Source: an uncultured Candidatus Saccharibacteria bacterium (GTDB lineage Bacteria > Patescibacteriota > Doudnabacteria > UBA920). From it: a DNA stretch of 64,000 nt. Below, in pieces: positions 1 to 64,000 of the stretch; positions within the stretch are counted from its first letter, which is position 1, and each line of letters begins with the position of its first letter. Both the position numbers and the translations under genes were made by a program. The DNA lies in contig CAZQMO010000005.1 of the NCBI GenBank assembly GCA_964594755.1, positions 1,144-65,143 of the forward strand, read 5' to 3'. The notes under the pieces were generated by a model. It was not told the DNA's origin. It was given only the letters and a program-made list of their open reading frames with translations, and did not search any database.

Positions 1-364
1 CCTCTGGAGCTAATGATGCGATTTTGGTGAATCCAGCGTCGCGAACTTCACGTGGGATTGGACCAAAGATACGAGTACCTTTTGGCTCACCTTTTTCCTT
101 GTCTACCAATACACCAGCGTTTTCATCGAAACGGATATAAGAACCGTCTTTGCGACGAATTTCCTTACGGGTTCGTACAATTACAGCGTAAATCTTATCA
201 CCTTTTTTAACTGAACCATTTGGTGCAGCTTGGCGAACAGACCCCGCGACAACATCTCCAACGCGAGCAAAGCGACGGTTGTTTTTTCCGTTCACGCTAA
301 ACACGTTGACGACCTTGGCGCCGGTATTATCTGCAATTTTAATGTAAGAACGAATTTGTAACAT
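1..364 (-). CDS. rplN: 50S ribosomal protein L14, C-terminus runs off the window edge
   Basis: Reverse translation from the ATG at 364 gives [21 protein letters not shown]...GDKIYAVIV. Position is upstream of S17 in the canonical order. Confidence 0.9.
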
Positions 365-386
365 AAGTGTAAATTAGTAGAAAAGG

Positions 387-629
387 TTAAACTTTCTTAA
401 TAACAGCGAAACGCTTGTCGCGGCTCATCGGACGAATGGATTCAATTACCACTTTGTCGCCGATTTCACAGCTGTTGTCAGCGTCGTGCGCTTTGTAACG
501 GTAAGATTTGGTATAGCTCTTGTGATACTTTGGATGACGCTTTACCATATCTACTTTTACGACAACTGTTTTTTCCATTTTGTTAGAAATCACAGTTCCA
601 GTCATTTGTTGTTTAGTTGCTGTAGTCAT
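387..629 (-). CDS. rpsQ: 30S ribosomal protein S17
   Basis: 80-aa ORF MTTATKQQMTGTVISNKMEKTVVVKV, typical S17; operon position. Confidence 0.93.
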   Translation of the reverse strand: MTTATKQQMTGTVISNKMEKTVVVKVDMVKRHPKYHKSYTKSYRYKAHDADNSCEIGDKVVIESIRPMSRDKRFAVIKKV

Positions 630-633
630 ATAT

Positions 634-816
634 TTAGTTAGCTCTTAAGAAAGTTAAGATTCGAGCAATATCCTTACGCACCACTGAAAGTTCGTGGGCA
701 TTCTTAACCTGGCCCAGTTTCACTTTCATTCTGAGGTTCTCGCGCTTTTCTTGCAGTTGAATCAATTCCTTGTGAATATCTTCAACTTTCTTTTTGGATA
801 ATTCTGAATACTTCAT
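634..816 (-). CDS. rpmC: 50S ribosomal protein L29
   Basis: 60-aa ORF with a coiled-coil L29-like sequence; lies between L16 and S17. Confidence 0.9.
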   Translation of the reverse strand: MKYSELSKKKVEDIHKELIQLQEKRENLRMKVKLGQVKNAHELSVVRKDIARILTFLRAN

Positions 817-1011
817 AATTGCTATGAGAAACTTTCTCGTTTAGCCAAGTGCGAGGCATTTTCCGAGGAACTCTGGATTCGTAGTAGAGCTACGATGACA
901 GGGTTCCGAGGAAAATAACGAAGCAATTGGTTAAACCCCAAAGGGGCGATATTTGGCTGAAAGTCGGAATTTACTTCTGACTGAAGCCAAATGAGCGAGG
1001 ATGTTTCATAA

Positions 1012-1416
1012 TTACTTAATTAGGAACTTGGTCTTTACTGGTAACTTATGAGCTGCAAGGCGCATTGCTTCACGAGCTGCTTCTTCACTAACGCCATCCA
1101 TTTCAAACATGATTCGGCCTTTCTTTACCACCGCTACAAAGTGAGACACCGCACCCTTACCGCTACCCATCACAGATTCATTACCATGATCAGTAATTGG
1201 TTTGTCTGGGAAAATACGGATCCAGATTTTACCACCACGTTGCACGCTGCGAGTCATAGCGCGACGTGCAGCTTCAATCTGACGAGCAGTAACAAAGCGG
1301 CCTTCCATTGCTTTCAAGGCAAATGAGCCAAAAGCGATTGAGTTGCCGGAAGTAGCTTTACCCTTGTTATGACCGCGATGATGCTTGCGGTGTTTGACCT
1401 TTTTAGGAATTAACAT
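1012..1416 (-). CDS. rplP: 50S ribosomal protein L16
   Basis: 134-aa [18 protein letters not shown]...; canonical L16 N-terminus. Confidence 0.95.
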
Positions 1417-1425
1417 AATCGAATA

Positions 1426-2094
1426 TTATTTGCTTGATTTAGCTTCTTGCTTATTCTCGAAGACATCGCCGCGATAGATCCACACTTTAATTCCGATAGT
1501 TCCGTAAGTGGTGTGAGCTGTGGCGCGAGCAAAGTCGATATCAGCACGCATGGTGTGAAGAGGAATCTTACCAGAAGACAATTGTTCTGTTCGAGCAATT
1601 TCTGCACCGTTGAGTCGGCCACCAATGGCAACCTTTACACCCTTAGCACCAGCTTGCATAACATCTTCTAAAGATTTCTTCATCAAACGGCGGAAAGCTA
1701 CACGACGTTCAATCTGTTCAGCAATATTGTTAGCAATCACTTGCGCGTGAAGATTGAATTCGCGGTCCTTGATACCTTCGATGTTCACCTTCAATTCGCT
1801 CTTGATCTTAAGTTGCTTTTTAACACGCTTCTTAAGCTCTTCGATACCAGCACCGCCGTTACCAATAATCAAGCCAGGCTTGGTGGTATGAATAACGATG
1901 GTAATAGTACCGTCATTCAGACGTTCGATATCGATACGAGACAACCCTGCTTTGCGCAAGTGCTTTTCTAAATATTCACGGATGCGAATATCTTCATGCA
2001 ATTGCTCAACATAGTTGCTCTTTGAAAACCACTTGGACTTCCAAGTATCGGTAATCTTTAAACGAAATGAAGTTGGATTAATCTTGTGACCCAT
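1426..2094 (-). CDS. rpsC: 30S ribosomal protein S3
   Basis: 222 aa; MGHKINPTSFRL...; KH-domain GNGGAGIEELKK. Confidence 0.95.
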   Translation of the reverse strand: MGHKINPTSFRLKITDTWKSKWFSKSNYVEQLHEDIRIREYLEKHLRKAGLSRIDIERLNDGTITIVIHTTKPGLIIGNGGAGIEELKKRVKKQLKIKSELKVNIEGIKDREFNLHAQVIANNIAEQIERRVAFRRLMKKSLEDVMQAGAKGVKVAIGGRLNGAEIARTEQLSSGKIPLHTMRADIDFARATAHTTYGTIGIKVWIYRGDVFENKQEAKSSK

Positions 2095-2170
2095 TGGGTA
2101 TAAATAATTCTTGGTTATCGGGCCGTGTCAGGCTGTAACTTTTACAAACTGACAACGCCCGATAACTTTA

Positions 2171-2740
2171 CTACTTAATTAAATTATCTTTGTTAGACTT
2201 CTGCTCTACTGCGGTTGCTTCATTCTCGTGATGAGCTTCCTTAGCTTCCGGCTTAACAGCTACCTTACTAGCTTTTTCGCGAACTGGTTTACCGAGTTGA
2301 CCTTCTTGAGTCTTTACGACAGGTTCTTTCTTAGCAGCTTTTGGAACTTTACTAGCACCTTTCTTGAGCTTAGCTTCACGTTCTTCGAGGATAACGTTGA
2401 CGTGAGCCATCTTGCGACGAATCACGAAGGCGCTTCCACGAGCACGTGGGAAAGAACGCATTAACACCGGTCCCATATCTGTAGTGATTTCTTTGATAAA
2501 CAACTGGTCGCGATTTAAAGAGAAGTTATTCTCAGCATTAGCAGTTGCGCTACGAAGAAGTTTGGAGACCATATCTGCACCCTTCTTGTTAGTGAACTGG
2601 AGTTGCACCAAAGCATCAGCAACGCGCATGTTCTTTACCAAATTGGTAACCAGACGAATCTTGCGAGGAGAAATGCGGAGATTGCGTGCGTGAGCTTTCA
2701 CCAAAGGTTTCTTATTCTGTTGTAAGGCTTCTTTTGCCAT
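2171..2740 (-). CDS. rplV: 50S ribosomal protein L22 with a long Lys/Ala-rich C-terminal extension
   Basis: 189 aa. The N-terminal ~115 aa are L22-like (AHARNLRISPRKIRLV...). The C-terminus is ~70 aa of K/A/E-rich low-complexity sequence. Confidence 0.9.
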   Translation of the reverse strand: MAKEALQQNKKPLVKAHARNLRISPRKIRLVTNLVKNMRVADALVQLQFTNKKGADMVSKLLRSATANAENNFSLNRDQLFIKEITTDMGPVLMRSFPRARGSAFVIRRKMAHVNVILEEREAKLKKGASKVPKAAKKEPVVKTQEGQLGKPVREKASKVAVKPEAKEAHHENEATAVEQKSNKDNLIK

Positions 2741-2764
2741 AAATATAAATTAAGAGACTATTGA

Positions 2765-3049
2765 TTACTTACTAGCTTCAGCTTTTTGTTCCTTAGCTAA
2801 CTTACCACCGTGACCAACGAACTTGCGGGTTGGCGCAAATTCACCGAGCTTGTGACCAACCATGTTTTCGGTAACGAATACTTCGGTGTGTTGGCGGCCG
2901 TTGTGAACGAGAAAAGTAAAGCCAACCATTTCCGGAGCAATGGCACAAGCGCGAGACCAAGTCTTAATTTTGTCGCCAGGCTTGCCGGCAGCAACTTTCT
3001 TGAGGACACGCGGATCAATATATGGACCTTTTTTTAAACTTCTAGACAT
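2765..3049 (-). CDS. rpsS: 30S ribosomal protein S19
   Basis: 94 aa [19 protein letters not shown]...; canonical S19. Confidence 0.95.
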
Positions 3050-3068
3050 AAATAATAGATATTAGCGT

Positions 3069-3911
3069 TTAGCGTTTTTTGGTTCTACGCTTAACAATAA
3101 ATTTAGAGCTTGGCTTCTTCTTATCGCGGGTCTTTACGCCAAGCGCGTGCTTACCCCATGGAGTCTTTGGATACTTCATACCGATAGAGTTGGAACCTTC
3201 ACCACCACCATGAGGGTGATCTACAGGGTTCATCACTTTACCGCGGACTTGTGGACGCCAGCCCATGTGGCGCTTGCGACCAGCTTTTCCGATGCGGACG
3301 TTCATCCAATCAGCGTTTGAAAGAGTACCAATGCTACCAGTAGCAGTATCACGAACTTTGCGGATTTCACCAGATGGCAGTTTGAGGAATGCATAGCCAC
3401 CTTCCATGTTCTGTAAGATGATTCCGCTACCTGCGCTACGAGCTAACTTTCCACCTTGACCAGGAACCAATTCCACATCGTGAATCATGCTTCCGACTGG
3501 AATGTTTGCAAGTGGCAACCGGTTACCAGGATGGATTTCAGCAGTTTCACTGAACATTACAGTATCACCAACTTTAAGGCCAGTAGGAGTTAGAATGAAA
3601 CGCTTCGCGCCGTCCTTGTAAGCAATCAAAGAAATGAAAGCAGTGCGGGTTGGATCGTATTCAATAGTCTTCACTGTGCCTGGGATGTCTTTGCGGTCAA
3701 CGCGAGAGAAATCCACTACGCGAAGCTTTTTACCAGCGCCGCCGCCGCGATGACGAACAGTGATTTTACCACTGTTGTTGCGACCAGCTTGCTTGGTTTT
3801 GCTCACGAGTAAAGACTTCGGGGTCTTCTCTTTCTTGGAAAGCACCGAGTAGTCAGTGACGCTTTGGATACGGCGTCCAGGTGAAGTTGGTTTGTAAAGC
3901 TTAACTGCCAT
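3069..3911 (-). CDS. rplB: 50S ribosomal protein L2
   Basis: 280 aa with the conserved HPHGGGEG motif. Confidence 0.96.
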
Positions 3912-3915
3912 AAAA

Positions 3916-4320
3916 TTAGGTAGGTTCTACGATATTAATCTTCTTGCTGTCTTTGGTCAAAGTTACAATCGCTTTCTTAAAACCGCTGCGTTGGCCAAGA
4001 ACGCGGCCAAAACGACGGGACTTGCCAGCAACGTTTACCATGTTGACGTTGGCCACTTTTACGCCATACATCTTTTCTACTGCGCGGCGGACTTCAATCT
4101 TATTGAGTTTGCCGTAAACAGTAAAGATGTATTGGTTAAAGCGATCAACGAAACCTGCTTTTTCGGACACACGAGGAACAATCAAGCCTTTGTTGCCAAT
4201 ACCGCTGTGAGGAACGTCTAACATAACAGGAGCTGCAGCTTCGGTTGGTTGATCAGTAACAGGAGTTTCTTCTACGGTTACTTTCTCGTCAGTATTTTCT
4301 TTTTTAGAAAAAAGAGCCAT
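3916..4320 (-). CDS. rplW: 50S ribosomal protein L23; start uncertain, possibly the internal Met near 4224
   Basis: The core [10 protein letters not shown]...[10 protein letters not shown] is L23-like. The ORF carries a ~32-aa acidic N-terminal extension that may not be translated. Confidence 0.85.
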
Positions 4321-4493
4321 GTCGTCGTCCTTGTCTTCCGGGCTATCGGTATCAGCTAATGCTAATTCCTATCGCCCTCCGCCAAGTACTCCTCTTAAAT
4401 TTTCGCTTAACTGGCGCCTTCGCTACGACCCTCCTCGTTACACTGCGTCGGGTCGGCTCAGGTTTAGCCCAAGCGAAAATTTATATTTAATGA

Positions 4494-5153
4494 TTACTTA
4501 GTTGCTTTAGATTCTTTAAGATAAGTCTTTTCTATAACTGGCAAACTTTCTTTTATTACGAGCATTGCGTCTGCCTTAAGGATGTCGGTTACATTAAGGC
4601 TAGTAGCCAAAGTGGTTGTGACTTCTGGAAGATTGCGTGAAGCGCGAGCTACACTGTCATCTTTCTTTGGCATCACTACCATCTGCTTCTTGCCGAGACT
4701 GCCGAGCTTAGTGTGGAAAGCGGTCATGAACTTTACGAATTCCTTAGTCTTAGGAGCTTCCAAGTTTACGCCTTCTACGATGATCAACTTGCCGTCTTTA
4801 GCTTTGTCAGATAGGGACATGAATAAAGCTTTAGTCTTGGCTTTCTTGTTGATCTTTAAACTCCAGTTGCGTTCTGAGCGAGGGCCGAAAGTAACACCAC
4901 CGTGACGCCAGATTGGGCTACGAGTGCTACCTGCGCGTGCGCGACCGGTACCCTTTTGACGCCATGGCTTCTTACCACCACCACTCACTTCGCCGCGAGT
5001 CTTAGTGTGCGCAAGGCCCTTACGGGCATTGGAAGCCTGAACGCGAACCGCTTCTGCAAGCAAGTGCAAGGATGGCTTGACGCCAAAAATCTTGTCACTG
5101 ACTTCGATTTCGCCAACGCTTTCGGCGTTCTGATTGTAAACTGCAATTTTCAT
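4494..5153 (-). CDS. rplD: 50S ribosomal protein L4
   Basis: 219 aa, L4-like (GGGKKPWRQKGTGRAR). Confidence 0.93.
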   Translation of the reverse strand: MKIAVYNQNAESVGEIEVSDKIFGVKPSLHLLAEAVRVQASNARKGLAHTKTRGEVSGGGKKPWRQKGTGRARAGSTRSPIWRHGGVTFGPRSERNWSLKINKKAKTKALFMSLSDKAKDGKLIIVEGVNLEAPKTKEFVKFMTAFHTKLGSLGKKQMVVMPKKDDSVARASRNLPEVTTTLATSLNVTDILKADAMLVIKESLPVIEKTYLKESKATK

Positions 5154-5175
5154 CTGTTCTTAAATAAAATTGAAA

Positions 5176-5844
5176 CTATTTCTTCTTCTTGGTCTCAGCT
5201 ACTTCTTGGAACAACGGTTTAGTAACTCCGGTTGTGGAAATCTTTACCATTCCGTTGGGATGTCCAGGAACTGCGCCTTTGATGAGGATTAAGCCTTTAG
5301 CTGCGTCTACATCAACGATTTGCAGATTCTTTACGGTAACCTGAGAAGCGCCCATATGGCCAGCCATGCGGCGGCCTTTGTTAACGTGTTGTGGATAACG
5401 AGAACCAATAGAACCAACACTGCGAGGCTTGTCGTGACCATGACTTCCAGGAAAACCTGCAAAGTTATGTCGCTTCATTACGCCAGCGAAACCGCGGCCT
5501 TTCATTGTTCCAATAACATTCACTAGCTCGCCGACTTCGAATTGGGAAGCATCAATAGTTTGGCCGATTTGGAATTCGCTTGGGTTTTCTACGCGGAATT
5601 CAACAAACTTACCAAAGGTGCCAAGGTTCTTGGAGTGACCAGCCTTAGCTTTGTTTGCATGGCGGCTTCCAGCTACGCTTGCGGAAACACCAACCTGCAC
5701 GGCATTGTAGCCATCTTTTGCGTCTGCAGTCTTAACTTGAGTAACAACCAAGTTAGGAGTTTTGACAACAGTGACCGGAATTACTTCGCCGTTATCAGCA
5801 AAGTATTGGGTCATATTCAGTTTCTTACCGACAATAAATTTCAT
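5176..5844 (-). CDS. rplC: 50S ribosomal protein L3
   Basis: 222 aa, L3-like (KGRGFAGVMKRHNF...). Confidence 0.93.
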   Translation of the reverse strand: MKFIVGKKLNMTQYFADNGEVIPVTVVKTPNLVVTQVKTADAKDGYNAVQVGVSASVAGSRHANKAKAGHSKNLGTFGKFVEFRVENPSEFQIGQTIDASQFEVGELVNVIGTMKGRGFAGVMKRHNFAGFPGSHGHDKPRSVGSIGSRYPQHVNKGRRMAGHMGASQVTVKNLQIVDVDAAKGLILIKGAVPGHPNGMVKISTTGVTKPLFQEVAETKKKK

Positions 5845-6024
5845 ACGGTTTTGATTGGTCCCGAGCGGGACATCACTTTCTTAAAAATAAAAAATGTGGC
5901 TACTCACCACATAAAAACAAATGACTGTACCCGAAGGCAATCCCTTGCTTATACTTGGCGAATAGTTATCTGAATCACGAAGCTTTTTGGGCTTTAGTGG
6001 TTCAGAACCGACTCACTCTATTAT

Positions 6025-6348
6025 TTAACTCATTTTGATTTCTACATCCACCCCAGCTGGAAGGCTTAGGTTGGTAAGAGAATCAATGGTTTTTGGCGTT
6101 GGCTCGAGAATGTCGATCATGCGCTTGTGAGTGCGCATTTCGAACTGTTCGCGGCTATCCTTATGCACGAAAGTTGAACGCAATACTGTGTATTTGCGCT
6201 TCGCGGTCGGCAAAGGCACAGGGCCCGAAATGGTTGCCCCAGTACGCTTCGCTGTTTCAACAATCTGCTTAGCACTTTGGTCAATCAACTTGTGATCGTA
6301 AGCGCGGATCTTGATGCGAATTTTCGGCTTGTGGTCGCCTTTTTCCAT
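6025..6348 (-). CDS. rpsJ: 30S ribosomal protein S10; the 6402 end in the ORF track is a TTG-initiated extension
   Basis: [23 protein letters not shown] matches the S10 N-terminus; the ATG is at 6348. Confidence 0.9.
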
Positions 6349-6441
6349 AAAATGAATTGACAATATGCCGTTTTCTGGCTTATTTAAGCTGTTATACAGC
6401 AATTAAAAGCGCTTGGCTATTTAGCCAGCAAACTATGAGCA

Positions 6442-6470
6442 ATTTTATCTGATTTTTATAGCAATGTCAA
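6442..6470 (-). promoter_or_regulatory. sigma70-type promoter of the S10 operon (TTGACA-17-TAAAAT on the minus strand)
   Basis: Reverse complement of 6465-6470 is TTGACA; a 17-nt spacer follows; reverse complement of 6442-6447 is TAAAAT. An ~85-nt leader separates it from the rpsJ ATG. Confidence 0.6.
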
Positions 6471-6506
6471 ATGTTTTTAAGGATAAATTTAGCTTTTTTG
6501 CCAATA

Positions 6507-6535
6507 TTGACAAAAACATAAGAATATGCTATAGT
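6507..6535 (+). promoter_or_regulatory. near-consensus sigma70 promoter, TTGACA-17-TATAGT
   Basis: ttgaca at 6507-6512 and tatagt at 6530-6535. GGAGG lies at 6571-6575 and the ATG at 6583. Confidence 0.65.
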
Positions 6536-6582
6536 TTGATTGTTCTAAATACCACGGAAAATCAAAATTTGGAGGAAAATTG

Positions 6583-7152
6583 ATGGGTAAATACGAAAAG
6601 CGTGTTGTTGCTATCGTTAGCATTTTGGTAGGCTTGGCTTCGTTTGGAATCGGTACCTATTTCAGTAATCTCTTTGAGTCGGAAACCGCTCTGCCCTGCC
6701 CTGAACAGGTAAAGAGCGTTGTCCCGATCAAACAGAATCAGGTCAACTACGACCGGCCGGCTCACAAAAGCCGACCCGAGATCATCGCCCAATTCGTCGG
6801 TACATGGAATCGAACCAGAGATGAGTACAACTACTTATCAAAGTTCGAAGCCAAAACGCCCGACTCGTTCGGCGGCGAAATCCAAGCCCTATACCGGGTT
6901 GGAGAAAAATTCTCCGAACTCAGGAATGTAATGGAAGTCAATCAGTTAACCTCGACCGAGGTTGGCGTTAGTCACCAGCAACTTCGCAGGCACGAAGCTC
7001 TGATCTACCGCAGAACATTGGATGCAGTTTACAAACTGCAAAAGATGGGCGGCACCAATCGGTGCCTATTCGAGGGAGGATGCTTCGACACTCCTGAACA
7101 TATCCGGCGAATCGATTCGCATATCACCGGACTCGTTCTGGAATTAGAATAA
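6583..7152 (+). CDS. hypothetical membrane-anchored protein (N-terminal TM helix), GC-richer than its surroundings
   Basis: 190-aa ORF with a strong RBS. The hydrophobic segment is VVAIVSILVGLASFGIGTYF. No motif was recognised. Confidence 0.6.
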   Translation: MGKYEKRVVAIVSILVGLASFGIGTYFSNLFESETALPCPEQVKSVVPIKQNQVNYDRPAHKSRPEIIAQFVGTWNRTRDEYNYLSKFEAKTPDSFGGEIQALYRVGEKFSELRNVMEVNQLTSTEVGVSHQQLRRHEALIYRRTLDAVYKLQKMGGTNRCLFEGGCFDTPEHIRRIDSHITGLVLELE

Positions 7153-7177
7153 TCAAGTCGGTTACAAAATAAGTATT

Positions 7178-7206
7178 AGAGAGTCTAACCAACTCTCTTT
7201 TTTTAT
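7178..7206 (+). terminator. intrinsic terminator (agagagt-ctaacca-actctct followed by a T-run)
   Basis: Perfect 7-bp stem followed by TTTTTTTT, directly after the stop of the 6583 gene. Confidence 0.7.
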
Positions 7207-7257
7207 TTCTAAATTAGGCAAACTAAAAGAGCTGCGAATTTTACAGCTCTTTAAGAT

Positions 7258-8112
7258 TTATTCATCAAATTTTCTATTACCAAACATCAATAACTTTTTA
7301 CCTAGACCTGTTAAATTAAGCTTAGCTTTATCCAACTCAATTCGCTGTTGTTGTGAATCAATCTGTGACTGATAACGACGGACATGCTCATGGTTTTCTA
7401 AATCCTGATAAATATAACCTAGAGCGAAACTTTCATTTGCTGGTTTTTCCAAAAGACCCAATGATATCAAATTATCTAAATAAATACTGATATTATTGGG
7501 AAATTTTAGGTTAACTTTTTCAAATAGAATACAAAAATTTCTTTCTAGTAGTAAATACCCTTCTTGATTATTCCTGTATAACTTTATTTCAAGGACAGGT
7601 AAAGAACCTTTCAGATTCACTGAGGATAAATCAGCACTAAAGCCAAATTTAGATCTTATATCTGGGTCTAGGCCATCAAGATTCACCGAATTTTGTGATG
7701 AACCGATATGCTCAAGTATCAATATTTCATCAGAGCTTAATCTATTTAATATTTCTATAAATGTTGGAAGTACTCTACTCGCAGTATCTTTATCAGAAGC
7801 AGTCGCTAAAATCTTTGCATAATAATCAGAAACCACCGATTCATCTGTATATCGAAGTTTTTCTAAAATTGGAACAAGAATACGAGTATCAGGTTCTACT
7901 AAGTTCTGAACAGGAACATTCTCAAGATAATTTATATATTTCAGAATATTCATCTCTAATATTTCTGCCATTCTACCCACGGGTGTAGCAAAAAGTGAAA
8001 CACACTGTGCTAAAGATTTTCCTAAAACTCTAATTGACGGCTGAGCAGCATCTGTATAAACTTCTGCTGCATTAGCCTTTACTATTTCTTTTATCAACTC
8101 ATTTTCATCCAT
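7258..8112 (-). CDS. hypothetical protein, possibly of the Abi-alpha / DUF4393-like (abortive-infection) family
   Basis: AT-rich 284-aa ORF. The N-terminal segment AEVYTDAAQPSIRVLGKSLAQCVSLFATPVG resembles my recollection of the Abi_alpha N-terminal motif. This was not verified by any search. Confidence 0.35.
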   Translation of the reverse strand: MDENELIKEIVKANAAEVYTDAAQPSIRVLGKSLAQCVSLFATPVGRMAEILEMNILKYINYLENVPVQNLVEPDTRILVPILEKLRYTDESVVSDYYAKILATASDKDTASRVLPTFIEILNRLSSDEILILEHIGSSQNSVNLDGLDPDIRSKFGFSADLSSVNLKGSLPVLEIKLYRNNQEGYLLLERNFCILFEKVNLKFPNNISIYLDNLISLGLLEKPANESFALGYIYQDLENHEHVRRYQSQIDSQQQRIELDKAKLNLTGLGKKLLMFGNRKFDE

Positions 8113-8136
8113 AGCTTTACACAATTAAATCATCTA

Positions 8137-8165
8137 CAAAAAGCTGCCCTTGCGGGCAGCTTTTC
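8137..8165. terminator. bidirectional intrinsic terminator downstream of tuf
   Basis: agctgccc-ttgc-gggcagct is a perfect 8-bp stem. An A-run precedes it and a T-run follows it. Confidence 0.7.
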
Positions 8166-8170
8166 AAATT

Positions 8171-9352
8171 CTACTTATTGATCTTTACAACTACACCTGC
8201 ACCAACGGTGCGTCCGCCTTCGCGGATAGCGAACTTACCTTTTTCTTCCAAAGCGATCGGAGTGATCAACTTTACGTCGATGGTAACAGTATCACCAGGC
8301 ATAACCATTTCTTGGCCTTCAGGCAAGATTACTTCACCAGTCACGTCGGTTGTACGAACGTAGAACTGTGGTTTGTAACCCTTGAAGAATGGAGTGTGAC
8401 GTCCACCTTCTTCTTTGGTCAAGATGTAAACTTCAGCAGAGAACTCAGTGTGAGGAGTGATAGAACCAGGCTTAGCCAAAACTTGGCCGCGCTCTACTTC
8501 TTCTTTCTTAACACCACGGAGCAATAGACCAGCGTTGTCACCAGCCATACCCTTGTCCAACTGCTTGTTGAACATTTCGATACCAGTTACAACTGTCTTT
8601 GAAGTTGGTTTGATACCAACGATTTCAACTTCTTCGTTGATGTTGATGATACCACGTTCGATACGTCCGGTAACAACAGTACCGCGACCTTCGATAGTGA
8701 AGATATCTTCAATTGGCATCAAGAAAGGCTTATCGGTTTCGCGAGTTGGTTCAGGGATGAAAGTATCCAAAGCTTCAACGAGCTTAAGGATGGTTTCTTC
8801 GTTAGCCGCATCGCCTTCGAGAGCCTTTAATGCAGAACCACGGATGATTGGGGTATCGCTACCCGGAAATTCGTACTTGTTAAGAAGATCACGAATTTCT
8901 TCTTCTACTAGATCCAAAAGTTCTGGATCGGAAACTTGGTCTACCTTGTTCATGTAAACAACGATAGAAGGTACACCTACCTGACGAGCGAGCAAGATGT
9001 GTTCGCGAGTCTGAGGCATAGGACCGTCTGCAGCGGATACAACGAGAATCGCACCGTCCATTTGAGCAGCACCGGTAATCATGTTCTTGATGTAGTCGGC
9101 GTGACCAGGACAGTCTACGTGAGCGTAGTGGCGCTTGTCGGATTCGTATTCGCTGTGTGAGGTATTAATAGTAATACCACGAGCTTTTTCTTCTGGCGCG
9201 TTGTCGATTTGGTCGTAAGCCTTAGCTTTAGCCTTACCGGACTTCGCAAGCACAGTAGTGATAGCAGCGGTCAAAGTAGTCTTACCGTGGTCAACGTGAC
9301 CAATGGTACCCACATTCAAATGGGGCTTTGAGCGATCAAATGCTTCTGCCAT
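8171..9352 (-). CDS. tuf: elongation factor Tu
   Basis: [32 protein letters not shown]...; GTPase motifs are present. The ORF-track start at 9403 is an upstream in-frame extension. Confidence 0.96.
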
Positions 9353-9631
9353 TTGTTGCCTTTCAACTAGATAATTGTTGGTTGGGTTTCGAGATACCCT
9401 CACTCCTTCCCCTATCGATACGAGGAAAAAGAGAGGGTTTCTCTTTTTTTCACAAAGGAATCCAGAAACTCCAGACGGGAATTATATAGTTGTGTTAATG
9501 ATTATAAAATTGGCGGCTAAACTAGCGCCAATCAGTAAGTATTTTAATGGTTTATCACAGGAACGTCAAGTTGCCTGACTAAAGTAAATGTGGCACAATG
9601 AAGCCATCATAGCAGAGGAGGTTATCATTCC

Positions 9632-9892
9632 ATGTCATACCGGCTTCTTAAAGTGCATTGGGTAAAATACCGCGGCGCAAAGAAAATCCGAGACCTCTAT
9701 TCCTACCACCGGTCGGAAAAAGAGATTGCGGCATTCCGCATTCGCCTAGACAGACGGAATAAAAAACGGTTCAGCTTGTTCCATTACTCAATCGGCTGCA
9801 AAGGTTTTGTGAAGGTTTCTGGAAACCTTGCGCACAAAGTTTTGCACTCTGAGTTTGGCATCTGGCATCGTGAAGAAAAACAGCCTGCGTAA
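9632..9892 (+). CDS. hypothetical small basic protein (86 aa)
   Basis: Strong SD (ggaggt) 8 nt upstream. The stop lies in the loop of a terminator hairpin. No recognisable domain. Confidence 0.5.
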   Translation: MSYRLLKVHWVKYRGAKKIRDLYSYHRSEKEIAAFRIRLDRRNKKRFSLFHYSIGCKGFVKVSGNLAHKVLHSEFGIWHREEKQPA

Positions 9893-9907
9893 CGCGGGCT
9901 GCTTTTT
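9881..9907. terminator. bidirectional intrinsic terminator shared by convergent genes
   Basis: cagcctgcg-taa-cgcgggctg has a 9-bp stem with one G-U pair, followed by TTTTT. The stop codons of both flanking genes lie inside it. Confidence 0.7.
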
Positions 9908-10349
9908 ATATATCTTCAAAACTGGGCTTGATTTCTTCGTCCTCGGCAATAGAAATAGTCGGACTAGCCGTGCGCTGCATAGCTGGATGTTCGCTTTCTT
10001 CGCGCGGGTCATAATTGATTTCATCCATAGTAGGAGGTGCGGGTTTGGATACAAATAAGTTTTGAGCTCGTTCCTGTAGGATCTGGCCAATGGATTCAGG
10101 CATGGCAACTTCGGCTTGTATCGTTTCCAAGTTATGATTACTTGGCGCAATATTGTCCTTAAGTTGCGCTTCTAAGATCTCCCGATTAATTGTTTCTGGG
10201 TCAATCCGGGTAGCAATAGCATCTGACTGTGGGTGGATTTTTTGATACTCAGCGTATGTTATAAATATCCCTTTTACATCACCATCATCACCAACAACAA
10301 CCACTTTCCCCTGTTGTCCAGCGAGTTTTAATAATTCTTTTAGGTTCAT
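9906..10349 (-). CDS. hypothetical acidic protein; the N-terminal ~40 aa are reminiscent of a Phd/YefM-type antitoxin fold
   Basis: 147 aa. GKVVVVGDDGDVKGIFITYAEYQKI resembles the YefM pattern. The C-terminal 100 aa are acidic and low-complexity. The overlapping 120-aa ORF (9788-10150) is judged spurious. Confidence 0.45.
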   Translation of the reverse strand: MNLKELLKLAGQQGKVVVVGDDGDVKGIFITYAEYQKIHPQSDAIATRIDPETINREILEAQLKDNIAPSNHNLETIQAEVAMPESIGQILQERAQNLFVSKPAPPTMDEINYDPREESEHPAMQRTASPTISIAEDEEIKPSFEDI

Positions 10350-10415
10350 ATCTACAGTATACTTGGCTGATTCTGAGCTATCAAGTGAACATAATTTATG
10401 GTTTGATCAATCTGA

Positions 10416-11261
10416 TTAAATTTTAGTTGCGGCTAAAACCCAAAAAAGTAACAACCCAAATAGGCCATTTATAAATGGAAAGTACCAATATACTTTTCGG
10501 ATTTCTTCCATGCTTTTTGGCAGCAACCACAAGCAAGCTGCCACATAAACCAGTGATAGCAAAGCTGACCAAGGCAGCCAAAAGTCAGCAACCACCAAAG
10601 CCGCAGTTGAACCTAACCACAGCACTGAACAAAGCAATAAAGATTTTTTTACCCCTAAAACAACTGCGGTAGTTTTTAGGTTAGCTTGACTATCAGCTTG
10701 AATATCTGGCACGGCAGAAAAGATATGCATAGCAGCGGTCCAGCACCATGCAGCCACAACTGCCCAGATTGGCGGCCAATCCCCGCTCAGCATGGCGTAA
10801 CCAGCAAAACCAATCACCGCATAATGTACATTAGAGATTGCATCAATTGCGGGCTTGGATTTAAAACGCAATGGCTCGGAACTATAAGCCCAAGCTAAAA
10901 ATAAAAAAATTGAGATTAAAATTTGGGTAGGTAGGTTTGGGGCCAGAATAACTAAAATTATACCAATCACAATGCACAACCAGACCCATAATCGCAAAGC
11001 TTTCGATTCTGGTCGCTGAAGTAAATGTTCTTGTTGGCCCTTCTTCTCGTTATAAGGATCGGTATCATCATCAAACAAATCATTCACGCCATAAATAAAT
11101 ATATTTGCGGGGATAATAAAATAACAAAAGTAAAGAATCACTTGCCAATTCAGCAAATCATAAATTGTGTTACTACCAGCGATTGCTCCAACTAAAAAAG
11201 TACCACCAGCATACAACCAAAATCTTGGTCGTGAAATTATTAATAAAGTTGTTAAGTTCAT
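10416..11261 (-). CDS. UbiA-family polyprenyltransferase (membrane)
   Basis: 281 aa with ~8 TM segments and the Asp-rich motif NDLFDDDTD. It is adjacent to the polyprenyl synthase and the CrtM/CrtN-like genes. Confidence 0.7.
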   Translation of the reverse strand: MNLTTLLIISRPRFWLYAGGTFLVGAIAGSNTIYDLLNWQVILYFCYFIIPANIFIYGVNDLFDDDTDPYNEKKGQQEHLLQRPESKALRLWVWLCIVIGIILVILAPNLPTQILISIFLFLAWAYSSEPLRFKSKPAIDAISNVHYAVIGFAGYAMLSGDWPPIWAVVAAWCWTAAMHIFSAVPDIQADSQANLKTTAVVLGVKKSLLLCSVLWLGSTAALVVADFWLPWSALLSLVYVAACLWLLPKSMEEIRKVYWYFPFINGLFGLLLFWVLAATKI

Positions 11262-12314
11262 TTATTTTATTCGAACCATTAAATAATCAATTAAGCTATC
11301 AAAAGCTTCTTGTTGTTTAACTGAAAACGGTAACTGGCGCGATAATTTGAGTGCCTGCACTTGCTGGGCTAGTAATTCTTTCTGTGCCAAGTCATCGATT
11401 TTATGCTCAATCATCTTACTAAGCACCCAGTTCTGCTGTTTAGCGGTTAATAATTGTTTACGATTGTATAAAGCTAGTAAAGTTTGTTTATCCTGACCAG
11501 ACAAACTCTTTAAAGTTTGATAGTAAAGCCAAGTAAGTTTGCGTTCTCGGATATCTCCACCTACAGATTTGCCAGTTTGCTTAGAGTTCCCAAACACCCC
11601 GAGAATATCATCACGGATCTGGAAAATCACACCCATACATTCAGCCAACTGCTGTGTTCGTTTATAAACCTTGGTGGTATATTTACCAGACAAATGAAAG
11701 CCGGCCAGCAATGGTAAAGCGAAGGTATAACGCCCGGTTTTTTGTATATATATTCTGGTAATCTTTTTAAGGTCAGGCTTACGACCAGCCGTAGCCATAT
11801 CAACGTCGTCCATTTGAGCGAAACCTAGATTGACCATTTCATCAGAAAAAAGTTTAATCAACTCCGGCTGAACTTTTTTTGTCGAACCTAAAAGCCCTAC
11901 TGCTAAAAAATAACTGACAATTGCTACACAACTAGCCAAGCTTTCGCCGTAATGCAGTTGCTCTTTTGGTAATAGTCCCGCAAGAGAGTTTTGGTACTGA
12001 GTATGAATAGTTGGTTGACCGCGCCGCTCAGTATCGCGATCCATAATATCATCATGAATTAAAATTCCTGAATGCATTAACTCTAATGCTGCGCCTACTT
12101 TAACTGCATCAGCTTTCACAGAAGCACTCCCTGAATCAGCGGCCAGCACCACTAAACTGCCACGCACCAACTTCCCCGCGCTAGCAAATTTCTGCAAGCG
12201 ATTTAAAGCGTCTTTCGACCACACATACCCTAACCCACTTTTTTGTGAATTTTTAAAAGCTTTGCCCAGCTCAGCTACTAGCAGTTTTTTATAATCTACA
12301 AATGTTTTATTCAT
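11262..12314 (-). CDS. polyprenyl diphosphate synthase (trans-IPPS; CrtE/IspA-like)
   Basis: 350 aa. The first Asp-rich motif is LIHDDIMD. The second region is FQIRDDILGVFG. Confidence 0.75.
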   Translation of the reverse strand: MNKTFVDYKKLLVAELGKAFKNSQKSGLGYVWSKDALNRLQKFASAGKLVRGSLVVLAADSGSASVKADAVKVGAALELMHSGILIHDDIMDRDTERRGQPTIHTQYQNSLAGLLPKEQLHYGESLASCVAIVSYFLAVGLLGSTKKVQPELIKLFSDEMVNLGFAQMDDVDMATAGRKPDLKKITRIYIQKTGRYTFALPLLAGFHLSGKYTTKVYKRTQQLAECMGVIFQIRDDILGVFGNSKQTGKSVGGDIRERKLTWLYYQTLKSLSGQDKQTLLALYNRKQLLTAKQQNWVLSKMIEHKIDDLAQKELLAQQVQALKLSRQLPFSVKQQEAFDSLIDYLMVRIK

Positions 12315-13150
12315 GGAACCAATTGCTTAATTGCCGATAATACAATGCGTTTTCTCGATACACTGACTTTTTCTTCCAGCACAATGAGAGGGTCTGCTTC
12401 GATCACAGAAATAACTTGATCAAATGCTTCAGTAGCTGCTCGGATAGCTAACTGATAGCGTTTTGGGATAAATGAGAATCCAGCTTCTGACTGTGTACGC
12501 CAATCTTTATACAAAGCGATCTGCTCCAACATAAACTGACTAAACTCTTTTGGTTTTGCTTTTGCAACACTGATGGTAAGACTTGAGAAACCGTATCTTT
12601 GATAACTGTCTTTAGGGAAATATACTCGCCCTAATTCATAATCTTCTTTAAAATCTCTTATCATATTCATGTACTGAAACGCTCGCCCAAGCATCTTAGC
12701 CGAAAAATCTGCCTCAATTGGTAAGTTCATCAAACGAGCCATCATTAAACCAATAACTTCAGCCGAACCATAGATGTAATGCAAGGTCTCATCGAGATTG
12801 TCATACTGGCTTTTATGCAAGTCCATATTCATTGAACCAAAAAATGCATCCACCCAACTCTGTTCAAAGGCATATTTTTTTTGTAAAAGCACAAAGCGAT
12901 CAATAATTGGCTCGCCTGAAACTTTACCTTGCACAGCTCCTTGATACAAAGACCAAAAGTTATTAAACTCTTTAACTTTTTGTGGCAGTACGTCCACATA
13001 ATTATCCGCTGTTCTCACAAAAGCATACAGATCAAAAACATCCCGTCGGAGCTTGCCTGGGAAAAATAAGCTAGCAGTGAAAAATGTTTTACTGCCTTGT
13101 TTAAAAATATTAAAGTTTTGCAAATTAGCTAACATGATCTTGTCTAACAT
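12311..13150 (-). CDS. phytoene / dehydrosqualene synthase family protein (CrtB/CrtM-like)
   Basis: 279 aa. Motifs YAFVRTADNYVD, YIYGSAEVIGLM and NMIRDFKEDYELGRVYFP match the squalene/phytoene synthase family. Confidence 0.65.
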   Translation of the reverse strand: MLDKIMLANLQNFNIFKQGSKTFFTASLFFPGKLRRDVFDLYAFVRTADNYVDVLPQKVKEFNNFWSLYQGAVQGKVSGEPIIDRFVLLQKKYAFEQSWVDAFFGSMNMDLHKSQYDNLDETLHYIYGSAEVIGLMMARLMNLPIEADFSAKMLGRAFQYMNMIRDFKEDYELGRVYFPKDSYQRYGFSSLTISVAKAKPKEFSQFMLEQIALYKDWRTQSEAGFSFIPKRYQLAIRAATEAFDQVISVIEADPLIVLEEKVSVSRKRIVLSAIKQLVP

Positions 13151-14600
13151 TATCCCTAGCCAATTGGCCAGAAATTAAAGTCATAGGAACACCAATCCCT
13201 GGCTGGGTAAATTGCCCTACAAAGTATAGGTTATGAACTTTTTTGCTTTTAGTCCTTGGTCTAAACAATGATGTTTGACTTAAAGTGTGACTCAAGCCTA
13301 GAGCCGTACCTTTATATGCATTATAATCAGCCGAAAAGTCATTCAAAGAAAAAAGTCTTTTTACCTTAACGGCATCAGAAACTGTTTGGCCAATACTTTT
13401 TTCAAAATGATTAATGATTTTATGATAATACTGATCTCGAATTTCCAATGTGTCTTCTAATCCGCTAGCAATCGGCACTAAAAAGAATAAATTCTCGGAT
13501 CCTTCTGGCGCAACATCTGAATCTGTCTGCGACGGGCAACAAACGTAATACGAAGGGTCAGATGGCCAAGCTGGCTTTTGAAAAATTGCATTAAAATGCC
13601 GCACCCAATCATTGTCCAAAAACAACATATGGTGCTTCACATTAAGAAGCTTCTTGCTCAGCCCAAGATAAATAATGAACGCCGATGGCGCCATAGTGCG
13701 CTTTTGCCAGTAACTTTCACTATAAGTGCGATCGGATACCTCAAGCAATTGTGTTTCAACATGATGGTAATCAGCATTAGCAACGACAATGTCACAAGGA
13801 TACGTTTGCTTGTCAGTTTCTACCGAAACAGCTTGACCATTTTGTGTATGCACCGCAAGAACATTCTCTTCAAATATAAATTTTGCTCCATACTCTTCAG
13901 CCAATTTTCTGATACCCTCTGCTACTGCGCCAAAACCACCCATGGGATACCAGACTCCAAGATTAAAGTCAGCATGATTAATGACCGAATATAAAGCTGG
14001 GGTATTTTTTGGAGCACCCCCCAGAAAAACCATACTGTACTCTAGAATTTTGCGTAGTTTTTCTGATTTAAAAAACCTTTGAGTGAAGGCGTCTAAGTTT
14101 TGAAAAACATGTAACTTACTACCTTCGATTAGCATTCGTTTATTAAAAAAATCAAATACTGATCGAAAATCTTTATACAAAAATTCTTTCATAGAAACTT
14201 CGTACTGGTATCGAGCTTGCTTCAAATATTCCTGGAGTTGTTTACCAGCACCTGGCTCAATTGATTCAAATAACTCCATGTTCTTTTGTAAAGAAGCTGC
14301 AATATCTACGAACTCATCCTGAAAATAAATCCGGTAGGAAGGATCGAGTCGATGGAGCTGATAATAATCACTTGGCTTCTTACCAAACTCAGCAAAAAAA
14401 TTTTCGAAGGCATCTGGCATCAAATACCAAGAAGGGCCCATGTCAAACTTAAAACCGGCCTCTCGCCAAACTCGAGCCCGGCCACCTATGCTATTATTTT
14501 TTTCGATAACAGTTACATTGTATCCGTCTTTAGCAAGAAAAGCAGCTACGCTTAACCCACCAAAGCCGGCGCCAATTACAACTACATTTTTTGGCGTCAT
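13125..14600 (-). CDS. FAD-dependent carotenoid desaturase of the CrtI/CrtN family, closest by eye to CrtN (diapophytoene desaturase)
   Basis: 491 aa. It has an N-terminal Rossmann fold VVVIGAGFGGL. EKNNSIGGRARVWREAGFKFDMGPSWYLMPD parallels Staphylococcus CrtN EKNNNVGGR...GFTFDMGPTIVMMPD. The C-terminus is LYFVGQFTQPGIGVP. Confidence 0.65.
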   Translation of the reverse strand: MTPKNVVVIGAGFGGLSVAAFLAKDGYNVTVIEKNNSIGGRARVWREAGFKFDMGPSWYLMPDAFENFFAEFGKKPSDYYQLHRLDPSYRIYFQDEFVDIAASLQKNMELFESIEPGAGKQLQEYLKQARYQYEVSMKEFLYKDFRSVFDFFNKRMLIEGSKLHVFQNLDAFTQRFFKSEKLRKILEYSMVFLGGAPKNTPALYSVINHADFNLGVWYPMGGFGAVAEGIRKLAEEYGAKFIFEENVLAVHTQNGQAVSVETDKQTYPCDIVVANADYHHVETQLLEVSDRTYSESYWQKRTMAPSAFIIYLGLSKKLLNVKHHMLFLDNDWVRHFNAIFQKPAWPSDPSYYVCCPSQTDSDVAPEGSENLFFLVPIASGLEDTLEIRDQYYHKIINHFEKSIGQTVSDAVKVKRLFSLNDFSADYNAYKGTALGLSHTLSQTSLFRPRTKSKKVHNLYFVGQFTQPGIGVPMTLISGQLARDNVRQDHVS

Positions 14601-14632
14601 TTGATTCAGTATAATGGATTTTTAAGAAAAAT

Positions 14633-14660
14633 AAAAACCGCCCAATTTTGGGCGGTTTTT
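14633..14660 (-). terminator. intrinsic terminator after fusA
   Basis: aaccgccc-aatttt-gggcggtt hairpin flanked by A/T runs. Confidence 0.65.
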
Positions 14661-14668
14661 GATTTCAG

Positions 14669-16792
14669 TTATTGTCCCTTACGGACGTTCATTCCAGCAC
14701 GAGACTCTATGATTGTAGCAGCTACGTTCTTGGGAACTTCTTCGTAATGATCGAATTCCATTATAGAAGATGCTTGGCCTTGAGTTAAGCTGCGGAGCTG
14801 TGTCGCGTAACCGAACATTTCGGCAAGCGGTACAAACGCAGTAATAACTTTACGACCGGTAATGTCTTCCATGTCTTGGACTTTAGCTCGCTTGGAGTTT
14901 AAGTCGCCGATGACGTCACCCATGTTGGCTTCGGGGGTAGTAACAACGACCTTCATCACAGGCTCCAAGAGTACTGGATTACCTTTCTTCACGGCTTCTT
15001 GCAAACACTTTGAAGCAGCAATTTTGAAAGCCATTTCCGAAGAGTCAACTTCGTGATAACTTCCATCGTACAGCGCGGCCCGGAAGTCTACTAATGGGTA
15101 TCCAGCGATAACACCGTTAGCAGCAGATTCTTGAATACCTTTATCAATTGGCTTGATATATTCTTTTGGAATTACACCACCAACGATTTCATCAACGAAT
15201 TCATAACCTTTACCAGATTCAAGCGGTTCAACGCGCAAGTATACGTGACCATATTGACCACGACCACCAGACTGACGAATGTATTTTACTTCAGCAGTAG
15301 CAGTATTGCGGAAGGTTTCCTTGTAAGCAACTTCTGGCTTACCAACGTTAGCTTCAACTTTGAATTCGCGCTTCATGCGGTCTACCAAAATTTCCAAGTG
15401 AAGTTCACCCATACCAGCAATAATTGTTTGCTGGGTTTCTTCGTTAGAAGAAACATTGAAAGTCGGATCTTCTTCGGCAAGCTTTTGCAAAGCAATACCC
15501 ATTTTTTCTTGGTCAGCTTTGGTCTTTGGCTCAATAGCCATGGAAATAACTGGATCTGCGAACTTGATCTTTTCTAATTCAATTGGCGCATTTTCGGCAC
15601 AAAGAGTGTCGGCAGTGATAGTGTCTTTTGGACCTACCAACGCACAAATGTCACCAGCGAATACTTCTTTCACTTCATCACGTTGGTCAGCGCGCATACG
15701 CACGATACGGCCAACGCGTTCTTTGTTGCCAGTACGAGCGTTAAGCACGTAAGAGCCAGCAGTCAAAGTTCCGGAATAAACGCGGAAGAAAGCTAAGCGA
15801 CCTACGAATGGGTCGGTTGCAATCTTGAAAGCCAATGCAGTGAAAGGTTCGCTGTCGTCTGGCTTGCGTTCTAATTCTTCACCAGTCTTGGGGTTGTGAC
15901 CTTTAACTGGTCCTTTGTCGGTTGGAGATGGCAGGAAGTTAGCAACACCATCAAGCAATGTGCGCACGATAATCCCACGACCGTCGCCACCAAATACAGG
16001 ATAAAATTCACCGCTCTGAACCGCCTTACGAATAGTCAAAAGTAATTCTTCTTCGGTTAAGCCTTCACCACCAAGATACTTTTCCATCATAGCTTCGTCG
16101 TATTCCACGACTTTTTCGATAAGCTCTTGGCGATACTGCTCGGCCTTTTCTTTCATGTCAGCAGGAACTTCACCAATTGTGAATTCTTTATCGGTGTAGT
16201 CCTTGTAAGTGTAGGACTTCATTCCAACTAAATCTACAACACCTACAATGTCTTTTTCGAAACCGATCGGCAGTTGAACTGGGAAAGCGTTTTTGGTGAG
16301 ACGGTTGTGGATGGATTCCAAAGACTTATAAAAGTCGCCGCCGGTTTGGTTGATTTTGTTAATGAAACACATGCGAGGTACGCCGTACTTGTCAGCTTGG
16401 CGCCACACAGTTTCGGATTGGGGCTCTACACCCATTTTACCGTCAAAGACGGTAACTGCACCGTCGAGCACGCGCAAAGAGCGCTCTACTTCTACGGTAA
16501 AGTCTACGTGACCAGGAGTGTCAATGATGTTAATCTTGCACTCTTTGTCGCCGTCTAATTTTAAATACTGAGGCTTCCAGTAACAGGTTACCGCCGCAGA
16601 AGTGATAGTGATACCACGTTCCCGTTCTTGTTCCATCCAGTCGGTTACAGTTTCACCTTCGTGAACCGCACCGATTTTGTGAACCATACCAGTGTTGTAC
16701 AAGATACCTTCGGTAGTTGTAGTTTTACCAGCATCAATGTGAGCGATAATCCCGATATTACGGGTTGCTTCTATTGGATATTCTCTAGGCAT
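14669..16792 (-). CDS. fusA: elongation factor G
   Basis: 707 aa; [28 protein letters not shown]... Confidence 0.96.
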
Positions 16793-16805
16793 ATTTTATT
16801 TCTAA

Positions 16806-17318
16806 TTATTTTCTCTTGCTACCAAAGCGGGCAAAGTGAGCAAACGCTTTGTTTGCTTCAGCCATACGGTGAGTGTCTTCACGCTTCTTTACAGCAGCAC
16901 CCATTTTATTGAATGCGTCAATAACTTCTTGAGCAAGCTTCTCGGCCATTGGCGCGCCTTTGCGGGCGCGAGCTGCAGCAATCATCCACTTCATACCAAG
17001 GGCTGTGCGGCGAGGTTCCTGCACTTCCATAGGAACTTGGTAGTTAGAACCACCAATCCGGCGACCTTTGATTTCCATGATTGGAGAAACATTCTTTAAA
17101 GCGATATCAAAGACTTGGCGGGAATCAGTAACTTCCGCCTCTTTGTTTGCTTTCATTTTATCTTCAACAATAACGAGCGCATTGTAAAAAATCTTTTGCG
17201 CAACGCTCTTTTTGCCGCGTTCCATTAAATAGTTAATAAACTTGGCGTACTTCACGCTAGAAAATTGTGGATCTGGCAGTGGAGTGTGTTTTTCAAAACT
17301 TCGTGCTCTTCGTGGCAT
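16806..17318 (-). CDS. rpsG: 30S ribosomal protein S7
   Basis: 170 aa, S7-like; follows rpsL. Confidence 0.93.
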   Translation of the reverse strand: MPRRARSFEKHTPLPDPQFSSVKYAKFINYLMERGKKSVAQKIFYNALVIVEDKMKANKEAEVTDSRQVFDIALKNVSPIMEIKGRRIGGSNYQVPMEVQEPRRTALGMKWMIAAARARKGAPMAEKLAQEVIDAFNKMGAAVKKREDTHRMAEANKAFAHFARFGSKRK

Positions 17319-17334
17319 ATCTTTCTTTCTATCC

Positions 17335-17405
17335 CCTCCCCCTTCTAGGGGGAGGTTAGGTGGGGGTTTCTTGAACCTCCCCTAACCCCTCCTTGAAAGG
17401 AGGGG
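17335..17405. repeat. GC-rich nested-palindrome intergenic repeat, copy A
   Basis: Three hairpins: cctccccc-ttcta-gggggagg; ggttagg-tgggg...cccctaacc; cccctcc-ttgaaa-ggagggg. Related copies occur at 42854-42936 and 38481-38531. Confidence 0.7.
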
Positions 17406-17412
17406 AAAATTC

Positions 17413-17841
17413 TTACGCTGCTGATGCAGCTGGCTTCTTAGCGCCATATTTCGAACGAGAGCGCCGACGACCTTCAACGCCTAAGGTGTCCAACTTACCA
17501 CGAACAATGTGATAACGAACACCAGGTAAATCTTTTACACGACCACCGCGGATCATCACCACGCTGTGTTCCTGCAAGTTGTGACCAACACCAGGAATAT
17601 ACGCAAGTACTTCCATACCGTTAGTCAGTTTGATCTTTGCAACTTTACGCAAAGCAGAGTTTGGCTTCTTTGGAGTGGTTGTGTACACCTTTAAACATAC
17701 ACCGCGCATAAATGGCGCGCCGGTTGGGATGTGCAAAACCTTGTTCTTAATCAAGTTCTGGCGGCGTTGCAATGCCGGAGACTTTGATTTGGCCTTCTGC
17801 AGCTTGCGCGGCTTGCGGACCAATTGGTTAATAGTAGGCAT
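17413..17841 (-). CDS. rpsL: 30S ribosomal protein S12
   Basis: [13 protein letters not shown]...; highly conserved S12. Confidence 0.96.
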
Positions 17842-17910
17842 TTCGTCCAAATTTTACTCACTTGCTCGCGTCCGCTCCGCTATGCGGCCGTCTCGCTCGC
17901 CTGTTCGTAA

Positions 17911-18010
17911 AATTTCTCCTCTCACATTCACGCTTAACCTGCGTCTTTGCGACGGGCTTCGTCGCTACACTCCTCAGCCCTGCAAACACTCGGCCCAAGT
18001 GTGAATGTGC
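17911..18010 (-). promoter_or_regulatory. structured rpsL leader containing the conserved Box A / Box B motif, followed by a 9-bp stem that encloses ~50 nt between an AGGAG and the AUG
   Basis: The minus strand reads cacattcacACTTGGGCCGAGtg...GGTTAAGCGTGAATGTGagaggag. The same boxes occur upstream of tRNA-Arg at 53281-53324 and again at 53673-53699. Confidence 0.5.
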
Positions 18011-18374
18011 GTTAATGATTTTCGGGTGACACGTCCCAATTAATTTAATAATTACGCTACTTATGTGATTGACGTGAATTCGCGAAGACATACGCGGCTA
18101 TTTCGAGCCGTACTAATGGTACGGTGAGAAATAACGCAAGTATATCGACAAAGAATTCGTCCAAAGCTTTATCTGAGTCCAAACTTGTTTTGGACTGGAT
18201 AAAGCATTCACATAATGTAGCGAACAAAAAACCGACCCAAGAGTCAGTCTCTTTGGTTTCGCCAATTGGTACTGCCTGGAAGCCTTGCAGGCGTGATTCC
18301 CAATTTTGCGAGCAATGTGTCAGTAATTCCTTCAGTTAGGGGCTTCAAATGAATTGTGAATATATTATAAAGCA

Positions 18375-18403
18375 TTGAAAGTATTAAGTCAATAAGCTAT
18401 ACT
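18375..18403 (+). promoter_or_regulatory. sigma70-type promoter, TTGAAA-17-TATACT
   Basis: ttgaaa at 18375-18380 and tatact at 18398-18403. GGAGG lies 8 nt upstream of the ATG at 18436. Confidence 0.6.
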
Positions 18404-18435
18404 TTCGTCAACGAAAACTAGAAGGAGGTTTGCCT

Positions 18436-19167
18436 ATGCTGGAAATCACGGCAAATGTTGATACAGAAGCCATAATTCGAGCCAAGCGCTTTTATGAGCG
18501 TAAACGCAAAGGTCCAAAGCCAAAATTTGAGTTTGAAACTCTCTACCAGAAGTTTTGCAACCCAAATCTTAGCTTTAAGAAAATCGCCCGCCAATTGGGC
18601 TGCAGCCACTCTCACGTGTCGTATCTGTTCAATTTTTTTCGGGAAATTGTCCCGGAACAACTACGCAACCCACAAAAGCGTGCCGAACGAGAATGGATAG
18701 AAAATCAAAAGGCTCATATTGATGGGTTGATCAAACTTGATACTGATTCAGCCGCGGCCGTCTTCACAGCCCTTGCCAGACAAAAAAAAATCCGCGCTCA
18801 GCGGATCTACAGTTACTGGTCTGTATTAAAGCGCTACGTCAAAGTAAAAAATCAGCTCTGCTACGTCGCTAGAAATCGCAATCCAAGACGAGCACGTAGC
18901 GAATTTTTTCGACGGTATTTCATGTTCCCTCTTCATAAAGAAGTTGTTGGTTCAGCGAAGTTCATTGTCTTGATTGCGGAATCGCAATTCCGACAAGATA
19001 CTTACATCTTCAAAGCCGAAGATCTAATGAATTTCCAAGGCATGTCTAAACAGCTGTACATTCCCGACATAACGACACCTCCTCTCAAGGATGTGAAGCC
19101 AAGTCAGGATCAACTGCTGATTGAGCCAGCCCGCAACAACTGGGACCTATTCCGAACAGCCGAATAA
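18436..19167 (+). CDS. hypothetical basic protein with a predicted helix-turn-helix; contains an internal A9 tract
   Basis: 244 aa. LSFKKIARQLGCSHSHVSYLF is an HTH-like segment. GC-richer codon usage. The A9 run lies at 18782-18790. Confidence 0.55.
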   Translation: MLEITANVDTEAIIRAKRFYERKRKGPKPKFEFETLYQKFCNPNLSFKKIARQLGCSHSHVSYLFNFFREIVPEQLRNPQKRAEREWIENQKAHIDGLIKLDTDSAAAVFTALARQKKIRAQRIYSYWSVLKRYVKVKNQLCYVARNRNPRRARSEFFRRYFMFPLHKEVVGSAKFIVLIAESQFRQDTYIFKAEDLMNFQGMSKQLYIPDITTPPLKDVKPSQDQLLIEPARNNWDLFRTAE

Positions 19168-19182
19168 TCGGCTGTTTTTTGT
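19159..19182 (+). terminator. intrinsic terminator (agccga-ataa-tcggct + T6)
   Basis: Perfect 6-bp stem and a T-run directly after the stop codon. Confidence 0.7.
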
Positions 19183-19195
19183 TATAAGTATAGCG

Positions 19196-19224
19196 TTGAC
19201 AAAAATACTAATTTTCAGTATAGT
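19196..19224 (+). promoter_or_regulatory. consensus sigma70 promoter, TTGACA-17-TATAGT
   Basis: ttgaca at 19196-19201 and tatagt at 19219-19224. The SD aggagga precedes the ATG at 19273. Confidence 0.65.
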
Positions 19225-19272
19225 ATCATTTGTCACGACCTAATGACTATCAATCTTATGAGGAGGATACAG

Positions 19273-19941
19273 ATGAGATATTACGAACCATGGCACAGCT
19301 CAAACCACAGCCAAACCCCTTCTTTCATCTACGTGATGGAAGAAGAGCTCCGCGGACTACAGCCTGGGGTTTATACTCCGGAGATCAAAGGTTTCAGCTA
19401 CAAGTTACGGCTGGAACCAAAGCCGGGCGGAAAAACCATACTTCGGTACAACGACACCGAAGTGATAATAGACAGGGAGGATAAAGTCCGCCTCACTGCG
19501 GACGGTCAAATGGTGCTAATTAAAGGCCCAAACTACTATCAAGACGTGCTACGCAAAGTCATCGCCCGATCAAAACTCCCTCAAAAACTGCTGATCTACA
19601 GCGACCAGGAAGTCCGTGCAGACTACGGAGAAAATCTGCGCCTCCTAAACGCCAATACCTGGAAGGAACGGCCAGTGGCCCGCAGTAAGGAAGGAAAAAT
19701 GGTGGTTCTTTACGAACACTCTCACGACAGAACGACTACAAGATATCTACAATTCGTCGTGAGGGAACAATTCAAGCACGACGAAACTGTACTTACCGCA
19801 ATCGCCGGGATTGCCTCCAAATTCCCACAGACTCCTTCCGGCGCTTTCTCAAAAGCGTTAAGAGAACAGTGGGAACCATGGGTGCAAACTGCGGCTGAGC
19901 AGTATTACTCAGCCCAGACAACGGTCGCACAGCTAATTTAG
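19273..19941 (+). CDS. hypothetical protein (222 aa), no recognisable domain
   Basis: Strong RBS. GC-richer. Followed by a bidirectional terminator at 19971-20003 (cccccagact-ttag-agtctggggg then ttattttta). Confidence 0.55.
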   Translation: MRYYEPWHSSNHSQTPSFIYVMEEELRGLQPGVYTPEIKGFSYKLRLEPKPGGKTILRYNDTEVIIDREDKVRLTADGQMVLIKGPNYYQDVLRKVIARSKLPQKLLIYSDQEVRADYGENLRLLNANTWKERPVARSKEGKMVVLYEHSHDRTTTRYLQFVVREQFKHDETVLTAIAGIASKFPQTPSGAFSKALREQWEPWVQTAAEQYYSAQTTVAQLI

Positions 19942-20012
19942 CTGCGACGATGGCCTCCTGAAAATTTAAACCCCCAGACTTTAGAGTCTGGGGGTTATTT
20001 TTATAGAAATAT

Positions 20013-20615
20013 TTAGCTAAGTCCAAATAATGCCAGAAAAAATGTGACCACTGGTAATAAAATTTTATCAAGCACACCAAGCAATAAGAATGCTATTACT
20101 AGTAGGAAGCCAAATCGTTCCATCTCGAGAATCCGATACATCAGATTGTCTGGTAAAAACGATGCCAAAATCTTACTACCATCAAGCGGTGGAATAGGTA
20201 AAGCATTAAAGGTGCCTAATACTAAATTAAGAATCACGGCTTTAAGCCAAATATCTTCCATCACGCCACTAACTAAGCCAAAAGTAAGAGGTAGAGCAAA
20301 TAGTGCAGCCAAAATAAAGTTACTTAAAGGTCCAGCAACAGAAACTAAGGCCATGCCAAGCTTGCGAGGTTGTAAACTTTCAAAATTCACTGGTACCGGC
20401 TTGGCTGCGCCAAATATAATTGGACTGCCAACTAAAAGTAATAATCCTGGCAGCAAAATTGACCCAAATGGATCAATATGAGGAATCGGGTTTAAGGTAA
20501 TCCGACCGGCGTCACGTGCAGTACTATCCCCCAGCTTCTCTGCTACAAGACCGTGACTGATTTCGTGAACAATCACTGAAAACAGCAAAATTGCTAAAGT
20601 AATTAGAATATCCAT
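20013..20615 (-). CDS. site-2 protease family zinc metalloprotease (M50)
   Basis: 200 aa, polytopic membrane protein with the HEISHG (HExxH) motif. Confidence 0.8.
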   Translation of the reverse strand: MDILITLAILLFSVIVHEISHGLVAEKLGDSTARDAGRITLNPIPHIDPFGSILLPGLLLLVGSPIIFGAAKPVPVNFESLQPRKLGMALVSVAGPLSNFILAALFALPLTFGLVSGVMEDIWLKAVILNLVLGTFNALPIPPLDGSKILASFLPDNLMYRILEMERFGFLLVIAFLLLGVLDKILLPVVTFFLALFGLS

Positions 20616-20744
20616 ACTTGATTAGTTTAACAAAGTGTGTTAGAATCACCAAGTGCCTAACAGGCATCTGGAGCTGTAATTACAGCAAAGGACATCTTTT
20701 CAATAATTATTTCGGCCTCCGCTGAAATCTAAGGAACTAAGACT

Positions 20745-20936
20745 ATGCCAAAAATGTGTACAGTTTGCGGCAAGACTTATAGTAAAACTATCAAGCGTTC
20801 CCATAGTATGCGCGCATCTATCAAGCGGCTCCAGCCGAACTTGCAATGGACTCGCAACGACTCTGGTAACCGCGTAAAAGCTTGTACTCGCTGCATCAAG
20901 GCGAAGACAAAAAAGTTAACTAAAGTCACTGCATAA
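20745..20936 (+). CDS. rpmB: 50S ribosomal protein L28
   Basis: 63 aa MPKMCTVCGKTYSKTIKRSHSMRASIKRLQPNLQ; matches the L28 pattern (C..GK...SH....R...PNLQ). Confidence 0.85.
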   Translation: MPKMCTVCGKTYSKTIKRSHSMRASIKRLQPNLQWTRNDSGNRVKACTRCIKAKTKKLTKVTA

Positions 20937-20974
20937 TATTTAACCCCCGCCAAAGGCGAGGGTTTTTATATAGC

Positions 20975-21065
20975 TAGACACTGGTTTGCTCACTCAAGCT
21001 GTTGAGCTACGTCCCGCCTTGCGGGACTGGGCTGCAAATGCTTTCGCTTAGCAAACCAGTGTCTA
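20975..21065. other. 91-nt perfect-stem hairpin element (16-bp outer stem tagacactggtttgct / agcaaaccagtgtcta with an inner gtcccgc-ctt-gcgggac hairpin)
   Basis: Direct reading. It lies between the rpmB terminator and the cupin gene stop. It is not a canonical terminator on either strand: the A-run is on the wrong side. Confidence 0.6.
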
Positions 21066-21080
21066 AAAAAATTGAGGTGA

Positions 21081-21446
21081 TTAGTGATGCTCGGCGGCTT
21101 CTGCTTCGGCCTTGGTCTTATGCACCGTACCATCAGGATGTTCTGGCGGTGAGTAAACAGTAAATAACTTTAATGCCACAGTGCCAGCATTGATAATATT
21201 GTGCTTGGCACCTTCTGGAACATTAATTACATCACCAGTTGTAATCTCTGATTCTTGCCCATCTAAAACAGCCCTACCTGTTCCCTGTGCGATGTACAAG
21301 ATTTGGTCTAAGTCGTGAATTTCTTCGCCAATATCTTCGCCTGGCAAAATACTCATTAACACCAGTTGCGAATTCTTGTTGGTGGCAACTACTTGGCGAA
21401 AATACTCGTTAGCCAAAGTTTGCTCTAATAAATTTTTGATAACCAT
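21081..21446 (-). CDS. cupin-domain protein
   Basis: 121 aa; G(x)5HxH-like cupin pattern (EEIHDLDQILYIAQGTG...). Confidence 0.6.
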   Translation of the reverse strand: MVIKNLLEQTLANEYFRQVVATNKNSQLVLMSILPGEDIGEEIHDLDQILYIAQGTGRAVLDGQESEITTGDVINVPEGAKHNIINAGTVALKLFTVYSPPEHPDGTVHKTKAEAEAAEHH

Positions 21447-21456
21447 ATATGTCCTT

Positions 21457-24105
21457 TCAATCCCTCTGCCAATATCTTATCAGTCGACGAACAACCTTTA
21501 CAAGCTCCTCCCAAATTAAAATTGAAGAAGCTACTACTAGAGTAACTAGCCATTCATTTAGGCTCAAATCAACTGTTCCCAAAATCTTCTGCAACGGACC
21601 CCAAGTCACTGCCAACCACTGCAGCACAGCTACAGCGCCAATCGCCGCCCATAACCAGGGGTTAGAGAAAGGGCGCTGAAAAACCGAGCGTGTCTCGCTG
21701 CGACAATTAAAAGCATTGTACCACTGGAAAATCGCCAGCACTGTCAGAGCCATGCTCTGGGCTTTGAGCAAGTCGCCATCTTTATAGAAATCAAATAACC
21801 AAAGTGCTGCCACTGCCATGATGAGAGCCATTGGTAGCATGCGTACCAAAGTAGCAAAATCAACCATATAGCGACTTGGCTTTCGAAACGGTTCGCGCAA
21901 CAAATTACCTTCCTTGGGTTCAGCAGCGAAAGCAACAGTCAAAAACCCATCTGTAACCAAGTTCAACCATAATATTTGCACTGCAGTTACTGGTAAAGGC
22001 CAGGCTAACAGTAGAGCCCCAACGATAGTAAATAACTCACCAAAACTTGTCGAAGTTAAGTACAGAATTGCCCGCTTAATTGTTTTATAAATATTCCTAC
22101 CCTCCTCTACTGCAGCGGCGATGGTAGAAAAATTATCATCTAACAAAATGATATCAGCCGACTCCTTGGTAACTTCGGTACCGGTCCTGCCCATAGCAAT
22201 CCCCAAATCAGCTGCTACAAGAGATGGAACGTCATTCACCCCGTCGCCTGTCATTGCAGTCACCCTACCTAAATCTTGATAACCCTTCACAATGCGCAGT
22301 TTATTTTCTGGAGTAATCCGCGCAAATACAGAAACCCCTGGCAGCTGTGCCTCAAGTTCATTGTCCGACAAAGAGGCCAAGTCCTGACCAGTAAGTACTT
22401 TATCTCCTGCCTCATAAATTCCTGCTTGCTTGGCAATGGCTTTGGCAGTTTCGGGCCAGTCTCCAGTAATCATCACAACTTTAATTCCCGCAGATTTTAC
22501 ATCTGCCACAGCCTGCGGCACCTCACGGTGAAGCGTATCCTGCATCCCGTACAAACCGCCAAAATGGAGTGTAGGCATTTTTTCTGGATCCACCACACCA
22601 CTTACTTCTGCAAAACCAAAAGCAATAATCCGCAAACCTTGCCCGGCCATCTCCTGCATGGACTGATCAAAATCCTTATGCTCTCTCCCAGACAATTGAG
22701 CTACAGCTTCCGGAGCACCAACAACAGCCAGTGTATGTTTACCGTTATCCTCAAAAACTATGGCCCGATACTTGCGCCGATAATCAAACGGGATTTCCTG
22801 AATGAGCTTGTGTTTAGCCAACATGTCATCTTTACGAAACCCTAATTTTTCTGCCAACACTAACATAGAAGCTTCTGTAGGATCACCACTAACCAACCAA
22901 GCTTTACTTTCAGGGTTATAAATCAGTTCTGCTGATGCAAAGGCCGCAAACTTTGCTGCCAACAGCAGCTCCGGTGTGTCATCAGGCACAACCTGCTGAC
23001 CATGATAACTTGCAGAACCCTCGGGCTCGTACCCTCGACCAGCAACTTCAAACATTTTTCCGCCCACAAATACCTTAGTCACAACCAGCTGATTGCGAGT
23101 GATGGTGCCAGTTTTATCTACGGCAATCACGTTGGCATGCCCGAGCGCTTCCACAGCAGCCAGTTTTTTAACCAGTGCTTTACGTTGGCTCATTCGCCAA
23201 ACTCCGTTCGCCAAAATAAGTGTCATTACGATTGGTAAACCAGATGGAATCAGCGAAACAGCTAAGGCCACTGAAGTCTTAATCATTACGAATAGTGGCA
23301 CACTTACCCATAAACCCAAGGCGACTAGACCTAAACTAAACAAGCCAACACTTATAACAATGAGTCTGGATAAGTAACGGATATTTTTTTGCAAAGGTAT
23401 TTCAGTGTCCAAACCCATTACCTTAGCAGAGAGTTGTCCAATTTGAGTATTAGTACCTGTTGCAGTCACAACGAATCTAGCACTACCAGCAACTAAAGCA
23501 GTGCCTTTAAACACCATGTTCAATTGATCTGCCGGGTTGAGCTTCGGCAAACCCTCTTGGCCCTTTACTGGTTCGACAATTTTAGTTACTGGTGTAGATT
23601 CACCAGTTAAAGAAGCTTCATCGACGGTCGCCGCGACAACTTCTACAATACGACCATCAGCAGGAACACGATCTCCCTCATGCAAGACCACCAGATCACC
23701 GGGCACCAGCTCAGTATCTGGGATAATCACCTCTTTACCTCCTCTTACAACTAAGGCTTTGGTCTGAAGAAAATTTTTCAAAGCGGCCAACGTATTATTA
23801 GCCCGACCCTCCTGAACCGTACCGATTACAGCATTAAACAAAAGTACCAAAGAAATTACAATACTATCAGCCACATCCCCCATTGCCGCAACCACAATAC
23901 TGACAATTACCAAAATATACACTAACGGGCTTTTGAACTGGTTAAAGAAAATTTTAATAGTTGATGGCAATTCAGCTTCGGGTAAAGCATTGGGGCCATT
24001 CTGCTGGAATCGCAAAGCGGCCTCTTTTTCGGAGAGGCCGTCAGTAGAAGTTTGAAGTTCTGTAAAAACTTGTTCAGTTGTACTTTGATACCAGTTTTGT
24101 TTCAT
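21457..24105 (-). CDS. P-type cation-transporting ATPase (P2-type, Ca2+/Mg2+-like)
   Basis: 882 aa; DKTGTIT phosphorylation motif; TGDWPETA; MTGDGVNDVPSL hinge. Confidence 0.9.
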   Translation of the reverse strand: MKQNWYQSTTEQVFTELQTSTDGLSEKEAALRFQQNGPNALPEAELPSTIKIFFNQFKSPLVYILVIVSIVVAAMGDVADSIVISLVLLFNAVIGTVQEGRANNTLAALKNFLQTKALVVRGGKEVIIPDTELVPGDLVVLHEGDRVPADGRIVEVVAATVDEASLTGESTPVTKIVEPVKGQEGLPKLNPADQLNMVFKGTALVAGSARFVVTATGTNTQIGQLSAKVMGLDTEIPLQKNIRYLSRLIVISVGLFSLGLVALGLWVSVPLFVMIKTSVALAVSLIPSGLPIVMTLILANGVWRMSQRKALVKKLAAVEALGHANVIAVDKTGTITRNQLVVTKVFVGGKMFEVAGRGYEPEGSASYHGQQVVPDDTPELLLAAKFAAFASAELIYNPESKAWLVSGDPTEASMLVLAEKLGFRKDDMLAKHKLIQEIPFDYRRKYRAIVFEDNGKHTLAVVGAPEAVAQLSGREHKDFDQSMQEMAGQGLRIIAFGFAEVSGVVDPEKMPTLHFGGLYGMQDTLHREVPQAVADVKSAGIKVVMITGDWPETAKAIAKQAGIYEAGDKVLTGQDLASLSDNELEAQLPGVSVFARITPENKLRIVKGYQDLGRVTAMTGDGVNDVPSLVAADLGIAMGRTGTEVTKESADIILLDDNFSTIAAAVEEGRNIYKTIKRAILYLTSTSFGELFTIVGALLLAWPLPVTAVQILWLNLVTDGFLTVAFAAEPKEGNLLREPFRKPSRYMVDFATLVRMLPMALIMAVAALWLFDFYKDGDLLKAQSMALTVLAIFQWYNAFNCRSETRSVFQRPFSNPWLWAAIGAVAVLQWLAVTWGPLQKILGTVDLSLNEWLVTLVVASSILIWEELVKVVRRLIRYWQRD

Positions 24106-24153
24106 TGGGTATGGCTTAAGGTCATTATAACCTATAATCTCTGCAAGAAAACT

Positions 24154-25245
24154 TTATCGCATCATTAGAATATACCAGCAAGCCAGGAATACTATTGTCC
24201 ACCATCCTAAGAACGAAATAATAAAGCTTAAAAAGATTTTGCTCTGTATGGAATCCGGCAAAATTTTTGCAATATCTCCGTCCTTTTCTCTTTGCAATAA
24301 TCTTGGGCTGACGTAAAAAGTTAAGAACAAACCGTTTATAATCAAAATTACCAATAAAACTGCTTGGAAGAAAGCAACACCAGTCAGCCAGCTCTCTCTG
24401 TACATAATCCCAAAACCTGATAATAACAAAAGTAGTCCAAGCCATATCAAAGGCTTAGTTACTTTATGGGCCCGGATGGTAGACTCAGTCCAATACTCTG
24501 ACTTACGCCCGAGAAAACCTAATGTATCAATAACTGTTACGGCACCTAAGCCAATAATTAGCCCAGCAAACATCAAAAACAGTCCCAACAACTCTAGCCA
24601 TGGCACCTGTTGATCTCCTACTAACCCCAACTTCAGCATGAATACGTTTTGAAGCAGACTCAAAAAATTAGCGTCTTCAAAATTTTCTACCGTACCAACA
24701 CCTAAAGTATAATCACCAATTTGCTCAGTGGGTTCGTCTACAATAAGAAAATAATTTTGCTTAACTTGCACTTCCAGCTGATATTGCTCACTTTTCCAAT
24801 ATCTTTCAAAACTATACTCTTCGTAAAAATTGCCGTCTTGGTGAGTATTGGCGATTTTCATCAAACTATAACCTTCCGGCAAAGTCGCTTGAATTTCATC
24901 ATTTACAACCACTCTGTCTCTCGGGATATTTTTGGCTGCAATATATAAATTAGGAAAAAAATTCTCGTTCGCTGTCCGCATAGGCACCAAGATTTCTACA
25001 GGTATAGTTGCTCGATTCTCTGGTACAAATACAAATACATCCCTCTGCCCCGGCTCACTTAGTAGACCATAAACAGCTTGTGAGGTAACTGTGGGATCCT
25101 GCAGTGTCGTAGCTTGAAAATAAACTGACTGCTGAGTAACAGCACCCTCACCCGACGGTTCAATGATTGGTTGATGACCAAAAACTTGCGTTGGTAAAAT
25201 AACCGAAGCAAGTACGATTGTAAAAATTATTTGTTTAATTGCCAT
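24154..25245 (-). CDS. hypothetical membrane protein (signal peptide, extracytoplasmic domain, C-terminal TM bundle)
   Basis: Start assigned to MAIKQIIFTIVLASVILPTQVFG. The ORF-track start at 25329 overlaps the upstream gene. Confidence 0.5.
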   Translation of the reverse strand: MAIKQIIFTIVLASVILPTQVFGHQPIIEPSGEGAVTQQSVYFQATTLQDPTVTSQAVYGLLSEPGQRDVFVFVPENRATIPVEILVPMRTANENFFPNLYIAAKNIPRDRVVVNDEIQATLPEGYSLMKIANTHQDGNFYEEYSFERYWKSEQYQLEVQVKQNYFLIVDEPTEQIGDYTLGVGTVENFEDANFLSLLQNVFMLKLGLVGDQQVPWLELLGLFLMFAGLIIGLGAVTVIDTLGFLGRKSEYWTESTIRAHKVTKPLIWLGLLLLLSGFGIMYRESWLTGVAFFQAVLLVILIINGLFLTFYVSPRLLQREKDGDIAKILPDSIQSKIFLSFIISFLGWWTIVFLACWYILMMR

Positions 25246-25691
25246 ATTTCTTTCGTGAGTTTTGTTGCAATCGCTACCCAAATTAGATATGGAACTAATA
25301 GTAAGGCTGGTAATAAGTAAGTTGGCCACATAATGATGATCGCTATAATCGTACTAATATTTAAATAAATCATCTGCTTGTAAGCTTTTGCTATGTTATG
25401 CTCCACAAAAAAAGTTCTATTCCAGATAATATTTAGATAACCATTAACGAGCATCACCGCTAACAGCACCCAACTCCAAACACTTATCTGCGTAACAGTC
25501 CAAAACAACAGCATTGAGACCAAAATCAATAAATATAAAAATATCCAAATTTCCTTGATTAATTTCCGAGAAGGAGTCCAACTTGGTTTGCGCAAACTTT
25601 GGTACCAGTCCAAACCTTGTTTGGTATATTTAGTGCCACGGTAAGCCACTAAAGCGACTAGAATTGGAATAATAAAATAACTAATTTTCAT
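25227..25691 (-). CDS. TspO/MBR family (tryptophan-rich sensory protein)-like membrane protein
   Basis: 154 aa with 5 TM segments. WYQSLRKPSWTPSRKLIKEIWIFLYLLILVSMLLFW resembles the TspO N-terminal consensus. Confidence 0.55.
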   Translation of the reverse strand: MKISYFIIPILVALVAYRGTKYTKQGLDWYQSLRKPSWTPSRKLIKEIWIFLYLLILVSMLLFWTVTQISVWSWVLLAVMLVNGYLNIIWNRTFFVEHNIAKAYKQMIYLNISTIIAIIIMWPTYLLPALLLVPYLIWVAIATKLTKEIWQLNK

Positions 25692-26316
25692 ATGGCTGAT
25701 AATTAATTTGTTCGATAAATTTAATATTATTTTCTTGGCACAGCTGTTTCAGCATGGCGTAAAATGGTCCACCAAACTTCAGAAATCCATCATGGATGGG
25801 AATTACCACTTTTGGTTTTACGCTTAACACAAAATCCATGGTTTCAGAAATTTTAGACCACGGCGCCACAATAGGCAAAAGTAAAATTTCTACTGACACG
25901 GGTGGGGTTTGCAAACTATCCCCGGGATGAAAAACTATTTGATTAATTAAATAACCGGTGTTAGCAATTTTTGGGAAACTTTCATGAATAGTAGCGTGGT
26001 CGCGACCATGAGCAGTGATCTCTAGATGTCCAACTTCAGCAGATTGTGGTTCCGCCAATACATTAATGTTAAAGTTAAGCGGCCTAATTTCATTGGCAAC
26101 TTCTTGATTACAAATCACAGTCATGTCCGGATTAGCTTGGGCTAACAAACTTAAATTTTCCTTGCTCAAGTGGTCTTTGTGCTTATGAGTGATTAGCACT
26201 GCATGCAAGTCAGGCGAAGTTTCGGGCAATTCTGAATATACTCCCGGATCAATCATGATCCGAGTGTGATGGTCCTCAATTAAAACGCAAGAATGGCCGA
26301 ATTTTGTTATTGTCAT
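25681..26316 (-). CDS. MBL-fold metallo-hydrolase
   Basis: 211 aa; LITHKHKDHL (HxHxDH). Confidence 0.75.
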   Translation of the reverse strand: MTITKFGHSCVLIEDHHTRIMIDPGVYSELPETSPDLHAVLITHKHKDHLSKENLSLLAQANPDMTVICNQEVANEIRPLNFNINVLAEPQSAEVGHLEITAHGRDHATIHESFPKIANTGYLINQIVFHPGDSLQTPPVSVEILLLPIVAPWSKISETMDFVLSVKPKVVIPIHDGFLKFGGPFYAMLKQLCQENNIKFIEQINYQPYEN

Positions 26317-26346
26317 AAACTAATGTTATCAAAAACTTACCTCTCA

Positions 26347-28056
26347 CTACCAACTACCGCCTCCGCCTCCGCCGCCTCCGCCTCCGCCGCCACCACCGGA
26401 AAAACCACTACCACCTGTGGCTGATGAAGAAACTGAACCAACAGCTGACTGCATAGAACTAGAAAAATCACCGATAGATTGTGAAAAGGCTACCGCACTA
26501 AAGCTGGCGCCGGTAGAATCACCATACCAAGCTGGTTGACGGTTATAAATTCCTTCGAACTGCTTAGCCCACTCCTTCTCTACTTTAAGGGCGATTGCAT
26601 ACGGCAATAATTTTTCAAAAAGTTCTGGATTTTTTTCTGGAGAATTATGGAATTGTAGACGATCTTTTTCTGCAACTATTAGGTAATGCTTTAAACCCAA
26701 TACATGCTCACGAGCTTCCGAACCTTGTTTAGAGCGGGCTGGTATTAAATAAATGAATACCGAGATAATAATTATTGAAATTAATACAGCAAATCCAGCA
26801 ATCCAGCCAAATGTACCGAAAGTGAATACAGTAACCCAAATTGAAAAAAATGAAGCCAGAACTTTCCATAAAACACGAGACCAAGAATGATTATGCTTGT
26901 AGTAACCTAATTTAACCAAATGCTCGGTGACATCTTTCTCTAAATCTAGGACAAACGACTGAAAAAAAGTATTCGTTTTCAAAGAAGACAAATCAAGAGA
27001 ACCACTACTAAATCCCAGTTTGTTGTAGAGTCTGCGAGTTAGTTCTGGAAGCAAATTAGTATCTTTATTGAGATCGTATAATTTATAATCGCTAGATTTA
27101 AAAATTCCCAAAACCTTTTTTTCGATGCGCTCAATTTTGATAAAACCTTCTGTGGCAAGATAAACTAACTCAGCTGTTAAATCTCTGCCGTGAAGCCGAT
27201 TATCAAGCAACACGCCAATGTACATTGGGGTTAACCCTTCAGGTGGTTCGTACTGAGCGATAATTATGCCGCGACCGAGCTCATCTCTGCCGTAAGCTCG
27301 CCACACTAAAAACATAATTAAGAACACCGCAACTGGCAGACCTAACACTAGATTATCCCTGATAGTGTACAAAATGAGTTGCCAAATACTTGGTTCAAAG
27401 ATTACTCCCTTAGGGACAGCCGTAACGACTGTAAAACCATCGCCTGGCGCTAATGGTTTTTGAGCAACAAACATTATGCTATTAGGGTCAGGTTGATTAG
27501 ACTGACAAGTACTTGTGTCAGTAGTGCCGTCAGGACCAACAAAGCAAGTTTGCTTAGAAATTTCAGACGGCATAGTCACAATCACCGTACTCGTCAAAAT
27601 CGGCACAGTCCAATTACTCCCTACCGCATTCCAGTACAGCTCATCATGATTATCAAAATAGTTGATGGCTCGTTCTACTTTGTAACTTATTTGGTATAAG
27701 TTGGCACCAGTCACATAGCTGTCAGGATCGCCAATCTTTAGTTGCAATTCGCCGTCCACATTGGATTGCTGAAACTGATAAGGCTGTCCCAATTCATTTA
27801 CCACTTTGATGTCGCTATAGCGAAGCTTGAAAATCCCACCGCGCGCTGAGTAGCGATAAGGAATATTCCTAAAAATGCCGTGCCGCTGTGCCGAGCCAAA
27901 ATCGTACAAAATATCTTCCTTAACCTCTACACTGCTATCCTGATTGACTGTAATATGCACATTATACTGCCGAATAACCTCGCTATCCGCTTGAGCATTA
28001 GCCGTGTTCGGAAGAAAGACGAACAGACAAAAAATTATTAACAGCAGTTTTTTCAT
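26347..28056 (-). CDS. DUF2207-family membrane protein with a poly-Gly C-terminal tail
   Basis: 569 aa. Signal peptide, large N-terminal domain, TM helices. The C-terminus GGSGFSGGGGGGGGGGGGGGSW is encoded by a (GGC/GCC)n tract at 26350-26400. Confidence 0.65.
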   Translation of the reverse strand: MKKLLLIIFCLFVFLPNTANAQADSEVIRQYNVHITVNQDSSVEVKEDILYDFGSAQRHGIFRNIPYRYSARGGIFKLRYSDIKVVNELGQPYQFQQSNVDGELQLKIGDPDSYVTGANLYQISYKVERAINYFDNHDELYWNAVGSNWTVPILTSTVIVTMPSEISKQTCFVGPDGTTDTSTCQSNQPDPNSIMFVAQKPLAPGDGFTVVTAVPKGVIFEPSIWQLILYTIRDNLVLGLPVAVFLIMFLVWRAYGRDELGRGIIIAQYEPPEGLTPMYIGVLLDNRLHGRDLTAELVYLATEGFIKIERIEKKVLGIFKSSDYKLYDLNKDTNLLPELTRRLYNKLGFSSGSLDLSSLKTNTFFQSFVLDLEKDVTEHLVKLGYYKHNHSWSRVLWKVLASFFSIWVTVFTFGTFGWIAGFAVLISIIIISVFIYLIPARSKQGSEAREHVLGLKHYLIVAEKDRLQFHNSPEKNPELFEKLLPYAIALKVEKEWAKQFEGIYNRQPAWYGDSTGASFSAVAFSQSIGDFSSSMQSAVGSVSSSATGGSGFSGGGGGGGGGGGGGGSW

Positions 28057-28553
28057 AATAATCTCTCACTGACCTGACCTACTATAATGCCAACTAAAAT
28101 CGCCACCCCACCCATAGCCAAAGTAAACACGCCGTCGCCAAACATTTTTTTGTTTGCCATACGACCGTTGATGGCACCTAAAACAAACAACGCTACCAAA
28201 GATAAGGCGATTGAACTCAACCAAGCCTGTTTCCCTGAAAAATAAAAGTATGGGGCTAGCGGGATTACTCCAGCTAAAATATACGACAGTAACATGATAA
28301 TGGAAGCACGAACCGGACTGCGTAAAGAAGTACCTTTACGCTCATACTCCTCTACGGAACGCTCAGATACTAAAGAACCCACCGCCATAGAAAACCCTTC
28401 CACAAAAATTAAAACCAAACCAGTAATAATAATTGTTTCTTTGGCAACACCAACCACTGCAATACCTGCAAGTAGGCCCACAGTGGAAACTAAACTATCC
28501 TCTACTCCAAAAGTAAAGTTACGGATGAATAAACTTTTGTCCCGCTTGATCAT
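28053..28553 (-). CDS. VIT1/CCC1-family (iron/manganese transporter-like) membrane protein
   Basis: 166 aa with 5 TM segments; VIT-family-like. Confidence 0.6.
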   Translation of the reverse strand: MIKRDKSLFIRNFTFGVEDSLVSTVGLLAGIAVVGVAKETIIITGLVLIFVEGFSMAVGSLVSERSVEEYERKGTSLRSPVRASIIMLLSYILAGVIPLAPYFYFSGKQAWLSSIALSLVALFVLGAINGRMANKKMFGDGVFTLAMGGVAILVGIIVGQVSERLL

Positions 28554-28554
28554 C

Positions 28555-28881
28555 TTAGCGATTATCCCCTTGTCCGGTCAGCTGACCACGGTCTTTACGG
28601 CTATGTAATTTTTCGATATTTGCCTCCGCGACTTCTTCTAGCGTGTAGCCAAGCTGAGTGGTTAAAAAATTTACATACCAGAGCACATCGCCCAGTTCTT
28701 TTTTTAAATCCGCTTTCATCTCTTCGCTAATGGTATTATTACCTTCCCGAATGACGCGTTTTAGCTTTCCGGCAACTTCACCGGCCTCACTGGCCAGGCC
28801 TAGACCGCCATAATTATAACTCTGTTCACCGTACTCTAACGCGGTTTCCATTGCCTTTTTCTGATATTCTTCAAATGTCAT
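28555..28881 (-). CDS. MazG-like nucleotide pyrophosphohydrolase
   Basis: 108 aa; EAGEVAGKLKR...ELGDVLWY, typical MazG motifs. Confidence 0.75.
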   Translation of the reverse strand: MTFEEYQKKAMETALEYGEQSYNYGGLGLASEAGEVAGKLKRVIREGNNTISEEMKADLKKELGDVLWYVNFLTTQLGYTLEEVAEANIEKLHSRKDRGQLTGQGDNR

Positions 28882-28940
28882 AAGCGTTAATTAATTACTC
28901 TAATTATACCACTTTAAAACCGCCTTTACGGCGGTTAGAA

Positions 28941-29009
28941 GGTTGTGGTCGGGATATTAGAAATCGAACCCAGTCTACACCCACACGAATCAAGTATTTT
29001 GTACTTGCC
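28941..29009 (-). pseudogene. degenerate tRNA-like fragment: diverged copy of the 3' half of the adjacent tRNA-Pro, preceded by a CAAGUA-AAAAU-UACUUG hairpin
   Basis: Reverse complement ...GUGGGUGUAGACUGGGUUCGAUUUCUAAUAUCCCGACCA versus tRNA-Pro ...GGGUGUAGACCGAGUUCGAUUCUCGGUACCCCGACCA. The T-stem is broken and no cloverleaf can be drawn. Confidence 0.5.
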
Positions 29010-29083
29010 CTGGTCGGGGTACCGAGAATCGAACTCGGTCTACACCCACCCCATGGGCGCGTACTACCGGTATACTATACCCC
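29010..29083 (-). tRNA. tRNA-Pro (anticodon GGG)
   Basis: Manual fold: acceptor CGGGGUA/UACCCCG; D-arm GUAU-ACCGGUA-GUAC; anticodon stem CGCCC/GGGUG with loop AUGGGGU; T-arm CCGAG-UUCGAUU-CUCGG; CCA encoded. Confidence 0.75.
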
Positions 29084-29171
29084 GACACCGGCAAGTACAA
29101 AATTTTAATGCGCTACTACTCCGCCGAAAGTGACAAAGCCACATTCCGACCAGTATGCTATATCCCGGTAA

Positions 29172-30118
29172 TTAAACTACTAAGTAATCGTTATTGCTAT
29201 CAGTTTTTTCTTCTGCGATTTTGTGAATAATATCTTCTAAGTCTTGGTCGCTAAAGAATTCAATCATGATTTTACCACCGCGGCCTTGGCGCTGAATTTT
29301 TACTTGCGTACCTAACTTGCCGCGGAGTTCTGTTTCTATGGCCATCAACTTTGGATCTGGCATGGCAGCATCCATCTTGCGGCGCTGCACTAATTCGCGA
29401 ACTTTAGCCTCCACTTGGCGAACATTAAGGCCTTGTTCCAAAACTTGGCGGTACATTAACAACTGTTTTTCTATGTCTGGCAAACTTAAGATTGCCCGTC
29501 CATGACCTTCGCTGATTTTACCTTCAATAATAGCGCGCTGGATTTCGGCTGGAAGATTTAATAAACGTAAAGTGTTGGCAATGCTCGGGCGAGCTTTTCC
29601 CACTTTTTGCGCAACCTGTTCTTGAGTAAGATTAAATTTATCGATTAGACGCTGGTAAGCTTGAGCTTCTTCGATGGCATTAAGTTCTTGGCGTTGAATG
29701 TTTTCAATCAATGCAACTTCTAGTTTAGTTTGGTCTTGCAAAGTCTTCTTAACTATTGCCGGAACTTTTTGTAGACCAGCCAGCTGCGAAGCGCGGAATC
29801 GTCGCTCCCCTACTACTAATTCATAACCGTTATCGGTTTCGGTTACGACTAACGGCTGAATCACGCCGTGCTCTTTAATCGAACTAGCTAGTTCTTCGAG
29901 TGCGGCTTGGTTAAAAATTTTGCGTGGTTGAAACGGATTCGGCACAACTCGAGCTAACTCAATTTCTTGAATCGTGCTATCGGAGTAAGAAACCTTTTCG
30001 GAATGCTCTTGGTCTACGACTGGCGCAACAGCCGGTGAAAAAGAAACAACACCAGAAGAACTATCTGGTGTAGCTTGATTGTTGCTATTTAAATCTGTGT
30101 CTGTTGGAAATTGGTTCA
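29172..30118 (-). CDS. parB: ParB/Spo0J partitioning protein (orphan, no adjacent parA)
   Basis: VVGERRFRAS ParB-box motif. Preceded by an HTH region and a Ser/Pro-rich N-terminus. The start was chosen at MNQFPTD; the ORF-track start at 30293 is an upstream in-frame extension that would overlap the tRNA-Leu direct repeat. Confidence 0.8.
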
Positions 30119-30124
30119 TTATAT

Positions 30125-30146
30125 TTGGTGGCCGAGGAGGGAGTTG
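30125..30146. repeat. 22-nt direct repeat of the tRNA-Leu 3' end (ttggtggccgaggagggagttg), second copy at 30337-30358
   Basis: Exact match read directly. The copies are 190 bp apart and sit immediately upstream of the parB start. Confidence 0.8.
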
Positions 30147-30337
30147 GTCACTTCCCGCTATTCTCCTCAGCACATTCGCTAAGCTCATGGAGCTTCGTCG
30201 AATTACGCTACAGCAACCCCTGTCGCTACTTAATGCTCCAAATAGTCGCATTAGGTTTCTGCCTTTGGCAGAACCGCTTTTCTTCAACTCCACTAGACCA
30301 ATCCCTGTTAACCTCGCTTCGCGAGTTTACCAGAGAT

Positions 30338-30422
30338 TGGTGGCCGAGGAGGGAGTTGAACCCTCACACCCGAAGATACACGATTTTGAGTCGTGCGCGT
30401 CTGCCAATTCCGCCACTCGGCC
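30338..30422 (-). tRNA. tRNA-Leu (anticodon CAA), type II with a long variable arm
   Basis: Reverse complement GGCCGAGUGGCGGAAUUGGCAGACGCGCACGACUCAAAAUCGUGUAUCUUCGGGUGUGAGGGUUCAACUCCCUCCUCGGCCACCA. Anticodon loop is CUCAAAA. Confidence 0.85.
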
Positions 30423-30470
30423 CTAAACAATATTTGATTTTAACTTTGTAATTCTAGCAAATTCACTCGC

Positions 30471-31007
30471 TTAGGTAAAGAACAGCCCAAGCCCAATAAT
30501 AGTCACAAAATAGCCCGTAATTGAGCCAAAGATTACCCCACCGATAATATCTGTTAGCCAGTGGTAGCCAAGGATTACCCGGCCGATGCCGGTCATTACA
30601 GTCACAGATAGTAAAGCCAGGCCGATAACTGGATTAAATACAAACACCGAGGCAGCGACCGCAGAAAAGGCAATACTGTGTCTTGATGGAAAAGAATTTG
30701 GCGAAGCAGTTTGTAAAGAAAAAAAGTTTGAAGTGATGGGGTTAAAGCTGAATTTTTGGTAGGGACGTTGCTTTTTATAAACCAAATTAATCAACACTGT
30801 GACGACTAATCTCGCCACTAAGAAAGAACAGCCCGCCAAAATAATCATGGCCACAATCTGTTCCGAAGAAATTAAAAACAAACCCGCAGCTACATAAAAC
30901 ACAACTGAGTAATTACTCCAGAACTGCCACCATCTTTTAAAGATTAAATTCGAAGATAGTTGCTGTTGCCACGCGCGATAATGCGCTTCCCCGATCATCA
31001 TCGCCAT
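30471..31007 (-). CDS. PAP2-family phosphatase (undecaprenyl-diphosphate / phosphatidate phosphatase-like)
   Basis: KKQRPY, PSRHS and GRVILGYHWLTD match the three PAP2 motifs. Confidence 0.7.
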   Translation of the reverse strand: MAMMIGEAHYRAWQQQLSSNLIFKRWWQFWSNYSVVFYVAAGLFLISSEQIVAMIILAGCSFLVARLVVTVLINLVYKKQRPYQKFSFNPITSNFFSLQTASPNSFPSRHSIAFSAVAASVFVFNPVIGLALLSVTVMTGIGRVILGYHWLTDIIGGVIFGSITGYFVTIIGLGLFFT

Positions 31008-31804
31008 AGATAAACGATTAAGACTAATGCTGCGAGAGCCAAACGATACCAAGCAAAGATATCAAAGGAACGAGTTTCAACATACCGCATCAAAAAATGA
31101 ATCGCCCCAAAACCGAACACTGCGGCAGACGCAAACCCAATAGCCACGCTAGTTAAATTCGGTTGCGCAAAAATCGCTGGAAGCTCTAATAAACCTGCCC
31201 CTAAGATAATTGGTGCAGACAGTAAAAAACTGAAGCGAGCTGCTTGTTGGCGAGTGAGTCCAATCCCTAATCCAGCGACTATAGTTGAACCACTACGTGA
31301 CACTCCAGGAATAATTGAAATTGCCTGAGCCAAACCTATCAACAACGCATCTTTCCAGGTTAGATCGTGCATATGCTTAACTTTTAAGCCCCAGCGGTCC
31401 ACTGCAAAAATAATCAAAGCACCAATGGTTAAAGTAATGATGACAGTCACAGGACTGCGCAGTATGGTAGCAACTTGGTCTTCAAAAAATTTCCCGGCTA
31501 AAGCCGCAGGAATAGTGCCTAATACCACCAGCCACGCCATGCGTTGATTAGGATCAGCAGAAAAATTGCGTTTTGAAGGAATGAGTGATGCAAAAAAGCT
31601 TTTGGCTAGCTGAAGAATATCGTGCCGGAAATAAATTAGCACTGCAATCAATGTCCCCCAGTGAAGCGCCACATCAAAGGCCAGGCCTTGGTCTTGCCAC
31701 TTTAGCAACCATGATGTGATGATTAAATGACCAGAAGAAGAAATCGGCAAAAATTCACCAAGTCCTTGCACTAACCCCAAAATAATTGGTTGAATAAAAT
31801 TCAT
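30998..31804 (-). CDS. uppP: undecaprenyl-diphosphatase UppP/BacA
   Basis: 268 aa; LGLVQGLGEFLPISSSGHL...; BacA family. Confidence 0.85.
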   Translation of the reverse strand: MNFIQPIILGLVQGLGEFLPISSSGHLIITSWLLKWQDQGLAFDVALHWGTLIAVLIYFRHDILQLAKSFFASLIPSKRNFSADPNQRMAWLVVLGTIPAALAGKFFEDQVATILRSPVTVIITLTIGALIIFAVDRWGLKVKHMHDLTWKDALLIGLAQAISIIPGVSRSGSTIVAGLGIGLTRQQAARFSFLLSAPIILGAGLLELPAIFAQPNLTSVAIGFASAAVFGFGAIHFLMRYVETRSFDIFAWYRLALAALVLIVYLWR

Positions 31805-33057
31805 TAAACCCCTGGGACTGGAAATTGCACGCTAAAATCGTGAACTTCGGTTTTAATTTTTTCGTGCAGAGAAGTATCTTCTGGATTTTGCAAAACTTGT
31901 GCTATCCAATCAGCGATCTTTTCCATATCACCCTCTTTAGCACCGCGCGTGGTAATAGCAGGTGTGCCCAACCGAATTCCGCTCGGATCCATGGGACTGC
32001 GAGGATCATCAGCAATCATATTCATGTTCAGAGTAATCCCAACAGTATCTAATAATTCTTGTGCTTGCTTGCCACCAACATTCCAGGAACTTACTGCGTC
32101 AATCAATAGCAAATGATTACTGGTACCGCCGGTAATGAGTTTGGCACCTTGCTCCGCCAACGCTTTTGCTAAAGCTTGAGCATTGTTCAAAACCTGCTTT
32201 GCATAATCAGCAAATTCTGGCTTTAATGCCTCGCCAAAACAAACTGCCTTAGCAGCGATGTTGTTCATGTGTGGGCCGCCTTGAAAACCTGGAAACACGC
32301 TTTTGTCAATCATCTTGGTAAATTCTTCCTTACACAAAATCATACCGCCACGAGGGCCACGCAAAGTTTTATGAGTTGTAGTTGTAATGATATCGAAACC
32401 GTCGTCAAAAGGATTTCGTAATTGTTTCCCTGCAATCAACCCTGCGATATGTGCTGCATCCATCATGGTAATCGCTCCAACTTCATCCGCAATGGATTTT
32501 AATGTAGCGTAATCAATTTCTCGAGGATAAGCAGAAAAACCAGCTAGAATAATTTTTGGTTTTTCTTTGATGGCGGTTTCGCGTAGTTCATCATAATCAA
32601 TTTCTCCAGTGGAAATATCTTTCATGCCGTAACGAACAAAGTTGTAGAGCTTTGACATGTGCGTCACTGGATGACCATGAGTTAAGTGACCGCCGTGCGA
32701 AAGATCCATCCCCAAAACTGTGTCACCTGGCTCGAGCAACGCAAAATAAACCGCGATGTTGGCCGGCGCACCAGAAAGTGGTTGTACATTGGCATGTTCA
32801 GCATTAAATAACTGTTTAGCTCGATCAATGGCCAGCTGCTCAATCGCATCAGTATTTTCCTGGCCTCCGTAATAACGCTTTCCTGGATAACCTTCTGAAT
32901 ACTTATTAGTGAGCACAGAACCTAAAGCTTCAAGTACTGCCCCAGAAACATAGTTCTCAGAAGGAATCATCTCAATCCCCTGCTTCTGTCGTTGCTGTTC
33001 AGCTTCAATTATCTGGGCAATCTGCGAATCTGCCTGTTCTAAAAATTCATATTTCAT
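31804..33057 (-). CDS. glyA: serine hydroxymethyltransferase
   Basis: 417 aa; [10 protein letters not shown]; PLP-lysine region [14 protein letters not shown]. Confidence 0.95.
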
Positions 33058-33132
33058 ATCCTTAATCTTAACAAAAAAGCGCTGGTTTACAAACCAACGA
33101 CCCAGAGCTAAAATTGGGTCTGAGGAGGATAT

Positions 33133-33462
33133 ATGAAAAACTTGGGTTTATTGAGAAAGAATGATAGTAATACATTTTTCGTGCTTCACGTAGAAAAGCC
33201 CTCGAAGTATTTCCCACAACTTTTCCAAAGTTTTTTGGAAAAGTCCCAACATGGAAACAAACTCCAAATGAATTATTCAGCTAGGAAGGAAGGAGTGCTT
33301 ATTGGCATTGGCTATGAGTCACGAACTTCGAGTCATGATGAAACGATCATACTGATTCAAAGGATTCATGAATTCTTTAGAACCTTCTTTCCGGCAAGAT
33401 ACGCGGAAATATTTTTAGACAAAATAATTCCCGATGAAACATCGAGATATGCAATCTCTTAA
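33133..33462 (+). CDS. hypothetical protein (109 aa)
   Basis: GGAGG RBS. The terminator hairpin at 33463-33490 is shared with the convergent MFS gene. Confidence 0.45.
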
Positions 33463-33487
33463 CAGACCCCCATGGGAGTCTGTTTTT

Positions 33488-34636
33488 TTAAATCAAAAAA
33501 TAAAAAAGTGTAAAGACTGCCGCAATAATGAACAGCACAATAAAACTACCAGTAAGAGCAAAGGCAATCGCGCCGATTACCGCAGCGAGAAATTTTCCCA
33601 ATGACAAGACCTGCTCAAATCCAACCACATAAGGCAAAATTGAAGTAGTCTCTGCACGCTCATAAGTAATCGCGCTGAGCGGTACGAATACCATACTTTT
33701 CGCAGCTCGTGAAAACCCATCAGCAAACAATGCACCTAAACCTGTGACTACAGGAACGCGCGCTAACCATGATAACAGATAATGCACATTACCAATTCGT
33801 AAAATCCGACGCTTACTATGTCCATCCGAATACATACCCGTAAGTAATGCTAAGCCGGTTGCAGCTAAGGTAGCAATTGTTACCAATGTTCCAGTGTCTT
33901 GATAATTCTGTATTAGAATATACAAAAAAATTGGCCAGGCCGTTAATACTATCAATTCTTCCCCAAACCCCAAGTAACCAATAAAACGCGCTGGATATTG
34001 TTTAATTAACTCCCAAGTATCTTTATATCGATAGCTATTAGTGCTAAAAACTTCCGAAGTCCAAAGTAGGGGCACAGCACTGCATGCGTAAATAATTGAA
34101 CCGATGATAAAAATTGCATTGGACCCTAAGAAGGTTGCCAAAAAACCACCCATCAATGGTCCCAAAATTTGCATCAAGCTCATGATGGCATACATAAACG
34201 AAAACTCGCGCGCTACTTGTCGACCATCGGCAAACCGCGCTAAGGTCGCGTGCCAAGCAGGCCAAAATAGAGTCTTCTGCAAAGCAAATAATATTGGTGC
34301 AAGATACAGGAGCCATTCCGAATATTGTGATCCCACTAAAGCTAACCAGAACAAAATCTGTAAAGGAATACTATAAAAAATAGAATGAGCATAACCGTGT
34401 TGGCTGGCTATTTTTGCACCCCAAGGAATGAAGACAATATAAAAGGCATAGACCACAGCCATAAACAGCAACACTTGGGTAACTGACAATCCAACAACAT
34501 GGTATAAGAAAATCGGTTCAAACAAAGTAATCATTGCTTGAGCCAAATTTCCAATCGCTGTGGATGCGTAAAGATGTTCTATTTCACTACGAACTTTGGT
34601 AGCAAAATAGTGTGGTAAGTGAAAATTAAAGAGCAT
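33488..34636 (-). CDS. MFS-type transporter
   Basis: 382 aa, ~12 TM segments. Confidence 0.6.
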   Translation of the reverse strand: MLFNFHLPHYFATKVRSEIEHLYASTAIGNLAQAMITLFEPIFLYHVVGLSVTQVLLFMAVVYAFYIVFIPWGAKIASQHGYAHSIFYSIPLQILFWLALVGSQYSEWLLYLAPILFALQKTLFWPAWHATLARFADGRQVAREFSFMYAIMSLMQILGPLMGGFLATFLGSNAIFIIGSIIYACSAVPLLWTSEVFSTNSYRYKDTWELIKQYPARFIGYLGFGEELIVLTAWPIFLYILIQNYQDTGTLVTIATLAATGLALLTGMYSDGHSKRRILRIGNVHYLLSWLARVPVVTGLGALFADGFSRAAKSMVFVPLSAITYERAETTSILPYVVGFEQVLSLGKFLAAVIGAIAFALTGSFIVLFIIAAVFTLFYFLI

Positions 34637-34661
34637 TTATTTTTGTTTGAGCGGTTTCGAA

Positions 34662-36956
34662 TTACAAGACGAAATTCAAAAGCCTATTTTTTACATAAAC
34701 CACACGTTGAGGTTTTTTATCAATTAGAGCAATTCGAATTTTTTCTGACTGCATTGCAGCAGCTTCCACATCTGCCTGTTGACTATCAACTGGTAAAGTT
34801 AAAGTTTCTCGAACCTTCCCATTGATCTGGATCACTATGTTTATTGTATCAGAACCTAGCTTTGATTCATCATACTTTGGCCAAGGCTGGAGTTGTAAAT
34901 TCGCTTCCCCGCCCCACAGCTCGTTGATCTCTTCGGTAATATGCGGTGAAAGTGGTGACATTAATTTAATGAATGCTAGTGCCGAATCTTTGCTAATAGC
35001 TTCATCCTTGATTTCGTTATGAAACTGCATCAAGCTTGAAACAATGGTATTGAATCCAAAATGCTCAATGTCATCAGTTACTTTCTTGATAAGAATATTT
35101 AATTTTCGAATAACCACTTCTGAATCTTCTGTGAACTCAACTTTATTAGCCCAGTACCATACACGGTCGAGGAAACGCGCCACCCCAACTATTCCTTGAT
35201 CACTCCAGGAAACACTAGCCCCATGCGGACCTAAAAACAATTCATACATGCGGATTGTATCAGCACCAAATTCTTTCACTAGCTCATCGGGATTAATCAC
35301 ATTACCTTTGCTTTTACTCATCTTGGTGCCATCAGCCGCCAACACAATACCGTGAGGTACGCGCTTAGTATATGGTTCGCTGATAGGAATAAGCCCTTGG
35401 TCGTGTAAAAAGATATTCCAAAAACGCGAGTACAACAAATGGAGAGTGGTATGTTCCATTCCACCGAAATATAAATCAACTGGCAACCAATACTTCATTT
35501 TATCTGGCGCTGCAAACTCAGAATCATTATGAGTATCTGTGTAGCGTAAATAATACCAAGAACTACCAGCCCACTGCGGCATAGTATTGGTTTCGCGTTT
35601 CGCTGGCCCGCCACATTCTGGACAAGTTGTATTAACCCATTCATCAATCGCTGCTAGAGGTGACTCGCCTGTACCAGTAGGTTCATAATTTTTCACTTCT
35701 GGAAGAACAACCGGCAGTTGATCTTCAGGCACAGCAACAACTCCATCTTTCTCACAATGGACCAATGGAATTGGCTCACCCCAATAACGCTGACGGCTAA
35801 AGACCCAATCGCGCAGTTTATATTGCACTTTTGGTATACCAAATTTTCCAAAATCAGCAAATTCTTGCAATTCAATTATTGGTAAATCAAATTTTTCTGC
35901 AAACTCTCTATCACGGACGTCATGGCCAGGAACTGCCATAATCGCACCTGTGCCGTATCCGCCTAATACATAATCTGCTACCCAGATCGGGATCTCCTGG
36001 TTAGTTGCCGGATTAATGGCTTTAACCCCAAGTAACTCAACGCCAGTCTTAGTCTTGTCTTCTGCGGTTCGGTCTAATTCTTCCTTAGCCAGAGCTTCAG
36101 ACACATAACTATTTACCTCGTCTAGATTCTCTAGTGTATGACCGAGCTGTTTAATTAGTTCATGTTCAGGAGCTAAAACTAAATAGGTCGCACCAAAAAT
36201 CGTATCAGGTCGGGTGGTGAAGACTGTTATCTTTTTATCCGTACCTCCAATTTCAAAATCAATTTCTTCACCAACTGATTTTCCTATCCAGTGCGCTTGC
36301 TGAAGGACTACCTGCTCTGGCCACTGCGGTAGATTCTTTAAGCCTTCCAGGAGCTTATCTGCGTATGCAGTGATTTTTAAATACCACTGGCGCAATTCCT
36401 TCTTCTCTACTTTGGCACCACAACGCTCACAATGCCCAGCAATCACTTCTTCATTAGCTAAACCAGTTTTATCATTTGGGCACCAGTTAATTAAACCAGT
36501 GGCTTCATAAGCTAGCCCAGCTTTATAAAATTGTAAGAACAACCATTGAGTCCATTTGTAATAGTTTGGATCCGTAGTATTAATTTCACGGCTCCAATCA
36601 AAACTATAACCAAACCGTTGTAATTGTTTTTTGATGTTAGCTATATTGCTGGCAGTAGTTTCTGCTGGAAGTTTGCCGTGTTTAATGGCGTAGTTTTCTG
36701 CTGGAAGACCAAAAGCGTCCCAACCGATTGGAAATAACACTTGCTGTCCTTGCATTCGATAGTAACGAGCAATCACATCGGCGGCTGTATAGGGCCGGAC
36801 ATGTCCCATATGCAAACCTTCGCCAGAAGGAAAAGGAAATTCTACCAAAACATACTTTTTTGCATTGCCTGATTCAGATGCTGCAAAAAAGCTTTGTTGT
36901 TGCCAGAGCTCTTGCCACTTCTTCTCTATTTGTTGTGCATTATATTTCTTCATCAA
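34662..36956 (-). CDS. leuS: leucyl-tRNA synthetase (compact form)
   Basis: 764 aa; HMGH motif; class I LeuS N-terminus. Confidence 0.9.
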   Translation of the reverse strand: MMKKYNAQQIEKKWQELWQQQSFFAASESGNAKKYVLVEFPFPSGEGLHMGHVRPYTAADVIARYYRMQGQQVLFPIGWDAFGLPAENYAIKHGKLPAETTASNIANIKKQLQRFGYSFDWSREINTTDPNYYKWTQWLFLQFYKAGLAYEATGLINWCPNDKTGLANEEVIAGHCERCGAKVEKKELRQWYLKITAYADKLLEGLKNLPQWPEQVVLQQAHWIGKSVGEEIDFEIGGTDKKITVFTTRPDTIFGATYLVLAPEHELIKQLGHTLENLDEVNSYVSEALAKEELDRTAEDKTKTGVELLGVKAINPATNQEIPIWVADYVLGGYGTGAIMAVPGHDVRDREFAEKFDLPIIELQEFADFGKFGIPKVQYKLRDWVFSRQRYWGEPIPLVHCEKDGVVAVPEDQLPVVLPEVKNYEPTGTGESPLAAIDEWVNTTCPECGGPAKRETNTMPQWAGSSWYYLRYTDTHNDSEFAAPDKMKYWLPVDLYFGGMEHTTLHLLYSRFWNIFLHDQGLIPISEPYTKRVPHGIVLAADGTKMSKSKGNVINPDELVKEFGADTIRMYELFLGPHGASVSWSDQGIVGVARFLDRVWYWANKVEFTEDSEVVIRKLNILIKKVTDDIEHFGFNTIVSSLMQFHNEIKDEAISKDSALAFIKLMSPLSPHITEEINELWGGEANLQLQPWPKYDESKLGSDTINIVIQINGKVRETLTLPVDSQQADVEAAAMQSEKIRIALIDKKPQRVVYVKNRLLNFVL

Positions 36957-37563
36957 GTTTGATTAGCTTCTGAAAATGCTGATAATCCTTTTTCTGCTCC
37001 CAATCGCCGCCCCACTCCCAACCGCGCTCTTTTAAGAATTTTACCACTGGATGGTCGGCACATAACGTTCCAGGTGTCTCCAGATGATATTTACCATTGG
37101 CTGGTTCAGTGATATTTTCGTCAATTATAACAGGATTTTGACGAGGATTAATATCTACAGCCAAGCCATAACTATGATAAGACAGCTTATCTTGATCTTT
37201 GACTTTTCGGTAATTGAATCCCGAAGTGTTATTTGCCGCCATCGAAGCTTCGTCATCATTATTATATAGTATTACTGGCTTAATAGATTCAATCGGGAAA
37301 TAATTAGACTCTGGTAGAGTGATAATAAAATTGAACACATCTTGAATGTCTTTAGTGAGTTGTTGATGAATCACCAATTGTCCTTCGTGAAATTTATGAT
37401 CAGCTGAGAGATATTTGAGACTCAGTAACTCTTGCTGTTCTAAAATTTCTTCCGGGCAATCAGGATAATCCAAAGCTTGTTCTCTAGTTAATTCACTATC
37501 GATGATCGGTCGTTCAAAACTTCCATCTTGAATTATTGATTGTTCAAATTTATTCTTTTCCAT
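36940..37563 (-). CDS. M15-family peptidase (VanY / D-Ala-D-Ala carboxypeptidase-like)
   Basis: SYHSYGLAVDINP and GWEWGGDW motifs. Confidence 0.65.
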   Translation of the reverse strand: MEKNKFEQSIIQDGSFERPIIDSELTREQALDYPDCPEEILEQQELLSLKYLSADHKFHEGQLVIHQQLTKDIQDVFNFIITLPESNYFPIESIKPVILYNNDDEASMAANNTSGFNYRKVKDQDKLSYHSYGLAVDINPRQNPVIIDENITEPANGKYHLETPGTLCADHPVVKFLKERGWEWGGDWEQKKDYQHFQKLIKLDEEI

Positions 37564-37564
37564 A

Positions 37565-38158
37565 TTATTTTGCCTGATGAAATAAGTCGTGTTTTTCTTT
37601 TTCTAATAAAACCAACAGTTGGTCAAAATATTTTTTTACTTCGGCATGTGCGGCAACTTTAGGAGCTTTATTTTCAACCAACTCTTCAAAGGTTACACCT
37701 TTTACTTTCCATAACTTTCCACCATCTAAGTAAATGTTAATTGGAGCAACGACTTTATCGAGTGCGTAGATAAATTTACTTTCCTCATCATCTCGCCCTT
37801 CGTATTGCTCAATGAGATCTGTCATTTCTGAAAATTCCGGAAACTCTTTTTTTAATCTTTGCAAAGCTTCATACTCGCGATCCACTTTGCTATCAATAAC
37901 TGCTTGATCTTTATCAAAAATGTAAGTATCCCCCGCATAAACTTCTACTAAATCATGGAGCATCGCATACTTAATAGCTAAATCAATATTCAAAGGCAAT
38001 TTATAGTTTGAAATTATATACCAAGCTACTAATGCCAATTGATAGCTATGCTCAACATCGTTCTCGTTTCGATTAGTACCAGCAACAAAAATTGTTCTTT
38101 CTACTTTTTGGAAGTCATGAGTAAGCTTGATGAATTTAAAAATTTGATCTAATTCCAT
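37565..38158 (-). CDS. HD-domain phosphohydrolase (YfbR-like)
   Basis: 197 aa; H...HD...D motif set (VEHSYQLA, MLHDLVEVYAGD). Confidence 0.7.
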   Translation of the reverse strand: MELDQIFKFIKLTHDFQKVERTIFVAGTNRNENDVEHSYQLALVAWYIISNYKLPLNIDLAIKYAMLHDLVEVYAGDTYIFDKDQAVIDSKVDREYEALQRLKKEFPEFSEMTDLIEQYEGRDDEESKFIYALDKVVAPINIYLDGGKLWKVKGVTFEELVENKAPKVAAHAEVKKYFDQLLVLLEKEKHDLFHQAK

Positions 38159-39042
38159 TAAATTTTAAATAATTTTCTGGCGTTTTGCGTGGTCGTATTG
38201 GCGACTTCATCTACTGAAATATTTTTCCACTCTGCAATCTTCGCAGCAACTTCGGGCAAGAAACTTGGTTCATTTCTTTTGCCGCGCTGTGATTTCGGAG
38301 TTAAGTATGGCGCATCTGTTTCTAGAATAATATTTTCCAAAGGCACAGCTTTCACTACTTCCTCACTTCGCCCAGTTTTATCAAAAGTAATAATGCCGTT
38401 TAGGCCAATGTATCCACCGAGGTCTACGAATTTTATCGCAGTCGCAGCATCGCCGGTGTAGCAATGAACTTCGAAACGCAACCCCTCCCCATCCCCTCCC
38501 CATTTTGGGGAGGGGTTTTGGGTGGGGTTCTTCACTGCTTTAATTATCTCAAGCAAATCTTCGTAGGCATCAACAGTGCCATCGCTTGGTCGGCAATGAA
38601 CACACAACGCTTTGTCTAATTCCAAAGCGAGCTTAATTTGCTCATCAAAAGCAGCTCGTTGCAATTGTTTGATTTCGTTATGGTCACGGTCATCCGGAAG
38701 ACGGTAATAATCCAAACCACACTCCCCGATTCCAATCACGCGCTCATCTTGCGCTAATTCGCGATACAACTTAGCGTCAAAATGTTCTTCATGGGTTTTT
38801 GAAACCACTTCTTCTTCATCTTCGTAATCGTGCGCGTAAGTATGGGAAGGATGAAGACCAACGACTGCATAAACATTTTCTGGAAATTTCTTAAGCATCT
38901 CTACGGCTTGCCGGCTGGTATCAATCTGTGTTCCAACATTAACCACAGCAACCCCAGCATCATGAGCTCGCTTGATTACTTGTTCAGCGTCCTCTTCAAA
39001 CGCACGGATATTTACATGTGTATGTGTGTCTATAAATTTCAT
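38158..39042 (-). CDS. tatD: TatD-family hydrolase carrying an in-frame ~18-aa insertion encoded by a GC-rich palindromic repeat
   Basis: N-terminus MKFIDTHTHVN; catalytic HCYTGD; C-terminal ETDAPYLTP. The insert KNPTQNPSPKWGGDGEGL is encoded by repeat copy B at 38481-38531. Confidence 0.85.
   Translation of the reverse strand: MKFIDTHTHVNIRAFEEDAEQVIKRAHDAGVAVVNVGTQIDTSRQAVEMLKKFPENVYAVVGLHPSHTYAHDYEDEEEVVSKTHEEHFDAKLYRELAQDERVIGIGECGLDYYRLPDDRDHNEIKQLQRAAFDEQIKLALELDKALCVHCRPSDGTVDAYEDLLEIIKAVKNPTQNPSPKWGGDGEGLRFEVHCYTGDAATAIKFVDLGGYIGLNGIITFDKTGRSEEVVKAVPLENIILETDAPYLTPKSQRGKRNEPSFLPEVAAKIAEWKNISVDEVANTTTQNARKLFKI
38481..38531. repeat. GC-rich palindromic repeat, copy B (cccctcccc-atttt-ggggagggg core), located inside the tatD ORF
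   Basis: Local GC spike. Shares the ccccTcccc/ggggAgggg and gggtgggg(tt) blocks with copies A and C. Confidence 0.65.
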
Positions 39043-40451
39043 TAGTCGATGCGTGGGAATAAAGGTTCAGCCTTAGTAATTTTTTCTGCAGTTACTATAT
39101 CTAATATTTTTTGGGCGGTTTCAGGGATGAATGGTAGTAAGTGCTTCGCGGTAATTTCTAATATCAAGATTACTTCTTTGCTCACACTAGTGAACTTGTC
39201 CATATCTGTCTTTGGTAATTCCCACAATTTATTTTCATCAATAATCTTGTTTCCTTCAGCTACCCATTCCCAAATTTTGGCTAGCGCTTCATGGAATTTA
39301 TATTCTTCAATAAGCTTGTCTACATCTTGTTCATTAAGAGCAACTGCCGTTGGTTCAACTGAGACAGGAATAACACCATCCAAATTTTTCTCAATCAAAT
39401 TTGTAATTCGGCTAACTAAGTTGCCCAGTCCATTGGCAAGATCACCTTCGTAACGTGCGCGTAATTTTTCTTCGCTAATATCACCATGAGAATCAAAAGG
39501 TACTTCGCGAAGCAAGAAATAGCGAACCACATCAGCGCCATACTTTTCTACCCATTCATTTGGGTCAATGATATTACCTGTGCTCTTAGAAATTTTTTCG
39601 TGATTCAAAGTTAAAAAGCCATGAACTGCAACCTTCTTTGGAATCTCTAAACCAGCAGCTAATAATAGCGCTGGCCAAATAATACAATGGAACTTGGCAA
39701 TGTCTGGACCGATCACATGAACATCTGCCGGCCAATAATCCTTGCCGCCTGTGTAGTAATTAATCAAAGCATCAACCCAAACATAAATAGTTTGTTCTTT
39801 GTCCCAAGGAACTGCAATCCCCCACTTCACATTGGGACGAGTCGCTGCAATATCCTTAAAACCTTCCTCGAGCATTGCCAAAATTTCTTTACGGGAATGT
39901 TCTGGATAAATTTGTAGCTCGCCAGATTCAATTTTCTGTTTGATGGTGTCGGTAAAAGCAGAAACTTTAAAAAACCAGTTTTTTTCTTTGATCAACTCTG
40001 GTGCTTTCTTGTGTTCGGGGCATAATCCATCGACTAAATCTTTTTCTGTAATAAATGCCTCATGACCCACACAGTACAAACCTTCGTAATCAGCTTCGTA
40101 CAGATATCCATTATCTTTAATTTTCGTGACGAGCTCTTCAACAGTTTTAACATGATCTTCGTCGGTCGTGCGGATGAATCTATCGTAGTTCAAATTTAAA
40201 TTATCCCAAGCTAGTTTGAATCCTGCCGCTGCTTCGTCAGCAAATTGTTCAATCGGTAAACCAGAGTCCGCGGCAAATTTTTCGATCTTTGCACCATGCT
40301 CATCTGTACCAGTGAGAAATCTCACATCATCGCCCTGAGCGCGATGAAAACGCGCCAACACATCAGCGGCCACCTTCTCGTAAGAATGGCCAATATGCGG
40401 CTTACCATTGATGTAATCAATTGCAGTTGTGATGTAGTATTTTTGGTTCAT
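39042..40451 (-). CDS. metG: methionyl-tRNA synthetase
   Basis: 469 aa; PHIGHSYE (HIGH) and KISKSTGN (KMSKS). Confidence 0.93.
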   Translation of the reverse strand: MNQKYYITTAIDYINGKPHIGHSYEKVAADVLARFHRAQGDDVRFLTGTDEHGAKIEKFAADSGLPIEQFADEAAAGFKLAWDNLNLNYDRFIRTTDEDHVKTVEELVTKIKDNGYLYEADYEGLYCVGHEAFITEKDLVDGLCPEHKKAPELIKEKNWFFKVSAFTDTIKQKIESGELQIYPEHSRKEILAMLEEGFKDIAATRPNVKWGIAVPWDKEQTIYVWVDALINYYTGGKDYWPADVHVIGPDIAKFHCIIWPALLLAAGLEIPKKVAVHGFLTLNHEKISKSTGNIIDPNEWVEKYGADVVRYFLLREVPFDSHGDISEEKLRARYEGDLANGLGNLVSRITNLIEKNLDGVIPVSVEPTAVALNEQDVDKLIEEYKFHEALAKIWEWVAEGNKIIDENKLWELPKTDMDKFTSVSKEVILILEITAKHLLPFIPETAQKILDIVTAEKITKAEPLFPRID

Positions 40452-40518
40452 AAAATAGAAAAAGGCCTTAATTTAGGCCTTTATAGTATAGCTATTAATC
40501 ATTTAGCTCACAAGCTCA

Positions 40519-41535
40519 CTACTTAGCTGGTTCTGCTGGCTGAGTATGAAAAAATTCCTGAATTATTACAGTGATAGCGCCAGCCAATGGCACTGCCAAA
40601 AGTACCCCTAAAATCCCGGCCAACTTAAATCCGATCAATAAAGCTAATAACACTACTAAAGGCGAAGTACCAACAGTCTTCTCCATAATCTTTGGTACCA
40701 AAATATATCCTTCAGTTTTCTGTATCAGAATATATAACACGATTACACCAATCACTAATGGCGGGCTCTGAATTAACGCAAAGAATACAGCTGGTATGGC
40801 GGATACAAATGGTCCAATGTAAGGAACTACTTCAAGCAGCCCAGCGATCAATGCCAAAACCAAAGCATACTCAACACCAAGCAAGCTCAACCCAATATAG
40901 GTTAAAGCAAAAATAAAGACACTGAGAATAAATTGACCTACCACCCACATCCCCATCTTCTTTTGAATTTTGGCAATCAGTCGTACTGTTGTATCCTGAT
41001 ATTGCTTCGGGACCAAATCGCCAATAAATCTTTTCATACCTCTATCTGCAGCAACTATGTAGAATGAAATTACCAACACTGTTACTATTGCAACCAGACC
41101 ATTAAACAGACCTAGAGTTCGGTCAAACAAATTACTACCAAATCCACTATTAGAAAGGATGGCATCAACAATTGCAGATAAATTAGCTCCCCCAAACAAC
41201 AAAGTTAAATTTGGATAGCGAGCCTGCAACTCTACTGCTAAAGCTGGCAGGTTGGCAGCTAGCACTCGGGCCTGATCAGCAACCAAAGGTGCCATCAAAG
41301 CAACCACTAAACCAAATAACCCAAACACCAAAACGTACGCGGCCAATACACTTACAAAACGCGGAATCTTATACCGGGAAAAGTAATCAGCCATTGGCTC
41401 CATAGCTGAGGCCAGTACCAAAGCCAACAGAATCACAATCACAATATCGCGAATCACCCATAAAAAAGCCAAAGCCAATAAAATCACTACCACCCGTAAG
41501 ATCACTTTAGTTGAATTGTCTAATCGGTATTCCAT
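40519..41535 (-). CDS. AI-2E family transporter (PerM/UPF0118)
   Basis: 338 aa; LEVVPYIGP motif; 8 TM segments. Confidence 0.75.
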   Translation of the reverse strand: MEYRLDNSTKVILRVVVILLALAFLWVIRDIVIVILLALVLASAMEPMADYFSRYKIPRFVSVLAAYVLVFGLFGLVVALMAPLVADQARVLAANLPALAVELQARYPNLTLLFGGANLSAIVDAILSNSGFGSNLFDRTLGLFNGLVAIVTVLVISFYIVAADRGMKRFIGDLVPKQYQDTTVRLIAKIQKKMGMWVVGQFILSVFIFALTYIGLSLLGVEYALVLALIAGLLEVVPYIGPFVSAIPAVFFALIQSPPLVIGVIVLYILIQKTEGYILVPKIMEKTVGTSPLVVLLALLIGFKLAGILGVLLAVPLAGAITVIIQEFFHTQPAEPAK

Positions 41536-41568
41536 GGGCTAATTATACATTAAAAATTAAAAATCCGA

Positions 41569-41802
41569 CTACGCGGTCGGATTCTCGGAAGATTCTTCGG
41601 GATTATTTTCGAGCGCGGCTTTAGCCTCAGCCATCTGTGCATCAAGCTGCTTAATGCCTTCCAAACAGTAGACCCGAATTTGTTCGCGCAAAAAATCAGT
41701 CAGCCCTTCGTTCTGAATGTCGCGAATTAAAATATCTTTGATTGTGCGGTCCAAAGCGGATTGTTCAATCAAATGAATGATTTTCTCTAATTTTTCGTCC
41801 AT
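41569..41802 (-). CDS. hypothetical small acidic protein (77 aa)
   Basis: ORF in an otherwise empty intergenic slot; no motif. Confidence 0.4.
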   Translation of the reverse strand: MDEKLEKIIHLIEQSALDRTIKDILIRDIQNEGLTDFLREQIRVYCLEGIKQLDAQMAEAKAALENNPEESSENPTA

Positions 41803-41812
41803 ATGTATATGC

Positions 41813-41986
41813 TAGTTGCTTTCCGGAGCCTCAAAGCTGGGATCAACGTTTTTTCCTAATTCAATAAAATTATTGCGGTGATAACTCATCTCCGACATTT
41901 CCTTGATATCGATTAACTTGAGTTCTGGATAATTTTTGCTTACCTCAGCACCGAATCCTGGCGCTGCCTCACGTGTGAATCCCATA
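41813..41986 (-). CDS. hypothetical small protein (58 aa), not in the supplied ORF track because it is under 60 aa
   Basis: Hand translation gives MGFTREAAPGFGAEVSKNYPELKLIDIKEMSEMSYHRNNFIELGKNVDPSFEAPESN. It fills the gap between the 77-aa ORF and nfo. Confidence 0.3.
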
Positions 41987-42003
41987 TGACCTTTCTTTTA
42001 TTT

Positions 42004-42849
42004 CTAGACTTTTTTCCGCAAAGTCTTGAGTAATTTAATATCTGACTCAACTTTATCATGCTCGGTTTCTAGAATCAAGGGAATTGCCATTTTTCTTTTG
42101 GATAATTCTGCCAGGAATGCTGCGAACCCAGTTTTTCCTATCTCGCCGTCCCCAATATGCTCGTGGCGGTCACGATGGGAGCCCAATTCTACCTTAGAAT
42201 CATTGACATGGCTCATGGCAAAGTACTCAAGACCAATAGTTTTATCAAATTCTTTGAATAGTTTAGTAACTGAAGCCTTATCGCGGAGGTCATAACCGCT
42301 TCCAAAGGCATGTTGAGTGTCAAAGCAGATGCCGCCAAAGTGCTTATTCTTCTTGATTGGCTTCATTAGCTCGGCCAACTCTTCAAAAGTGTCCCCAATT
42401 ACACTACCAGCTCCAGCGGAGATTTCGATGAGCAGCTTGGTACTGCCTTTGTAGCCGTCCAGGACTTTTTTGAGACCGTCCTTTGCCTGCTTCATCCCTG
42501 CCACCTCTCCTAAGTCCTTAAAACTCCCTGGATGAAACATCACGTACTTCGCGCCCAATTGAGTGCCACGCTCTAAATCTGTGCGAACCAAATTAATTGA
42601 GCCATGGAAAGTGGATTTTTTGCTCGAACCAAAGTTGAGGATGTATGGAGCGTGAATAACAAAAGTACTAAACCCCGCAGCTTTCATCTCTGCAGAAAAT
42701 TGCTGCTCAATTTCTTTGGTGATTGTTGGCGCGGCCCCGCCTTGCGGACTGCGGCTAAAAATCTGGAAAGTTTCGCAGCCGAGCTCTTTAGCCCGACCTG
42801 GCGCGTTAAACAAACCGCCGGCAATAGAAACGTGGCAGCCAATCATCGG
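42004..42849 (-). CDS. nfo: endonuclease IV (AP endonuclease family 2)
   Basis: MIGCHVSIAGG... Nfo-like TIM barrel. The ORF-track N-terminal extension to 42897 overlaps repeat copy C and is probably not translated. Confidence 0.8.
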   Translation of the reverse strand, partial: PMIGCHVSIAGGLFNAPGRAKELGCETFQIFSRSPQGGAAPTITKEIEQQFSAEMKAAGFSTFVIHAPYILNFGSSKKSTFHGSINLVRTDLERGTQLGAKYVMFHPGSFKDLGEVAGMKQAKDGLKKVLDGYKGSTKLLIEISAGAGSVIGDTFEELAELMKPIKKNKHFGGICFDTQHAFGSGYDLRDKASVTKLFKEFDKTIGLEYFAMSHVNDSKVELGSHRDRHEHIGDGEIGKTGFAAFLAELSKRKMAIPLILETEHDKVESDIKLLKTLRKKV

Positions 42850-42853
42850 TACT

Positions 42854-42936
42854 CCTCCCCCTCGCGAGGGGGAGGCTGGGTGGGGGTTAGATTTCATAAA
42901 ACCCTCCCCTAACCCCTCCCTTAAAAGGGATAGGGA
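42854..42936. repeat. GC-rich nested-palindrome intergenic repeat, copy C
   Basis: cctccccctcg|cgagggggagg is a perfect 22-nt palindrome. gggggttag...ctaacccc and ccctccc...gggataggg follow. Same order of blocks as copy A. Confidence 0.7.
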
Positions 42937-42939
42937 AAA

Positions 42940-44226
42940 TTACTTCTTTGCCCATGCTCGGATAATTTTGTTAATTTTGGCTTCCATCGGTTTTTTATAA
43001 GGGCCGACCACGGCAAAGCTCAACTTTTCTGACACAAACAAGTCTTTGGCGATTTTTACAATCTCCGCCTTAGTCACGCTATCAATTTCCTTAAAAGCCT
43101 GAGCCGGAGTCTTTACTTCCTTCTTAAATGCTGTTTGCTCCAAAAACCAATCAAGCCGAGCCTGGTTGTCTTCCAAATATATAGTAGTGCGGCCTTTTAA
43201 GTACTCTTTGGCTTTGACTAACTCTTTATCCGAAATATCACCGGCCTTGATTTTATCCAATTCTTGCAAAGTGACCGCAACTGCCTCTTCTAACTTTGCC
43301 ACCTGGACTCCAGCAGAAATATCAAAGACACCGGTATCAATGTAGGCGCTTTGCCCGGCGCGAACATAATAGGCCAATCCCCGCTTCTCGCGAATCTCTG
43401 TAAACAACCGGCTGCTCATGCCGCCGCCCAACACCGAACTGAGTACCGCGGCAATCCGGCCGCGCTTATCATCGTAGCCAAAAGATTTAAAACCCAAGTC
43501 AAAGTGAGCTTGCTGAGTATCCTTAAACTTCACTGCTACGCGTGGTTCAGTTTGATGGTTTTTGGATTTATCCCAGCCGTTAAACTTTTTGGCTGGAATT
43601 TTTTCCCAATATTTTTTGATGAGAGAATTTAGTTTCTTGCGATCATATTTACCCGAAATGCCAACTATCATGTTGCCGGTTTGGTAGTGGCGTTCCAAAT
43701 AACTGCGAAACATAGCTTGAGTAAATTTAGTCACAGTTTCTGGAGTGCCGGCAATATCGCGGCCCAAAGCTTGCTTCGGCCACATCGTTTCCTCTAACAA
43801 ATTTGCTACCACCGAACGAGGACTGTCTTGATACATATTTATCTCTTCTACGATGACACCTTTCTCGCGCTCCAGCTCTGGCTTATCCAATAACGGCTGC
43901 TGAATCATGTCCGTAAGTATTTCAAAAATCATTTCCAAGCGGCTATGATGCGCTTTAATGAAATACTGGGTATGCTCTTTGCCAGTGTTGGCGTTCATCT
44001 CGCCACCGATTCCATCAACAAGTTCAGTAATCGCCATGGCGCTTGGGTATTTTTTGGTCCCTTTGAATAGAAAGTGCTCTAAGAAATGAGAGATGCCGTT
44101 TTCTTTTGCAGTTTCACTACGTGAACCAGTCTTCACAAAAAAATCCACCACTACGCTTTCGGCATCAGTGGAAGGAACTTCGATAATGGTTAACTTATTT
44201 TTTAAAACTCGTTTGTAGTATTTCAT
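42940..44226 (-). CDS. M16-family zinc peptidase (insulinase-like)
   Basis: 428 aa; HFLEHFLF (HxxEH). Confidence 0.85.
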   Translation of the reverse strand: MKYYKRVLKNKLTIIEVPSTDAESVVVDFFVKTGSRSETAKENGISHFLEHFLFKGTKKYPSAMAITELVDGIGGEMNANTGKEHTQYFIKAHHSRLEMIFEILTDMIQQPLLDKPELEREKGVIVEEINMYQDSPRSVVANLLEETMWPKQALGRDIAGTPETVTKFTQAMFRSYLERHYQTGNMIVGISGKYDRKKLNSLIKKYWEKIPAKKFNGWDKSKNHQTEPRVAVKFKDTQQAHFDLGFKSFGYDDKRGRIAAVLSSVLGGGMSSRLFTEIREKRGLAYYVRAGQSAYIDTGVFDISAGVQVAKLEEAVAVTLQELDKIKAGDISDKELVKAKEYLKGRTTIYLEDNQARLDWFLEQTAFKKEVKTPAQAFKEIDSVTKAEIVKIAKDLFVSEKLSFAVVGPYKKPMEAKINKIIRAWAKK

Positions 44227-45584
44227 TATTCTTCTAATTTACTTTTAATGCGCGCGACTAAATCATCAGCATTGATGCGCTCTTGCTGCATTGTATCTCG
44301 ATCACGAATAGTGACGGTGTTATCTTCTAAAGTGTCGAAGTCGACAGTGATGCCATAAGGCGTTCCGATTTCATCTTGACTGTAATAACGCTTTCCGACA
44401 TTACCACGGTCATCCCAAGCAACATTGAAATGCTTGCGTAGCTCATCATATATAGAGCGGGCCTTAGCGACCAATTCTGGCTTATTCTTAAGGAGTGGGA
44501 ACACAGCTGCTTTGTAAGGCGCTAACTTGGCTGGTAGAGATAACCACACGCGCTTATCATCACCTTCACCGTCTTCTTGGTAGTGAGAAAGCAATGTTAC
44601 CAAAAAAGTTCTATCAACTCCCCAAGTTGGTTCAATGACGTGAGGTAAATATTTTTCATTGGTTTGCGGATCCATATATTCCAAACTTTCACCGCTAGCG
44701 TCTTGATGATTCTTCAAATCGAAATCACCACGGTACGCTAAACCATACAATTCTTTGGTGCCAAATGGATATTCATATTCAAAGTCCAATGTACGTTTGG
44801 AATAATGAGCTCTGTCCTCAGCTGGAATTTCAACTTCATGAACCTTTTCCATATTTAGTCGCAAGTCATCACGCATCCACTTTATCATTTCTGCTTTCCA
44901 GGCTTCAAAATATTTATTCCAATCTTCATCAGTTTTTGGCTGAGGAATAAAATATTCAATTTCCATTTGTTCAAACTCACGCGTTCGGAAAATAAAATTG
45001 CCGGGGGTAATTTCATTACGAAAAGCTTTTCCAACCTGAGCAATACCAAAAGGAATTGGTTTGCGCGAAGTTGTGGCAATATTTTTGAACTGAACGAACA
45101 TCGCCTGCGCAGTTTCTGGACGGAAATAAGCAACGTTTGCATCATCTTCTGCAGGACCAAGAAAAGTTTTCAACATCAAGTTGAATTGCTTAGCTTCAGT
45201 AAATTCATGCTCCCCGCCTTTCGCGCATCTTAAATCTTCTGGTAAGTTGTCCGCGCGCATGCGTTCGTTACATTTTTTACATTCAACAAGTGGGTCAGTA
45301 AAAGTCGCTAAGTGCCCAGAAGCTTCCCAAACTTTGGGATTCATAACTAATGCCGCATCAATCCCGACCATGTCGTCACGCTGTTGTACAAAACGCTTCC
45401 ACCACAAATTTTTGATGTTGTTTTTGAGTTCAGTTCCGAGTGGACCGTAATCCCAAGAGTTAGCTAAGCCACCATAAATTTCGGAGCCAGGAAATACAAA
45501 ACCCCGACGTTTGGCCAGGGAAACAATTTTATCCATCTTGTCAGTCGAAGCTCTAGCGGAGGTTGATAAATCAGGCGTATTCAT
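44226..45584 (-). CDS. glyQS: glycyl-tRNA synthetase, dimeric (GlyQS) type
   Basis: 452 aa. KRRGFVFPGSEIYGGLANSWDYGPLGTELKNN... is near-identical in pattern to Thermus/Mycoplasma GlyRS. Confidence 0.92.
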   Translation of the reverse strand: MNTPDLSTSARASTDKMDKIVSLAKRRGFVFPGSEIYGGLANSWDYGPLGTELKNNIKNLWWKRFVQQRDDMVGIDAALVMNPKVWEASGHLATFTDPLVECKKCNERMRADNLPEDLRCAKGGEHEFTEAKQFNLMLKTFLGPAEDDANVAYFRPETAQAMFVQFKNIATTSRKPIPFGIAQVGKAFRNEITPGNFIFRTREFEQMEIEYFIPQPKTDEDWNKYFEAWKAEMIKWMRDDLRLNMEKVHEVEIPAEDRAHYSKRTLDFEYEYPFGTKELYGLAYRGDFDLKNHQDASGESLEYMDPQTNEKYLPHVIEPTWGVDRTFLVTLLSHYQEDGEGDDKRVWLSLPAKLAPYKAAVFPLLKNKPELVAKARSIYDELRKHFNVAWDDRGNVGKRYYSQDEIGTPYGITVDFDTLEDNTVTIRDRDTMQQERINADDLVARIKSKLEE

Positions 45585-45653
45585 GAAGAAATTATATCAA
45601 ATTAAATACAGAGCGGCAAAAGGAAAAGCTCTCACAAGGAGAGCTTTATTAAT

Positions 45654-45781
45654 CATCGCAGGCTTACCATTCCGGGAATAGTCTTTGCTTCAGGGAAAGG
45701 CATCGGGTTGGCTAGCATTACTGCGATGAAGGCCAGAACCACAATGACGAGAATTACCAGTTCTCTATCAATGAGCTTCAT
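45654..45781 (-). CDS. hypothetical 42-aa hydrophobic peptide with a very strong SD (AGGAGGTG)
   Basis: Hand translation gives MKLIDRELVILVIVVLAFIAVMLANPMPFPEAKTIPGMVSLR. A terminator hairpin at 45621-45650 follows. Confidence 0.35.
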
Positions 45782-45829
45782 GGTGGGCACCTCCTATTGC
45801 TGGGCTAACCCCTTGATGCTTTTATTATA

Positions 45830-46990
45830 TCACTTTTTAGTGAAATCTTTAAAATTTTTCACCATATCGTCAAAGTAATCAAATTCGATGGCTTTGCGAA
45901 TCTTCTCCATAAGATTTAGATAGAAGCGCAAATTATGCATTGTTGCCAATCTCACGCCAAGCATCTCTTCGCTAGCCAGCAAGTGGCGGACATAGGCACG
46001 GGTATGATTTAAACACGCATAACAATTACAAGTCGTGTCGATCGTAGTGAAGTCTTCTTTGTATTTTTCCAGTCGTACATCAATGGTTTCGTAGCCTTCA
46101 TTACCATTTTCATCTTTAGCGGATATATATAGACGGCCATGACGCGCTTCCCTGGTTGGAATGACACAGTCAAAAGTATCACAACCGCGCGCAACTCCTT
46201 GAACAATATCAAAAGGTGTTCCAACGCCAAGCAAATGCTTTGGTGCAGTTTCTGGCAGGTGCGGAATAGTGTATTCAATGGCCTTCATCATTTCTTCGTG
46301 CGGTTCACCAACTGCCACTCCCCCGATTGCAAAACCTTCGAAGCCAAAATTAACCATGGTCTCGGCGGACTTTTTGCGCAAGTCTTCAAAACTCGCACCT
46401 TGAACAATCCCCCACAATTTCTGGCCAGGATTAATCGGGTCACCATCTTCGACGATTCGCTTATGTTCACGCACAGCACGTTCGGCCCAGCGCTCGGTCA
46501 ATTCAATAGATTCCTTACTGCGCTCATACTCAAATGGATAACCAGGAAAGTCATCTAAAATCAAAGCAATATCGCTTCCTAAATTAGCTTGAATCTGAAT
46601 GGATTTCTCTGGTGAAAGAATTTCTTGCTTGCCGTCCAAATCAAACTGGAACAGCACACCTGCTTCCATCACTTTGCGCATCTTGGCCAATGAATAAACT
46701 TGAAAGCCACCACTATCAGTAAAGATTGGGCCTTTCCAGTTCATAAACTTATGTAAGCCACCAGCTTTGTAAACCAACACATCACTCGGGCGTTGCCATA
46801 GATGATAAGTATTGGCCAACAGCATGGTCGCGCCCCAAAACTTGAGCTCTTCGCTAGTAACTGTTTTCACGGTACCTTTGGTGCCAATTGGCAAAAACTG
46901 CGGCGTGGTGATATCACCATGCGCAGTATGAATAACTCCCAGACGAGCTTTGGAGTTAGGATCTTTTTTTGTAATATCAAAGTAAGCCAT
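45830..46990 (-). CDS. tgt: queuine tRNA-ribosyltransferase
   Basis: 386 aa; zinc site CNCYACLNHTRAYVRHL; Tgt TIM-barrel motifs. Confidence 0.92.
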   Translation of the reverse strand: MAYFDITKKDPNSKARLGVIHTAHGDITTPQFLPIGTKGTVKTVTSEELKFWGATMLLANTYHLWQRPSDVLVYKAGGLHKFMNWKGPIFTDSGGFQVYSLAKMRKVMEAGVLFQFDLDGKQEILSPEKSIQIQANLGSDIALILDDFPGYPFEYERSKESIELTERWAERAVREHKRIVEDGDPINPGQKLWGIVQGASFEDLRKKSAETMVNFGFEGFAIGGVAVGEPHEEMMKAIEYTIPHLPETAPKHLLGVGTPFDIVQGVARGCDTFDCVIPTREARHGRLYISAKDENGNEGYETIDVRLEKYKEDFTTIDTTCNCYACLNHTRAYVRHLLASEEMLGVRLATMHNLRFYLNLMEKIRKAIEFDYFDDMVKNFKDFTKK

Positions 46991-47028
46991 GAAGTTAACA
47001 AAGGGCCACAGTTGTGGCCCAGTAAAGT

Positions 47029-49323
47029 TTATCGATTAGCGCCATTAGGACGTGGTGGTCGGGAACGATGCCCGTCTCGTGCGCCTCCTCGGCCGTGATC
47101 TCCGCCCCGACCATTTGGTTTCCAATCGAAACCACGACGACCGCGATCAAAAGCTTGCGACTGTGCCAATTGTTCAGGTGTTGGTTCTGGAGCGTAAGGT
47201 TTGTGAGTTAGGTTGATGCGACCTTGGTCGTCAATTTCTTGAACTTTCACTTTAAGTGTATCGCCTAACTTCACGACGTCTTCTACTTTATTAACATGAT
47301 AGTTAGCAAGCTGAGAAACATGCACCATACCATCACGGCCAGGTAAAATTTCTACGAACGCGCCGAAGTCCATGATGCGAACAACTTTTCCCTCAAACTC
47401 TTCACCTACAGTAATTTCACGAGTTAAATCTTTAATCATCTTTACCGCTTTTTCACTCATCTCAGCATCAGTAGATGTAACCATAACCAAACCATCGTCT
47501 TCTATATCAATCTTTACACCAGGACATTCTGCAATAATGCCGTTAATAGTTTTTCCACCACTGCCGATAACGTCTCGAATTTGATCCGGCTTGATCATAA
47601 AGCTGGTAATGCGAGGTGCATAAGGAGAAAGTTCAGGTCGCGGCGCTGACAAAGCTTCTTTCATTTTAGAAAGAATATGCATACGCGCTGGCTTGGCTTC
47701 TTCTAGAGCCTGTGCCAAAATTGCTGCTGTCAAACCCTTTACTTTGATATCTAACTGCAGTGCAGAAACGCCTTGTTCATTTCCGGTTACTTTAAAGTCC
47801 ATATGACCATTAAAGTCTTCAATACCGGCAATATCGGTTAAGACTTTGAATTTCTCTGGATTGCTCTCATCCATTACCAAACCCATGGCTACACCACCGA
47901 TAATAGTAGAGATTGGCACACCGGCATCCATCAAGGACAAAGTTGAACCACAGGTAGATGCCATAGAAGTAGAACCATTAGAAGACATTGTCTCGGAAAC
48001 AAGGCGCATAGTGTAAGGGAAGTCTTCTTGTTTTGGTAAAGCAATCTCTACTGCACGTTCAGCGAGTGCGCCATGACCAACTTCGCGACGGCCTGGACCA
48101 CGCATTGGCGAAACTTCACCAACGCTATAGCCAGGAAAATTGTAATGGTGAATGTAGCGCTTGGCCCGGCCTTCAGTTGGATCATCCATACCATCTAATA
48201 ACTGCTCATCGCCTTTACTGCCGAGCGTAACCACGGTGAGAATTTGGGTTTCACCACGAGTAAACAACGCACTACCATGAGCGCGCGGCAAAACGCCTAC
48301 CTCAGCGGTAATCAAACGTGTCTCGTTTAATTTACGACCATCAACACGGCGTTCATTTTCTAAAATTTGCTTTTGCTGATACTTTTTGAGCAGTTTATCA
48401 ACACTACCTGCTACTTCTTTGGCGATGTTAATATCTGTACGTTCGCCAAGTTCCGCCTTAACTTGCTCAGTAATTTCTGCTGTGAGATTCTGAATGTTGA
48501 TATCGCGCTCTGCTTTTACAGGCACATAAACAGCAGCTTCAATCTTATCGTCTGTCAGCAACGCGACTACTTTGTCCATTACCTCAGCAGAATATTCTTT
48601 GATAATCGGAGTTGCTTTAGCTTTTCCAACTTGTTTCTGGAATTCAGTTTGTACATCAGTAAGTTCTTTTAAATGCGCCTGCGCAAATTCAATCCCGCCA
48701 ACTATATCAGATTCCGATACTAGATTAGCACCTGCTTCCACCATAATTATATGCACGGAGGTACCGCACACAATTAGATCCAAATCGGATTGCTCACGCT
48801 GGGCATTAGTTGGATTAACCACGTACTGGCCGTCTACTTTTCCGACGCGGACACCAGCTACCGGCCCATCAAAAGGAATGTCAGAAATATGCAGCGCCAT
48901 CGCCGCAGCATTCACAGCCACCATGTCCGGGTCGTTTTCACCATCCACAGACAAAACAGTCGCCACAACTTGTACATCGTTGCGCATATTCTCAACAAAC
49001 ATTGGCCGCAGAGTGCGATCAATAATGCGACCAGTCAAAATCGCATCATCAGTGGCACGACCTTCGCGCTTAACCCAGCGACTGCCTTTAATTTTGCCTG
49101 CAGCGTATAAACGCTCTTCATAGTCCACGAGCAACGGGAAAAAGTCCATACCCTCGCGAGCTTGCTTACTCATAACTGCAGTAGCTAACACTACTGTATC
49201 GCCGAGGCGCGCTAACACCGCGCCATTGGCCTGACCGGCTAACTTGCCAGTTTCAAACTTCCACTCTTTGCCACCTACTTGGGTGGTAATGGTTTGTGAG
49301 GTCATAAATGTCCTTGGCGCCAA
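47029..49323 (-). CDS. pnp: polynucleotide phosphorylase; the true start is probably MTSQT at 49305
   Basis: 764 aa; two RNase PH domains, KH and S1 domains; an RGG-rich C-terminal tail. Confidence 0.95.
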   Translation of the reverse strand: MAPRTFMTSQTITTQVGGKEWKFETGKLAGQANGAVLARLGDTVVLATAVMSKQAREGMDFFPLLVDYEERLYAAGKIKGSRWVKREGRATDDAILTGRIIDRTLRPMFVENMRNDVQVVATVLSVDGENDPDMVAVNAAAMALHISDIPFDGPVAGVRVGKVDGQYVVNPTNAQREQSDLDLIVCGTSVHIIMVEAGANLVSESDIVGGIEFAQAHLKELTDVQTEFQKQVGKAKATPIIKEYSAEVMDKVVALLTDDKIEAAVYVPVKAERDINIQNLTAEITEQVKAELGERTDINIAKEVAGSVDKLLKKYQQKQILENERRVDGRKLNETRLITAEVGVLPRAHGSALFTRGETQILTVVTLGSKGDEQLLDGMDDPTEGRAKRYIHHYNFPGYSVGEVSPMRGPGRREVGHGALAERAVEIALPKQEDFPYTMRLVSETMSSNGSTSMASTCGSTLSLMDAGVPISTIIGGVAMGLVMDESNPEKFKVLTDIAGIEDFNGHMDFKVTGNEQGVSALQLDIKVKGLTAAILAQALEEAKPARMHILSKMKEALSAPRPELSPYAPRITSFMIKPDQIRDVIGSGGKTINGIIAECPGVKIDIEDDGLVMVTSTDAEMSEKAVKMIKDLTREITVGEEFEGKVVRIMDFGAFVEILPGRDGMVHVSQLANYHVNKVEDVVKLGDTLKVKVQEIDDQGRINLTHKPYAPEPTPEQLAQSQAFDRGRRGFDWKPNGRGGDHGRGGARDGHRSRPPRPNGANR

Positions 49324-49440
49324 TCCTTATCCGAGCGGGAAGATTTCCAAAGTGCTGAGCCTTCGCCAGCTGGCGAATTCGGCGCAATACCTTGGGAACC
49401 TCCTACTCTACTCGGTCTATATTATAGATTGGCGCATTAA

Positions 49441-49854
49441 TTAATTGATATCCGTGTAGATATTAAAATCGCGCAAAAACAGATCTGGATCTGGCGTGCT
49501 GCCATATAACAAGTGATTAATATTATCCTCAAACATATTTTCAGGCTTCGGGCGGTCCTTGCCACGTAAACGCTGCCAGTTCTCCCACTGCTTGATAAAT
49601 TTAGTATAGTCTTCGGTGCCTACATCCCCAAACTGTTTATTGATGTGCTTATTCTTGATTTCGTTGACTTTACGAATAAATTGATCCTTATGCTGATCAG
49701 TAACATGGCCCTTAGTTCTGACTTCTTGCTTAATTTGCTCTATATCTTGATCAGCCATGATGTCTTTTATGATATCTTGGTTGCAAGCCATCCAAATTCT
49801 TTCAAACTCTTCTGCGTCTAAGGCGGGATTAGTGTTGATATTTTCCATAAACAT
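49441..49854 (-). CDS. hypothetical protein (137 aa) inserted between rpsO and pnp
   Basis: ORF with no recognisable motif. It occupies the normally short rpsO-pnp junction. Confidence 0.45.
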   Translation of the reverse strand: MFMENINTNPALDAEEFERIWMACNQDIIKDIMADQDIEQIKQEVRTKGHVTDQHKDQFIRKVNEIKNKHINKQFGDVGTEDYTKFIKQWENWQRLRGKDRPKPENMFEDNINHLLYGSTPDPDLFLRDFNIYTDIN

Positions 49855-49890
49855 TACAAAGCCCCACCTAAAAAGATGAGGCTCAAATCT

Positions 49891-50166
49891 TTAATTTGAA
49901 TCGCGCTTTAACTTCAGTTTGTCGGCAATCTTTTCATAGCGAGTCTGGTCTTCGCCTTTTAGGTAGCGAAGTAGTCTGCGGCGATTACCAACCATCTTCA
50001 GAAGTCCGCGGCGGGAGTGATTATCTTTACGGTGCTCCTTAAGGTGTTCGCTGACTTGTTCAATCTCTTTGGTAAGGATAGCGATCTGCACCTCAGGGGA
50101 GCCAGTATCATCTTTATGTACTTGGTACTTTTTGATGATGGCGTCTTTTTCCTTTTTAGTTAACAT
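49891..50166 (-). CDS. rpsO: 30S ribosomal protein S15
   Basis: 91 aa, S15-like. A long 5' UTR with a TTGCGA-17-TATAAT promoter near 50270-50300 (minus strand). Confidence 0.92.
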
Positions 50167-50369
50167 ATACTTCTTGCCCTGCGTAGCTTCAGCGAGACAG
50201 GTCCTTTATGCACGTCGACTGCAGTATATTCAGCCGCGTAGTTAATTACTAGACGAATTATAACAATTATCGCCAAAAATCGCAAGTTTTGACCCTTGTC
50301 GCACAATTGAATAATTTACGACGCGGGTATATAATCAAACTAGCCTATTCTAAATGAAATCAAAACAAA

Positions 50370-51335
50370 ATGGCCGACCATCGAACTAGAATCGACAAGT
50401 ATATCCAAGACTTCCTAGACTACTGCGAAATTGAGCGAAATAAGAGCGATTTAACAATTCGCAATTATAAGCACTATCTCGCCCGTTTTTCTGATTTCTG
50501 CAAACAACATAGTATTTCCCGCCCTGAAGACGTTGATTTAGATACAGTTCGCAGCTTCCGTCTATATTTAAACCGGTTCGAAGACGACAAAGGCCGTCGT
50601 TTAAAGCTGATTACGCAAAATTATCATGTAATCGCTGTGCGGGCCTTTTTAAAATATTTAGCTAAACGCGACGTTAATACCCTGTCTGCAGAAAAAATTG
50701 AATTAGCTAAGAATCCTAGCCGTGAGGTGTCTGTGATGACCAATGAAGAAGTTCAGCGCATTAAAGATGCTACAGCTGAAGAAAAGAATGAGATGAATCG
50801 ACTTCGTGATGCTGCGATCTTGGAATTACTGTTTTCTAGTGGAATTCGTATTTCAGAGTTGGTTCAATTAAAAATTACCCAGTTAAACTTCAAAAGCGGT
50901 GAATTCACAGTTCGTGGTAAGGGCGACAAGCTAAGACTGTGTTTTATGTCTGAACAAGCCATAAAAGCCCTGCAGGCGTATTTAAAGAAGCGCCACGACA
51001 ATAATCCAGCTTTATTTGTTAGTCATTCCAAAATCGGTAATTCAGTTGAAAAGCAAATGGAGAGCGTGGGAGGGAATAGCAAGGTTCCGGGGTTAACCGC
51101 GCGCAGTGTACAAAGACTGGTACAAAAATACGCCATGCTGGCAGGGATTATGCATAAAGTCACGCCGCATACATTCCGGCATTCATTTGCCACTGATTTG
51201 CTTCAAAATGGCGCGGATATTCGTAGCGTGCAAACCTTGCTAGGCCACGCCTCAATTACTACCACTCAAATCTATACTCACGTCACAAACCAGCAATTAA
51301 GGGATGTGCACAAAAAATTCCATAATAAAAAATAG
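50370..51335 (+). CDS. tyrosine recombinase of the XerC/XerD type
   Basis: 321 aa; N-terminal SAM-like core-binding domain; C-terminal HTFRHSFATDLL...LLGHASITTTQIYTHV (R..H..RH..Y). Confidence 0.85.
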   Translation: MADHRTRIDKYIQDFLDYCEIERNKSDLTIRNYKHYLARFSDFCKQHSISRPEDVDLDTVRSFRLYLNRFEDDKGRRLKLITQNYHVIAVRAFLKYLAKRDVNTLSAEKIELAKNPSREVSVMTNEEVQRIKDATAEEKNEMNRLRDAAILELLFSSGIRISELVQLKITQLNFKSGEFTVRGKGDKLRLCFMSEQAIKALQAYLKKRHDNNPALFVSHSKIGNSVEKQMESVGGNSKVPGLTARSVQRLVQKYAMLAGIMHKVTPHTFRHSFATDLLQNGADIRSVQTLLGHASITTTQIYTHVTNQQLRDVHKKFHNKK

Positions 51336-51341
51336 TCTGGC

Positions 51342-51400
51342 TTGACCTTGGATTTAGGTCAGTTATAATTGATTCCTGACCTAAAAATCAAATAGGAGGA
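51342..51400 (+). promoter_or_regulatory. consensus promoter TTGACC-16-TATAAT overlapped by a 9-bp inverted repeat (TTAGGTCAG-N13-CTGACCTAA), an operator-like site
   Basis: Direct reading. AGGAGG lies at 51394-51399 and the ATG at 51409. Confidence 0.55.
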
Positions 51401-51408
51401 ATCACCGG

Positions 51409-52209
51409 ATGCAGAATATCCTCAGAAAGCTCATCTTCGCAACAGCTATCTTTCTGATGTTTGTTGCGATCGTGAAGTGTCAATCTGTTACTTTTGGAAA
51501 CCAATCTAGCTTGCCGGCTTCCGAAACGGAGCCAGAGTGGAAATTCTCCTTCAACACAACTTTCCAAAGCAAACTAGAAACAAACAACAAACTGCCTTTA
51601 ATCGAAGCGCCAGTGACGTTTGTCAGCGGGAAGTTTACCAAAACAGATCGTTATGGGGTAACTCAACTCCAATCGAATCTAGGATTGAGTAGCAGGCGAA
51701 ACGAAGCTCAGCATTATTACGGCGTTAAGCTGAGCAGAACACAGAACCTCAACCAAACTCTTGACTTAAACGTAGGTGGTTCTTACCACTTTACTCGGAA
51801 CAGGAGATTCGCCACGGTCTACAGCAGTTTAAACGCCAAAGTGTTGGGACCTGAAAAAAATACAACGAGTTCTGGTCCTCAACTAACACACAGTGAACTC
51901 TTTGCAAAAGTGGAATATTTTACCCCAACTGAATCGGGACTTCAGCTCCACAAAGGATTTACTGTCTCTGGAGGTTGGGACAACCAGTTCCAAGTCGGAC
52001 GAATCTGGTTGCAACCTAGTGTCCAGTACATCTGGGATCATGGAGCGCTAGAAAAAGGGCAGCGAAAGATCGGAAACATTGATTTTACGATTGGCTACCA
52101 ATTCAACAAACTTTGCATCGGTGGAGGACTCGACTATTCGAGATTTTTCTCGGGTCGACCTAACGAACGCAATTCATTGGTGGGCAAAGTCTTTGTCCGT
52201 TACAACTAA
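51409..52209 (+). CDS. hypothetical secreted beta-rich protein (signal peptide; alternating hydrophobic pattern, OMP-like)
   Basis: 266 aa. N-terminus MQNILRKLIFATAIFLMFVAIV. Ends ...KVFVRYN. Confidence 0.5.
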   Translation: MQNILRKLIFATAIFLMFVAIVKCQSVTFGNQSSLPASETEPEWKFSFNTTFQSKLETNNKLPLIEAPVTFVSGKFTKTDRYGVTQLQSNLGLSSRRNEAQHYYGVKLSRTQNLNQTLDLNVGGSYHFTRNRRFATVYSSLNAKVLGPEKNTTSSGPQLTHSELFAKVEYFTPTESGLQLHKGFTVSGGWDNQFQVGRIWLQPSVQYIWDHGALEKGQRKIGNIDFTIGYQFNKLCIGGGLDYSRFFSGRPNERNSLVGKVFVRYN

Positions 52210-52272
52210 CAATTTAGGTATCACTTCGGTGGTACCTTTCTTTATTTTCAAATTCTGTGTAAAATATACGGC

Positions 52273-53229
52273 ATGTCCAAGAATTTTTGGAAAACTTTAC
52301 CTAAACCAATCATGGCCCTGGCGCCACTGTACGATGTGACTGATGAAGCGTTCCGACGCATCATCGCTAAGTACGGTAAGCCTGATGTCTTTTTTACCGA
52401 GTTCGTTTCTACTGATGGCTTAATGAGCGCTGGTCGAGAAAAATTAATCCATCATTTATGGCTCAGTGATGGTGAGCATCCTGTGGTCGCCCAAATATTT
52501 GGTACCAAGCCAGAGAAGTTTCGTGATACTGCCAAACTCGCAGGCGAACTTGGCTTTGACGGTATTGATATTAATATGGGTTGTCCTGATAAAAGTATTA
52601 TCAAAACCGGTTCTTGCGCCGGCTTATTTCACACACCAGATTTAGCCAAAGAAATTATTTTAGCTGCCAAAGAAGGAGCTGGTGATTTACCTGTGTCATG
52701 TAAAATCAGAATTGGTGACACCAAGGTTGATTGGCAAAACTGGATTGGGAAATTACTGGAAGCCGAGCCTGCTAATATTTCCATTCATCTACGAACTCGT
52801 AAAGAAATGTCTAAAGTTCCTGCGCATTGGGAACTTATGCCAGAGATTGTAAAATTTATTCACGATGAGACCACACCAGAAACAAGACCGGTGATTATCG
52901 GTAACGGTGATGTTGGTTCAGTACAAGAGGCGAAGCAGAAAGTTGCTGAAACTGGTTGTGACGGCGTAATGATGGGCCGCGCCATCTTTGGTAATCCTTG
53001 GTTGTTTTCTGAACACCAGCCAACTCGGGAAGAGAAATTAACAGTTCTAATAGAGCACGTTAAACTTTATGACGAATTATTTCACGACATCAAACACTTT
53101 GACGTGATGAAAAGACACTTTAAAGCGTACATCAATGGTTTTGACGGCGCAGCTGAGTTACGCGCAAAATTATACGAATGCAAAACTGCAGCCGAAGTCG
53201 CAGAGATTATTCAGGCAGAACTTGATTAA
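52273..53229 (+). CDS. dus: tRNA-dihydrouridine synthase
   Basis: 318 aa. LAPLYDVTDEAFRR...FTEFVSTD plus the TIM-barrel Dus pattern. Confidence 0.85.
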   Translation: MSKNFWKTLPKPIMALAPLYDVTDEAFRRIIAKYGKPDVFFTEFVSTDGLMSAGREKLIHHLWLSDGEHPVVAQIFGTKPEKFRDTAKLAGELGFDGIDINMGCPDKSIIKTGSCAGLFHTPDLAKEIILAAKEGAGDLPVSCKIRIGDTKVDWQNWIGKLLEAEPANISIHLRTRKEMSKVPAHWELMPEIVKFIHDETTPETRPVIIGNGDVGSVQEAKQKVAETGCDGVMMGRAIFGNPWLFSEHQPTREEKLTVLIEHVKLYDELFHDIKHFDVMKRHFKAYINGFDGAAELRAKLYECKTAAEVAEIIQAELD

Positions 53230-53250
53230 TTCTCTATTTTTCATTATAAT
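53222..53250 (+). promoter_or_regulatory. sigma70 promoter TTGATT-17-TATAAT driving the leader plus tRNA-Arg(GCG)
   Basis: ttgatt at 53222-53227 and tataat at 53245-53250. Places the Box A/Box B leader within the transcript. Confidence 0.6.
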
Positions 53251-53280
53251 TCTTTAGTTGTTACTCTAGACCATATTCAC

Positions 53281-53390
53281 ACTTGGGCCGAGCAGAGCGA
53301 GGTTAAGCGTGAATGTGGAAGGAGTAGTTTACGGAGGGCGGTAGAAATTGGCTTTAGCCGATTTCGTAAGCCCGAAGAAAACTACGACGT
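53281..53390 (+). promoter_or_regulatory. structured tRNA leader: Box A ACTTGGGCCGAG, Box B GGTTAAGCGTGAATGTGGAAGGAG, then a 7-bp-stem hairpin (GUAGUUU...AAACUAC) and CGAC immediately before the tRNA
   Basis: Same boxes as the rpsL leader (17911-18010) and as 53673-53699. Confidence 0.5.
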
Positions 53391-53467
53391 GCACCCGTAG
53401 CTCAGCTGGATAGAGCGTTCGCTTGCGGAGCGAGAGGTCATAGGTTCGAATCCTGTCGGGTGCACCA
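53391..53467 (+). tRNA. tRNA-Arg with the unusual anticodon GCG
   Basis: Manual cloverleaf: acceptor GCACCCG/CGGGUGC; D GCUC-AGCUGGAUA-GAGC; anticodon stem UUCGC/GCGAG with loop UUGCGGA; T AUAGG-UUCGAAU-CCUGU; CCA encoded. Confidence 0.7.
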
Positions 53468-53469
53468 CG

Positions 53470-53491
53470 AAAACCGCAAACAGCGGTTTTT
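53470..53491 (+). terminator. intrinsic terminator (aaaaccgc-aaaca-gcggttttt), followed by an extended -10 (TGTTATAAT, 53491-53499)
   Basis: Direct reading. Confidence 0.65.
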
Positions 53492-53510
53492 GTTATAATA
53501 TAAGCATCAC

Positions 53511-53548
53511 GGCTCCGAAGCTCAGTTGGATAGAGCAGGGGCTTCGAG
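53511..53548 (+). pseudogene. tRNA 5'-half fragment: diverged duplicate of the acceptor, D-arm and anticodon stem of the downstream tRNA-Arg(UCU)
   Basis: GGCUCCGAAGCUCAGUUGGAUAGAGCAGGGGCUUCGAG versus GGCCUCGUAGCUCAGUUGGAUAGAGCAGGGGACUUCUAAG. No 3' half follows. Confidence 0.6.
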
Positions 53549-53570
53549 TAATTAATGAACTCTTGCTGAT

Positions 53571-53647
53571 GGCCTCGTAGCTCAGTTGGATAGAGCAGGG
53601 GACTTCTAAGCCCAAGGTCACTGGTTCGATCCCAGTCGAGGCCACCA
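53571..53647 (+). tRNA. tRNA-Arg (anticodon UCU), flanked by an 11-bp leader/trailer inverted repeat (53548-53558 and 53646-53656)
   Basis: Acceptor GGCCUCG/CGAGGCC; D-arm GCUC-AGUUGGAUA-GAGC; anticodon loop CUUCUAA; T-arm ACUGG-UUCGAUC-CCAGU; CCA encoded. The anticodon stem shows two non-Watson-Crick closing pairs in my fold. Confidence 0.7.
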
Positions 53648-53672
53648 GCAAGAGTTTATGGACAACTTTCTT

Positions 53673-53814
53673 ACTTGGGCCGAGCAAAGCGAGGTTAAGT
53701 AAAAAAGCTAAAGGAGTATCGGCGAAGCTGAGTTGCGACCCAACGAAAGTTGGCGTCGCACGGGTGCAGCCCGATACGACGCGGTCACTGGTTCGATCCC
53801 AGTCGAGGCCACCA
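53673..53814 (+). other. leader-like module (Box A, GGTTAAG, a GUAUCGG...CCGAUAC hairpin with an internal GNRA hairpin) fused to a 34-nt exact copy of the tRNA-Arg(UCU) 3' end (T-arm, acceptor 3' strand, CCA)
   Basis: 53781-53814 is identical to 53614-53647. No matching 5' acceptor strand is present. Confidence 0.6.
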
Positions 53815-53874
53815 GTTCAATTGTTACCATAAACATTTCCCTATCGTTATAAATGTGAGTAACAAAGGAGTTTA

Positions 53875-54198
53875 ATGAATAAATCCAAAGTGCTTTTACA
53901 TAGTTTTGGCCATGCAATCGGTGTCTTAGCGTATATCAGCCTAGTGGTCACCTTGATGACTAATCTAGAAAAGTACTTCGCCAACACGCCAGATACCTTT
54001 ATGGCGCCGATTGCAATGTTGTTATTACTGGTACTCTCAGTTGCGGTTATGGCCATTCTTGTGTTCGGTCGTCCTATCTATTTATTTTTGAATAATTTCA
54101 AGCGAGAAGCATTTTTCTTTTTAGGATACACATTAGGATGGCTGTTATTATTCGTCATCATAGCTTTTATCACAATATTCATAGTTACAGTAAAATAA
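53875..54198 (+). CDS. hypothetical small membrane protein (3 TM segments)
   Basis: 107 aa; SD aaggag. Confidence 0.5.
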   Translation: MNKSKVLLHSFGHAIGVLAYISLVVTLMTNLEKYFANTPDTFMAPIAMLLLLVLSVAVMAILVFGRPIYLFLNNFKREAFFFLGYTLGWLLLFVIIAFITIFIVTVK

Positions 54199-54201
54199 TT
54201 C

Positions 54202-54885
54202 ATGCAAGAACGCGTCCAAAAATTTTTAAGTGAGCAGGGGATAGCTTCTCGGCGCAAAGCTGAGGAGTTTATTAAGTCTGGGCAGGTATCAATTAATGGG
54301 CGCAAAGCCAAGCTTGGCGACAAAGTTGATCCAGAAAAAGATGAGGTAAAAGTTTACGGTAAAATAGTAAAACGCTCTGAGCGCAAAATTTACATCGCAT
54401 TAAACAAACCAAAAGGTGTTGTTGTGAGCAAAAGTGATCCACGTAGACGCAAAACTGTGTTTTCCCTACTACCAGAAGATTTGCGAAACAAAGTTCATAA
54501 TGTTGGTCGCTTAGACTATGATACCGAAGGCTTGTTATTACTGACGAACGACGGTGATTTAACGCAAGAACTCTCCCACCCCAAATACGAACATGACAAA
54601 GAATATGAAGTCATCACCGATGCAGAACCTAAGCCTGCTCAATTAGAGAAGCTTCGCGATGGTATTGAATTACCAACCGGGCTCACCTCCCCTGCTAAAA
54701 TCAAACAACGCAGCGGCAAAATATATATTACTGTACACGAAGGTAAGAAACGACAAGTCCGCCGCATGTTCAATGCAGTTGGCTTAGGCGTGCACAATCT
54801 CAAAAGAGTCCGCATCAATAAGCTCACTCTCCCCGACATCCCTGCTGGTGAGTATATTGAAGTTCAGAAAAACGATATACTATAA
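54202..54885 (+). CDS. pseudouridine synthase, RsuA/RluB family (S4 domain plus catalytic domain)
   Basis: 227 aa; N-terminal S4 region (GIASRRKAEEFIKSGQVSINGRK); catalytic GRLDYDTEGLLL. Confidence 0.85.
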   Translation: MQERVQKFLSEQGIASRRKAEEFIKSGQVSINGRKAKLGDKVDPEKDEVKVYGKIVKRSERKIYIALNKPKGVVVSKSDPRRRKTVFSLLPEDLRNKVHNVGRLDYDTEGLLLLTNDGDLTQELSHPKYEHDKEYEVITDAEPKPAQLEKLRDGIELPTGLTSPAKIKQRSGKIYITVHEGKKRQVRRMFNAVGLGVHNLKRVRINKLTLPDIPAGEYIEVQKNDIL

Positions 54886-54888
54886 ATC

Positions 54889-55662
54889 ATGTTAAAACAT
54901 CCACAAAATAAAACAGCCAAAATCGTTTGGCTGATTATATTTTCCTCAGTGTTAGTAGCTGGGGTGATTTTGGTGACCAAAGATAACTCCCCTGCAGCTG
55001 AGTTAACTCAAGAACCACTCTTCACTAACCCAGATTCCCCTGCACCAACTGTAGAGACTCCTGAAAAAGAAACTATCACTCCCCCAGCCCAGTTAAAGCT
55101 AGTAGTCCCATTCACGTCACAAGCTCCAACTGCGAATTGGGATGAACTTCACAATGAGGCTTGTGAGGAAGCAAGTGTGATTATGGCTTGGGCTTATTTC
55201 AATAACATTACTTCTCTGCCTCCTGCCACAGTTGAAAGAGAAATTACCAAACTTACTAATTGGCAACAAACTAACTACGGTTATTATCTGAGTATTACTA
55301 CTTTAGAAACAGCTCGTATGGCCAAGGAAGTTTATGGCTTGAATGCAGAAGTTACAAATTATAGTACACAAAAAATCAAGCAAGCTTTGGCAGAAGATAA
55401 GTTAGTGATTGTTCCGGCTCAAGGACAATTACTAGGCAATCCCAACTTCACTCCTCCAGGACCGCCATATCACATGCTAGTCATCACCGGATATTACACC
55501 AAAAACGGGGTTGATTACTTTATTACCAATGATCCTGGTACTCGTCGTGGTAAAGATTATGAATACACATTTGAAACCATGAGCACAGCTGCTGGAAATT
55601 ACTCTCACACCACAAAAGAAGTCAGTACTTTAGAACAAGACATAATAATCGTAAGTAAATAA
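54889..55662 (+). CDS. membrane-anchored papain-like cysteine peptidase, C39-like (tentative)
   Basis: 257 aa; N-terminal TM segment. QAPTANWDELHNEACEEASVIMAWAY (Cys region), PYHMLVITGY (His) and NDPG resemble the Peptidase_C39_2 arrangement. Confidence 0.4.
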   Translation: MLKHPQNKTAKIVWLIIFSSVLVAGVILVTKDNSPAAELTQEPLFTNPDSPAPTVETPEKETITPPAQLKLVVPFTSQAPTANWDELHNEACEEASVIMAWAYFNNITSLPPATVEREITKLTNWQQTNYGYYLSITTLETARMAKEVYGLNAEVTNYSTQKIKQALAEDKLVIVPAQGQLLGNPNFTPPGPPYHMLVITGYYTKNGVDYFITNDPGTRRGKDYEYTFETMSTAAGNYSHTTKEVSTLEQDIIIVSK

Positions 55663-55701
55663 AAATCGAAACATAAAAAGAGGCGCGAGCCTCTTCTCGG
55701 G

Positions 55702-55965
55702 TTATAACTCCGGTAGCGAATCTATGTACGCTTCCTGTTTTGCTGATAATTTTCGCCATGATGAGGCGTCTCCGCCTTGCCCACAAATACCACTACGATA
55801 AACTTTAATTTGGGCTTGGCAACCACTCCGTACACACTTGGTAAGACCTTTTTGAACTGCAAAACTCCAAACAAGTATACTTCCGTCATCTTTCAATGGT
55901 TCTCGATGATGCGGCTCTTGACTGGGCTTATGAAAACCAAGTCTACAGAGCAACTGGTATATCAT
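55702..55965 (-). CDS. hypothetical small Cys-containing protein (87 aa)
   Basis: Very strong SD aggaggtg. CVRSGCQ...SGICGQ, four Cys residues. A bidirectional terminator lies at 55676-55700. Confidence 0.45.
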   Translation of the reverse strand: MIYQLLCRLGFHKPSQEPHHREPLKDDGSILVWSFAVQKGLTKCVRSGCQAQIKVYRSGICGQGGDASSWRKLSAKQEAYIDSLPEL

Positions 55966-56022
55966 ATTTCACCTCCTATGATTTTAGGTAGATTAGCAGT
56001 TTATATAGTATAATTCAATTCT

Positions 56023-57765
56023 ATGAAATTACTTTGGGACTATTTAAAAAATTATAAAGGACTGTTAGCAGGGGCGTTGGTGCTAGCAGCTATCAACCAA
56101 ATTTTTTCTTTGCTTGATCCGCAAATTTTTCGAATCTTAATTGACCGCTACGCCAACCGCTTTGCCGAACTCAGCGCCCGAGATTATCTAGAAGGGGTGG
56201 CTTTGCTATTGCTTGCCACTATGGTAGTAGCATTTATTTCACGCGTAGCCAAAAGTTTTCAAGATTACTACACCAATGTCATCACTCAACGTCTCGGCGC
56301 CAAATTGTATAACAATAGTGTGACTCATTCATTCTCACTCCCCTACGCAGTATTCGAAGACCAACGTAGCGGTGAATTCTTGGCCAAACTTACTGCCGCG
56401 CGCAACGATAGTCAGAAACTCATCCAACTAGCCATCAACACCTTGTTCTTTACTTTAGTTGGTGTGGTATTTGTCTTGATTTATGCCTTTATCGTTCACT
56501 GGAGCATCGGTTTAGTTTATGTTTTAATGATTCCTTCATTAGCTGCGGTAACTTTTTGGATTACTCGCAAGATTAAGGCAGCCCAAACTGAAATCGTCAC
56601 CGAAACTCAAGCTTTGGCAGGTTCAACGACCGAAACTTTGCGCAATGTTGAATTAGTAAAATCACTTGGGTTAGAAGGACAAGAAATCACTCGCCTCAAC
56701 GAAACCAACGAAAAAATTCTGGCTCTAGAACTCAAAAAGGTTCGTATGATTCGCACTTACAGTTTCGTCCAAGGAACATTGATCAACGGTTTGCGAATGG
56801 CCTTAATGCTGCTTATGTTATGGCTAATCTACACTGGACAAATCACCCTCGGTGAGTTCTTTAGTTTGCTATTCTATTCATTCTTTATTTTCAACCCACT
56901 CTCAATGCTCGGTGATGTATCTACGAGCTACCAAGAAACTAAGGCTAGTTTAGAAAAACTTGAAGAAATCTTGGCACAACCAGCTGAAACCAAACCAGAA
57001 AACCCAATCGCGGTAAAGGATATAGAGAATATTACTTTCGACAACGTTTCCTTTGGTTATCAAAGTGGAAATGATGAAGCGCTAAAGAACATTTCTCTCA
57101 ACATTGAAGCTGGGAAAACCGTTGCCTTTGTCGGACCAAGCGGTAGCGGAAAATCCACCACTGTAAAGTTGATCGTCGGATTATATCAACCGACAGCGGG
57201 AACAATTTCTTTCAACAAAACTGCTGGTAACCAAATCGATTTTGTTGCCTTACGCAACCGTATTGGCTTAGTTGCTCAAGATACTCAGTTATTTGCCGGC
57301 ACCATTAGAGAAAATTTATTATTTGTCCGTCCTGATGCCACGGACAGCGAAGCCATTCGTGCTTTGGAATCAGCCAGTGCGCATAGTCTCCTAGAACGCG
57401 GTGGTAAAGGATTAGATACTAGGATTGGTGAAGGCGGGTTAAAACTTTCTGGTGGTGAAAAACAGCGCTTAGCCATTGCCCGTGCCCTACTCCGCAATCC
57501 AGACATCTTAATCTTTGATGAAGCGACTTCAAGTTTAGACTCCATTACTGAAGAACAGATTACTAACACAATTAAAGACGTAGAACAACAGCATCCTGAA
57601 TTGATAAGAATTTTAGTTGCTCACCGCTTATCTACAATTATGCACGCCGACACTATCTATGTTCTAGAAAAAGGTTACTTGGTTGAACAAGGAACTCACG
57701 ATGAGTTACTCAAACAAAACGGACTCTACTCTGCCCTCTGGCGCCAACAAGTGGCCAGTAAATAA
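56023..57765 (+). CDS. ABC transporter, fused permease/ATPase exporter (MsbA-like)
   Basis: 580 aa, 6 TM segments. Walker A GPSGSGKST; signature LSGGEKQRLAIARAL; Walker B ILIFDEATSSLD. Confidence 0.9.
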   Translation: MKLLWDYLKNYKGLLAGALVLAAINQIFSLLDPQIFRILIDRYANRFAELSARDYLEGVALLLLATMVVAFISRVAKSFQDYYTNVITQRLGAKLYNNSVTHSFSLPYAVFEDQRSGEFLAKLTAARNDSQKLIQLAINTLFFTLVGVVFVLIYAFIVHWSIGLVYVLMIPSLAAVTFWITRKIKAAQTEIVTETQALAGSTTETLRNVELVKSLGLEGQEITRLNETNEKILALELKKVRMIRTYSFVQGTLINGLRMALMLLMLWLIYTGQITLGEFFSLLFYSFFIFNPLSMLGDVSTSYQETKASLEKLEEILAQPAETKPENPIAVKDIENITFDNVSFGYQSGNDEALKNISLNIEAGKTVAFVGPSGSGKSTTVKLIVGLYQPTAGTISFNKTAGNQIDFVALRNRIGLVAQDTQLFAGTIRENLLFVRPDATDSEAIRALESASAHSLLERGGKGLDTRIGEGGLKLSGGEKQRLAIARALLRNPDILIFDEATSSLDSITEEQITNTIKDVEQQHPELIRILVAHRLSTIMHADTIYVLEKGYLVEQGTHDELLKQNGLYSALWRQQVASK

Positions 57766-57802
57766 AAAAACTCGCCCTGAGCTTGTCCTAGGGCGAGTTT
57801 TA

Positions 57803-58660
57803 TTATTTTGTAACGGTTCCTGATATATTTTTTATTCCCATAACAAGCACTTCAAACCCTTCACCTAAATCCATAACATAATAGTCTATAAGCTCATTAC
57901 TTTGTTTTGCATCAAGTGTACCAAAATAATTTTGACTCAAGAGCACATTGGCTTGCTGCATTTTATAAGTCACAGCACTAGAAGATGGTATACCCTGATG
58001 AGAATAGATGTTCTTTAAGGCGCGATAGTCATACTCATCTGGCTCTTGCATGTTCGCAGCTGTCTCTACGGTATAAAACGCATTCATACAACTTTTAGCA
58101 TCATTGGGATCCAGATATCTCATCGGGGAACCAAAAGTCCACCCTAATCCCCAGCAAAGTATTTTTTGACGAATAATATCATTACCATATTCTGACTTGG
58201 GATCAAATAGATAATAATCATTGAGCGCGACAGTACCGCCATGAATATAACCATTCGGGGCAACGTACATTGCTGCGATGGCTGGATAGACTCCTTGTTC
58301 AGAAAAATTACAAATATTCATTTTTTCTGGATCTAATCTGATTGGATTGCACTCAAAATCACCCCCGGCAATTTCTTCATAATCAACCAAACCACTTGCC
58401 TCCCAAATACCTATCGCCTTATTGATTGGGGGCTGCCACTGGAAAGAAGTATGATTAAGCAAAGGTATGCTTACTGGAAAATCCTCTGAATGTGGCCAAT
58501 GAGGAGAATTTTCATCCGCACTTGAAAATAACGCGCTAGGAGGATTTGCGCTGTAATAACGCCAATAACCTAACCCTCCCGCCATCACAACAACTAACAG
58601 AATCAGCATTAAATGCTGCCGTGTTATTCTTTGCTTACTCAATATCGGCTGATTTGCCAT
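57803..58660 (-). CDS. hypothetical membrane-anchored extracytoplasmic protein
   Basis: 285 aa; N-terminal TM segment; no catalytic motif recognised. Confidence 0.45.
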   Translation of the reverse strand: MANQPILSKQRITRQHLMLILLVVVMAGGLGYWRYYSANPPSALFSSADENSPHWPHSEDFPVSIPLLNHTSFQWQPPINKAIGIWEASGLVDYEEIAGGDFECNPIRLDPEKMNICNFSEQGVYPAIAAMYVAPNGYIHGGTVALNDYYLFDPKSEYGNDIIRQKILCWGLGWTFGSPMRYLDPNDAKSCMNAFYTVETAANMQEPDEYDYRALKNIYSHQGIPSSSAVTYKMQQANVLLSQNYFGTLDAKQSNELIDYYVMDLGEGFEVLVMGIKNISGTVTK

Positions 58661-58799
58661 ATAATCCTTTGCCCTCCAATAATGATAATGTTACTTTAAT
58701 TATAAAAGAAATTATCCTAACCCTATATTGCTTATCCACAGCAGAGATTATGCTACGATAAAAATACTGAATTCAAAAAACTAAAATGGAGGAAATACA

Positions 58800-59486
58800 A
58801 TGACCGCAAGAGAATTTTTTGTGCGATCTGGGATTGTGACTTTTTATGTGGTTATGGTGATGTTGATTGGGCTTACAGGTTGGGTATTCCTCTACAAGAA
58901 CTTGTACGCTCATTACTTCATTACCCCAAGAACAGAACCAGCATCAATCGAAGTTGTTAATAAAGTTGAAAGTCAACTTGCTATGGTTAGTGATAGCTAT
59001 GGCTACTACGGCTCTGGCTGTCAGCTAACCAAAGAGGTTGTCATGGCCTCGCGACATCAGGTAGGCAATATCATTCTTGATCAACTAATCGGGGTCGAAG
59101 TCGATGTGTTTATCAATGATAAAAAAGCAAGAGTGATGAAATACTCCTCTACGCCGGGAGACATTGTCTTTCTGACCACCAACATGGAGGCGAATCCTGA
59201 GGTCGACAACTCTGTGTTCTCGAAGATTGCCCCACAGATAAACCAAACCGTCTACACTAAGGGTTACCCCGGCAGCATTAACAACCTCTTTCAAGGTGCT
59301 AAGATAATCAAAGTCGAAAGCAATGTGCAGGGCTTCACCGAATTTACCATCAGTAGCGATTATGTGGAACTGGGAATTTCTGGTAGCTGCATCTATGATT
59401 CTGGTGGAAATATTCTAGGGGTTATTAAAAAAAAGGAAAGCTTGCCGCCGCACATTGCGATAGTGACGCATGTGCAAGGTTATTAA
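58800..59486 (+). CDS. membrane-anchored trypsin-like (S1-family) serine protease, tentative
   Basis: 228 aa. N-terminal TM segment. GISGSCIYDSGGNILGV resembles the GDSGG active-site region. A candidate His lies in ASRHQVGN. Confidence 0.4.
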   Translation: MTAREFFVRSGIVTFYVVMVMLIGLTGWVFLYKNLYAHYFITPRTEPASIEVVNKVESQLAMVSDSYGYYGSGCQLTKEVVMASRHQVGNIILDQLIGVEVDVFINDKKARVMKYSSTPGDIVFLTTNMEANPEVDNSVFSKIAPQINQTVYTKGYPGSINNLFQGAKIIKVESNVQGFTEFTISSDYVELGISGSCIYDSGGNILGVIKKKESLPPHIAIVTHVQGY

Positions 59487-59517
59487 AAAAGCGTACAGAA
59501 CCTTCTGTACGCTTTCA

Positions 59518-60003
59518 TTATTTCTTTTGCTCTTTGAGAGTCTGCAATTCATCCATGATTTTTTGCATGTGGGTTTGCAGTTCGTTCAAAGTTTTCATCG
59601 TGGCTGCATCATGAAGATCAGCTTCTTCATCATCCTTCTCGATTCCTTCGACGTCCTCTTGAATCTCATCAATATCTTTTTCGATTTCATCAATGTCTTT
59701 CTCGATTCCTTCGACGTCTTCGGCAATCTCTTCAATATCTTCTTCGACATCAGCTAAACTTTGAGTGTTTCGATTGACAGTAATCTGAATAAACAAGGCC
59801 AGATAAATTGCTTCCAAAGATACAGCTGTTGTGAGCACCAATAAAATGGTATTTAGTTCGACACCAAACTTCACAAAAGCAAAAGCAGTAATAAATACGA
59901 TTGTATGAACAACAATAGAAGCCGGTGAGCCAATCCATGAGGTAACCCTGTCTGCCCAAGCTTCCAATTGTGTCATCGTCTTTTTTGTGTGTCTTGCAAC
60001 CAT
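59518..60003 (-). CDS. DUF1003-family membrane protein with acidic tandem repeats
   Basis: 161 aa. Two TM segments then IQITVNRNTQ (DUF1003-like). The repeated EDVEGIEKDIDEIEKDIDEIQEDVEGIEKD is encoded by a ~60-bp tandem DNA repeat at 59640-59760. Confidence 0.55.
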   Translation of the reverse strand: MVARHTKKTMTQLEAWADRVTSWIGSPASIVVHTIVFITAFAFVKFGVELNTILLVLTTAVSLEAIYLALFIQITVNRNTQSLADVEEDIEEIAEDVEGIEKDIDEIEKDIDEIQEDVEGIEKDDEEADLHDAATMKTLNELQTHMQKIMDELQTLKEQKK

Positions 60004-60123
60004 GATGGCTCCTTTCCTAATTAATTACGGCAACAAAAAAATACTTCCCTGCCACGAGTATTAAATTCATCTAAATTATAGCATTTTTTCATGATTTGTC
60101 AAGAAATCTGCTATAATGTGATT

Positions 60124-61758
60124 ATGAACCTCGAGGGTTTGAAACAAAATTTCAAAGGCGAAATTACAACTGATGAAGCTACACTAAATAAATTTTCTCG
60201 CGATGCGAGCATTTTTGAAATTCACCCAACTGCTGTGGTCAGCCCCCAAGATGCTGCTGATGTGTGCGCCTTGGTAAAATATGTGAATGCCAATAAAGCT
60301 GAACAGCCAGAACTCTCCCTTACTCCTCGCGCTGGCGGTACTGACATGACTGGCGGGAGTATTAACGATTCAATCATCATCAATCTCGAACATCTAAACC
60401 ATATAACTAATCTCACTAGTGAAGCAGTTGAAACTGGGCCAGGAGTATTTTTTAGAGACCTTGAGCCTAAACTGCTTGCCAAAAATGTGATTATGCCAGC
60501 TTACCCAGTTTCTAAAGCTTGGTGTGCCACTGGTGGTATGGTTGGAAACAATGCGGGCGGTGAAAAAACTTTCAAATTTGGGCAGATCAAAAATTATGTT
60601 GCCGGACTTGATGTAGTCTTAGCTGATGGAAATAGTTATCATGTTAAACCATTATCCCCTGCCGAGCTAGAACAAAAAATTGCCAAAGGTGATTTTGAAG
60701 GCCAACTCTACCAACAAGTTTATGAGTTAATCCGGCAAAACTACCAAAAAATTCAAAAAGCCAAACCAACTACCTCTAAAAACTCAGCTGGTTATTTTCT
60801 TTGGGATGTTTGGGATAACCAAACTTTCGACCTCACTAAGTTATTTGTAGGTTCGCAAGGCACACTGGGCATAATTACTAATATTCAGTGGAAACTGGTA
60901 CCTGTTGAACGAGGTCGCCAACTCATTGTTTTCTATCTCCACGACCTTAAACTACTTGGTGAGATCATTAATCACGTTAATGAACTCAAGCCGGAAAGTT
61001 TTGAAGTGTTTGATGATCAGACTTTTCGTTTAGCTATCAAATATTGGCCAGAAATGCTTGCTCGGATGAAAGGTTCTAAATTCAAGCTCTTGCGTCAATT
61101 TTTGCCAGATATGTGGAGCTTTATGACCGGAGGTTTACCAAAACTGGTGTTGTTAGCAGAATTTACTGCACCAACCCAAGAACAGGCCGCAAAAGCCGCT
61201 CACGAAGCTGCCCAAAACTTAAACCAACACTTCAATCTATCTGTAAAAGTTTGTAAAACCTTTGAGCAAGCTCAAAAATATTGGACTTTTCGCCGAGAAA
61301 GCTACAATCTGTTACGCCAACATAATGCTCGTAAAATCAGCGCACCGTTTATCGAAGACATCGCTGTTCATCCTGATCAACTCCCAAGTTTCATTCCCAA
61401 ACTCAACAAAATTATTCAACGCTATCCTGACTTTATTTCTACTCTCGCTGGTCACGCAGGTGATGCTAATTTTCATATTATTCCTTTGATAGATTTATCT
61501 ACCGAGGAACACCGCCGCCAAGTCGTGGAGATGAGTAACGCCGTGTTTGATTTAGTTAAAGAATACGATGGCACAATTACGGCAGAGCATAACGACGGCT
61601 TAGTGCGTGGTCCATTCTTAGAACACATGTATGGCACGGAAATATTTGGATTGTTCAAACAAGTCAAACAAATCTTTGACCCTCAAAACATTTTCAATCC
61701 TCATAAAAAGACTGACGCTGACATGCAGTACTACACCGAACATCTCAGACACAACTAA
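60124..61758 (+). CDS. FAD-binding oxidase (PCMH-type FAD domain; GlcD / D-lactate dehydrogenase-like)
   Basis: Roughly 545 aa from MNLEGLKQ. RAGGTDMTGG FAD-binding region. The ATG lies 6 nt after a TATAAT box, suggesting a leaderless transcript. Confidence 0.65.
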   Translation: MNLEGLKQNFKGEITTDEATLNKFSRDASIFEIHPTAVVSPQDAADVCALVKYVNANKAEQPELSLTPRAGGTDMTGGSINDSIIINLEHLNHITNLTSEAVETGPGVFFRDLEPKLLAKNVIMPAYPVSKAWCATGGMVGNNAGGEKTFKFGQIKNYVAGLDVVLADGNSYHVKPLSPAELEQKIAKGDFEGQLYQQVYELIRQNYQKIQKAKPTTSKNSAGYFLWDVWDNQTFDLTKLFVGSQGTLGIITNIQWKLVPVERGRQLIVFYLHDLKLLGEIINHVNELKPESFEVFDDQTFRLAIKYWPEMLARMKGSKFKLLRQFLPDMWSFMTGGLPKLVLLAEFTAPTQEQAAKAAHEAAQNLNQHFNLSVKVCKTFEQAQKYWTFRRESYNLLRQHNARKISAPFIEDIAVHPDQLPSFIPKLNKIIQRYPDFISTLAGHAGDANFHIIPLIDLSTEEHRRQVVEMSNAVFDLVKEYDGTITAEHNDGLVRGPFLEHMYGTEIFGLFKQVKQIFDPQNIFNPHKKTDADMQYYTEHLRHN

Positions 61759-61778
61759 AACTCAGATTACTCTGAGTT

Positions 61779-63173
61779 TTATTGTTGCGGATCAAACATA
61801 GAGGGAGCCAGCTTTTCACCTGCAAGAAAACTGGCTATTTTGCGACCTCCAAAGATTGAAGGCAATAAGCCTACGCCGTTACAACCAAGATTGTAAAATA
61901 AAATTGGATTGTGTGGTTCTGGACCGATTAATCTAACGCCATTCGGGGTAAAACCCATCAATCCATGCCACAAAAATTTATAATGCAGTCGATCATGGAC
62001 TTTCAGCTGGTAAGTTTTTTGCAAAAAATTGTTAAATTGGTGTAAAGCAAAATCTGGATAAGGCTCTTGATGATCATAATTTGCTGTATCTTCTAGTAAA
62101 GTTTCGGGGCCACCTAAACAAACCAAAGTTGAGCTTTGATTATCAATTTGCATAGGACGCTTTGTTAAATAAAAATATGCTTCCTCAGAAAAAATATCTC
62201 GTCTAGGATTAGTCATCCCTTTCGGCAGAAAGCTGGTCTCCCCTGCCGGCACCAAACGATCTTCTATATAGCCAGCCATATAACCAACAATACCTCTCAC
62301 AGAATAATGAAACTTGCTGTCAATTTCTGGACCGTTCTCATTAATAATTTTGAAGTTTTCAAACCCGTTAGTACACAACACCACTTTGTCTGTGGTAATT
62401 TTATGACCCTGATTAGTTGTGAGCAAAGCATGATTCTGCTTTAAGAGCAATTCTTCAATTTTAGTATCTTCAAATAATTGAAGGCGTTCAGGATAGCGTT
62501 CTAACATCCAACAAACCAATTGCTCACAAAGGATCGCACTATTGGCTGTGCCTTTAGGGGTTTGCAGTAATCCGATATAACTATCGTCTTTTGATTGCAG
62601 TAATGCCAAAATATCAGCATGACTCGCCAGAGTATAAAATGGCTGATACTTTTTTGGAATTTGATCGAGCCAAGACTGAGTGTCTGAAATCAACATCGGT
62701 TCGGTTGGCAAGCCGCCCTGCGTACGAAGTCTATTGTCTTCCAAAAAAGCAAAGATTTGCTCTTTGGTTTGGATGGCTGTGTAACCAGTAAATTTTTGAA
62801 CTGGTACGTTAAGATGTGTATCAGCGATCATTTGATCTAGCAAATCCCAAGCGCTGTCCATATCACGTTGGCCACTGCTTGCCATTTCTAAACCAAATTC
62901 TGAAACCAAGTCACGAAAACTTCGCTCAAAGTAAGTTGCCAAAAATCCGCCATTGTGGCCGCTGGCCCCATGAGCCACACGTCTCGCTTCGATAATGGCT
63001 ATCCTAGGAATACTGGTGTGCTTGAGCAAAAAATAGGCGCTCGCTACCCCGGCGATACCTGCGCCAATAACCACAATCTCAACTTTCTCGTCCTCATCCA
63101 ATTTTTTTGTTGGACGGCGACAAGTTGAATATTGAAGCCAAGGTGAAAAATTATGTTTTGATTTCTGTATCAT
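61779..63173 (-). CDS. FAD-dependent oxidoreductase (DAO-like)
   Basis: 464 aa; N-terminal Rossmann fold VVIGAGIAGVASAYFL. Confidence 0.6.
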   Translation of the reverse strand: MIQKSKHNFSPWLQYSTCRRPTKKLDEDEKVEIVVIGAGIAGVASAYFLLKHTSIPRIAIIEARRVAHGASGHNGGFLATYFERSFRDLVSEFGLEMASSGQRDMDSAWDLLDQMIADTHLNVPVQKFTGYTAIQTKEQIFAFLEDNRLRTQGGLPTEPMLISDTQSWLDQIPKKYQPFYTLASHADILALLQSKDDSYIGLLQTPKGTANSAILCEQLVCWMLERYPERLQLFEDTKIEELLLKQNHALLTTNQGHKITTDKVVLCTNGFENFKIINENGPEIDSKFHYSVRGIVGYMAGYIEDRLVPAGETSFLPKGMTNPRRDIFSEEAYFYLTKRPMQIDNQSSTLVCLGGPETLLEDTANYDHQEPYPDFALHQFNNFLQKTYQLKVHDRLHYKFLWHGLMGFTPNGVRLIGPEPHNPILFYNLGCNGVGLLPSIFGGRKIASFLAGEKLAPSMFDPQQ

Positions 63174-63192
63174 GAGTTAAACTAGAAGATTA

Positions 63193-64000
63193 TCACTTCC
63201 CGAAAAATACAGCATCGAGAACACTGGAAAAGACACTCCGACTATTGCTATAGGTGCTTTCTCTGACGCTTGCTCGACGTCCGCCAAAACTACTTTTATA
63301 ACCTCCACCATGATGTAGAGCAATATCGTACCCACCACGCCACCAAGGTTCAAACACGACAAGACCATTAAACAGTTCCTCACCATCACGAGCAAATAAT
63401 TTAGCGTGCGGACCACCGCCTTGAGCAGGTATAACTCCAATCTCCATCCCACTTTCACTAGCCTTCGCATTTCCAGAAGCGACTCGTAATCCTAAATTAA
63501 AATTACCATCATACGCAAAAAATTCTTTTTCAATTAGAATATCTTCATCATAAATGCGGACATGTGGTCCGCCGCCAGGACCTGGAACGGTAACCAATCC
63601 ACCTGGGACCACTCGAGATGAACGTCTAGTGGAACTTCTTCCAGATGGAATCACTGCCACATCCACTCCGCCACGAAAATTCGTCTCATAAGGAAAAAAG
63701 TCCTTTATTATGGTGCCGTTAGGTTTAAAGATTTTGACATGAGGTCCACCGCCAGGACCTGCCCCTGTTGCAATTTCAGCTACTCCATCATTATCGATAT
63801 CTGCGGCACTAATAAACACCCCGCCTGTAAAGCTTCCATCATAGGCAAAGAAATCTCTAATATCCGAATTATTTATGGGTGTGCCGTTGGCACGGAAAAT
63901 CCGGATATGAGGTCCGCCGCCAGGGCCTGGCGCGGTTATTATTTCGGCAACACCGTCATCGTCCACATCTGCTACTGCCACATCCACCCCGCCACGAAAA
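63193..64000 (-). CDS. FG-GAP / VCBS-like repeat protein, N-terminus beyond the window end
   Basis: Repeated D.DNDGVAEI..G.GPGGGPH.(R/K)IF units of the beta-propeller type. Confidence 0.6.
   Translation of the reverse strand, partial: FRGGVDVAVADVDDDGVAEIITAPGPGGGPHIRIFRANGTPINNSDIRDFFAYDGSFTGGVFISAADIDNDGVAEIATGAGPGGGPHVKIFKPNGTIIKDFFPYETNFRGGVDVAVIPSGRSSTRRSSRVVPGGLVTVPGPGGGPHVRIYDEDILIEKEFFAYDGNFNLGLRVASGNAKASESGMEIGVIPAQGGGPHAKLFARDGEELFNGLVVFEPWWRGGYDIALHHGGGYKSSFGGRRASVRESTYSNSRSVFSSVLDAVFFGK

Follow-up and report, generated by a model that had tools for sequence, protein, structure and literature searches.

A variable tuf–rpsJ spacer in one Patescibacteria clade with a candidate Abi-alpha defence gene and a positionally conserved membrane-anchored protein

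In the 64,000 nt of DNA analysed here (the window, over whose 51 genes base composition was compared), the spacer between tuf and rpsJ is likely to be an expanded, clade-specific hotspot flanked by core genes, in which slot A holds an acquired Abi-alpha gene and slot B the resident gene of a membrane-anchored protein, named F190 in the following. The two genes are convergent, both flanking genes are encoded on the minus strand, and each of the two spacer genes has a hairpin of its own at its 3' end. The features from which the original prediction had been built, namely two convergent ORFs, a membrane anchor, a promoter, a ribosome binding site, hairpins and a deviating composition, are all in place and are listed here together with their surroundings.

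6025–6348, minus strand: rpsJ (S10 protein), from ORF and translation, the conserved right-hand anchor of the spacer
6470–6442, minus strand: rpsJ promoter TTGACA-17-TAAAAT, from a sequence scan
6507–6535, plus strand: slot B promoter TTGACA-17-TG-TATAGT of the F190 gene, 11/12 consensus, divergent from the rpsJ promoter
6571–6575, plus strand: ribosome binding site GGAGG of F190, 7 nt before the ATG at 6583
6583–7152, plus strand: F190 gene (slot B), 189 aa from the ATG, 190 aa from the TTG at 6580
7178–7198, plus strand: hairpin H2, the intrinsic terminator of F190, AGAGAGT-CTAACCA-ACTCTCT followed by T7, z −2.4 against shuffled sequence
7217–7226, plus strand: GGCAAACTAA, putative scar with the last codons and stop of a 510-aa HD-like gene, from junction comparison
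7226–7252, both strands: hairpin H1, AAAGAGCTG-N9-CAGCTCTTT, a two-way terminator that ends the Abi gene, z −3.4 against shuffled sequence
7258–8112, minus strand: abi-alpha gene (slot A cargo), 284 aa from the ATG
8139–8164, minus strand: tuf terminator hairpin, AAAAGCUGCCC-GCAA-GGGCAGCUUUU followed by UGU, −22.5 kcal/mol, z −3.7
8171–9352, minus strand: tuf (EF-Tu, 393 aa), an ORF and the conserved left-hand anchor of the spacer

An Rfam search of positions 5800–10400 gave zero matches, so no known leader or small RNA accounts for the spacer or for the 500-nt gap upstream of tuf.

The length of the spacer separates this clade, whose records are labelled Doudnabacteria or 'Saccharibacteria', from other Patescibacteria. 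In about 50 species whose S10 protein is no more than about 83% identical the spacer measures 14–215 nt, whereas it extends over 0.4–4 kb in about 28 species, for which the S10 identity is mostly at least 84%. The statement that the tuf–rpsJ junction normally carries nothing therefore holds for the former and fails for this clade, and the junction had rightly been called unusual, as its spacer is longer than those of the roughly 50 other species. Among relatives the flanks are very similar: an identical S10 protein is present on 15 contigs, rpsJ differs at 0–19 of 321 nucleotides and the 3' end of tuf is 95–98.7% identical at the nucleotide level in the contigs L014–L019. The contigs compared below have the identical S10 protein except for L027 (99%) and L024 (97%), and their spacers contain the following genes.

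Window: Abi-alpha and F190
L014: a 256-aa protein of no named family
L015: AbiLi (E 6e-72) and AbiLii (E 5e-9)
L016: an HD-like 510-aa protein and F190
L017: a 118-aa ORF only
L019: a ClpP-like SDH protease and a 153-aa ORF
L023: a helical 269-aa protein and F190
L027: PD-Lambda-5 A (E 7e-94) and B (E 7e-118), and F190
L024: a 138-aa ORF, the 510-aa protein and F190

At least nine layouts were counted among contigs with an S10 identity of at least 97% and tuf ends 95–98.7% identical, most comparison contigs being short metagenome fragments of uncertain relatedness. Even the window, L014 and L017, whose rplC–rplD DNA is at least 96.5% identical, show three different layouts, and the Abi gene is absent from contigs with the identical S10 protein. 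The empty state of slot A is seen in L016 and L017, where the tuf stop codon is immediately followed by hairpin H1. The gene of the 510-aa HD-like protein, a family found in L016, L024, L108 and L028, lies in L016 and L024 between the two hairpins H2 and H1, and comparison of the junctions suggests that GGCAAACTAA is what remains of the end of this gene in the window. The PADLOC matches of the 510-aa protein to a dGTPase (E 2.9e-4) and of the 118-aa ORF to ZorA (E 2.9e-3) were too weak and were set aside. Different cargo between near-identical flanks, together with the 14–215 nt found elsewhere, points to a clade-specific variable hotspot. Recognised defence systems (Abi-alpha, AbiL and PD-Lambda-5) occupy three of about nine close variants, and the spacers of more distant species carry lipid-synthesis genes (CarS, CDP-OH transferase), glycosyltransferases and TPR proteins, with a Zeta toxin in the spacer of one more distant species, which argues for a general variable region and not for a pure defence island.

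The 284-aa protein in slot A is, by its profile matches, a full-length member of the Abi_alpha family and a candidate defence gene. It matches Pfam PF14337 with an E-value of 3.2e-37 (128.9 bits, cut-off 29) and three PADLOC models of PDC-S47 (E 1.4e-41, 3.5e-27 and 1.3e-26), as well as phrog_2232 of PHROG (E 1.4e-25), which bears out the Abi-alpha-like character that had been proposed for it. The resemblance had been placed in the N-terminus; it is real and not confined to that part, as the PF14337 match spans residues 61–274 and profile positions 15–192 of 196. The ORF is intact and full-length, and all 14 invariant residues of the family are kept. The 116 homologues found, the nearest being 55% identical, are mostly from Patescibacteria, and PF14337 is present in all of them. 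With a Kyte-Doolittle maximum of 1.15 and no membrane segment the protein is soluble, and its AlphaFold2 model (mean pLDDT 88.7) shows a helical N-terminal half similar to DUF2806/3H35 and a C-terminal half that is weakly winged-helix-like, with winged-helix and regulator matches that are all weak. The best PDB match of the model in Foldseek is 3h35_C (E 3.5e-4, probability 1.00); a search of the sequence profile against PDB sequences gave no match, the best being noise (S20 ribosomal protein, E 0.32). The gene has the lowest GC content (0.320) and GC3 (0.204) of the 51 genes of the window (z −2.7), and this composition, the nearest homologue at 55% and its absence from contigs with identical S10 mark it as foreign, that is, to judge from the sequence, as horizontally acquired. 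It lies outside any prophage and no integrase is nearby. A scan of the IMG/VR viral contigs found no member of this subfamily, and phage-borne DUF4393 proteins in the phage collection reach only about 24–32% identity in partial matches. The neighbours of the homologues differ in every context examined and there is no obligatory partner gene, one 48%-identical homologue being located inside a type I R-M operon (hsdM-RhuM-[Abi]-hsdS-...-hsdR).

The original prediction that both genes are independently transcribed does not fit the Abi gene. Its assumption that tuf ends in a terminator of its own is supported by the hairpin at 8139–8164, and all three spacer hairpins (H2, H1 and the tuf terminator) are more stable than shuffled sequence, with z-scores between −2.4 and −3.7. 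From the tuf terminator to the ATG of the Abi gene there are only 26 nt, which contain no Shine-Dalgarno sequence, and neither this gap nor the final 130 nt of tuf shows a promoter-like site (at least 9/12 matches), so that read-through from tuf is the simpler explanation. The cargo gene of L014 is likewise preceded by the same tuf terminator hairpin and then just by GGAGG, and in three of four contexts Abi-alpha homologues elsewhere are located 10–58 nt downstream of co-directional genes. The Abi gene would thus probably be expressed constitutively and at a low level by transcription that passes the tuf terminator; that such read-through provides the low constitutive expression required for a toxic Abi protein is a testable idea. 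As the tuf terminator looks strong, read-through may also be negligible, and the Abi gene may have an unrecognised promoter. H1 and H2 would insulate the Abi gene from F190, and both of them from the essential operons on either side.

F190 has a different history. The transmembrane anchor claimed for it is confirmed by a Kyte-Doolittle maximum (19 residues) of 2.08 at residues 8–26 and by an AlphaFold2 model (mean pLDDT 87) in which residues 3–30 form a helix; behind the anchor (8–26) follow a disordered Pro-rich linker and a four-helix bundle. The family alignment A2 shows an invariant hairpin G-x-TNRC-x-[WF]EGGC, and F190 is probably exposed at the cell surface, as a four-helix-bundle protein with its N-terminus inside, its C-terminus outside and a disulphide between C161 and C167. 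A dN/dS of 0.15–0.30 indicates a real protein. Its synonymous sites are saturated (pS 0.64) and the adjoining rpsJ differs at 7/321 nt, which points to allele swapping. A word-indexed search revealed three homologues, and an exhaustive HMM search of 1.84 billion proteins, which was needed to reach the other 12, led to 15 representatives at 50% identity; scans of GTDB species genomes and JGI metagenome contigs with patterns from the three-sequence alignment found no relatives. F190 has no match in Pfam, PADLOC or PHROG and none at E ≤ 0.001 in fold searches of PDB and BFVD, and weaker fold matches (syntaxin, ferritin-like, TetR) were rejected as generic helical bundles. In all nine contexts that reach that far F190 adjoins rpsJ or the rpsJ leader, even where identity falls to 22%, and in every informative case it is divergent from and upstream of rpsJ; L106, a tenth context, does not extend far enough to show the rpsJ side. 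F190 thus defines a small new, unnamed family of fixed position and extremely divergent alleles and, on the evidence of these contexts, is an older resident of the spacer. The description of a GC-richer ORF wedged into the junction is therefore correct in composition, its GC of 0.491 being the second-highest and its GC3 of 0.558 the highest of the 51 genes (z +1.9), and wrong in the implied recent arrival. Housekeeping genes conserved at this position and lacking any Abi match, which is the opposite of what had been proposed for the pair, do not describe the Abi gene and describe F190 by half. The consensus promoter and the GGAGG reported for F190 were also recovered; the promoter scan as such is not above chance (9 sites against 7.1 ± 2.2 expected), and the slot B promoter is conserved in L003, L014 and L017, in L014 firing straight into H2 with no gene between. 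H2 itself is kept in L014, L016, L017, L019, L023 and L027.

The proximity of the Abi gene to tuf had been considered notable, as EF-Tu is a target or sensor in some abortive-infection systems. EF-Tu is cleaved by the Lit protease, and a similar role of EF-Tu as target or sensor of the Abi protein would explain why its gene sits immediately downstream of tuf, where co-transcription is possible. Four homologues of 47–53% identity on long contigs lie beside PNPase, an RRM protein or RNase H/ComEC, or in a type I R-M operon, none of them beside tuf, and in sister genomes the slot beside tuf is filled by AbiL, PD-Lambda-5, a protease and genes of unknown type. Motif and Pfam searches of the Abi protein also revealed no HExxH motif and no Lit-type or other protease domain, and as far as sequence can tell nothing links the gene functionally to EF-Tu, which makes this tempting explanation the least probable of those considered and corrects it as unsupported. 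Scarcely more credit can be given to a single defence system with Abi-alpha as cytoplasmic sensor and F190 as membrane effector. The window and two identical short contigs do show the two genes side by side and convergent, and the premature lysis caused by the Enterococcus Abi-alpha could involve a membrane component. The families do not, however, occur together beyond this genome and the identical contigs: F190 is found without Abi in L001, L003, L016, L024, L025, L027 and L108, and Abi without F190 in L006–L013, with no F190 neighbour in the four Abi-alpha homologue contexts examined. The neighbours that F190 has beside rpsJ include the HD-like protein of 510 aa, PD-Lambda-5, the helical protein of 269 aa and an ORF with a signal peptide. 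Opposite strands, separate terminators and opposite GC (0.32 for Abi, 0.49 for F190) also speak against a pair, as does the fact that the Enterococcus protein EF2833 acts alone.

A neutral sink that tolerates insertions, in which the Abi-like gene is unexpressed or serves a purpose other than defence (for instance as a regulator that binds nucleic acids or as a selfish gene of the addiction type), deserves more attention and is still rather unlikely. It would agree with the fact that most cargo genes have no assigned function, with the metabolic genes in some distant spacers, with the missing promoter and Shine-Dalgarno sequence of the Abi gene and with the weak regulator matches of its C-terminal half, and a single member of the family, EF2833, has been assayed experimentally. 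Against it stand the intact reading frame with 14/14 invariant residues, two other bona fide defence systems in the same slot of sister genomes, and the 48%-identical homologue beside RhuM within a type I R-M operon, an arrangement that corresponds to the embedding by which PDC candidates are defined.

We therefore prefer the hotspot with an acquired Abi-alpha gene and a resident F190. In one Patescibacteria clade the spacer would have expanded from about 100 nt to 0.4–4 kb, with the order tuf terminator, slot A, H1, the 510-aa gene or its scar, H2, slot B and the divergent promoters proposed from tuf to rpsJ. Slot B would usually hold F190, reading towards tuf, and very divergent F190 alleles would be swapped at this fixed position, outside the Abi system. 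As no integrase, transposase or other mobility gene was seen among the spacer ORFs, homologous recombination between the highly conserved flanks is the probable route of cargo exchange. The Abi protein, by homology with EF2833, would abort phage infection by killing or early lysis of the infected cell. A more far-reaching possibility, which we put forward tentatively and with some doubt, is that immunity genes have in this spacer a dedicated 'plug-in' site free of integrases, with a fixed scaffold, slot A living on read-through from tuf and recombination running via the near-invariant translation genes. The fixed scaffold in this case consists of the tuf terminator, H1, H2 and the resident promoter, and tuf would be the most strongly transcribed gene of the cell. 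If this were true, the uncharacterised cargo, namely the membrane protein of 256 aa, the ClpP-like protease with the 153-aa ORF beside it, the helical protein of 269 aa, the ORFs of 118 and 138 aa, the HD-like protein of 510 aa and the hyper-divergent surface protein F190, would represent new defence or surface-variation genes. The Patescibacteria (candidate phyla radiation) have tiny genomes and a poorly charted antiviral repertoire, and here a recognisable single-gene Abi system was found in a compact, structured and hypervariable slot between two operons that rank among the most conserved of bacteria. Within this clade, reading the content of tuf–rpsJ spacers may thus offer a cheap route to new genes for defence or surface variation.

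With Lit of the E. coli element e14 the gene has in common only that it is labelled Abi and is close to EF-Tu, in the window as a neighbouring gene, and it differs by the missing metalloprotease motif or domain and by homologues that show no recurrent association with tuf. The closest known system is EF2833, the Abi-alpha of prophage 6 of Enterococcus faecalis V583, a protein of 272 aa that acts alone: after adsorption of the phage the infected cell dies or undergoes early lysis, and infective centres are few (PMC6356687). It is the only member of Abi_alpha that has been tested and a distant relative of the Abi protein described here, and DUF2806/3H35 has been reported as its distant structural relative (PMC6356687). 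Both proteins (284 and 272 aa) carry the PF14337 (DUF4393)/PDC-S47 domain over nearly their whole length, both are encoded by single genes with no fixed partner, and they have the same distant fold relative. In contrast to the prophage-borne EF2833, the gene of the window is chromosomal in a Patescibacterium and located in a slot flanked by core genes, belongs to a mainly patescibacterial subfamily and has no promoter of its own, its defence function being predicted from homology. PDC candidates have been defined by their embedding in BREX, DISARM or type I R-M systems, PDC-S47 being a candidate only (bioRxiv 10.1101/2024.01.29.577857). As in this 'guilt by embedding' (Payne et al., bioRxiv 10.1101/2024.01.29.577857) the cargo of slot A is co-directional, directly downstream and promoterless, whereas its 'host' unit in the window is the translation gene tuf instead of another defence system. 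The spacer as a whole resembles core defence hotspots such as the cDHS of Pseudomonas aeruginosa (PMC10250203), in which conserved core genes likewise flank a content that differs between close relatives, unrelated defence systems alternate at one position and an integrase is not seen in the slot. It differs from them by its flanks, tuf and the S10 operon, by its tiny slot of one to three genes with fixed terminator hairpins and a resident promoter, by the very small Patescibacteria genome in which it is found, and by a cargo that in more distant species includes non-defence genes.

The original prediction of two genes between tuf and rpsJ was confirmed, as the ORF translations place a convergent pair on opposite strands in this spacer:

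8171-9352, minus strand: tuf
8139-8164: strong terminal hairpin of tuf
7258-8112, minus strand: Abi gene, coding for a protein of 284 aa
7226-7252: hairpin H1, 3' of the Abi gene
7178-7198, plus strand: hairpin H2, 3' of the F190 gene and followed by a T-run
6583-7152, plus strand: F190 gene, coding for a protein of 189 aa from the ATG or 190 aa from a TTG at 6580
6507-6535, plus strand: near-consensus promoter of the F190 gene (TTGACA-17-TG-TATAGT)
6025-6348, minus strand: rpsJ, coding for ribosomal protein S10

The consensus promoter of the F190 gene and its GGAGG (7 nt 5' of the ATG) were found as described, and all three hairpins, including the one proposed as tuf's own terminator, are more stable than shuffled sequence (z -2.4 to -3.7). 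The contrast in composition also holds, with the Abi gene showing the lowest GC of the 51 window genes (0.320; GC3 0.204) and the F190 gene the second-highest GC (0.491) and the highest GC3 (0.558).

Elsewhere the window carries chromosomal housekeeping genes (ribosomal proteins, tRNA synthetases, TGT and ParB). Ribosomal protein L23 (3916-4320, minus strand) has 134 aa, a length that recurs in relatives, with an N-terminal extension of about 35-40 residues before the conserved domain. Scanned with PADLOC, 47 window proteins gave matches to mad3 (E 6.7e-29), mad8 (E 1.4e-11; perhaps ParB), QatD (E 1.1e-17; probably a TatD DNase) and a 'C-3',4' desaturase' model, the last probably the carotenoid-like desaturase of a four-gene isoprenoid/carotenoid-like cluster that also interrupts the str operon between fusA (14669-16792) and tuf. 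This cluster, all on the minus strand, comprises a phytoene-desaturase-like amine oxidase (13125-14600), a squalene/phytoene synthase (12311-13150), a polyprenyl synthetase (11262-12314) and a UbiA prenyltransferase (10416-11261) and is unusual for a small Patescibacteria genome; the related locus L014 has at least the last two, with an additional glycosyltransferase after them. No convincing gene and no Rfam match were found in the ~500 nt (9403-9906) that separate the tuf start from a 147-aa ORF. Over the first ~200 nt compared, L014 is 97.5% identical. This stretch contains an 86-aa ORF (9632-9892, plus strand) identical in L014, where an extra 202-aa membrane ORF is inserted beside the equivalent region, and may represent an RNA or leader not yet recognised, as well as a second, small variable spot.

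The assignment of the 284-aa product to the Abi-alpha family is correct and strong, with matches to Pfam PF14337 over nearly the whole profile (E 3.2e-37, 128.9 bits, cut-off 29), to the PADLOC PDC-S47 models (E 1.4e-41) and to phrog_2232 (E 1.4e-25). PF14337 was present in all 116 homologues retrieved, most of them from Patescibacteria, Parcubacteria or Paceibacteria, the closest non-identical one sharing just 55% identity. Neither a membrane segment nor an HExxH motif was found in the protein, and its AlphaFold2 model (mean pLDDT 88.7) has PDB 3H35 (ABO_0056, DUF2806) as sole significant structural relative.

Independent transcription of the Abi gene, which had been deduced from the tuf terminator, was not borne out, as neither the end of tuf nor the 26 nt separating its hairpin from the Abi ATG contains a promoter-like site. 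A Shine-Dalgarno sequence ahead of the ATG is also missing. The L014 cargo comes after the same tuf hairpin with a GGAGG only, and three of the four Abi-alpha homologues examined elsewhere follow a co-directional gene at a distance of 10-58 nt. The simplest reading is that the Abi gene would be expressed at a low level by read-through from tuf.

The Abi and F190 genes had further been regarded as a functional pair, and the Abi gene as linked to EF-Tu. On long contigs Abi-alpha homologues occur in four settings, namely after PNPase, beside an RRM protein, between RNase H and ComEC and inside a type I R-M operon, none of them near tuf or F190, and the neighbours of F190 likewise vary widely between loci. 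Neither the functional pair nor the link to EF-Tu holds up on this evidence.

F190 itself has no match in Pfam, PADLOC or PHROG. A word-indexed search found three proteins, and HMMER run exhaustively against 1.84 billion representatives found 15 members, all of 175-210 aa except one 125-aa fragment. The family alignment and the AlphaFold2 model (mean pLDDT 87; folded domain 94-98) show the predicted membrane anchor (residues 8-26, Kyte-Doolittle maximum 2.08), a disordered Pro-rich linker and a four-helix bundle, with a short beta-hairpin holding the nearly invariant G-x-TNRC-x-[WF]EGGC, whose two cysteines possibly form a disulphide. Because positive charges precede the membrane helix, the N-terminus is probably inside the cell and the bundle outside. 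A fold search in PDB and BFVD gave nothing at E <= 0.001. With dN/dS of 0.15-0.30 the gene is protein-coding and under purifying selection.

F190 is a real, rare protein and a resident of the rpsJ-side position, lying divergently upstream of rpsJ or its leader in all nine contexts reaching far enough (window, L001/L023, L003, L016, L021, L024, L025, L027 and L108), including members with only 22-28% identity. Its alleles have diverged far more than the flanking sequence: between the window and L023 its synonymous sites are saturated (pS 0.64) while the adjoining rpsJ differs at 7 of 321 nt, which points to F190 alleles being replaced whole and not diverging in place. A recurrent downstream partner is a 505-510-aa HD-like protein with H...HD motifs, whose gene follows F190 in L016 (270-1802), L024 (2357-3889) and L108 (5717-7234) and is also found in L028 (3891-5411), a locus with no recognisable F190. 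The copies are 49-86% identical to one another, with no Pfam match and a weak PADLOC dGTPase match (E 2.9e-4). In the window only the final ~10 nt of this gene seem to remain, at 7217-7226 between H2 and H1, probably as a deletion scar.

Using the window S10 protein we found ten loci with identical S10, and other searches added two relatives with 99% and 97% identity. Although the flanks are very similar (tuf 3' ends 95-98.7% and rpsJ region 93-98% nucleotide identity), the spacer content differs nearly every time, even among contigs with at least 96.5% rplC-rplD DNA identity to the window (L014, L017).

Content of the tuf-rpsJ spacer in the window and related loci
Window: Abi-alpha and F190
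L014: AT-rich 256-aa membrane protein of unknown function (4917-5687), without F190
L015: AbiLi (E 6e-72) and AbiLii (E 5e-9), 280-2168
L016: 510-aa HD-like protein and F190
L017: 118-aa ORF only (1610-1966)
L019 and L026: ClpP-like SDH protease and 153-aa ORF (L019: 202-1170 and 1283-1744)
L023: helical 269-aa protein (2-811) and F190
L024: 138-aa ORF (3941-4357), 510-aa protein and F190
L027: PD-Lambda-5 A (E 7e-94) and B (E 7e-118) and F190

Comparison of the junction sequences showed that variation starts immediately at the tuf stop codon, while H1 and H2 are conserved as a fixed scaffold. H1 follows tuf directly in L016 and L017, leaving the tuf-side slot empty. L014 keeps the promoter of the rpsJ-side slot (5818-5900, equivalent to window 6507-6535; TTGACA ... 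TGATATAAT), which reads straight into H2 with no gene between, so that this slot looks like an 'empty landing pad'. The L015 AbiL pair is complete, in opposite orientation and without H1 and H2; beside it, a 50-aa ORF whose first 8 residues match those of the 153-aa ORF of L019 may be left over from a previous occupant. None of the spacer ORFs gave an integrase or transposase domain, and we therefore infer homologous recombination through the conserved flanks as the means of cargo exchange. Sharing their slots with known defence systems, the uncharacterised cargo genes of L014, L017, L019, L023 and L024 (here the 138-aa ORF) may be new defence genes or have other accessory roles.

Among 80 GTDB species representatives the spacer measures 14-215 nt in about 50 species whose S10 is ~83% identical or less and 0.4-4 kb in about 28 with mostly at least 84%, and the expansion is thus specific to one clade. 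As the spacer of its more distant members also holds a Zeta toxin, lipid-synthesis genes (CarS-like and CDP-alcohol transferase), glycosyltransferases and TPR proteins, it is a general variable region in which defence genes are prominent mainly in the window's nearest relatives.

The founding Abi-alpha member EF2833, a single 272-aa protein from prophage 6 of Enterococcus faecalis V583, aborts infection by a Picovirinae phage through premature lysis, and the distant relationship to 3H35 reported for it (PMC6356687) recurs in the window protein. PDC systems are untested candidates defined by their embedding in BREX, DISARM or type I R-M operons (bioRxiv 10.1101/2024.01.29.577857), and a 48%-identical Abi homologue is embedded exactly in this way (hsdM-RhuM-[Abi]-hsdS-...-hsdR). 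As a variable region between core genes the spacer is comparable to the core defence hotspots of Pseudomonas (PMC10250203). The locus thus adds an example to each of two known kinds, the Abi-alpha/PDC-S47 gene and the core-gene-flanked variable hotspot. It lies at an unusual site, between tuf and the S10 operon, in an under-studied phylum, has a tidy terminator scaffold and also brings a small new membrane-protein family.

Follow-up and report, generated by a model that had tools for sequence, protein, structure and literature searches.

We examined a 64,000-nt stretch of Candidatus Saccharibacteria DNA (the window), in which rpsL (17413-17850), rpsG (16806-17318), fusA (14669-16792) and tuf (8171-9352, with its true ATG at 9352) all lie on the minus strand. 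The conserved core gene fusA, a 707-aa ORF for EF-G, and tuf, encoding EF-Tu, are the upstream and downstream flanks of a slot in which five co-directional ORFs keep them apart. Compared with the closest relative, locus L001, fusA shows 98.7% amino acid and 92.5% nucleotide identity (dS 0.40), and tuf 98% amino acid identity. Four of the five ORFs encode enzymes with domain matches far above chance level: a 491-aa FAD desaturase, crtI(D) (13125-14600; Amino_oxidase, E 1e-34), a 279-aa crtB-like phytoene synthase (12311-13150; SQS_PSY PF00494, E 1.6e-48), a 350-aa idsA/crtE-like trans-prenyl diphosphate synthase (11262-12314; polyprenyl_synt PF00348, E 3.4e-49) and a 281-aa lyeJ-like UbiA-family prenyltransferase (10416-11261; UbiA, E 2.2e-27). 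The 3' end of crtI overlaps crtB, the crtB stop and idsA start share ATGA, and the idsA-lyeJ junction reads TAA-ATG. The genes thus overlap or abut in the layout of an operon. An earlier sequence-only reading had placed an isoprenoid or carotenoid operon of a reduced-genome organism here, co-directional with the str genes, and both the domain matches and the host agree with it.

The fifth ORF (9906-10349, minus strand) encodes an acidic protein of 147 aa (pI 4.47). It is convergent with orf86 (9632-9892, plus strand), a resident gene encoding a basic, conserved 86-aa protein (pI 10.44), which is transcribed divergently from tuf, in antisense orientation to the operon. This gene has GGAGG upstream and is 100% identical at the amino acid level in L001, and equivalents of 84-90 aa were called in L090 and L094.

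Transcription signals of the fusA-tuf interval

A strong intrinsic terminator hairpin (14633-14660, minus strand; 12-bp stem with 6 GC pairs, followed by a T-run) starts directly past the fusA stop, and L001 and L097 have an equivalent hairpin at this position. Next comes a -10-like TATACT box (14608-14613) located 7 nt before the crtI ATG at 14600. The crtI promoter region contained no convincing -35 box and the crtI start no Shine-Dalgarno sequence, while counterparts of the -10 box were found in L001 (TATAAT, 7 nt) and L086 (TATAAT, 6 nt). The crtI promoter is likely to be leaderless or near-leaderless. These features bear out both the terminator-bounded transcription unit and the leaderless-looking first gene of the sequence-only reading. 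A -10 box close to the ATG is a pattern enriched across the window, so that leaderless starts are a general habit of the genome, and the one at the crt cluster is nothing peculiar.

The acidic ORF has a promoter-like sequence of its own (TTGATA-17-TATACT, 10356-10384, minus strand) 6 nt before its ATG, and a -10 box at 6-7 nt from the ATG is kept in L001, L084 and L094. A bidirectional terminator hairpin (9881-9901) separates it from orf86, and two promoter-like sites on the minus strand, 9569-9541 and 9508-9481, belong to tuf.

Family assignment of the four enzymes

The desaturase scored 716 bits against NF058655 (cutoff 640), an NCBIfam equivalog that represents the bifunctional CrtI/CrtD enzyme of haloarchaea ("CrtID"); in Haloarcula japonica this double activity was demonstrated by knockout and complementation (PMC11946383). 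The window protein shares 46% identity with the CrtI(D) of the Halocatena bacterioruberin cluster (E 5e-149), and 4REP and 4DGK are the PDB entries closest to it. Since NF058655 also accepts a Bacteroidota CrtI without a lyeJ neighbour (750 bits), passing this model is no proof of C50 chemistry. In a neighbour-joining tree, the CrtI proteins encoded next to lyeJ, from Saccharibacteria, Gammaproteobacteria MAGs, Acidobacteria and Halocatena, formed one side, which also takes in one Thermoplasmatota CrtI from a locus without a lyeJ match.

The UbiA-family protein likewise passed an equivalog, NF009516 (288 bits, cutoff 205), which holds the haloarchaeal lycopene elongase/hydratase LyeJ and gives 426 bits for the Halocatena protein. 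Its identity to the LyeJ of the canonical crtI(D)-lyeJ-cruF cluster of Halocatena salina is 38% (E 2e-54), and the two share the motifs SRPRFWLY, NDxxDxxxD, PDIxxD and YWxFPxIN. The Arthrobacter PRK13105 elongase lacks SRPRFWLY and also SAxPD, which precedes the second Asp motif; the comparison covers these two motifs because the Arthrobacter extract ends before the C-terminal motif. Homologues are annotated by JGI as 'lycopene elongase/hydratase', and we presume from these sequence features that the protein is a LyeJ-like lycopene elongase/1,2-hydratase. It may instead be a homologue that does not perform the double C5 elongation, acting by hydration only, by a single elongation to C45 or with another donor, and yielding a hydroxylated C40 or a C45 compound. 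The modest identity to haloarchaeal LyeJ and the absence of cruF would fit such an enzyme, as would the wide distribution of the family in Asgard archaea, Woesearchaeota, Thermoplasmatota and other lineages that have no known product; a preprint calls the Heimdallarchaeial homologue only a 'putative' elongase. Against this stand the conservation of both Asp-rich motifs and of the family-specific N- and C-terminal motifs, the equivalog score, and the fact that, like its haloarchaeal counterpart, the gene is always coupled to a desaturase of the CrtID type. We regard this alternative as unlikely.

The two synthases fell below every NCBIfam equivalog cutoff. In the crtB-like protein, including in its failure at the CrtB cutoffs, this could be taken to favour the C30 pathway of the sequence-only reading, in which CrtM/CrtN-type enzymes would make a 4,4'-diapocarotenoid subsequently prenylated by the UbiA enzyme, and its nearest solved structures are indeed CrtM-type (5IYS, 1.7e-17; 8IS6, 2.5e-17). 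However, its best annotated matches are bona fide Pantoea CrtB proteins (about 30% identity, E 4e-23), and its translation contains two DxxxD motifs, ADNYVD and RDFKED. No CrtN model was among the top matches of the desaturase, which passed the CrtID equivalog, and the partner enzyme is of the LyeJ type, whose known substrate is C40 lycopene. C30 clusters use FPP and normally lack a prenyl diphosphate synthase of their own, whereas this operon has one. A C30 pathway is accordingly very improbable, and the CrtN and CrtM labels were abandoned. The elongated product that the presence of a UbiA enzyme had suggested survives in spirit, with the difference that a LyeJ-type enzyme would act on C40 lycopene and not on a C30 chain.

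The top NCBIfam match of the crtB-like protein was HpnD (104.6 bits), and a Cupriavidus HpnD matched at E 9e-17, which raised the possibility of squalene/hopanoid (HpnCDE) genes or of quinone genes (MenA/UbiA with IspB) in place of carotenoid genes. The scores were far below the cutoffs for HpnD (105 against 279 bits), HpnC (92 against 250) and HpnE (48 against 283), as they were for the MenA, UbiA and MqnP models (18-32 bits against 264-392). Neither a squalene-hopene cyclase nor a quinone-ring gene was found nearby, and carotenoid-pathway equivalogs accept both the desaturase and the prenyltransferase. We give this explanation hardly any weight. In the prenyl diphosphate synthase, the FARM reads DDIMD and the SARM DDxLG, the latter conserved in seven Saccharibacteria homologues. 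Its chain-length residues gave no clear call; this idsA/crtE-like short-chain enzyme is presumed to be a GGPP synthase.

A conserved cassette in a variable slot

The order crtI-crtB-idsA-lyeJ is kept in at least seven Saccharibacteria contigs and at least four genomic contexts (the same four genes occur in L001, L002, L082/83, L084, L085 and L086), followed in some contigs by a photolyase or a glycosyltransferase gene. The CrtI proteins of these cassettes are monophyletic, with subclades that match genomic location. Could the block nevertheless be a relic without function, or come from contaminating DNA or chimeric assembly? The sequence is MAG-derived, and its CrtI has no exact match in the contig index. 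On the other hand, the fusA-crt-tuf junctions recur in the independent assemblies L001 and L084 and the cassette is repeated at 100% identity in L081, so that the block did not arise as an artefact of assembly. Its ORFs are intact and coupled, and comparison with L001 gave pN of 0.10-0.18 against pS of 0.69-0.79, indicating that the crt genes are under purifying selection. GC, GC3 and codon usage of the block, compared with the other genes as the sequence-only reading had proposed, are within or just past 1 SD of the window genes; the composition is native, with no foreign signature. A relic or contaminant is thus scarcely credible.

The sequence-only reading had counted the acidic ORF as a YefM-like member of a block inserted between contiguous fusA and tuf genes. 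Neither part held: the protein has no Pfam match and no significant fold match, and in loci that lack crt (L089-92, L094, L096 and L097) the ORF likewise lies in the fusA-tuf interval; it separates the two genes in every related Saccharibacteria locus examined. As a gene with a promoter of its own that is resident in crt-less relatives too, it belongs to the fusA-tuf spacer and lies outside the crt cassette. Only 16 homologue clusters were found; the C-terminal tail EEIKPxF[DE]DI is near-invariant, six residues being invariant columns. In crt-less relatives the space from fusA to the acidic ORF is filled by pilin-like genes, an M48 peptidase gene or nothing. The spacing by the acidic ORF is therefore shared among relatives, whereas the crt cassette is a variable cargo of the spacer.

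Relative to L001, synonymous sites are saturated in all five block genes, while flanking genes show dS of 0.06-0.80, suggesting that the block has been exchanged by recombination. Part of the higher block dS could reflect a codon constraint weaker than that on translation genes, but four non-ribosomal flank genes have a far lower pS than the block (0.27-0.49). The acidic ORF is nearer to that of the crt-less L089 (84% amino acid identity) than to that of L001 (72%), and the opposite is true of fusA (86% nucleotide identity with L089, 92% with L001). No repeats, integrase or transposase were found at the block borders; the slot is probably swapped by homologous recombination, with the highly conserved fusA and tuf genes as arms.

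Predicted pathway and comparison with known clusters

Taken together, we consider it probable that the four genes at 10416-14600, crtI(D)-crtB-idsA(crtE)-lyeJ, form a self-contained operon that directs the synthesis of a bacterioruberin-series carotenoid, acyclic and elongated, from a leaderless-type promoter within the variable fusA-tuf slot. The prenyl diphosphate synthase would provide GGPP, two molecules of which would be joined by CrtB into phytoene, and the CrtID-type desaturase would convert this to lycopene. The LyeJ-type enzyme would then put a C5 unit from DMAPP on C-2 and hydrate the 1,2 double bond, the same desaturase would introduce the 3,4 double bond, and elongation/hydration and 3,4-desaturation would be repeated at the opposite end of the carotenoid. 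As no gene for the CruF hydratase was found in the 64-kb window, the pathway is expected to end at a C50 diol resembling bisanhydrobacterioruberin or at a C45 intermediate, although the genome may carry a cruF elsewhere. Genes of a C5 pathway (MEP or mevalonate) were likewise missing from the window; in freshwater CPR classes except Gracilibacteria, Saccharimonadia included, only the C10-C20 isoprenoid steps have been reported (PMC9166423).

The haloarchaeal bacterioruberin cluster, crtD(crtID)-lyeJ-cruF with crtB nearby (Haloarcula japonica, Halobacterium salinarum; here Halocatena salina, L087), also groups a CrtID-type desaturase with a LyeJ-family UbiA protein, and the two pairs fall in the same equivalogs at 46% and 38% identity. 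In the window, by contrast, cruF is missing, and the product is therefore expected to go no further than the bisanhydro (BABR) stage; crtB and a gene for a prenyl diphosphate synthase dedicated to the operon lie between desaturase and lyeJ, and the host is a bacterial ultra-small symbiont. Actinobacterial C50 clusters, such as crtE-crtB-crtI-crtYe/Yf-crtEb of Corynebacterium, crtE2 of Micrococcus and the bacterioruberin genes of Arthrobacter, follow the same operon logic as the window, with a GGPP synthase, a phytoene synthase, a desaturase and a UbiA-type lycopene elongase. In contrast to them, the window has no C50 cyclase genes, and the Arthrobacter elongase belongs to another NCBIfam family (403 bits with PRK13105, against 118 bits for the window protein). 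Staphyloxanthin-type C30 clusters (crtM/crtN) similarly place a head-to-head SQS_PSY synthase in the same operon as a FAD desaturase of the CrtI family, but the window differs in its CrtID-type desaturase, in having a prenyl diphosphate synthase and an elongase of the LyeJ type, and in lacking crtP/crtQ/crtO-like genes.

The sequence-only reading had found such a pathway unexpected in this lineage. However, lyeJ, crtD and cruF have been reported in Lake Baikal Patescibacteria and in a Saccharibacteria long-read genome (Haro-Moreno et al. 2023, PMC9948471), that is, the same inferred C50 pathway genes in hosts of the same phylum. In that study, which used custom HMMs, the genes were described as unclustered, cruF being present in the Saccharibacteria genome but far from lyeJ (PMC9948471), whereas the window contains a tight four-gene operon with crtB and a prenyl synthase gene, its order kept in at least seven contigs, and the fusA-tuf slot and its variability are defined here. 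The most likely product of the operon is a long carotenoid of the bacterioruberin type (C50); as the pathway type is known and key genes had already been reported in the group, the cluster is a good example and not a new kind of system. Such a carotenoid would sit in the membrane of these cells as a rigidifier and as a protectant against light and oxidative damage, and a class II CPD photolyase gene directly 3' of lyeJ in L084 and L085 points to a link with light.

Layout of the block and its initiation signals

After rpsL and rpsG, fusA (14669-16792, minus strand) was followed on the same strand by a GC-rich hairpin of 12 bp with a T-run (14660-14633), a TATACT box (14613-14608) and, 7 nt further, the ATG of crtI at 14600. 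Four tightly packed enzyme genes, all on the minus strand, came next: crtI (13125-14600), a crtB-like gene (12311-13150), the prenyl synthase gene idsA (11262-12314) and a lyeJ-like gene (10416-11261). Their ends overlap or meet (ATGA, TAA-ATG), the layout of an operon with translational coupling. Between the lyeJ-like gene and an acidic ORF (9906-10349, minus strand; 147 aa, pI 4.47) is a gap of 66 nt; it contains TTGATA-17-TATACT, whose end is 6 nt upstream of the ATG of the acidic ORF. A bidirectional hairpin (9881-9901) lies between this ORF and a convergent, basic ORF of 86 aa (9632-9892, plus strand), which is followed by a promoter region of about 280 nt and by tuf, which actually begins at 9352 (minus strand). 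Neither Rfam nor tRNA scans detected anything within 9353-9905 or in the rest of the block's neighbourhood, so that the 550-nt spacer before tuf is without known RNA. The sequence-only reading had described this arrangement correctly, as we re-found its gene order, the hairpin, the TATACT box 7 nt before the ATG and the co-directional packing. The closest public locus, L001, belongs to an uncultured Saccharibacteria MAG whose RpsL, RpsG, EF-G and EF-Tu share 98-99% amino acid identity with those of the window. Exact-sequence look-up in a contig index returned no contigs for CrtI, RpsG and EF-Tu, and only a 4.4-kb Logan contig for the UbiA-family protein.

The leaderless-looking start of crtI had been singled out by the same reading. 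Its geometry is real: it was matched in L001 (TATAAT + 7 nt) and in another cassette locus, L086 (TATAAT + 6 nt), and a -10 box just before the ATG of the acidic ORF recurs in four divergent loci. It is not, however, special to the operon. In 11 of 52 window genes (for example those starting at 41535, 45584, 56023, 54889, 52273 and 33057), a hexamer that departs from TATAAT at no more than one of its 6 positions ends 5-9 nt before the start codon, whereas equal-sized bins further upstream averaged 2.3 such hexamers, an enrichment near starts of about 4.7-fold. Leaderless-type initiation thus seems to be a general trait of this Saccharibacteria genome. A Shine-Dalgarno sequence is absent before most window genes.

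Enzymes of the predicted C50 pathway

In operon order, the four enzymes carried the Pfam domains Amino_oxidase, SQS_PSY, polyprenyl_synt and UbiA. The desaturase scored 716.1 bits on NF058655 (cutoff 640), the model named for a bifunctional phytoene desaturase/3,4-desaturase CrtID, its residues 6-480 covering model positions 1-476 of 478. To calibrate this score we used a Halocatena salina replicon cluster annotated as crtI, prenyltransferase and cruF, with a phytoene synthase gene some 350 nt beyond. The Halocatena CrtI(D), which shares 46% identity with the window desaturase (E 5e-149), scored 749.5 bits, and a Bacteroidota CrtI with no lyeJ neighbour scored 750.5, indicating that the model marks a CrtI clade and not C50 chemistry as such. 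In bacterioruberin synthesis, C0507 and D1086 of Haloarcula japonica each have both CrtI and CrtD activity, as established by knockout and complementation (PMC11946383), which agrees with the name of the model. By its NCBIfam equivalog the window desaturase would be of the CrtID type, with a predicted bifunctional activity.

The UbiA-family protein scored 287.7 bits on NF009516/PRK12875 (cutoff 205), 119 and 118.5 bits on the sister prenyltransferase models PRK13595 and PRK13105, and at noise level on models of quinone, chlorophyll and tocopherol prenyltransferases. The Halocatena prenyltransferase of the crtI-lyeJ-cruF cluster reached 426 bits on NF009516, while an Arthrobacter elongase scored 403 on PRK13105 instead. 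The window protein is 38% identical to Halocatena LyeJ (E 2e-54) and carries the Asp-rich motifs NDLFDDDTD (NDxxDxxxD) and PDIQAD (DxxxD). Saccharibacteria and haloarchaeal LyeJ have SRPRFWLY, NDxxDxxxD, SAxPDIxxD and YWxFPxIN in common (YWYFPFIN in the window); the N-terminal and SAxPD motifs are absent from the fetched part of the Arthrobacter elongase. Several homologues are named 'lycopene elongase/hydratase' in JGI annotation. A lyeJ gene and a CrtD/CrtID-type desaturase gene share one cluster in the window, in L001-L004, L006, L048 and L082-L086, in Pyrinomonadaceae loci and in Halocatena. These features point to a LyeJ-type protein, predicted to add C5 units to lycopene and to perform 1,2-hydration.

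The two remaining enzymes were less sharply classified. The SQS_PSY protein gave a family-level match only (166 bits) and fell below the cutoff of all CrtB equivalogs (92.8 of 480, 91 of 500 and 78 of 550 bits). Its best annotated relatives were Pantoea CrtB (about 30% identity, E 4e-23), with HpnD behind (9e-17), and by context it would have a CrtB-like role, as a putative phytoene synthase. The prenyl synthase was below all NCBIfam cutoffs, the best being an encapsulin-cargo polyprenyl transferase (157 of 450), with GGPP_syn at 107 of 500. Its first Asp-rich motif (FARM), DDIMD, is intact, with G and I at residues -5 and -4, and its second motif (SARM) is DDxLG in all seven Saccharibacteria homologues.

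A C30 pathway of CrtM and CrtN type, as proposed in the sequence-only reading, is contradicted by these scores. The desaturase is assigned to CrtID, and the nearest solved structures of the SQS_PSY protein, although of CrtM type, match it with E values of only 1e-9 to 1e-17, which do not surpass those of the CrtB matches. Hopanoid or quinone enzymes, which would have been the other way to explain the block, were equally contradicted by NCBIfam: HpnD, HpnC and HpnE of the squalene route gave 104.6 of 278.6, 92.1 of 250.5 and 47.9 of 283 bits, and the MenA, UbiA and MqnP quinone prenyltransferases 18-32 bits against cutoffs of 264-392. The presence within the operon of its own prenyl synthase and of a LyeJ partner further argues against the C30, hopanoid and quinone readings. 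The operon is most likely one for GGPP synthase, phytoene synthase, CrtID and LyeJ, predicted to form the lycopene-to-C50 branch known from haloarchaea.

We searched for the last enzyme of that branch, the bisanhydrobacterioruberin hydratase CruF, by tblastn with the Halocatena protein. No match was found in the window or in L001, L002, L082 and L084-L086, but the same query does match L048, from a second Saccharibacteria lineage, and Acidobacteria loci. Since CruF is missing from the window and its six closest cassette loci, the predicted endpoint is a C50 diol resembling bisanhydrobacterioruberin, provided that no cruF is present in other parts of the genome; for a Lake Baikal Saccharibacteria genome, a cruF distant from lyeJ has been reported (PMC9948471). 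Window ORFs of at least 120 aa included no gene for rhodopsin, blh, crtY, cruF or the MEP and MVA pathways.

The fusA-tuf interval as a replaceable slot

The acidic ORF had been taken as a YefM-like member of the inserted block. It is not carried along with the cassette. The family of its protein comprises only 16 clusters among 5.8 billion proteins, and the gene always lies between fusA and tuf, including in loci that carry no crt genes: L089 (6253-6732), L094 (10001-10519), L096 (2049-2468) and L097 (7962-8405). Besides it, the slot contains pilin-like genes in L089-L092, an M48 peptidase gene in L094 and nothing else in L096 and L097. This indicates that fusA and tuf, supposed to have been contiguous before an insertion, already stood apart in this lineage, with the acidic ORF and the small antisense ORF between them. 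Several alternative cargoes, of which the crt cassette is one, have been inserted into the stretch from the fusA terminator to the acidic gene.

As to the nature of the acidic protein, its C-terminal tail EEIKP[NS]F[DE]DI is near-invariant, with six invariant residues, and its central helices are conserved. A Phd/YefM antitoxin identity was rejected: there was no PF02604-type domain, nor any Pfam match at E<=1 except a chance-level one to Ku_C; Foldseek against PDB gave nothing below E 0.2, the top matches being CBS half-domains (the AF2 model was poor, pLDDT 64.5); and no co-oriented toxin gene is adjacent. Its position and tail suggest a possible link to translation; that it would be a lineage-specific partner of the translation machinery is a side reading, which we consider rather doubtful. 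The 86-aa ORF (pI 10.4) has a GGAGG ribosome-binding site, runs antisense to the str genes, diverging from tuf, and is 100% identical to its L001 counterpart in amino acids and 98.8% in nucleotides, although the neighbouring block is saturated. Equivalent genes of 84-90 aa are called in L090 and L094; the 86-aa ORF had no family match.

In comparisons with L001, flanking genes had a dS of 0.06-0.80, and the non-ribosomal ones among them a pS of 0.27-0.49. For crtI, crtB, idsA, lyeJ and the acidic ORF, synonymous sites were saturated (pS 0.69-0.79) and pN was 0.10-0.18, which indicates that purifying selection is strong and that coalescence is far deeper than in the flanks. Identity to L001 of 97-98% in nucleotides resumes exactly at the acidic-ORF terminator. 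The window acidic protein is 84% identical to that of the crt-less L089 versus 72% to that of L001, and fusA reverses this order, with 86% nucleotide identity to L089 versus 92% to L001. GC, GC3 and codon usage of the cassette were typical of the window and gave no foreign signature, and a recent foreign acquisition was rejected on these grounds. A mobile-element insertion was likewise rejected, as the cassette borders held no flanking repeats, integrase or transposase. The simplest reading, which we infer from these patterns, is long residence in Saccharibacteria, with exchange of alleles or cargo by homologous recombination through the conserved fusA and tuf flanks.

Between tuf and rpsJ lie an Abi_alpha (abortive infection) gene (7258-8124, minus strand), whose composition (GC 0.32, GC3 0.20) departs most clearly from the rest of the window, and a 190-aa ORF (6580-7152, plus strand). 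A second normally tight ribosomal junction is thus also an accessory-gene slot, and this interval holds different genes in L001 and L084. Elsewhere in the window, a tyrosine recombinase (Phage_integrase) gene (50370-51335, plus strand) is some 2 kb away from two tRNA-Arg genes (53391-53467 and 53571-53647, plus strand); it may be a housekeeping gene of the XerC/D type or the mark of an integrated element.

Distribution of the cassette and its biological meaning

The order crtI-crtB-idsA-lyeJ was constant in Saccharibacteria contigs, in at least four genomic contexts. The cassette lies between fusA and tuf in the window, L001 and L084; a few kb upstream of rpsL in L002 and L085; after murB in L082/L083; and beside an HTH regulator in L086, no extra genes being noted in these last two contexts. 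The CrtI proteins of the cassette loci were monophyletic in an NJ tree, and their subclades agree with genomic location. Directly after lyeJ we found a GT2 glycosyltransferase gene in L001 (12185-12901) and a class II CPD photolyase gene (TIGR00591, 643 bits) in L084 (10852-12225) and L085 (7708-9072, then DUF1761). Judging from these neighbours, some relatives may have a module for protection against light and may glycosylate the product. The photolyase link points to a light-exposed lifestyle, in agreement with earlier finds of rhodopsins in freshwater Saccharibacteria.

A TspO/MBR (CrtK-like) gene is present in the window (25227-25691, minus strand), followed by a gene whose product, a membrane protein of 391 aa, faintly matches DUF4149 (24154-25329, minus strand). 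In L002 alone, the orthologues (6434-7982; the membrane protein has 365 aa there) directly precede crtI, at a distance of 3 nt. We did not retain TspO as tied to the cassette: it also occurs in the crt-less L094, so that the link may be positional only.

L048 carries lyeJ (minus strand), cruF and crtI (both plus strand) at 1417-4621, and its CrtI groups with those of Pyrinomonadaceae (Acidobacteria). Many Pyrinomonadaceae/'Chloracidobacterium' MAGs (L034, L046, L049 and others) have crtB-crtI with adjacent lyeJ and cruF, a predicted full bacterioruberin-type gene set in Acidobacteriota. The closest CrtI outside Saccharibacteria (51-53% identity) came from L003, L004 and L006, in MAGs labelled Gammaproteobacteria, and from L005 (Thermoplasmatota). 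The three former loci have a lyeJ homologue near crtI, in the order crtI-crtB-lyeJ in L003 and L006; L005 has crtI-crtB, with no lyeJ match and only a weak CruF-like match.

The nearest known system is the haloarchaeal crtD(crtID)-lyeJ-cruF cluster. Unlike it, the cassette of the window lacks cruF, includes crtB and a prenyl synthase gene within the operon, sits in a replaceable slot of the str/S10 region and belongs to a bacterial ultra-small symbiont. The genes lyeJ, crtD and cruF were reported in 2023 from Patescibacteria, one Saccharibacteria genome included, and described as not clustered (PMC9948471); the cassette is therefore a well-organised example of a known pathway whose genes were already reported in the group. 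Our findings leave the knowledge of carotenoid enzymology unchanged, and their interest, which is moderate, comes from the question of precursor supply in CPR, the link between photolyase and light, and the fusA-tuf slot. Bounded by universally conserved genes, this spacer is a compact, easily recognised replaceable slot and could be used as a marker locus to follow the flux of accessory genes in the phylum.

In freshwater CPR classes except Gracilibacteria, Saccharimonadia included, only the C10-C20 isoprenoid steps are reported (PMC9166423). CPR bacteria, Saccharibacteria among them, are generally regarded as unable to synthesise lipids and C5 isoprenoids and as dependent on their hosts. In a joint reading, which we offer tentatively and consider rather doubtful as a whole, Saccharibacteria with no detectable C5 pathway or lipid synthesis would build a C50 membrane carotenoid from host precursors; the cassette, at times together with a photolyase or glycosyltransferase gene, would count among several interchangeable cargo modules of a 'light/surface' kind, which related Saccharibacteria would swap by homologous recombination, with the near-invariant fusA and tuf as universal arms. 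A conserved, selected operon for a membrane-spanning carotenoid of the predicted C50 type implies that these cells put resources into reinforcing their own membrane or protecting themselves against light. They must also have a source of IPP and DMAPP, and this suggests a hand-off of metabolites with the host that can be tested.

Follow-up and report, generated by a model that had tools for sequence, protein, structure and literature searches.

A GC-rich sequence made of nested palindromes fills the spacer between rpsL and rpsG in an uncultured Candidatus Saccharibacteria bacterium (GCA_964594755.1, contig CAZQMO010000005.1), and related sequences lie further along the same DNA, one of them within the reading frame of tatD. 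What kind of element is this, how could it have reached such places, and what does it do to the genes around it? We analysed the copies in the window, i.e. the whole stretch of 64 kb that constitutes our coverage of the source genome, and compared them with copies in other genomes and with the orthologous sites of relatives.

Copies in the window and their architecture

The repeat family has exactly three loci within the window, where the chance expectation is none. Copy A (17333–17409, plus strand) is a full doublet with three hairpins in the rpsL–rpsG spacer. Copy B (38480–38529, plus strand) is a singlet within tatD. Copy C (42852–42935, plus strand) is a full doublet between the stop codon of an M16 peptidase gene (42940) and the body of nfo. 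A preliminary description of this DNA had reported three copies of one family at these places, and this was borne out with refined coordinates. The window, part of a CPR/Patescibacteria genome, has a GC content of about 42%, and over its 64 kb the words CCCCTCC, CCTCCCC, GGGGAGG and GGTGGGG are nearly confined to the three copies. The pattern CCTCCCCN{2,9}GGGGAGG matches three times, against 0.00 expected (100 shuffles). Independent repeat detection joined the left halves of the three copies into one direct-repeat family (D4), at 17331–17372, 38491–38532 (76% identity) and 42851–42892 (69%). A profile made from the copies of other genomes retrieved A and C with nhmmer (E=6e-17 and E=1e-16), and a half-element profile detected five units, of which A and C each contain two and B one (E=0.037), with zero elsewhere in the window. 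The case for B as a member gains from the orthologous copy of a relative (L001), which includes CCCCACCCCTAACCCCTCCCC-AAAAT-GGGGAGGGG and scores E=4e-6 to 4e-7 against the right half of the family profile. GC skew is below zero in 31 of 32 two-kb windows of this DNA, and the minus strand carries most of the genes examined.

Copies A and C share one order of parts: a first hairpin, H1 (CCTCCCCC-loop-GGGGGAGG), a linker of about 3 nt, a second hairpin, H2 (GGTGGGGGTT-variable loop-AACCTCCCC), the trinucleotide TAA and a third hairpin, H3 (CCCCTCC-loop-GGAGGGG). In copy A, H1 spans 17335–17355 (CCTCCCCC at 17335–42 pairs with GGGGGAGG at 17348–55), H2 spans 17356–17385 (GGTGGGGGTT at 17359–68 pairs with AACCTCCCC at 17374–82) and H3 spans 17386–17405 (CCCCTCC at 17386–92 pairs with GGAGGGG at 17399–405). 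The corresponding hairpins of copy C lie at 42854–42875, 42878–42909 and 42913–42935. The basic unit is a GC-rich hairpin (CCTCCCC-loop-GGGGAGG) with a short tail (TTA-GGTGGGGG). The left half of the doublet is such a hairpin with a G-rich tail and the right half is approximately its inverse. The element is therefore a doublet, with one unit in opposite orientations on the two sides of a variable loop, a layout that in A and C is identical to that of a REPIN. Doublets measure 75–100 nt and fold either into three hairpins or into one long hairpin. Copy B (AACCCCTCCCC-AT-CCCCTCCCC-ATTTT-GGGGAGGGG-TTTT-GGGTGGGGTT) bears both tails (AACCCCTCCCC ... GGGTGGGGTT), which lengthen its stem. The two to three stable hairpins first ascribed to every copy are thus present in A and C, with three each, but B has one hairpin with two complementary tails.

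Elsewhere, copies follow the consensus tt-CCTCCCCC-ttgat-GGGGGAGG-yta-GGTGGGGGTGA-(loop)-TCACCCTCCCCTAACCCCTCCC-atcaa-GGGAGGGG-aa. The ends are sharp: CCTCCCC...GGAGGGG is preceded by T at position -1 in 37 of 45 copies and followed by A at position +1 in 45 of 46, and terminal inverted repeats are present (tT-CCTCCCC ... GGAGGGG-Aa). The flanks of aligned copies show no conservation outside these ends, and no direct repeat indicative of a target-site duplication was found across 46 flank pairs. Half-elements also exist, as does a tandem cluster of five copies.

Both the three-hairpin fold and the single long hairpin are supported on a 30-sequence alignment, with 89.6% and 83.3% of positions paired, respectively. 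The covariation score of the long hairpin is 0.250 against 0.142 in shuffles, none of 500 being as high, and in the same alignment 77 cells changed on both sides where 38 were expected. Left and right arms co-vary even where the letters have no partner in the local hairpins. Among 41 distinct loop pairs, nine show exact complementarity (mean with shuffled partners 1.1) and 20 do so within one edit (mean 5.2), values that none of 1000 shuffles reached. The right linker is variable (TAA, CAG, CAA, TGT) in copies outside the selection made by the pattern. The long helix has two conserved C–A mismatches (A4 columns 12–94 and 26–80) and H2 has a conserved T–C mismatch and a G–T wobble on one strand; therefore, neither half is a plain inversion of the other. 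Folding of the three copies, as DNA or RNA, agreed with the stability claimed at the outset. All fold well, with z-scores of -5 to -5.8 for B, -2.3 to -4.1 for A and -1.5 to -2.5 for C, the weakest because shuffled G/C runs fold well too. H2 has an unproven resemblance to the 3' end of 16S rRNA and the Shine–Dalgarno sequence (TCACCCTCCCCTAA versus TCACCTCCTTA), which alphaproteobacterial variants lack. It is conceivable that GGGAGGGGTTAGGGGAGGG and its complement may form a quadruplex and an i-motif.

Distribution of the family and likeness to known repeats

Copies beyond the window, on which the preliminary description had made its reading depend, were found in other genomes. A scan of species-representative genomes with the pattern GGTGGGGN{5,30}CCCCTAACCCCTCC yielded at least 118 loci, whereas our own chance estimate is roughly 7 to 30. 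Among the loci listed, 59 match a strict three-part pattern, and the flank architecture outside the required words is conserved in 59 to 76 loci, though the search pattern did not demand it. A profile search retrieved 85 full-length copies in 76 sequence sources (75 listed loci and the window) and zero in 765 kb of unrelated metagenomic control DNA (loci from an S7-based metagenome scan that are distant relatives, with a best identity of 65%).

Record titles place carriers in the Planctomycetota (including Brocadiales), Chloroflexota, Nitrospirota, Omnitrophota, Spirochaetota and many Alphaproteobacteria, and in Parcubacteria, Falkowbacteria and Saccharibacteria among the Patescibacteria. Bdellovibrio, delta-proteobacterial lineages, uncultured Gammaproteobacteria and one Actinomycetota metagenome-assembled genome (MAG) complete the list. 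These labels cover about ten bacterial phyla, a count that is approximate because most of them are depositor labels on MAGs. This span lay beyond what the preliminary description could know from its one sequence. Carriers that are cultured isolates or complete genomes include Devosia, Mesorhizobium, Sphingomonas faeni and Hyphomicrobium. Some copies lie inside contigs of up to Mb scale, and half-units occur in replicons of Rhizobium, Sinorhizobium (S. meliloti), Methylobacterium and Pannonibacter. Host GC spans 0.37–0.70. In its arms, copy A shares 82–84% identity with planctomycete, Chloroflexota and delta-proteobacterial copies, an identity partly imposed by the search pattern. Some of the cyanobacterial matches of the scan (Okeania, Moorena) were discarded as unrelated heptamer arrays. 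A scan of viral contigs gave 0 matches, and there is therefore no sign of a phage vector. Rfam searches of the window and 18 loci returned only tRNAs at the gathering threshold and, at a relaxed threshold, just generic long-hairpin (miRNA precursor) matches far below threshold. The element sequences are absent from the accessible full-text literature, where we found no paper describing the element, and a keyword search for CPR bacteria and palindromic in-frame insertions returned nothing relevant.

The element is mostly intergenic: about 52 of 54 copies lie between genes in loci with GC ≤0.52, where simple ORF calls are reliable. Two copies that had appeared to be inside an ORF (L023, L045) were reclassified, the ORFs being over-extended through an upstream element. 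Among about 85 copies examined, those inside a gene are solely the tatD copy and its orthologues. Orientation relative to neighbours is unbiased (16 versus 12 among co-directional genes; 5 divergent, 5 convergent). ORF clustering over the 118 listed loci gave ordinary housekeeping families and no recurrent neighbouring protein family. Genes between two copies in the listed loci (ABC ATPase, rpsB, hslV and similar) include nothing transposase-like, no RAYT adjoins a copy in any of these loci, and no parent insertion sequence with matching ends was seen in these loci. In the window, the genes checked are housekeeping genes, a XerC/D-like recombinase and Abi, with no RAYT or transposase. A tblastn search with E. 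coli RayT found none in element-bearing rhizobial records, including the 3.7-Mb S. meliloti record, a search that divergent RAYTs could escape, and plasmids matching RayT show zero overlap with element-bearing replicons. The element is not an intrinsic terminator, because on both strands it starts after T and ends before A, with an A rather than a T-run following the hairpin. CRISPR and tRNA-like identities were dropped for want of support.

The closest resemblance is to REP sequences and REPINs (the REP/BIME of E. coli and the REPINs of Pseudomonas). Both groups are short, GC-rich imperfect palindromes that are non-coding and mostly intergenic or within operons. Both occur as singlets and as inverted doublets with a spacer, the doublets folding into one long hairpin, and in both a lineage-specific sequence variant is present in both arms. 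There are also clear differences. One end of a REP unit bears a conserved tetranucleotide, GTAG or CGTC (PMC3733652), whereas of the 94 units here 6 have GTAG and 0 have CGTC, and no RAYT was found in the window or in the element-bearing rhizobial replicons. The central hairpin of the three-hairpin form is conserved here and the arms are not exact inverted copies. Furthermore, REPINs are described as lineage-specific and vertically inherited, whereas this family is found in about ten phyla.

Bacterial MITEs (Correia/NEMIS, ERIC, RUP) are likewise non-autonomous, have inverted-repeat ends (here TTCCTCCCC...GGGGAGGAA), are co-transcribed with their neighbours and are able to provide expression signals or to lengthen reading frames. 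Unlike them, the element described here has no target-site duplication, parent insertion sequence or recurrent neighbour, and it is shorter than most MITEs. The core of the REP/MITE reading in the preliminary description holds, with qualifications: the repeated occurrence, the doublets and the inverted ends are present, but the target-site duplication and the GTAG/CGTC tag are lacking and no RAYT was found in the window or the rhizobial replicons. Fungal mitochondrial GC clusters and double-hairpin elements are GC-rich palindromes in AT-richer genomes that are apparently mobile and sometimes in-frame, with no enzyme known for them; as eukaryotic organelle elements of unrelated sequence, they provide an analogy only. 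Palindromic in-frame insertions are known from Rickettsia (PMC3184786). By their described properties, these Rickettsia palindromic elements (RPEs) are similar in being palindromes of a reduced genome that can lie in-frame in genes which they do not destroy. They differ from the present family in their common insertion into coding sequences, here limited to one in-gene case (the tatD copy and its orthologues) among about 85 copies. RPEs are also longer, at about 100–150 bp, and are not known outside Rickettsia. Numerous palindromic intergenic repeats of unknown function have been reported from S. meliloti, where they are annotated as RIMEs, Sm-repeats and AB and C palindromes (PMC2573895), and some of these named repeats may be alphaproteobacterial members of the family.

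Turnover at orthologous sites and remodelling of host genes

The closest relative (GCA_964597895.1, loci L207 and L214) is represented by one contig that is syntenic over 41 kb with the window at about 8.5–49 kb, with 76–97% nucleotide identity. These 41 kb contain zero units of the family, and sites A, B and C are empty or different. Among more distant relatives the sites are filled in some, empty in others and differently filled in yet others; therefore, the element is quickly gained and lost. Filled and empty orthologous sites align cleanly, and at all three sites of the window the element replaces older sequence and is not a clean insertion.

At site A, the copy extends from 7 nt past the rpsL stop codon to 14 nt before the rpsG ATG, and it is essentially the whole S12–S7 intercistronic spacer. 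The upstream neighbour is rpsL (S12; 17413–17850, minus strand) and the downstream neighbour is rpsG (S7; 16806–17318, minus strand), both assigned by Pfam. The rpsL genes of the window and L207 are 97.4% identical in nucleotides up to the stop codon, and rpsG is alignable from 11 nt before its start. Between them, L207 has an unrelated AT-rich spacer of 129 nt versus one of 83 nt in the window, nearly all of which is element. In L209, whose S7 is 95% identical, a variant element occupies the spacer and another lies upstream of rpsL, and L210 has different hairpins. The preliminary description had copy A overlapping the translation-initiation region of rpsG and invoked S7 autoregulation. The copy does fill nearly the whole spacer but ends 14 nt upstream of the ATG. 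We dropped the S7 operator reading: L207/L208 have an S7 that is 99% identical (protein P0123 in L207) yet an unrelated spacer, and the spacer is different again in L209 and L210. A conserved S7 operator is therefore without support.

Site B lies within tatD (38158–39042, minus strand), which encodes a TatD_DNase of 294 residues (Pfam E=3.7e-74). Copy B is in frame and leaves the reading frame intact; from the minus strand it is translated as NPTQNPSPKWGGDGEG, at about residues 172–187. In L214 and L003 the corresponding segment reads VK-AGNPE/AGNED-LRFE, whereas the window has VK-NPTQNPSPKWGGDGEG-LRFE and is 33 nt longer. The in-frame location given earlier for this copy is thus correct, but the addition of about 18 residues is not: 16 residues replace five (AGNPE/AGNED), so that only 11 residues (33 nt) are added. 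Most TatD orthologues have 283 residues and a five-residue connection at this position. Many others have a 16-residue loop, NPExxGTPGVWVDGSN, encoded by ordinary non-palindromic DNA. The closest relatives and most orthologues lack the segment, as an insertion would have it, but the copy replaces a variable loop and is not a pure insertion. A loop of the same length in non-repeat DNA does exist in relatives (NPEIKGTPGVWVDGSN); its peptide is different, and the closest relatives have none. The best named relative of this TatD is labelled Candidatus Doudnabacteria.

An AlphaFold2 model of TatD (mean pLDDT 84) places the 16 residues in a coil that leads from a helix (158–171) to a strand (190–193), with a pLDDT of 60–71 in this block. 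Helix-to-strand loops of TIM barrels, such as this one, presumably lie on the face opposite the catalytic one. Copy B is thus predicted to form a surface loop on the non-catalytic face of TatD.

The same loop has been rewritten elsewhere. It contains TGTCATTCCCGCGAAAGCGGGAATCC and a degraded half-element of the family in L205, and a long GTCATCCTGA...AGAATGACA hairpin in L206, which has a second insertion elsewhere in the gene. In a neighbour-joining tree, element-type loops fall into three separate clades, each beside element-free sisters, a scatter that could result from repeated insertion or from allelic recombination. The most detailed comparison is between L002 and L211, whose TatD proteins are 93% identical, with near-identical flanking DNA and identical DNA downstream of the loop. 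The loop has 48 nt in L211, and in its place L002 has a 36-nt element in frame. Differences just upstream of the loop suggest a tract of conversion or recombination. The tatD loop is a hot spot, a permissive site that is often rewritten, whichever the route.

At site C, the gap between aligned blocks is 17 nt in L214 and 102 nt in the window. The site is empty in L002 and filled in the more distant L203/L204 (about 73% nucleotide identity), whose element has the loop sequence ATGAAATCTA found in the window. In both L214 and L002 the M16 peptidase gene runs into nfo, its last codons overlapping the nfo ATG. This ancestral start is still in the window, but its frame now stops at a TAA in the loop of copy C, and nfo translation must therefore start at one of two ATGs. 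The candidate in the central loop of the copy (42895–42897, minus strand; ORF 42004–42897) has GGGGAGGG-TTTT of the right arm in front of it and would extend Nfo by MKSNPHPASPSRGGGVP. L203 shares this loop ATG and has no later Met there. The alternative start (ATGATTGGC; 42844–42846, minus strand) is 7 nt downstream of the GGAGG in the 3' arm of H1. Whichever start is used, copy C would supply the ribosome-binding site. Copy C has thus severed nfo from its ancestral start and would supply a Shine–Dalgarno sequence and a putative new start codon.

Origin of the copies and what the family may mean

We consider that A, B and C most probably belong to a dispersed family of non-coding nested palindromes, REP/REPIN-like and non-autonomous, and give this reading a probability of about 0.72. 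This is close to the REP/MITE-like mobile family of the preliminary description, a reading supported by the 85 copies in 76 sources and by a closest relative lacking all three. Mobility in the evolutionary sense is well supported by these comparisons. As to the route, a trans-acting enzyme that works on an intermediate able to form hairpins may have produced the copies, or existing copies may have recombined or undergone gene conversion with one another. Survival would be limited to copies that leave host genes functional. A copy in place would be transcribed with the host genes and could then be used, as a TatD loop, as an nfo start with its Shine–Dalgarno sequence or as an S12–S7 spacer. Against this account, no mobilising gene was identified among the genes checked, there is no target-site duplication, and the replacement events fit recombination or gene conversion as well. 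The conservation of sequence across phyla is atypical of REP/REPIN and could instead stem from a conserved role in the host.

Spread without a dedicated transposase, by hairpin-promoted template switching or by ectopic or allelic gene conversion among copies and degenerate relics, seems to us unlikely. The three sites of the window and the L002/L211 pair are replacements devoid of target-site duplication, the tatD loop and the S12–S7 spacer were struck repeatedly and by several palindrome families, and no transposase was found. However, sharp and conserved ends in very different genomes and contexts are easier to obtain with a site-specific enzyme, and gene conversion needs a homologous target, of which the empty sites show no trace. 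That the copies are chance similarities among low-complexity G/C runs, or artefacts of assembly or binning, is practically negligible. The motifs are indeed of low complexity, C folds little better than its shuffled versions, and the Okeania and Moorena arrays illustrate spurious matches. Yet this reading is already refuted by the pattern counts (zero matches expected in the window), by the conservation of flank architecture that the search did not require, by copies in complete genomes of cultured isolates and in Mb-scale contigs, and by the clean alignment of filled and empty sites.

Two further possibilities invoke selection on the sequence itself. The copies might be cis-acting RNA structures selected site by site, acting in mRNA stability or processing, as an S7 operator, or by sequestering Shine–Dalgarno sequences to tune rpsG and nfo. 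A and C sit in co-directional gene strings and must be transcribed, their RNA folds are stable, and the GGAGG of copy C, which is base-paired inside the copy, lies at distances of 7 nt and 5 nt from the two nfo ATGs. The motifs are extended Shine–Dalgarno and anti-Shine–Dalgarno sequences, common to most bacteria, which could explain their conservation across phyla. We nevertheless find this distinctly improbable as an account of the family, since orientation is unbiased, convergent and divergent gene pairs flank copies too, and one copy is within a coding region. Their position is not conserved either: the closest relative lacks all three and has an unrelated S12–S7 spacer. The hairpins have T before and A after them, with no T-run and no Rfam match. 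Regulatory effects of the copies are more likely secondary. By analogy with what has been proposed for E. coli BIMEs, the copies might alternatively be binding sites for a conserved host protein (nucleoid, topoisomerase or replication-associated), their similarity stemming from the protein and not from mobility. High conservation across phyla, extending to the two mismatches of the long helix and to the T–C mismatch and G–T wobble of H2, would fit such sites, as would a symmetric structure used in either orientation. We regard this as a long shot, because the copies are patchy among close relatives, with none in 41 kb of the nearest genome or in the 765 kb of control DNA, and because copy density varies and there are tandem clusters and half-copies. 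We know of no candidate protein.

The dispersed REP/REPIN-like family thus remains our preferred reading. What is new is a REP/REPIN-like repeat that lacks the tag of known systems, shows no sign of their enzyme in the records searched and has an unusually broad range, and whose sequences are absent from the accessible papers. A bolder proposal is that one REP-like family, with about 75–85% identity in the arms, is common to about ten phyla, including tiny CPR genomes, and has neither RAYT nor tag. We advance this tentatively, as the odds are somewhat against it. If true, either some very widespread mobilising enzyme has gone unrecognised, or hairpins are copied and maintained by a host factor or process that is universal, and essential genes would repeatedly gain protein loops, start codons and ribosome-binding sites from the element.

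Most often, small palindromic repeats are regarded as lineage-specific clutter. Here, one architecture is found from Patescibacteria to Planctomycetota and Alphaproteobacteria, without known REP machinery. The question of the copying agent is tractable by co-occurrence analysis and biochemistry, and carriers such as Sinorhizobium and Sphingomonas can be cultured. For annotation, copies yield over-extended ORFs and odd low-complexity peptides (e.g. PSPLMGEG, NPSPKWGG). In this minimal genome, a mere 64 kb show the remodelling of essential genes by such an element, with a TatD loop, a putative nfo start with its ribosome-binding site and an S12–S7 spacer.

Palindromes at the tatD loop and the rpsL-rpsG spacer

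The tatD loop that holds one window copy of the element, and the rpsL-rpsG (S12-S7) spacer that holds another, are not reserved for this family. In relatives, one or the other of these sites is filled by at least three further GC-rich palindrome families (sequences TGTCATTCCCGCGAAAGCGGGAATCC; GTCATCCTGAACGTAGTGAAGGATCT...AGAATGACA; CCGCCaaaGGCGGacCCGCCtctGGCGGG), found in three loci, L205 (256-1209), L206 (1457-2383) and L209 (9835-10000). In L209 the element is adjoined by the fragment gtcattgcgagcgcag. Clusters also occur: a Saccharibacteria contig (L096, 1822-2288) carries five copies of the element, full or half, in tandem within 470 nt.

The AlphaFold2 model of the window TatD has a second low-confidence region at residues 67-84 (about window 38791-38844), where pLDDT falls below 50. 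At this same region TatD of L206 carries an extra palindrome-encoded insert, SAKGGPASGGK. Residues 67-84 may be a second permissive site.

The right arm of the copy in the M16-nfo spacer contains a putative G-quadruplex: its reverse complement, GGGAGGGGTTAGGGGAGGG, matches the classical four-tract motif (window 42901-42919, minus strand, mRNA sense), which is also present in the family consensus. The plus strand of this stretch matches an i-motif pattern and is a candidate for that structure.

Other genes and repeats in the window

The closest relative (GCA_964597895.1) is otherwise collinear with the window at its locus L207 and lacks a DUF2207 membrane-protein gene (26347-28056); the observation refers to window 26319-28051. 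An Abi_alpha (abortive infection) gene lies at 7258-8124, with the tuf region on one side and the S10 ribosomal-protein operon on the other. Two sets of repeats fall within open reading frames: a 21-nt unit present four times in tandem (59623-59748), and three repeats of about 170-177 nt (63552-63936) inside the frame at 63193-63987.

The tRNA-Arg locus and a motif shared with the rpsL operon

The complete tRNA-Arg(tct) (53571-53647) is flanked by two partial tRNA copies, at 53511-53541 and 53783-53815. One is similar to the 5' half, and the other matches the 3' half with 100% identity; ARAGORN and Rfam recognise no more than two tRNAs at the locus. These partial copies may have been left behind by a duplication or by an integration event. 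A gene for a XerC/D-like recombinase is found at 50370-51335.

Three sites of the window have in common a motif of about 60 nt, ATTCACACTTGGGCCGAG...AGGTTAAGCGTGAATGTGnAGGAG. Two copies are on the plus strand, one 5' of a tRNA-Arg gene (53269-53326) and one directly 3' of a second tRNA-Arg gene, before a partial tRNA copy (53661-53718). The remaining copy, on the minus strand, lies upstream of the rpsL operon (17910-18009), and there the two halves of the motif are parted by a 41-nt insert. The motif may represent a common promoter or leader.
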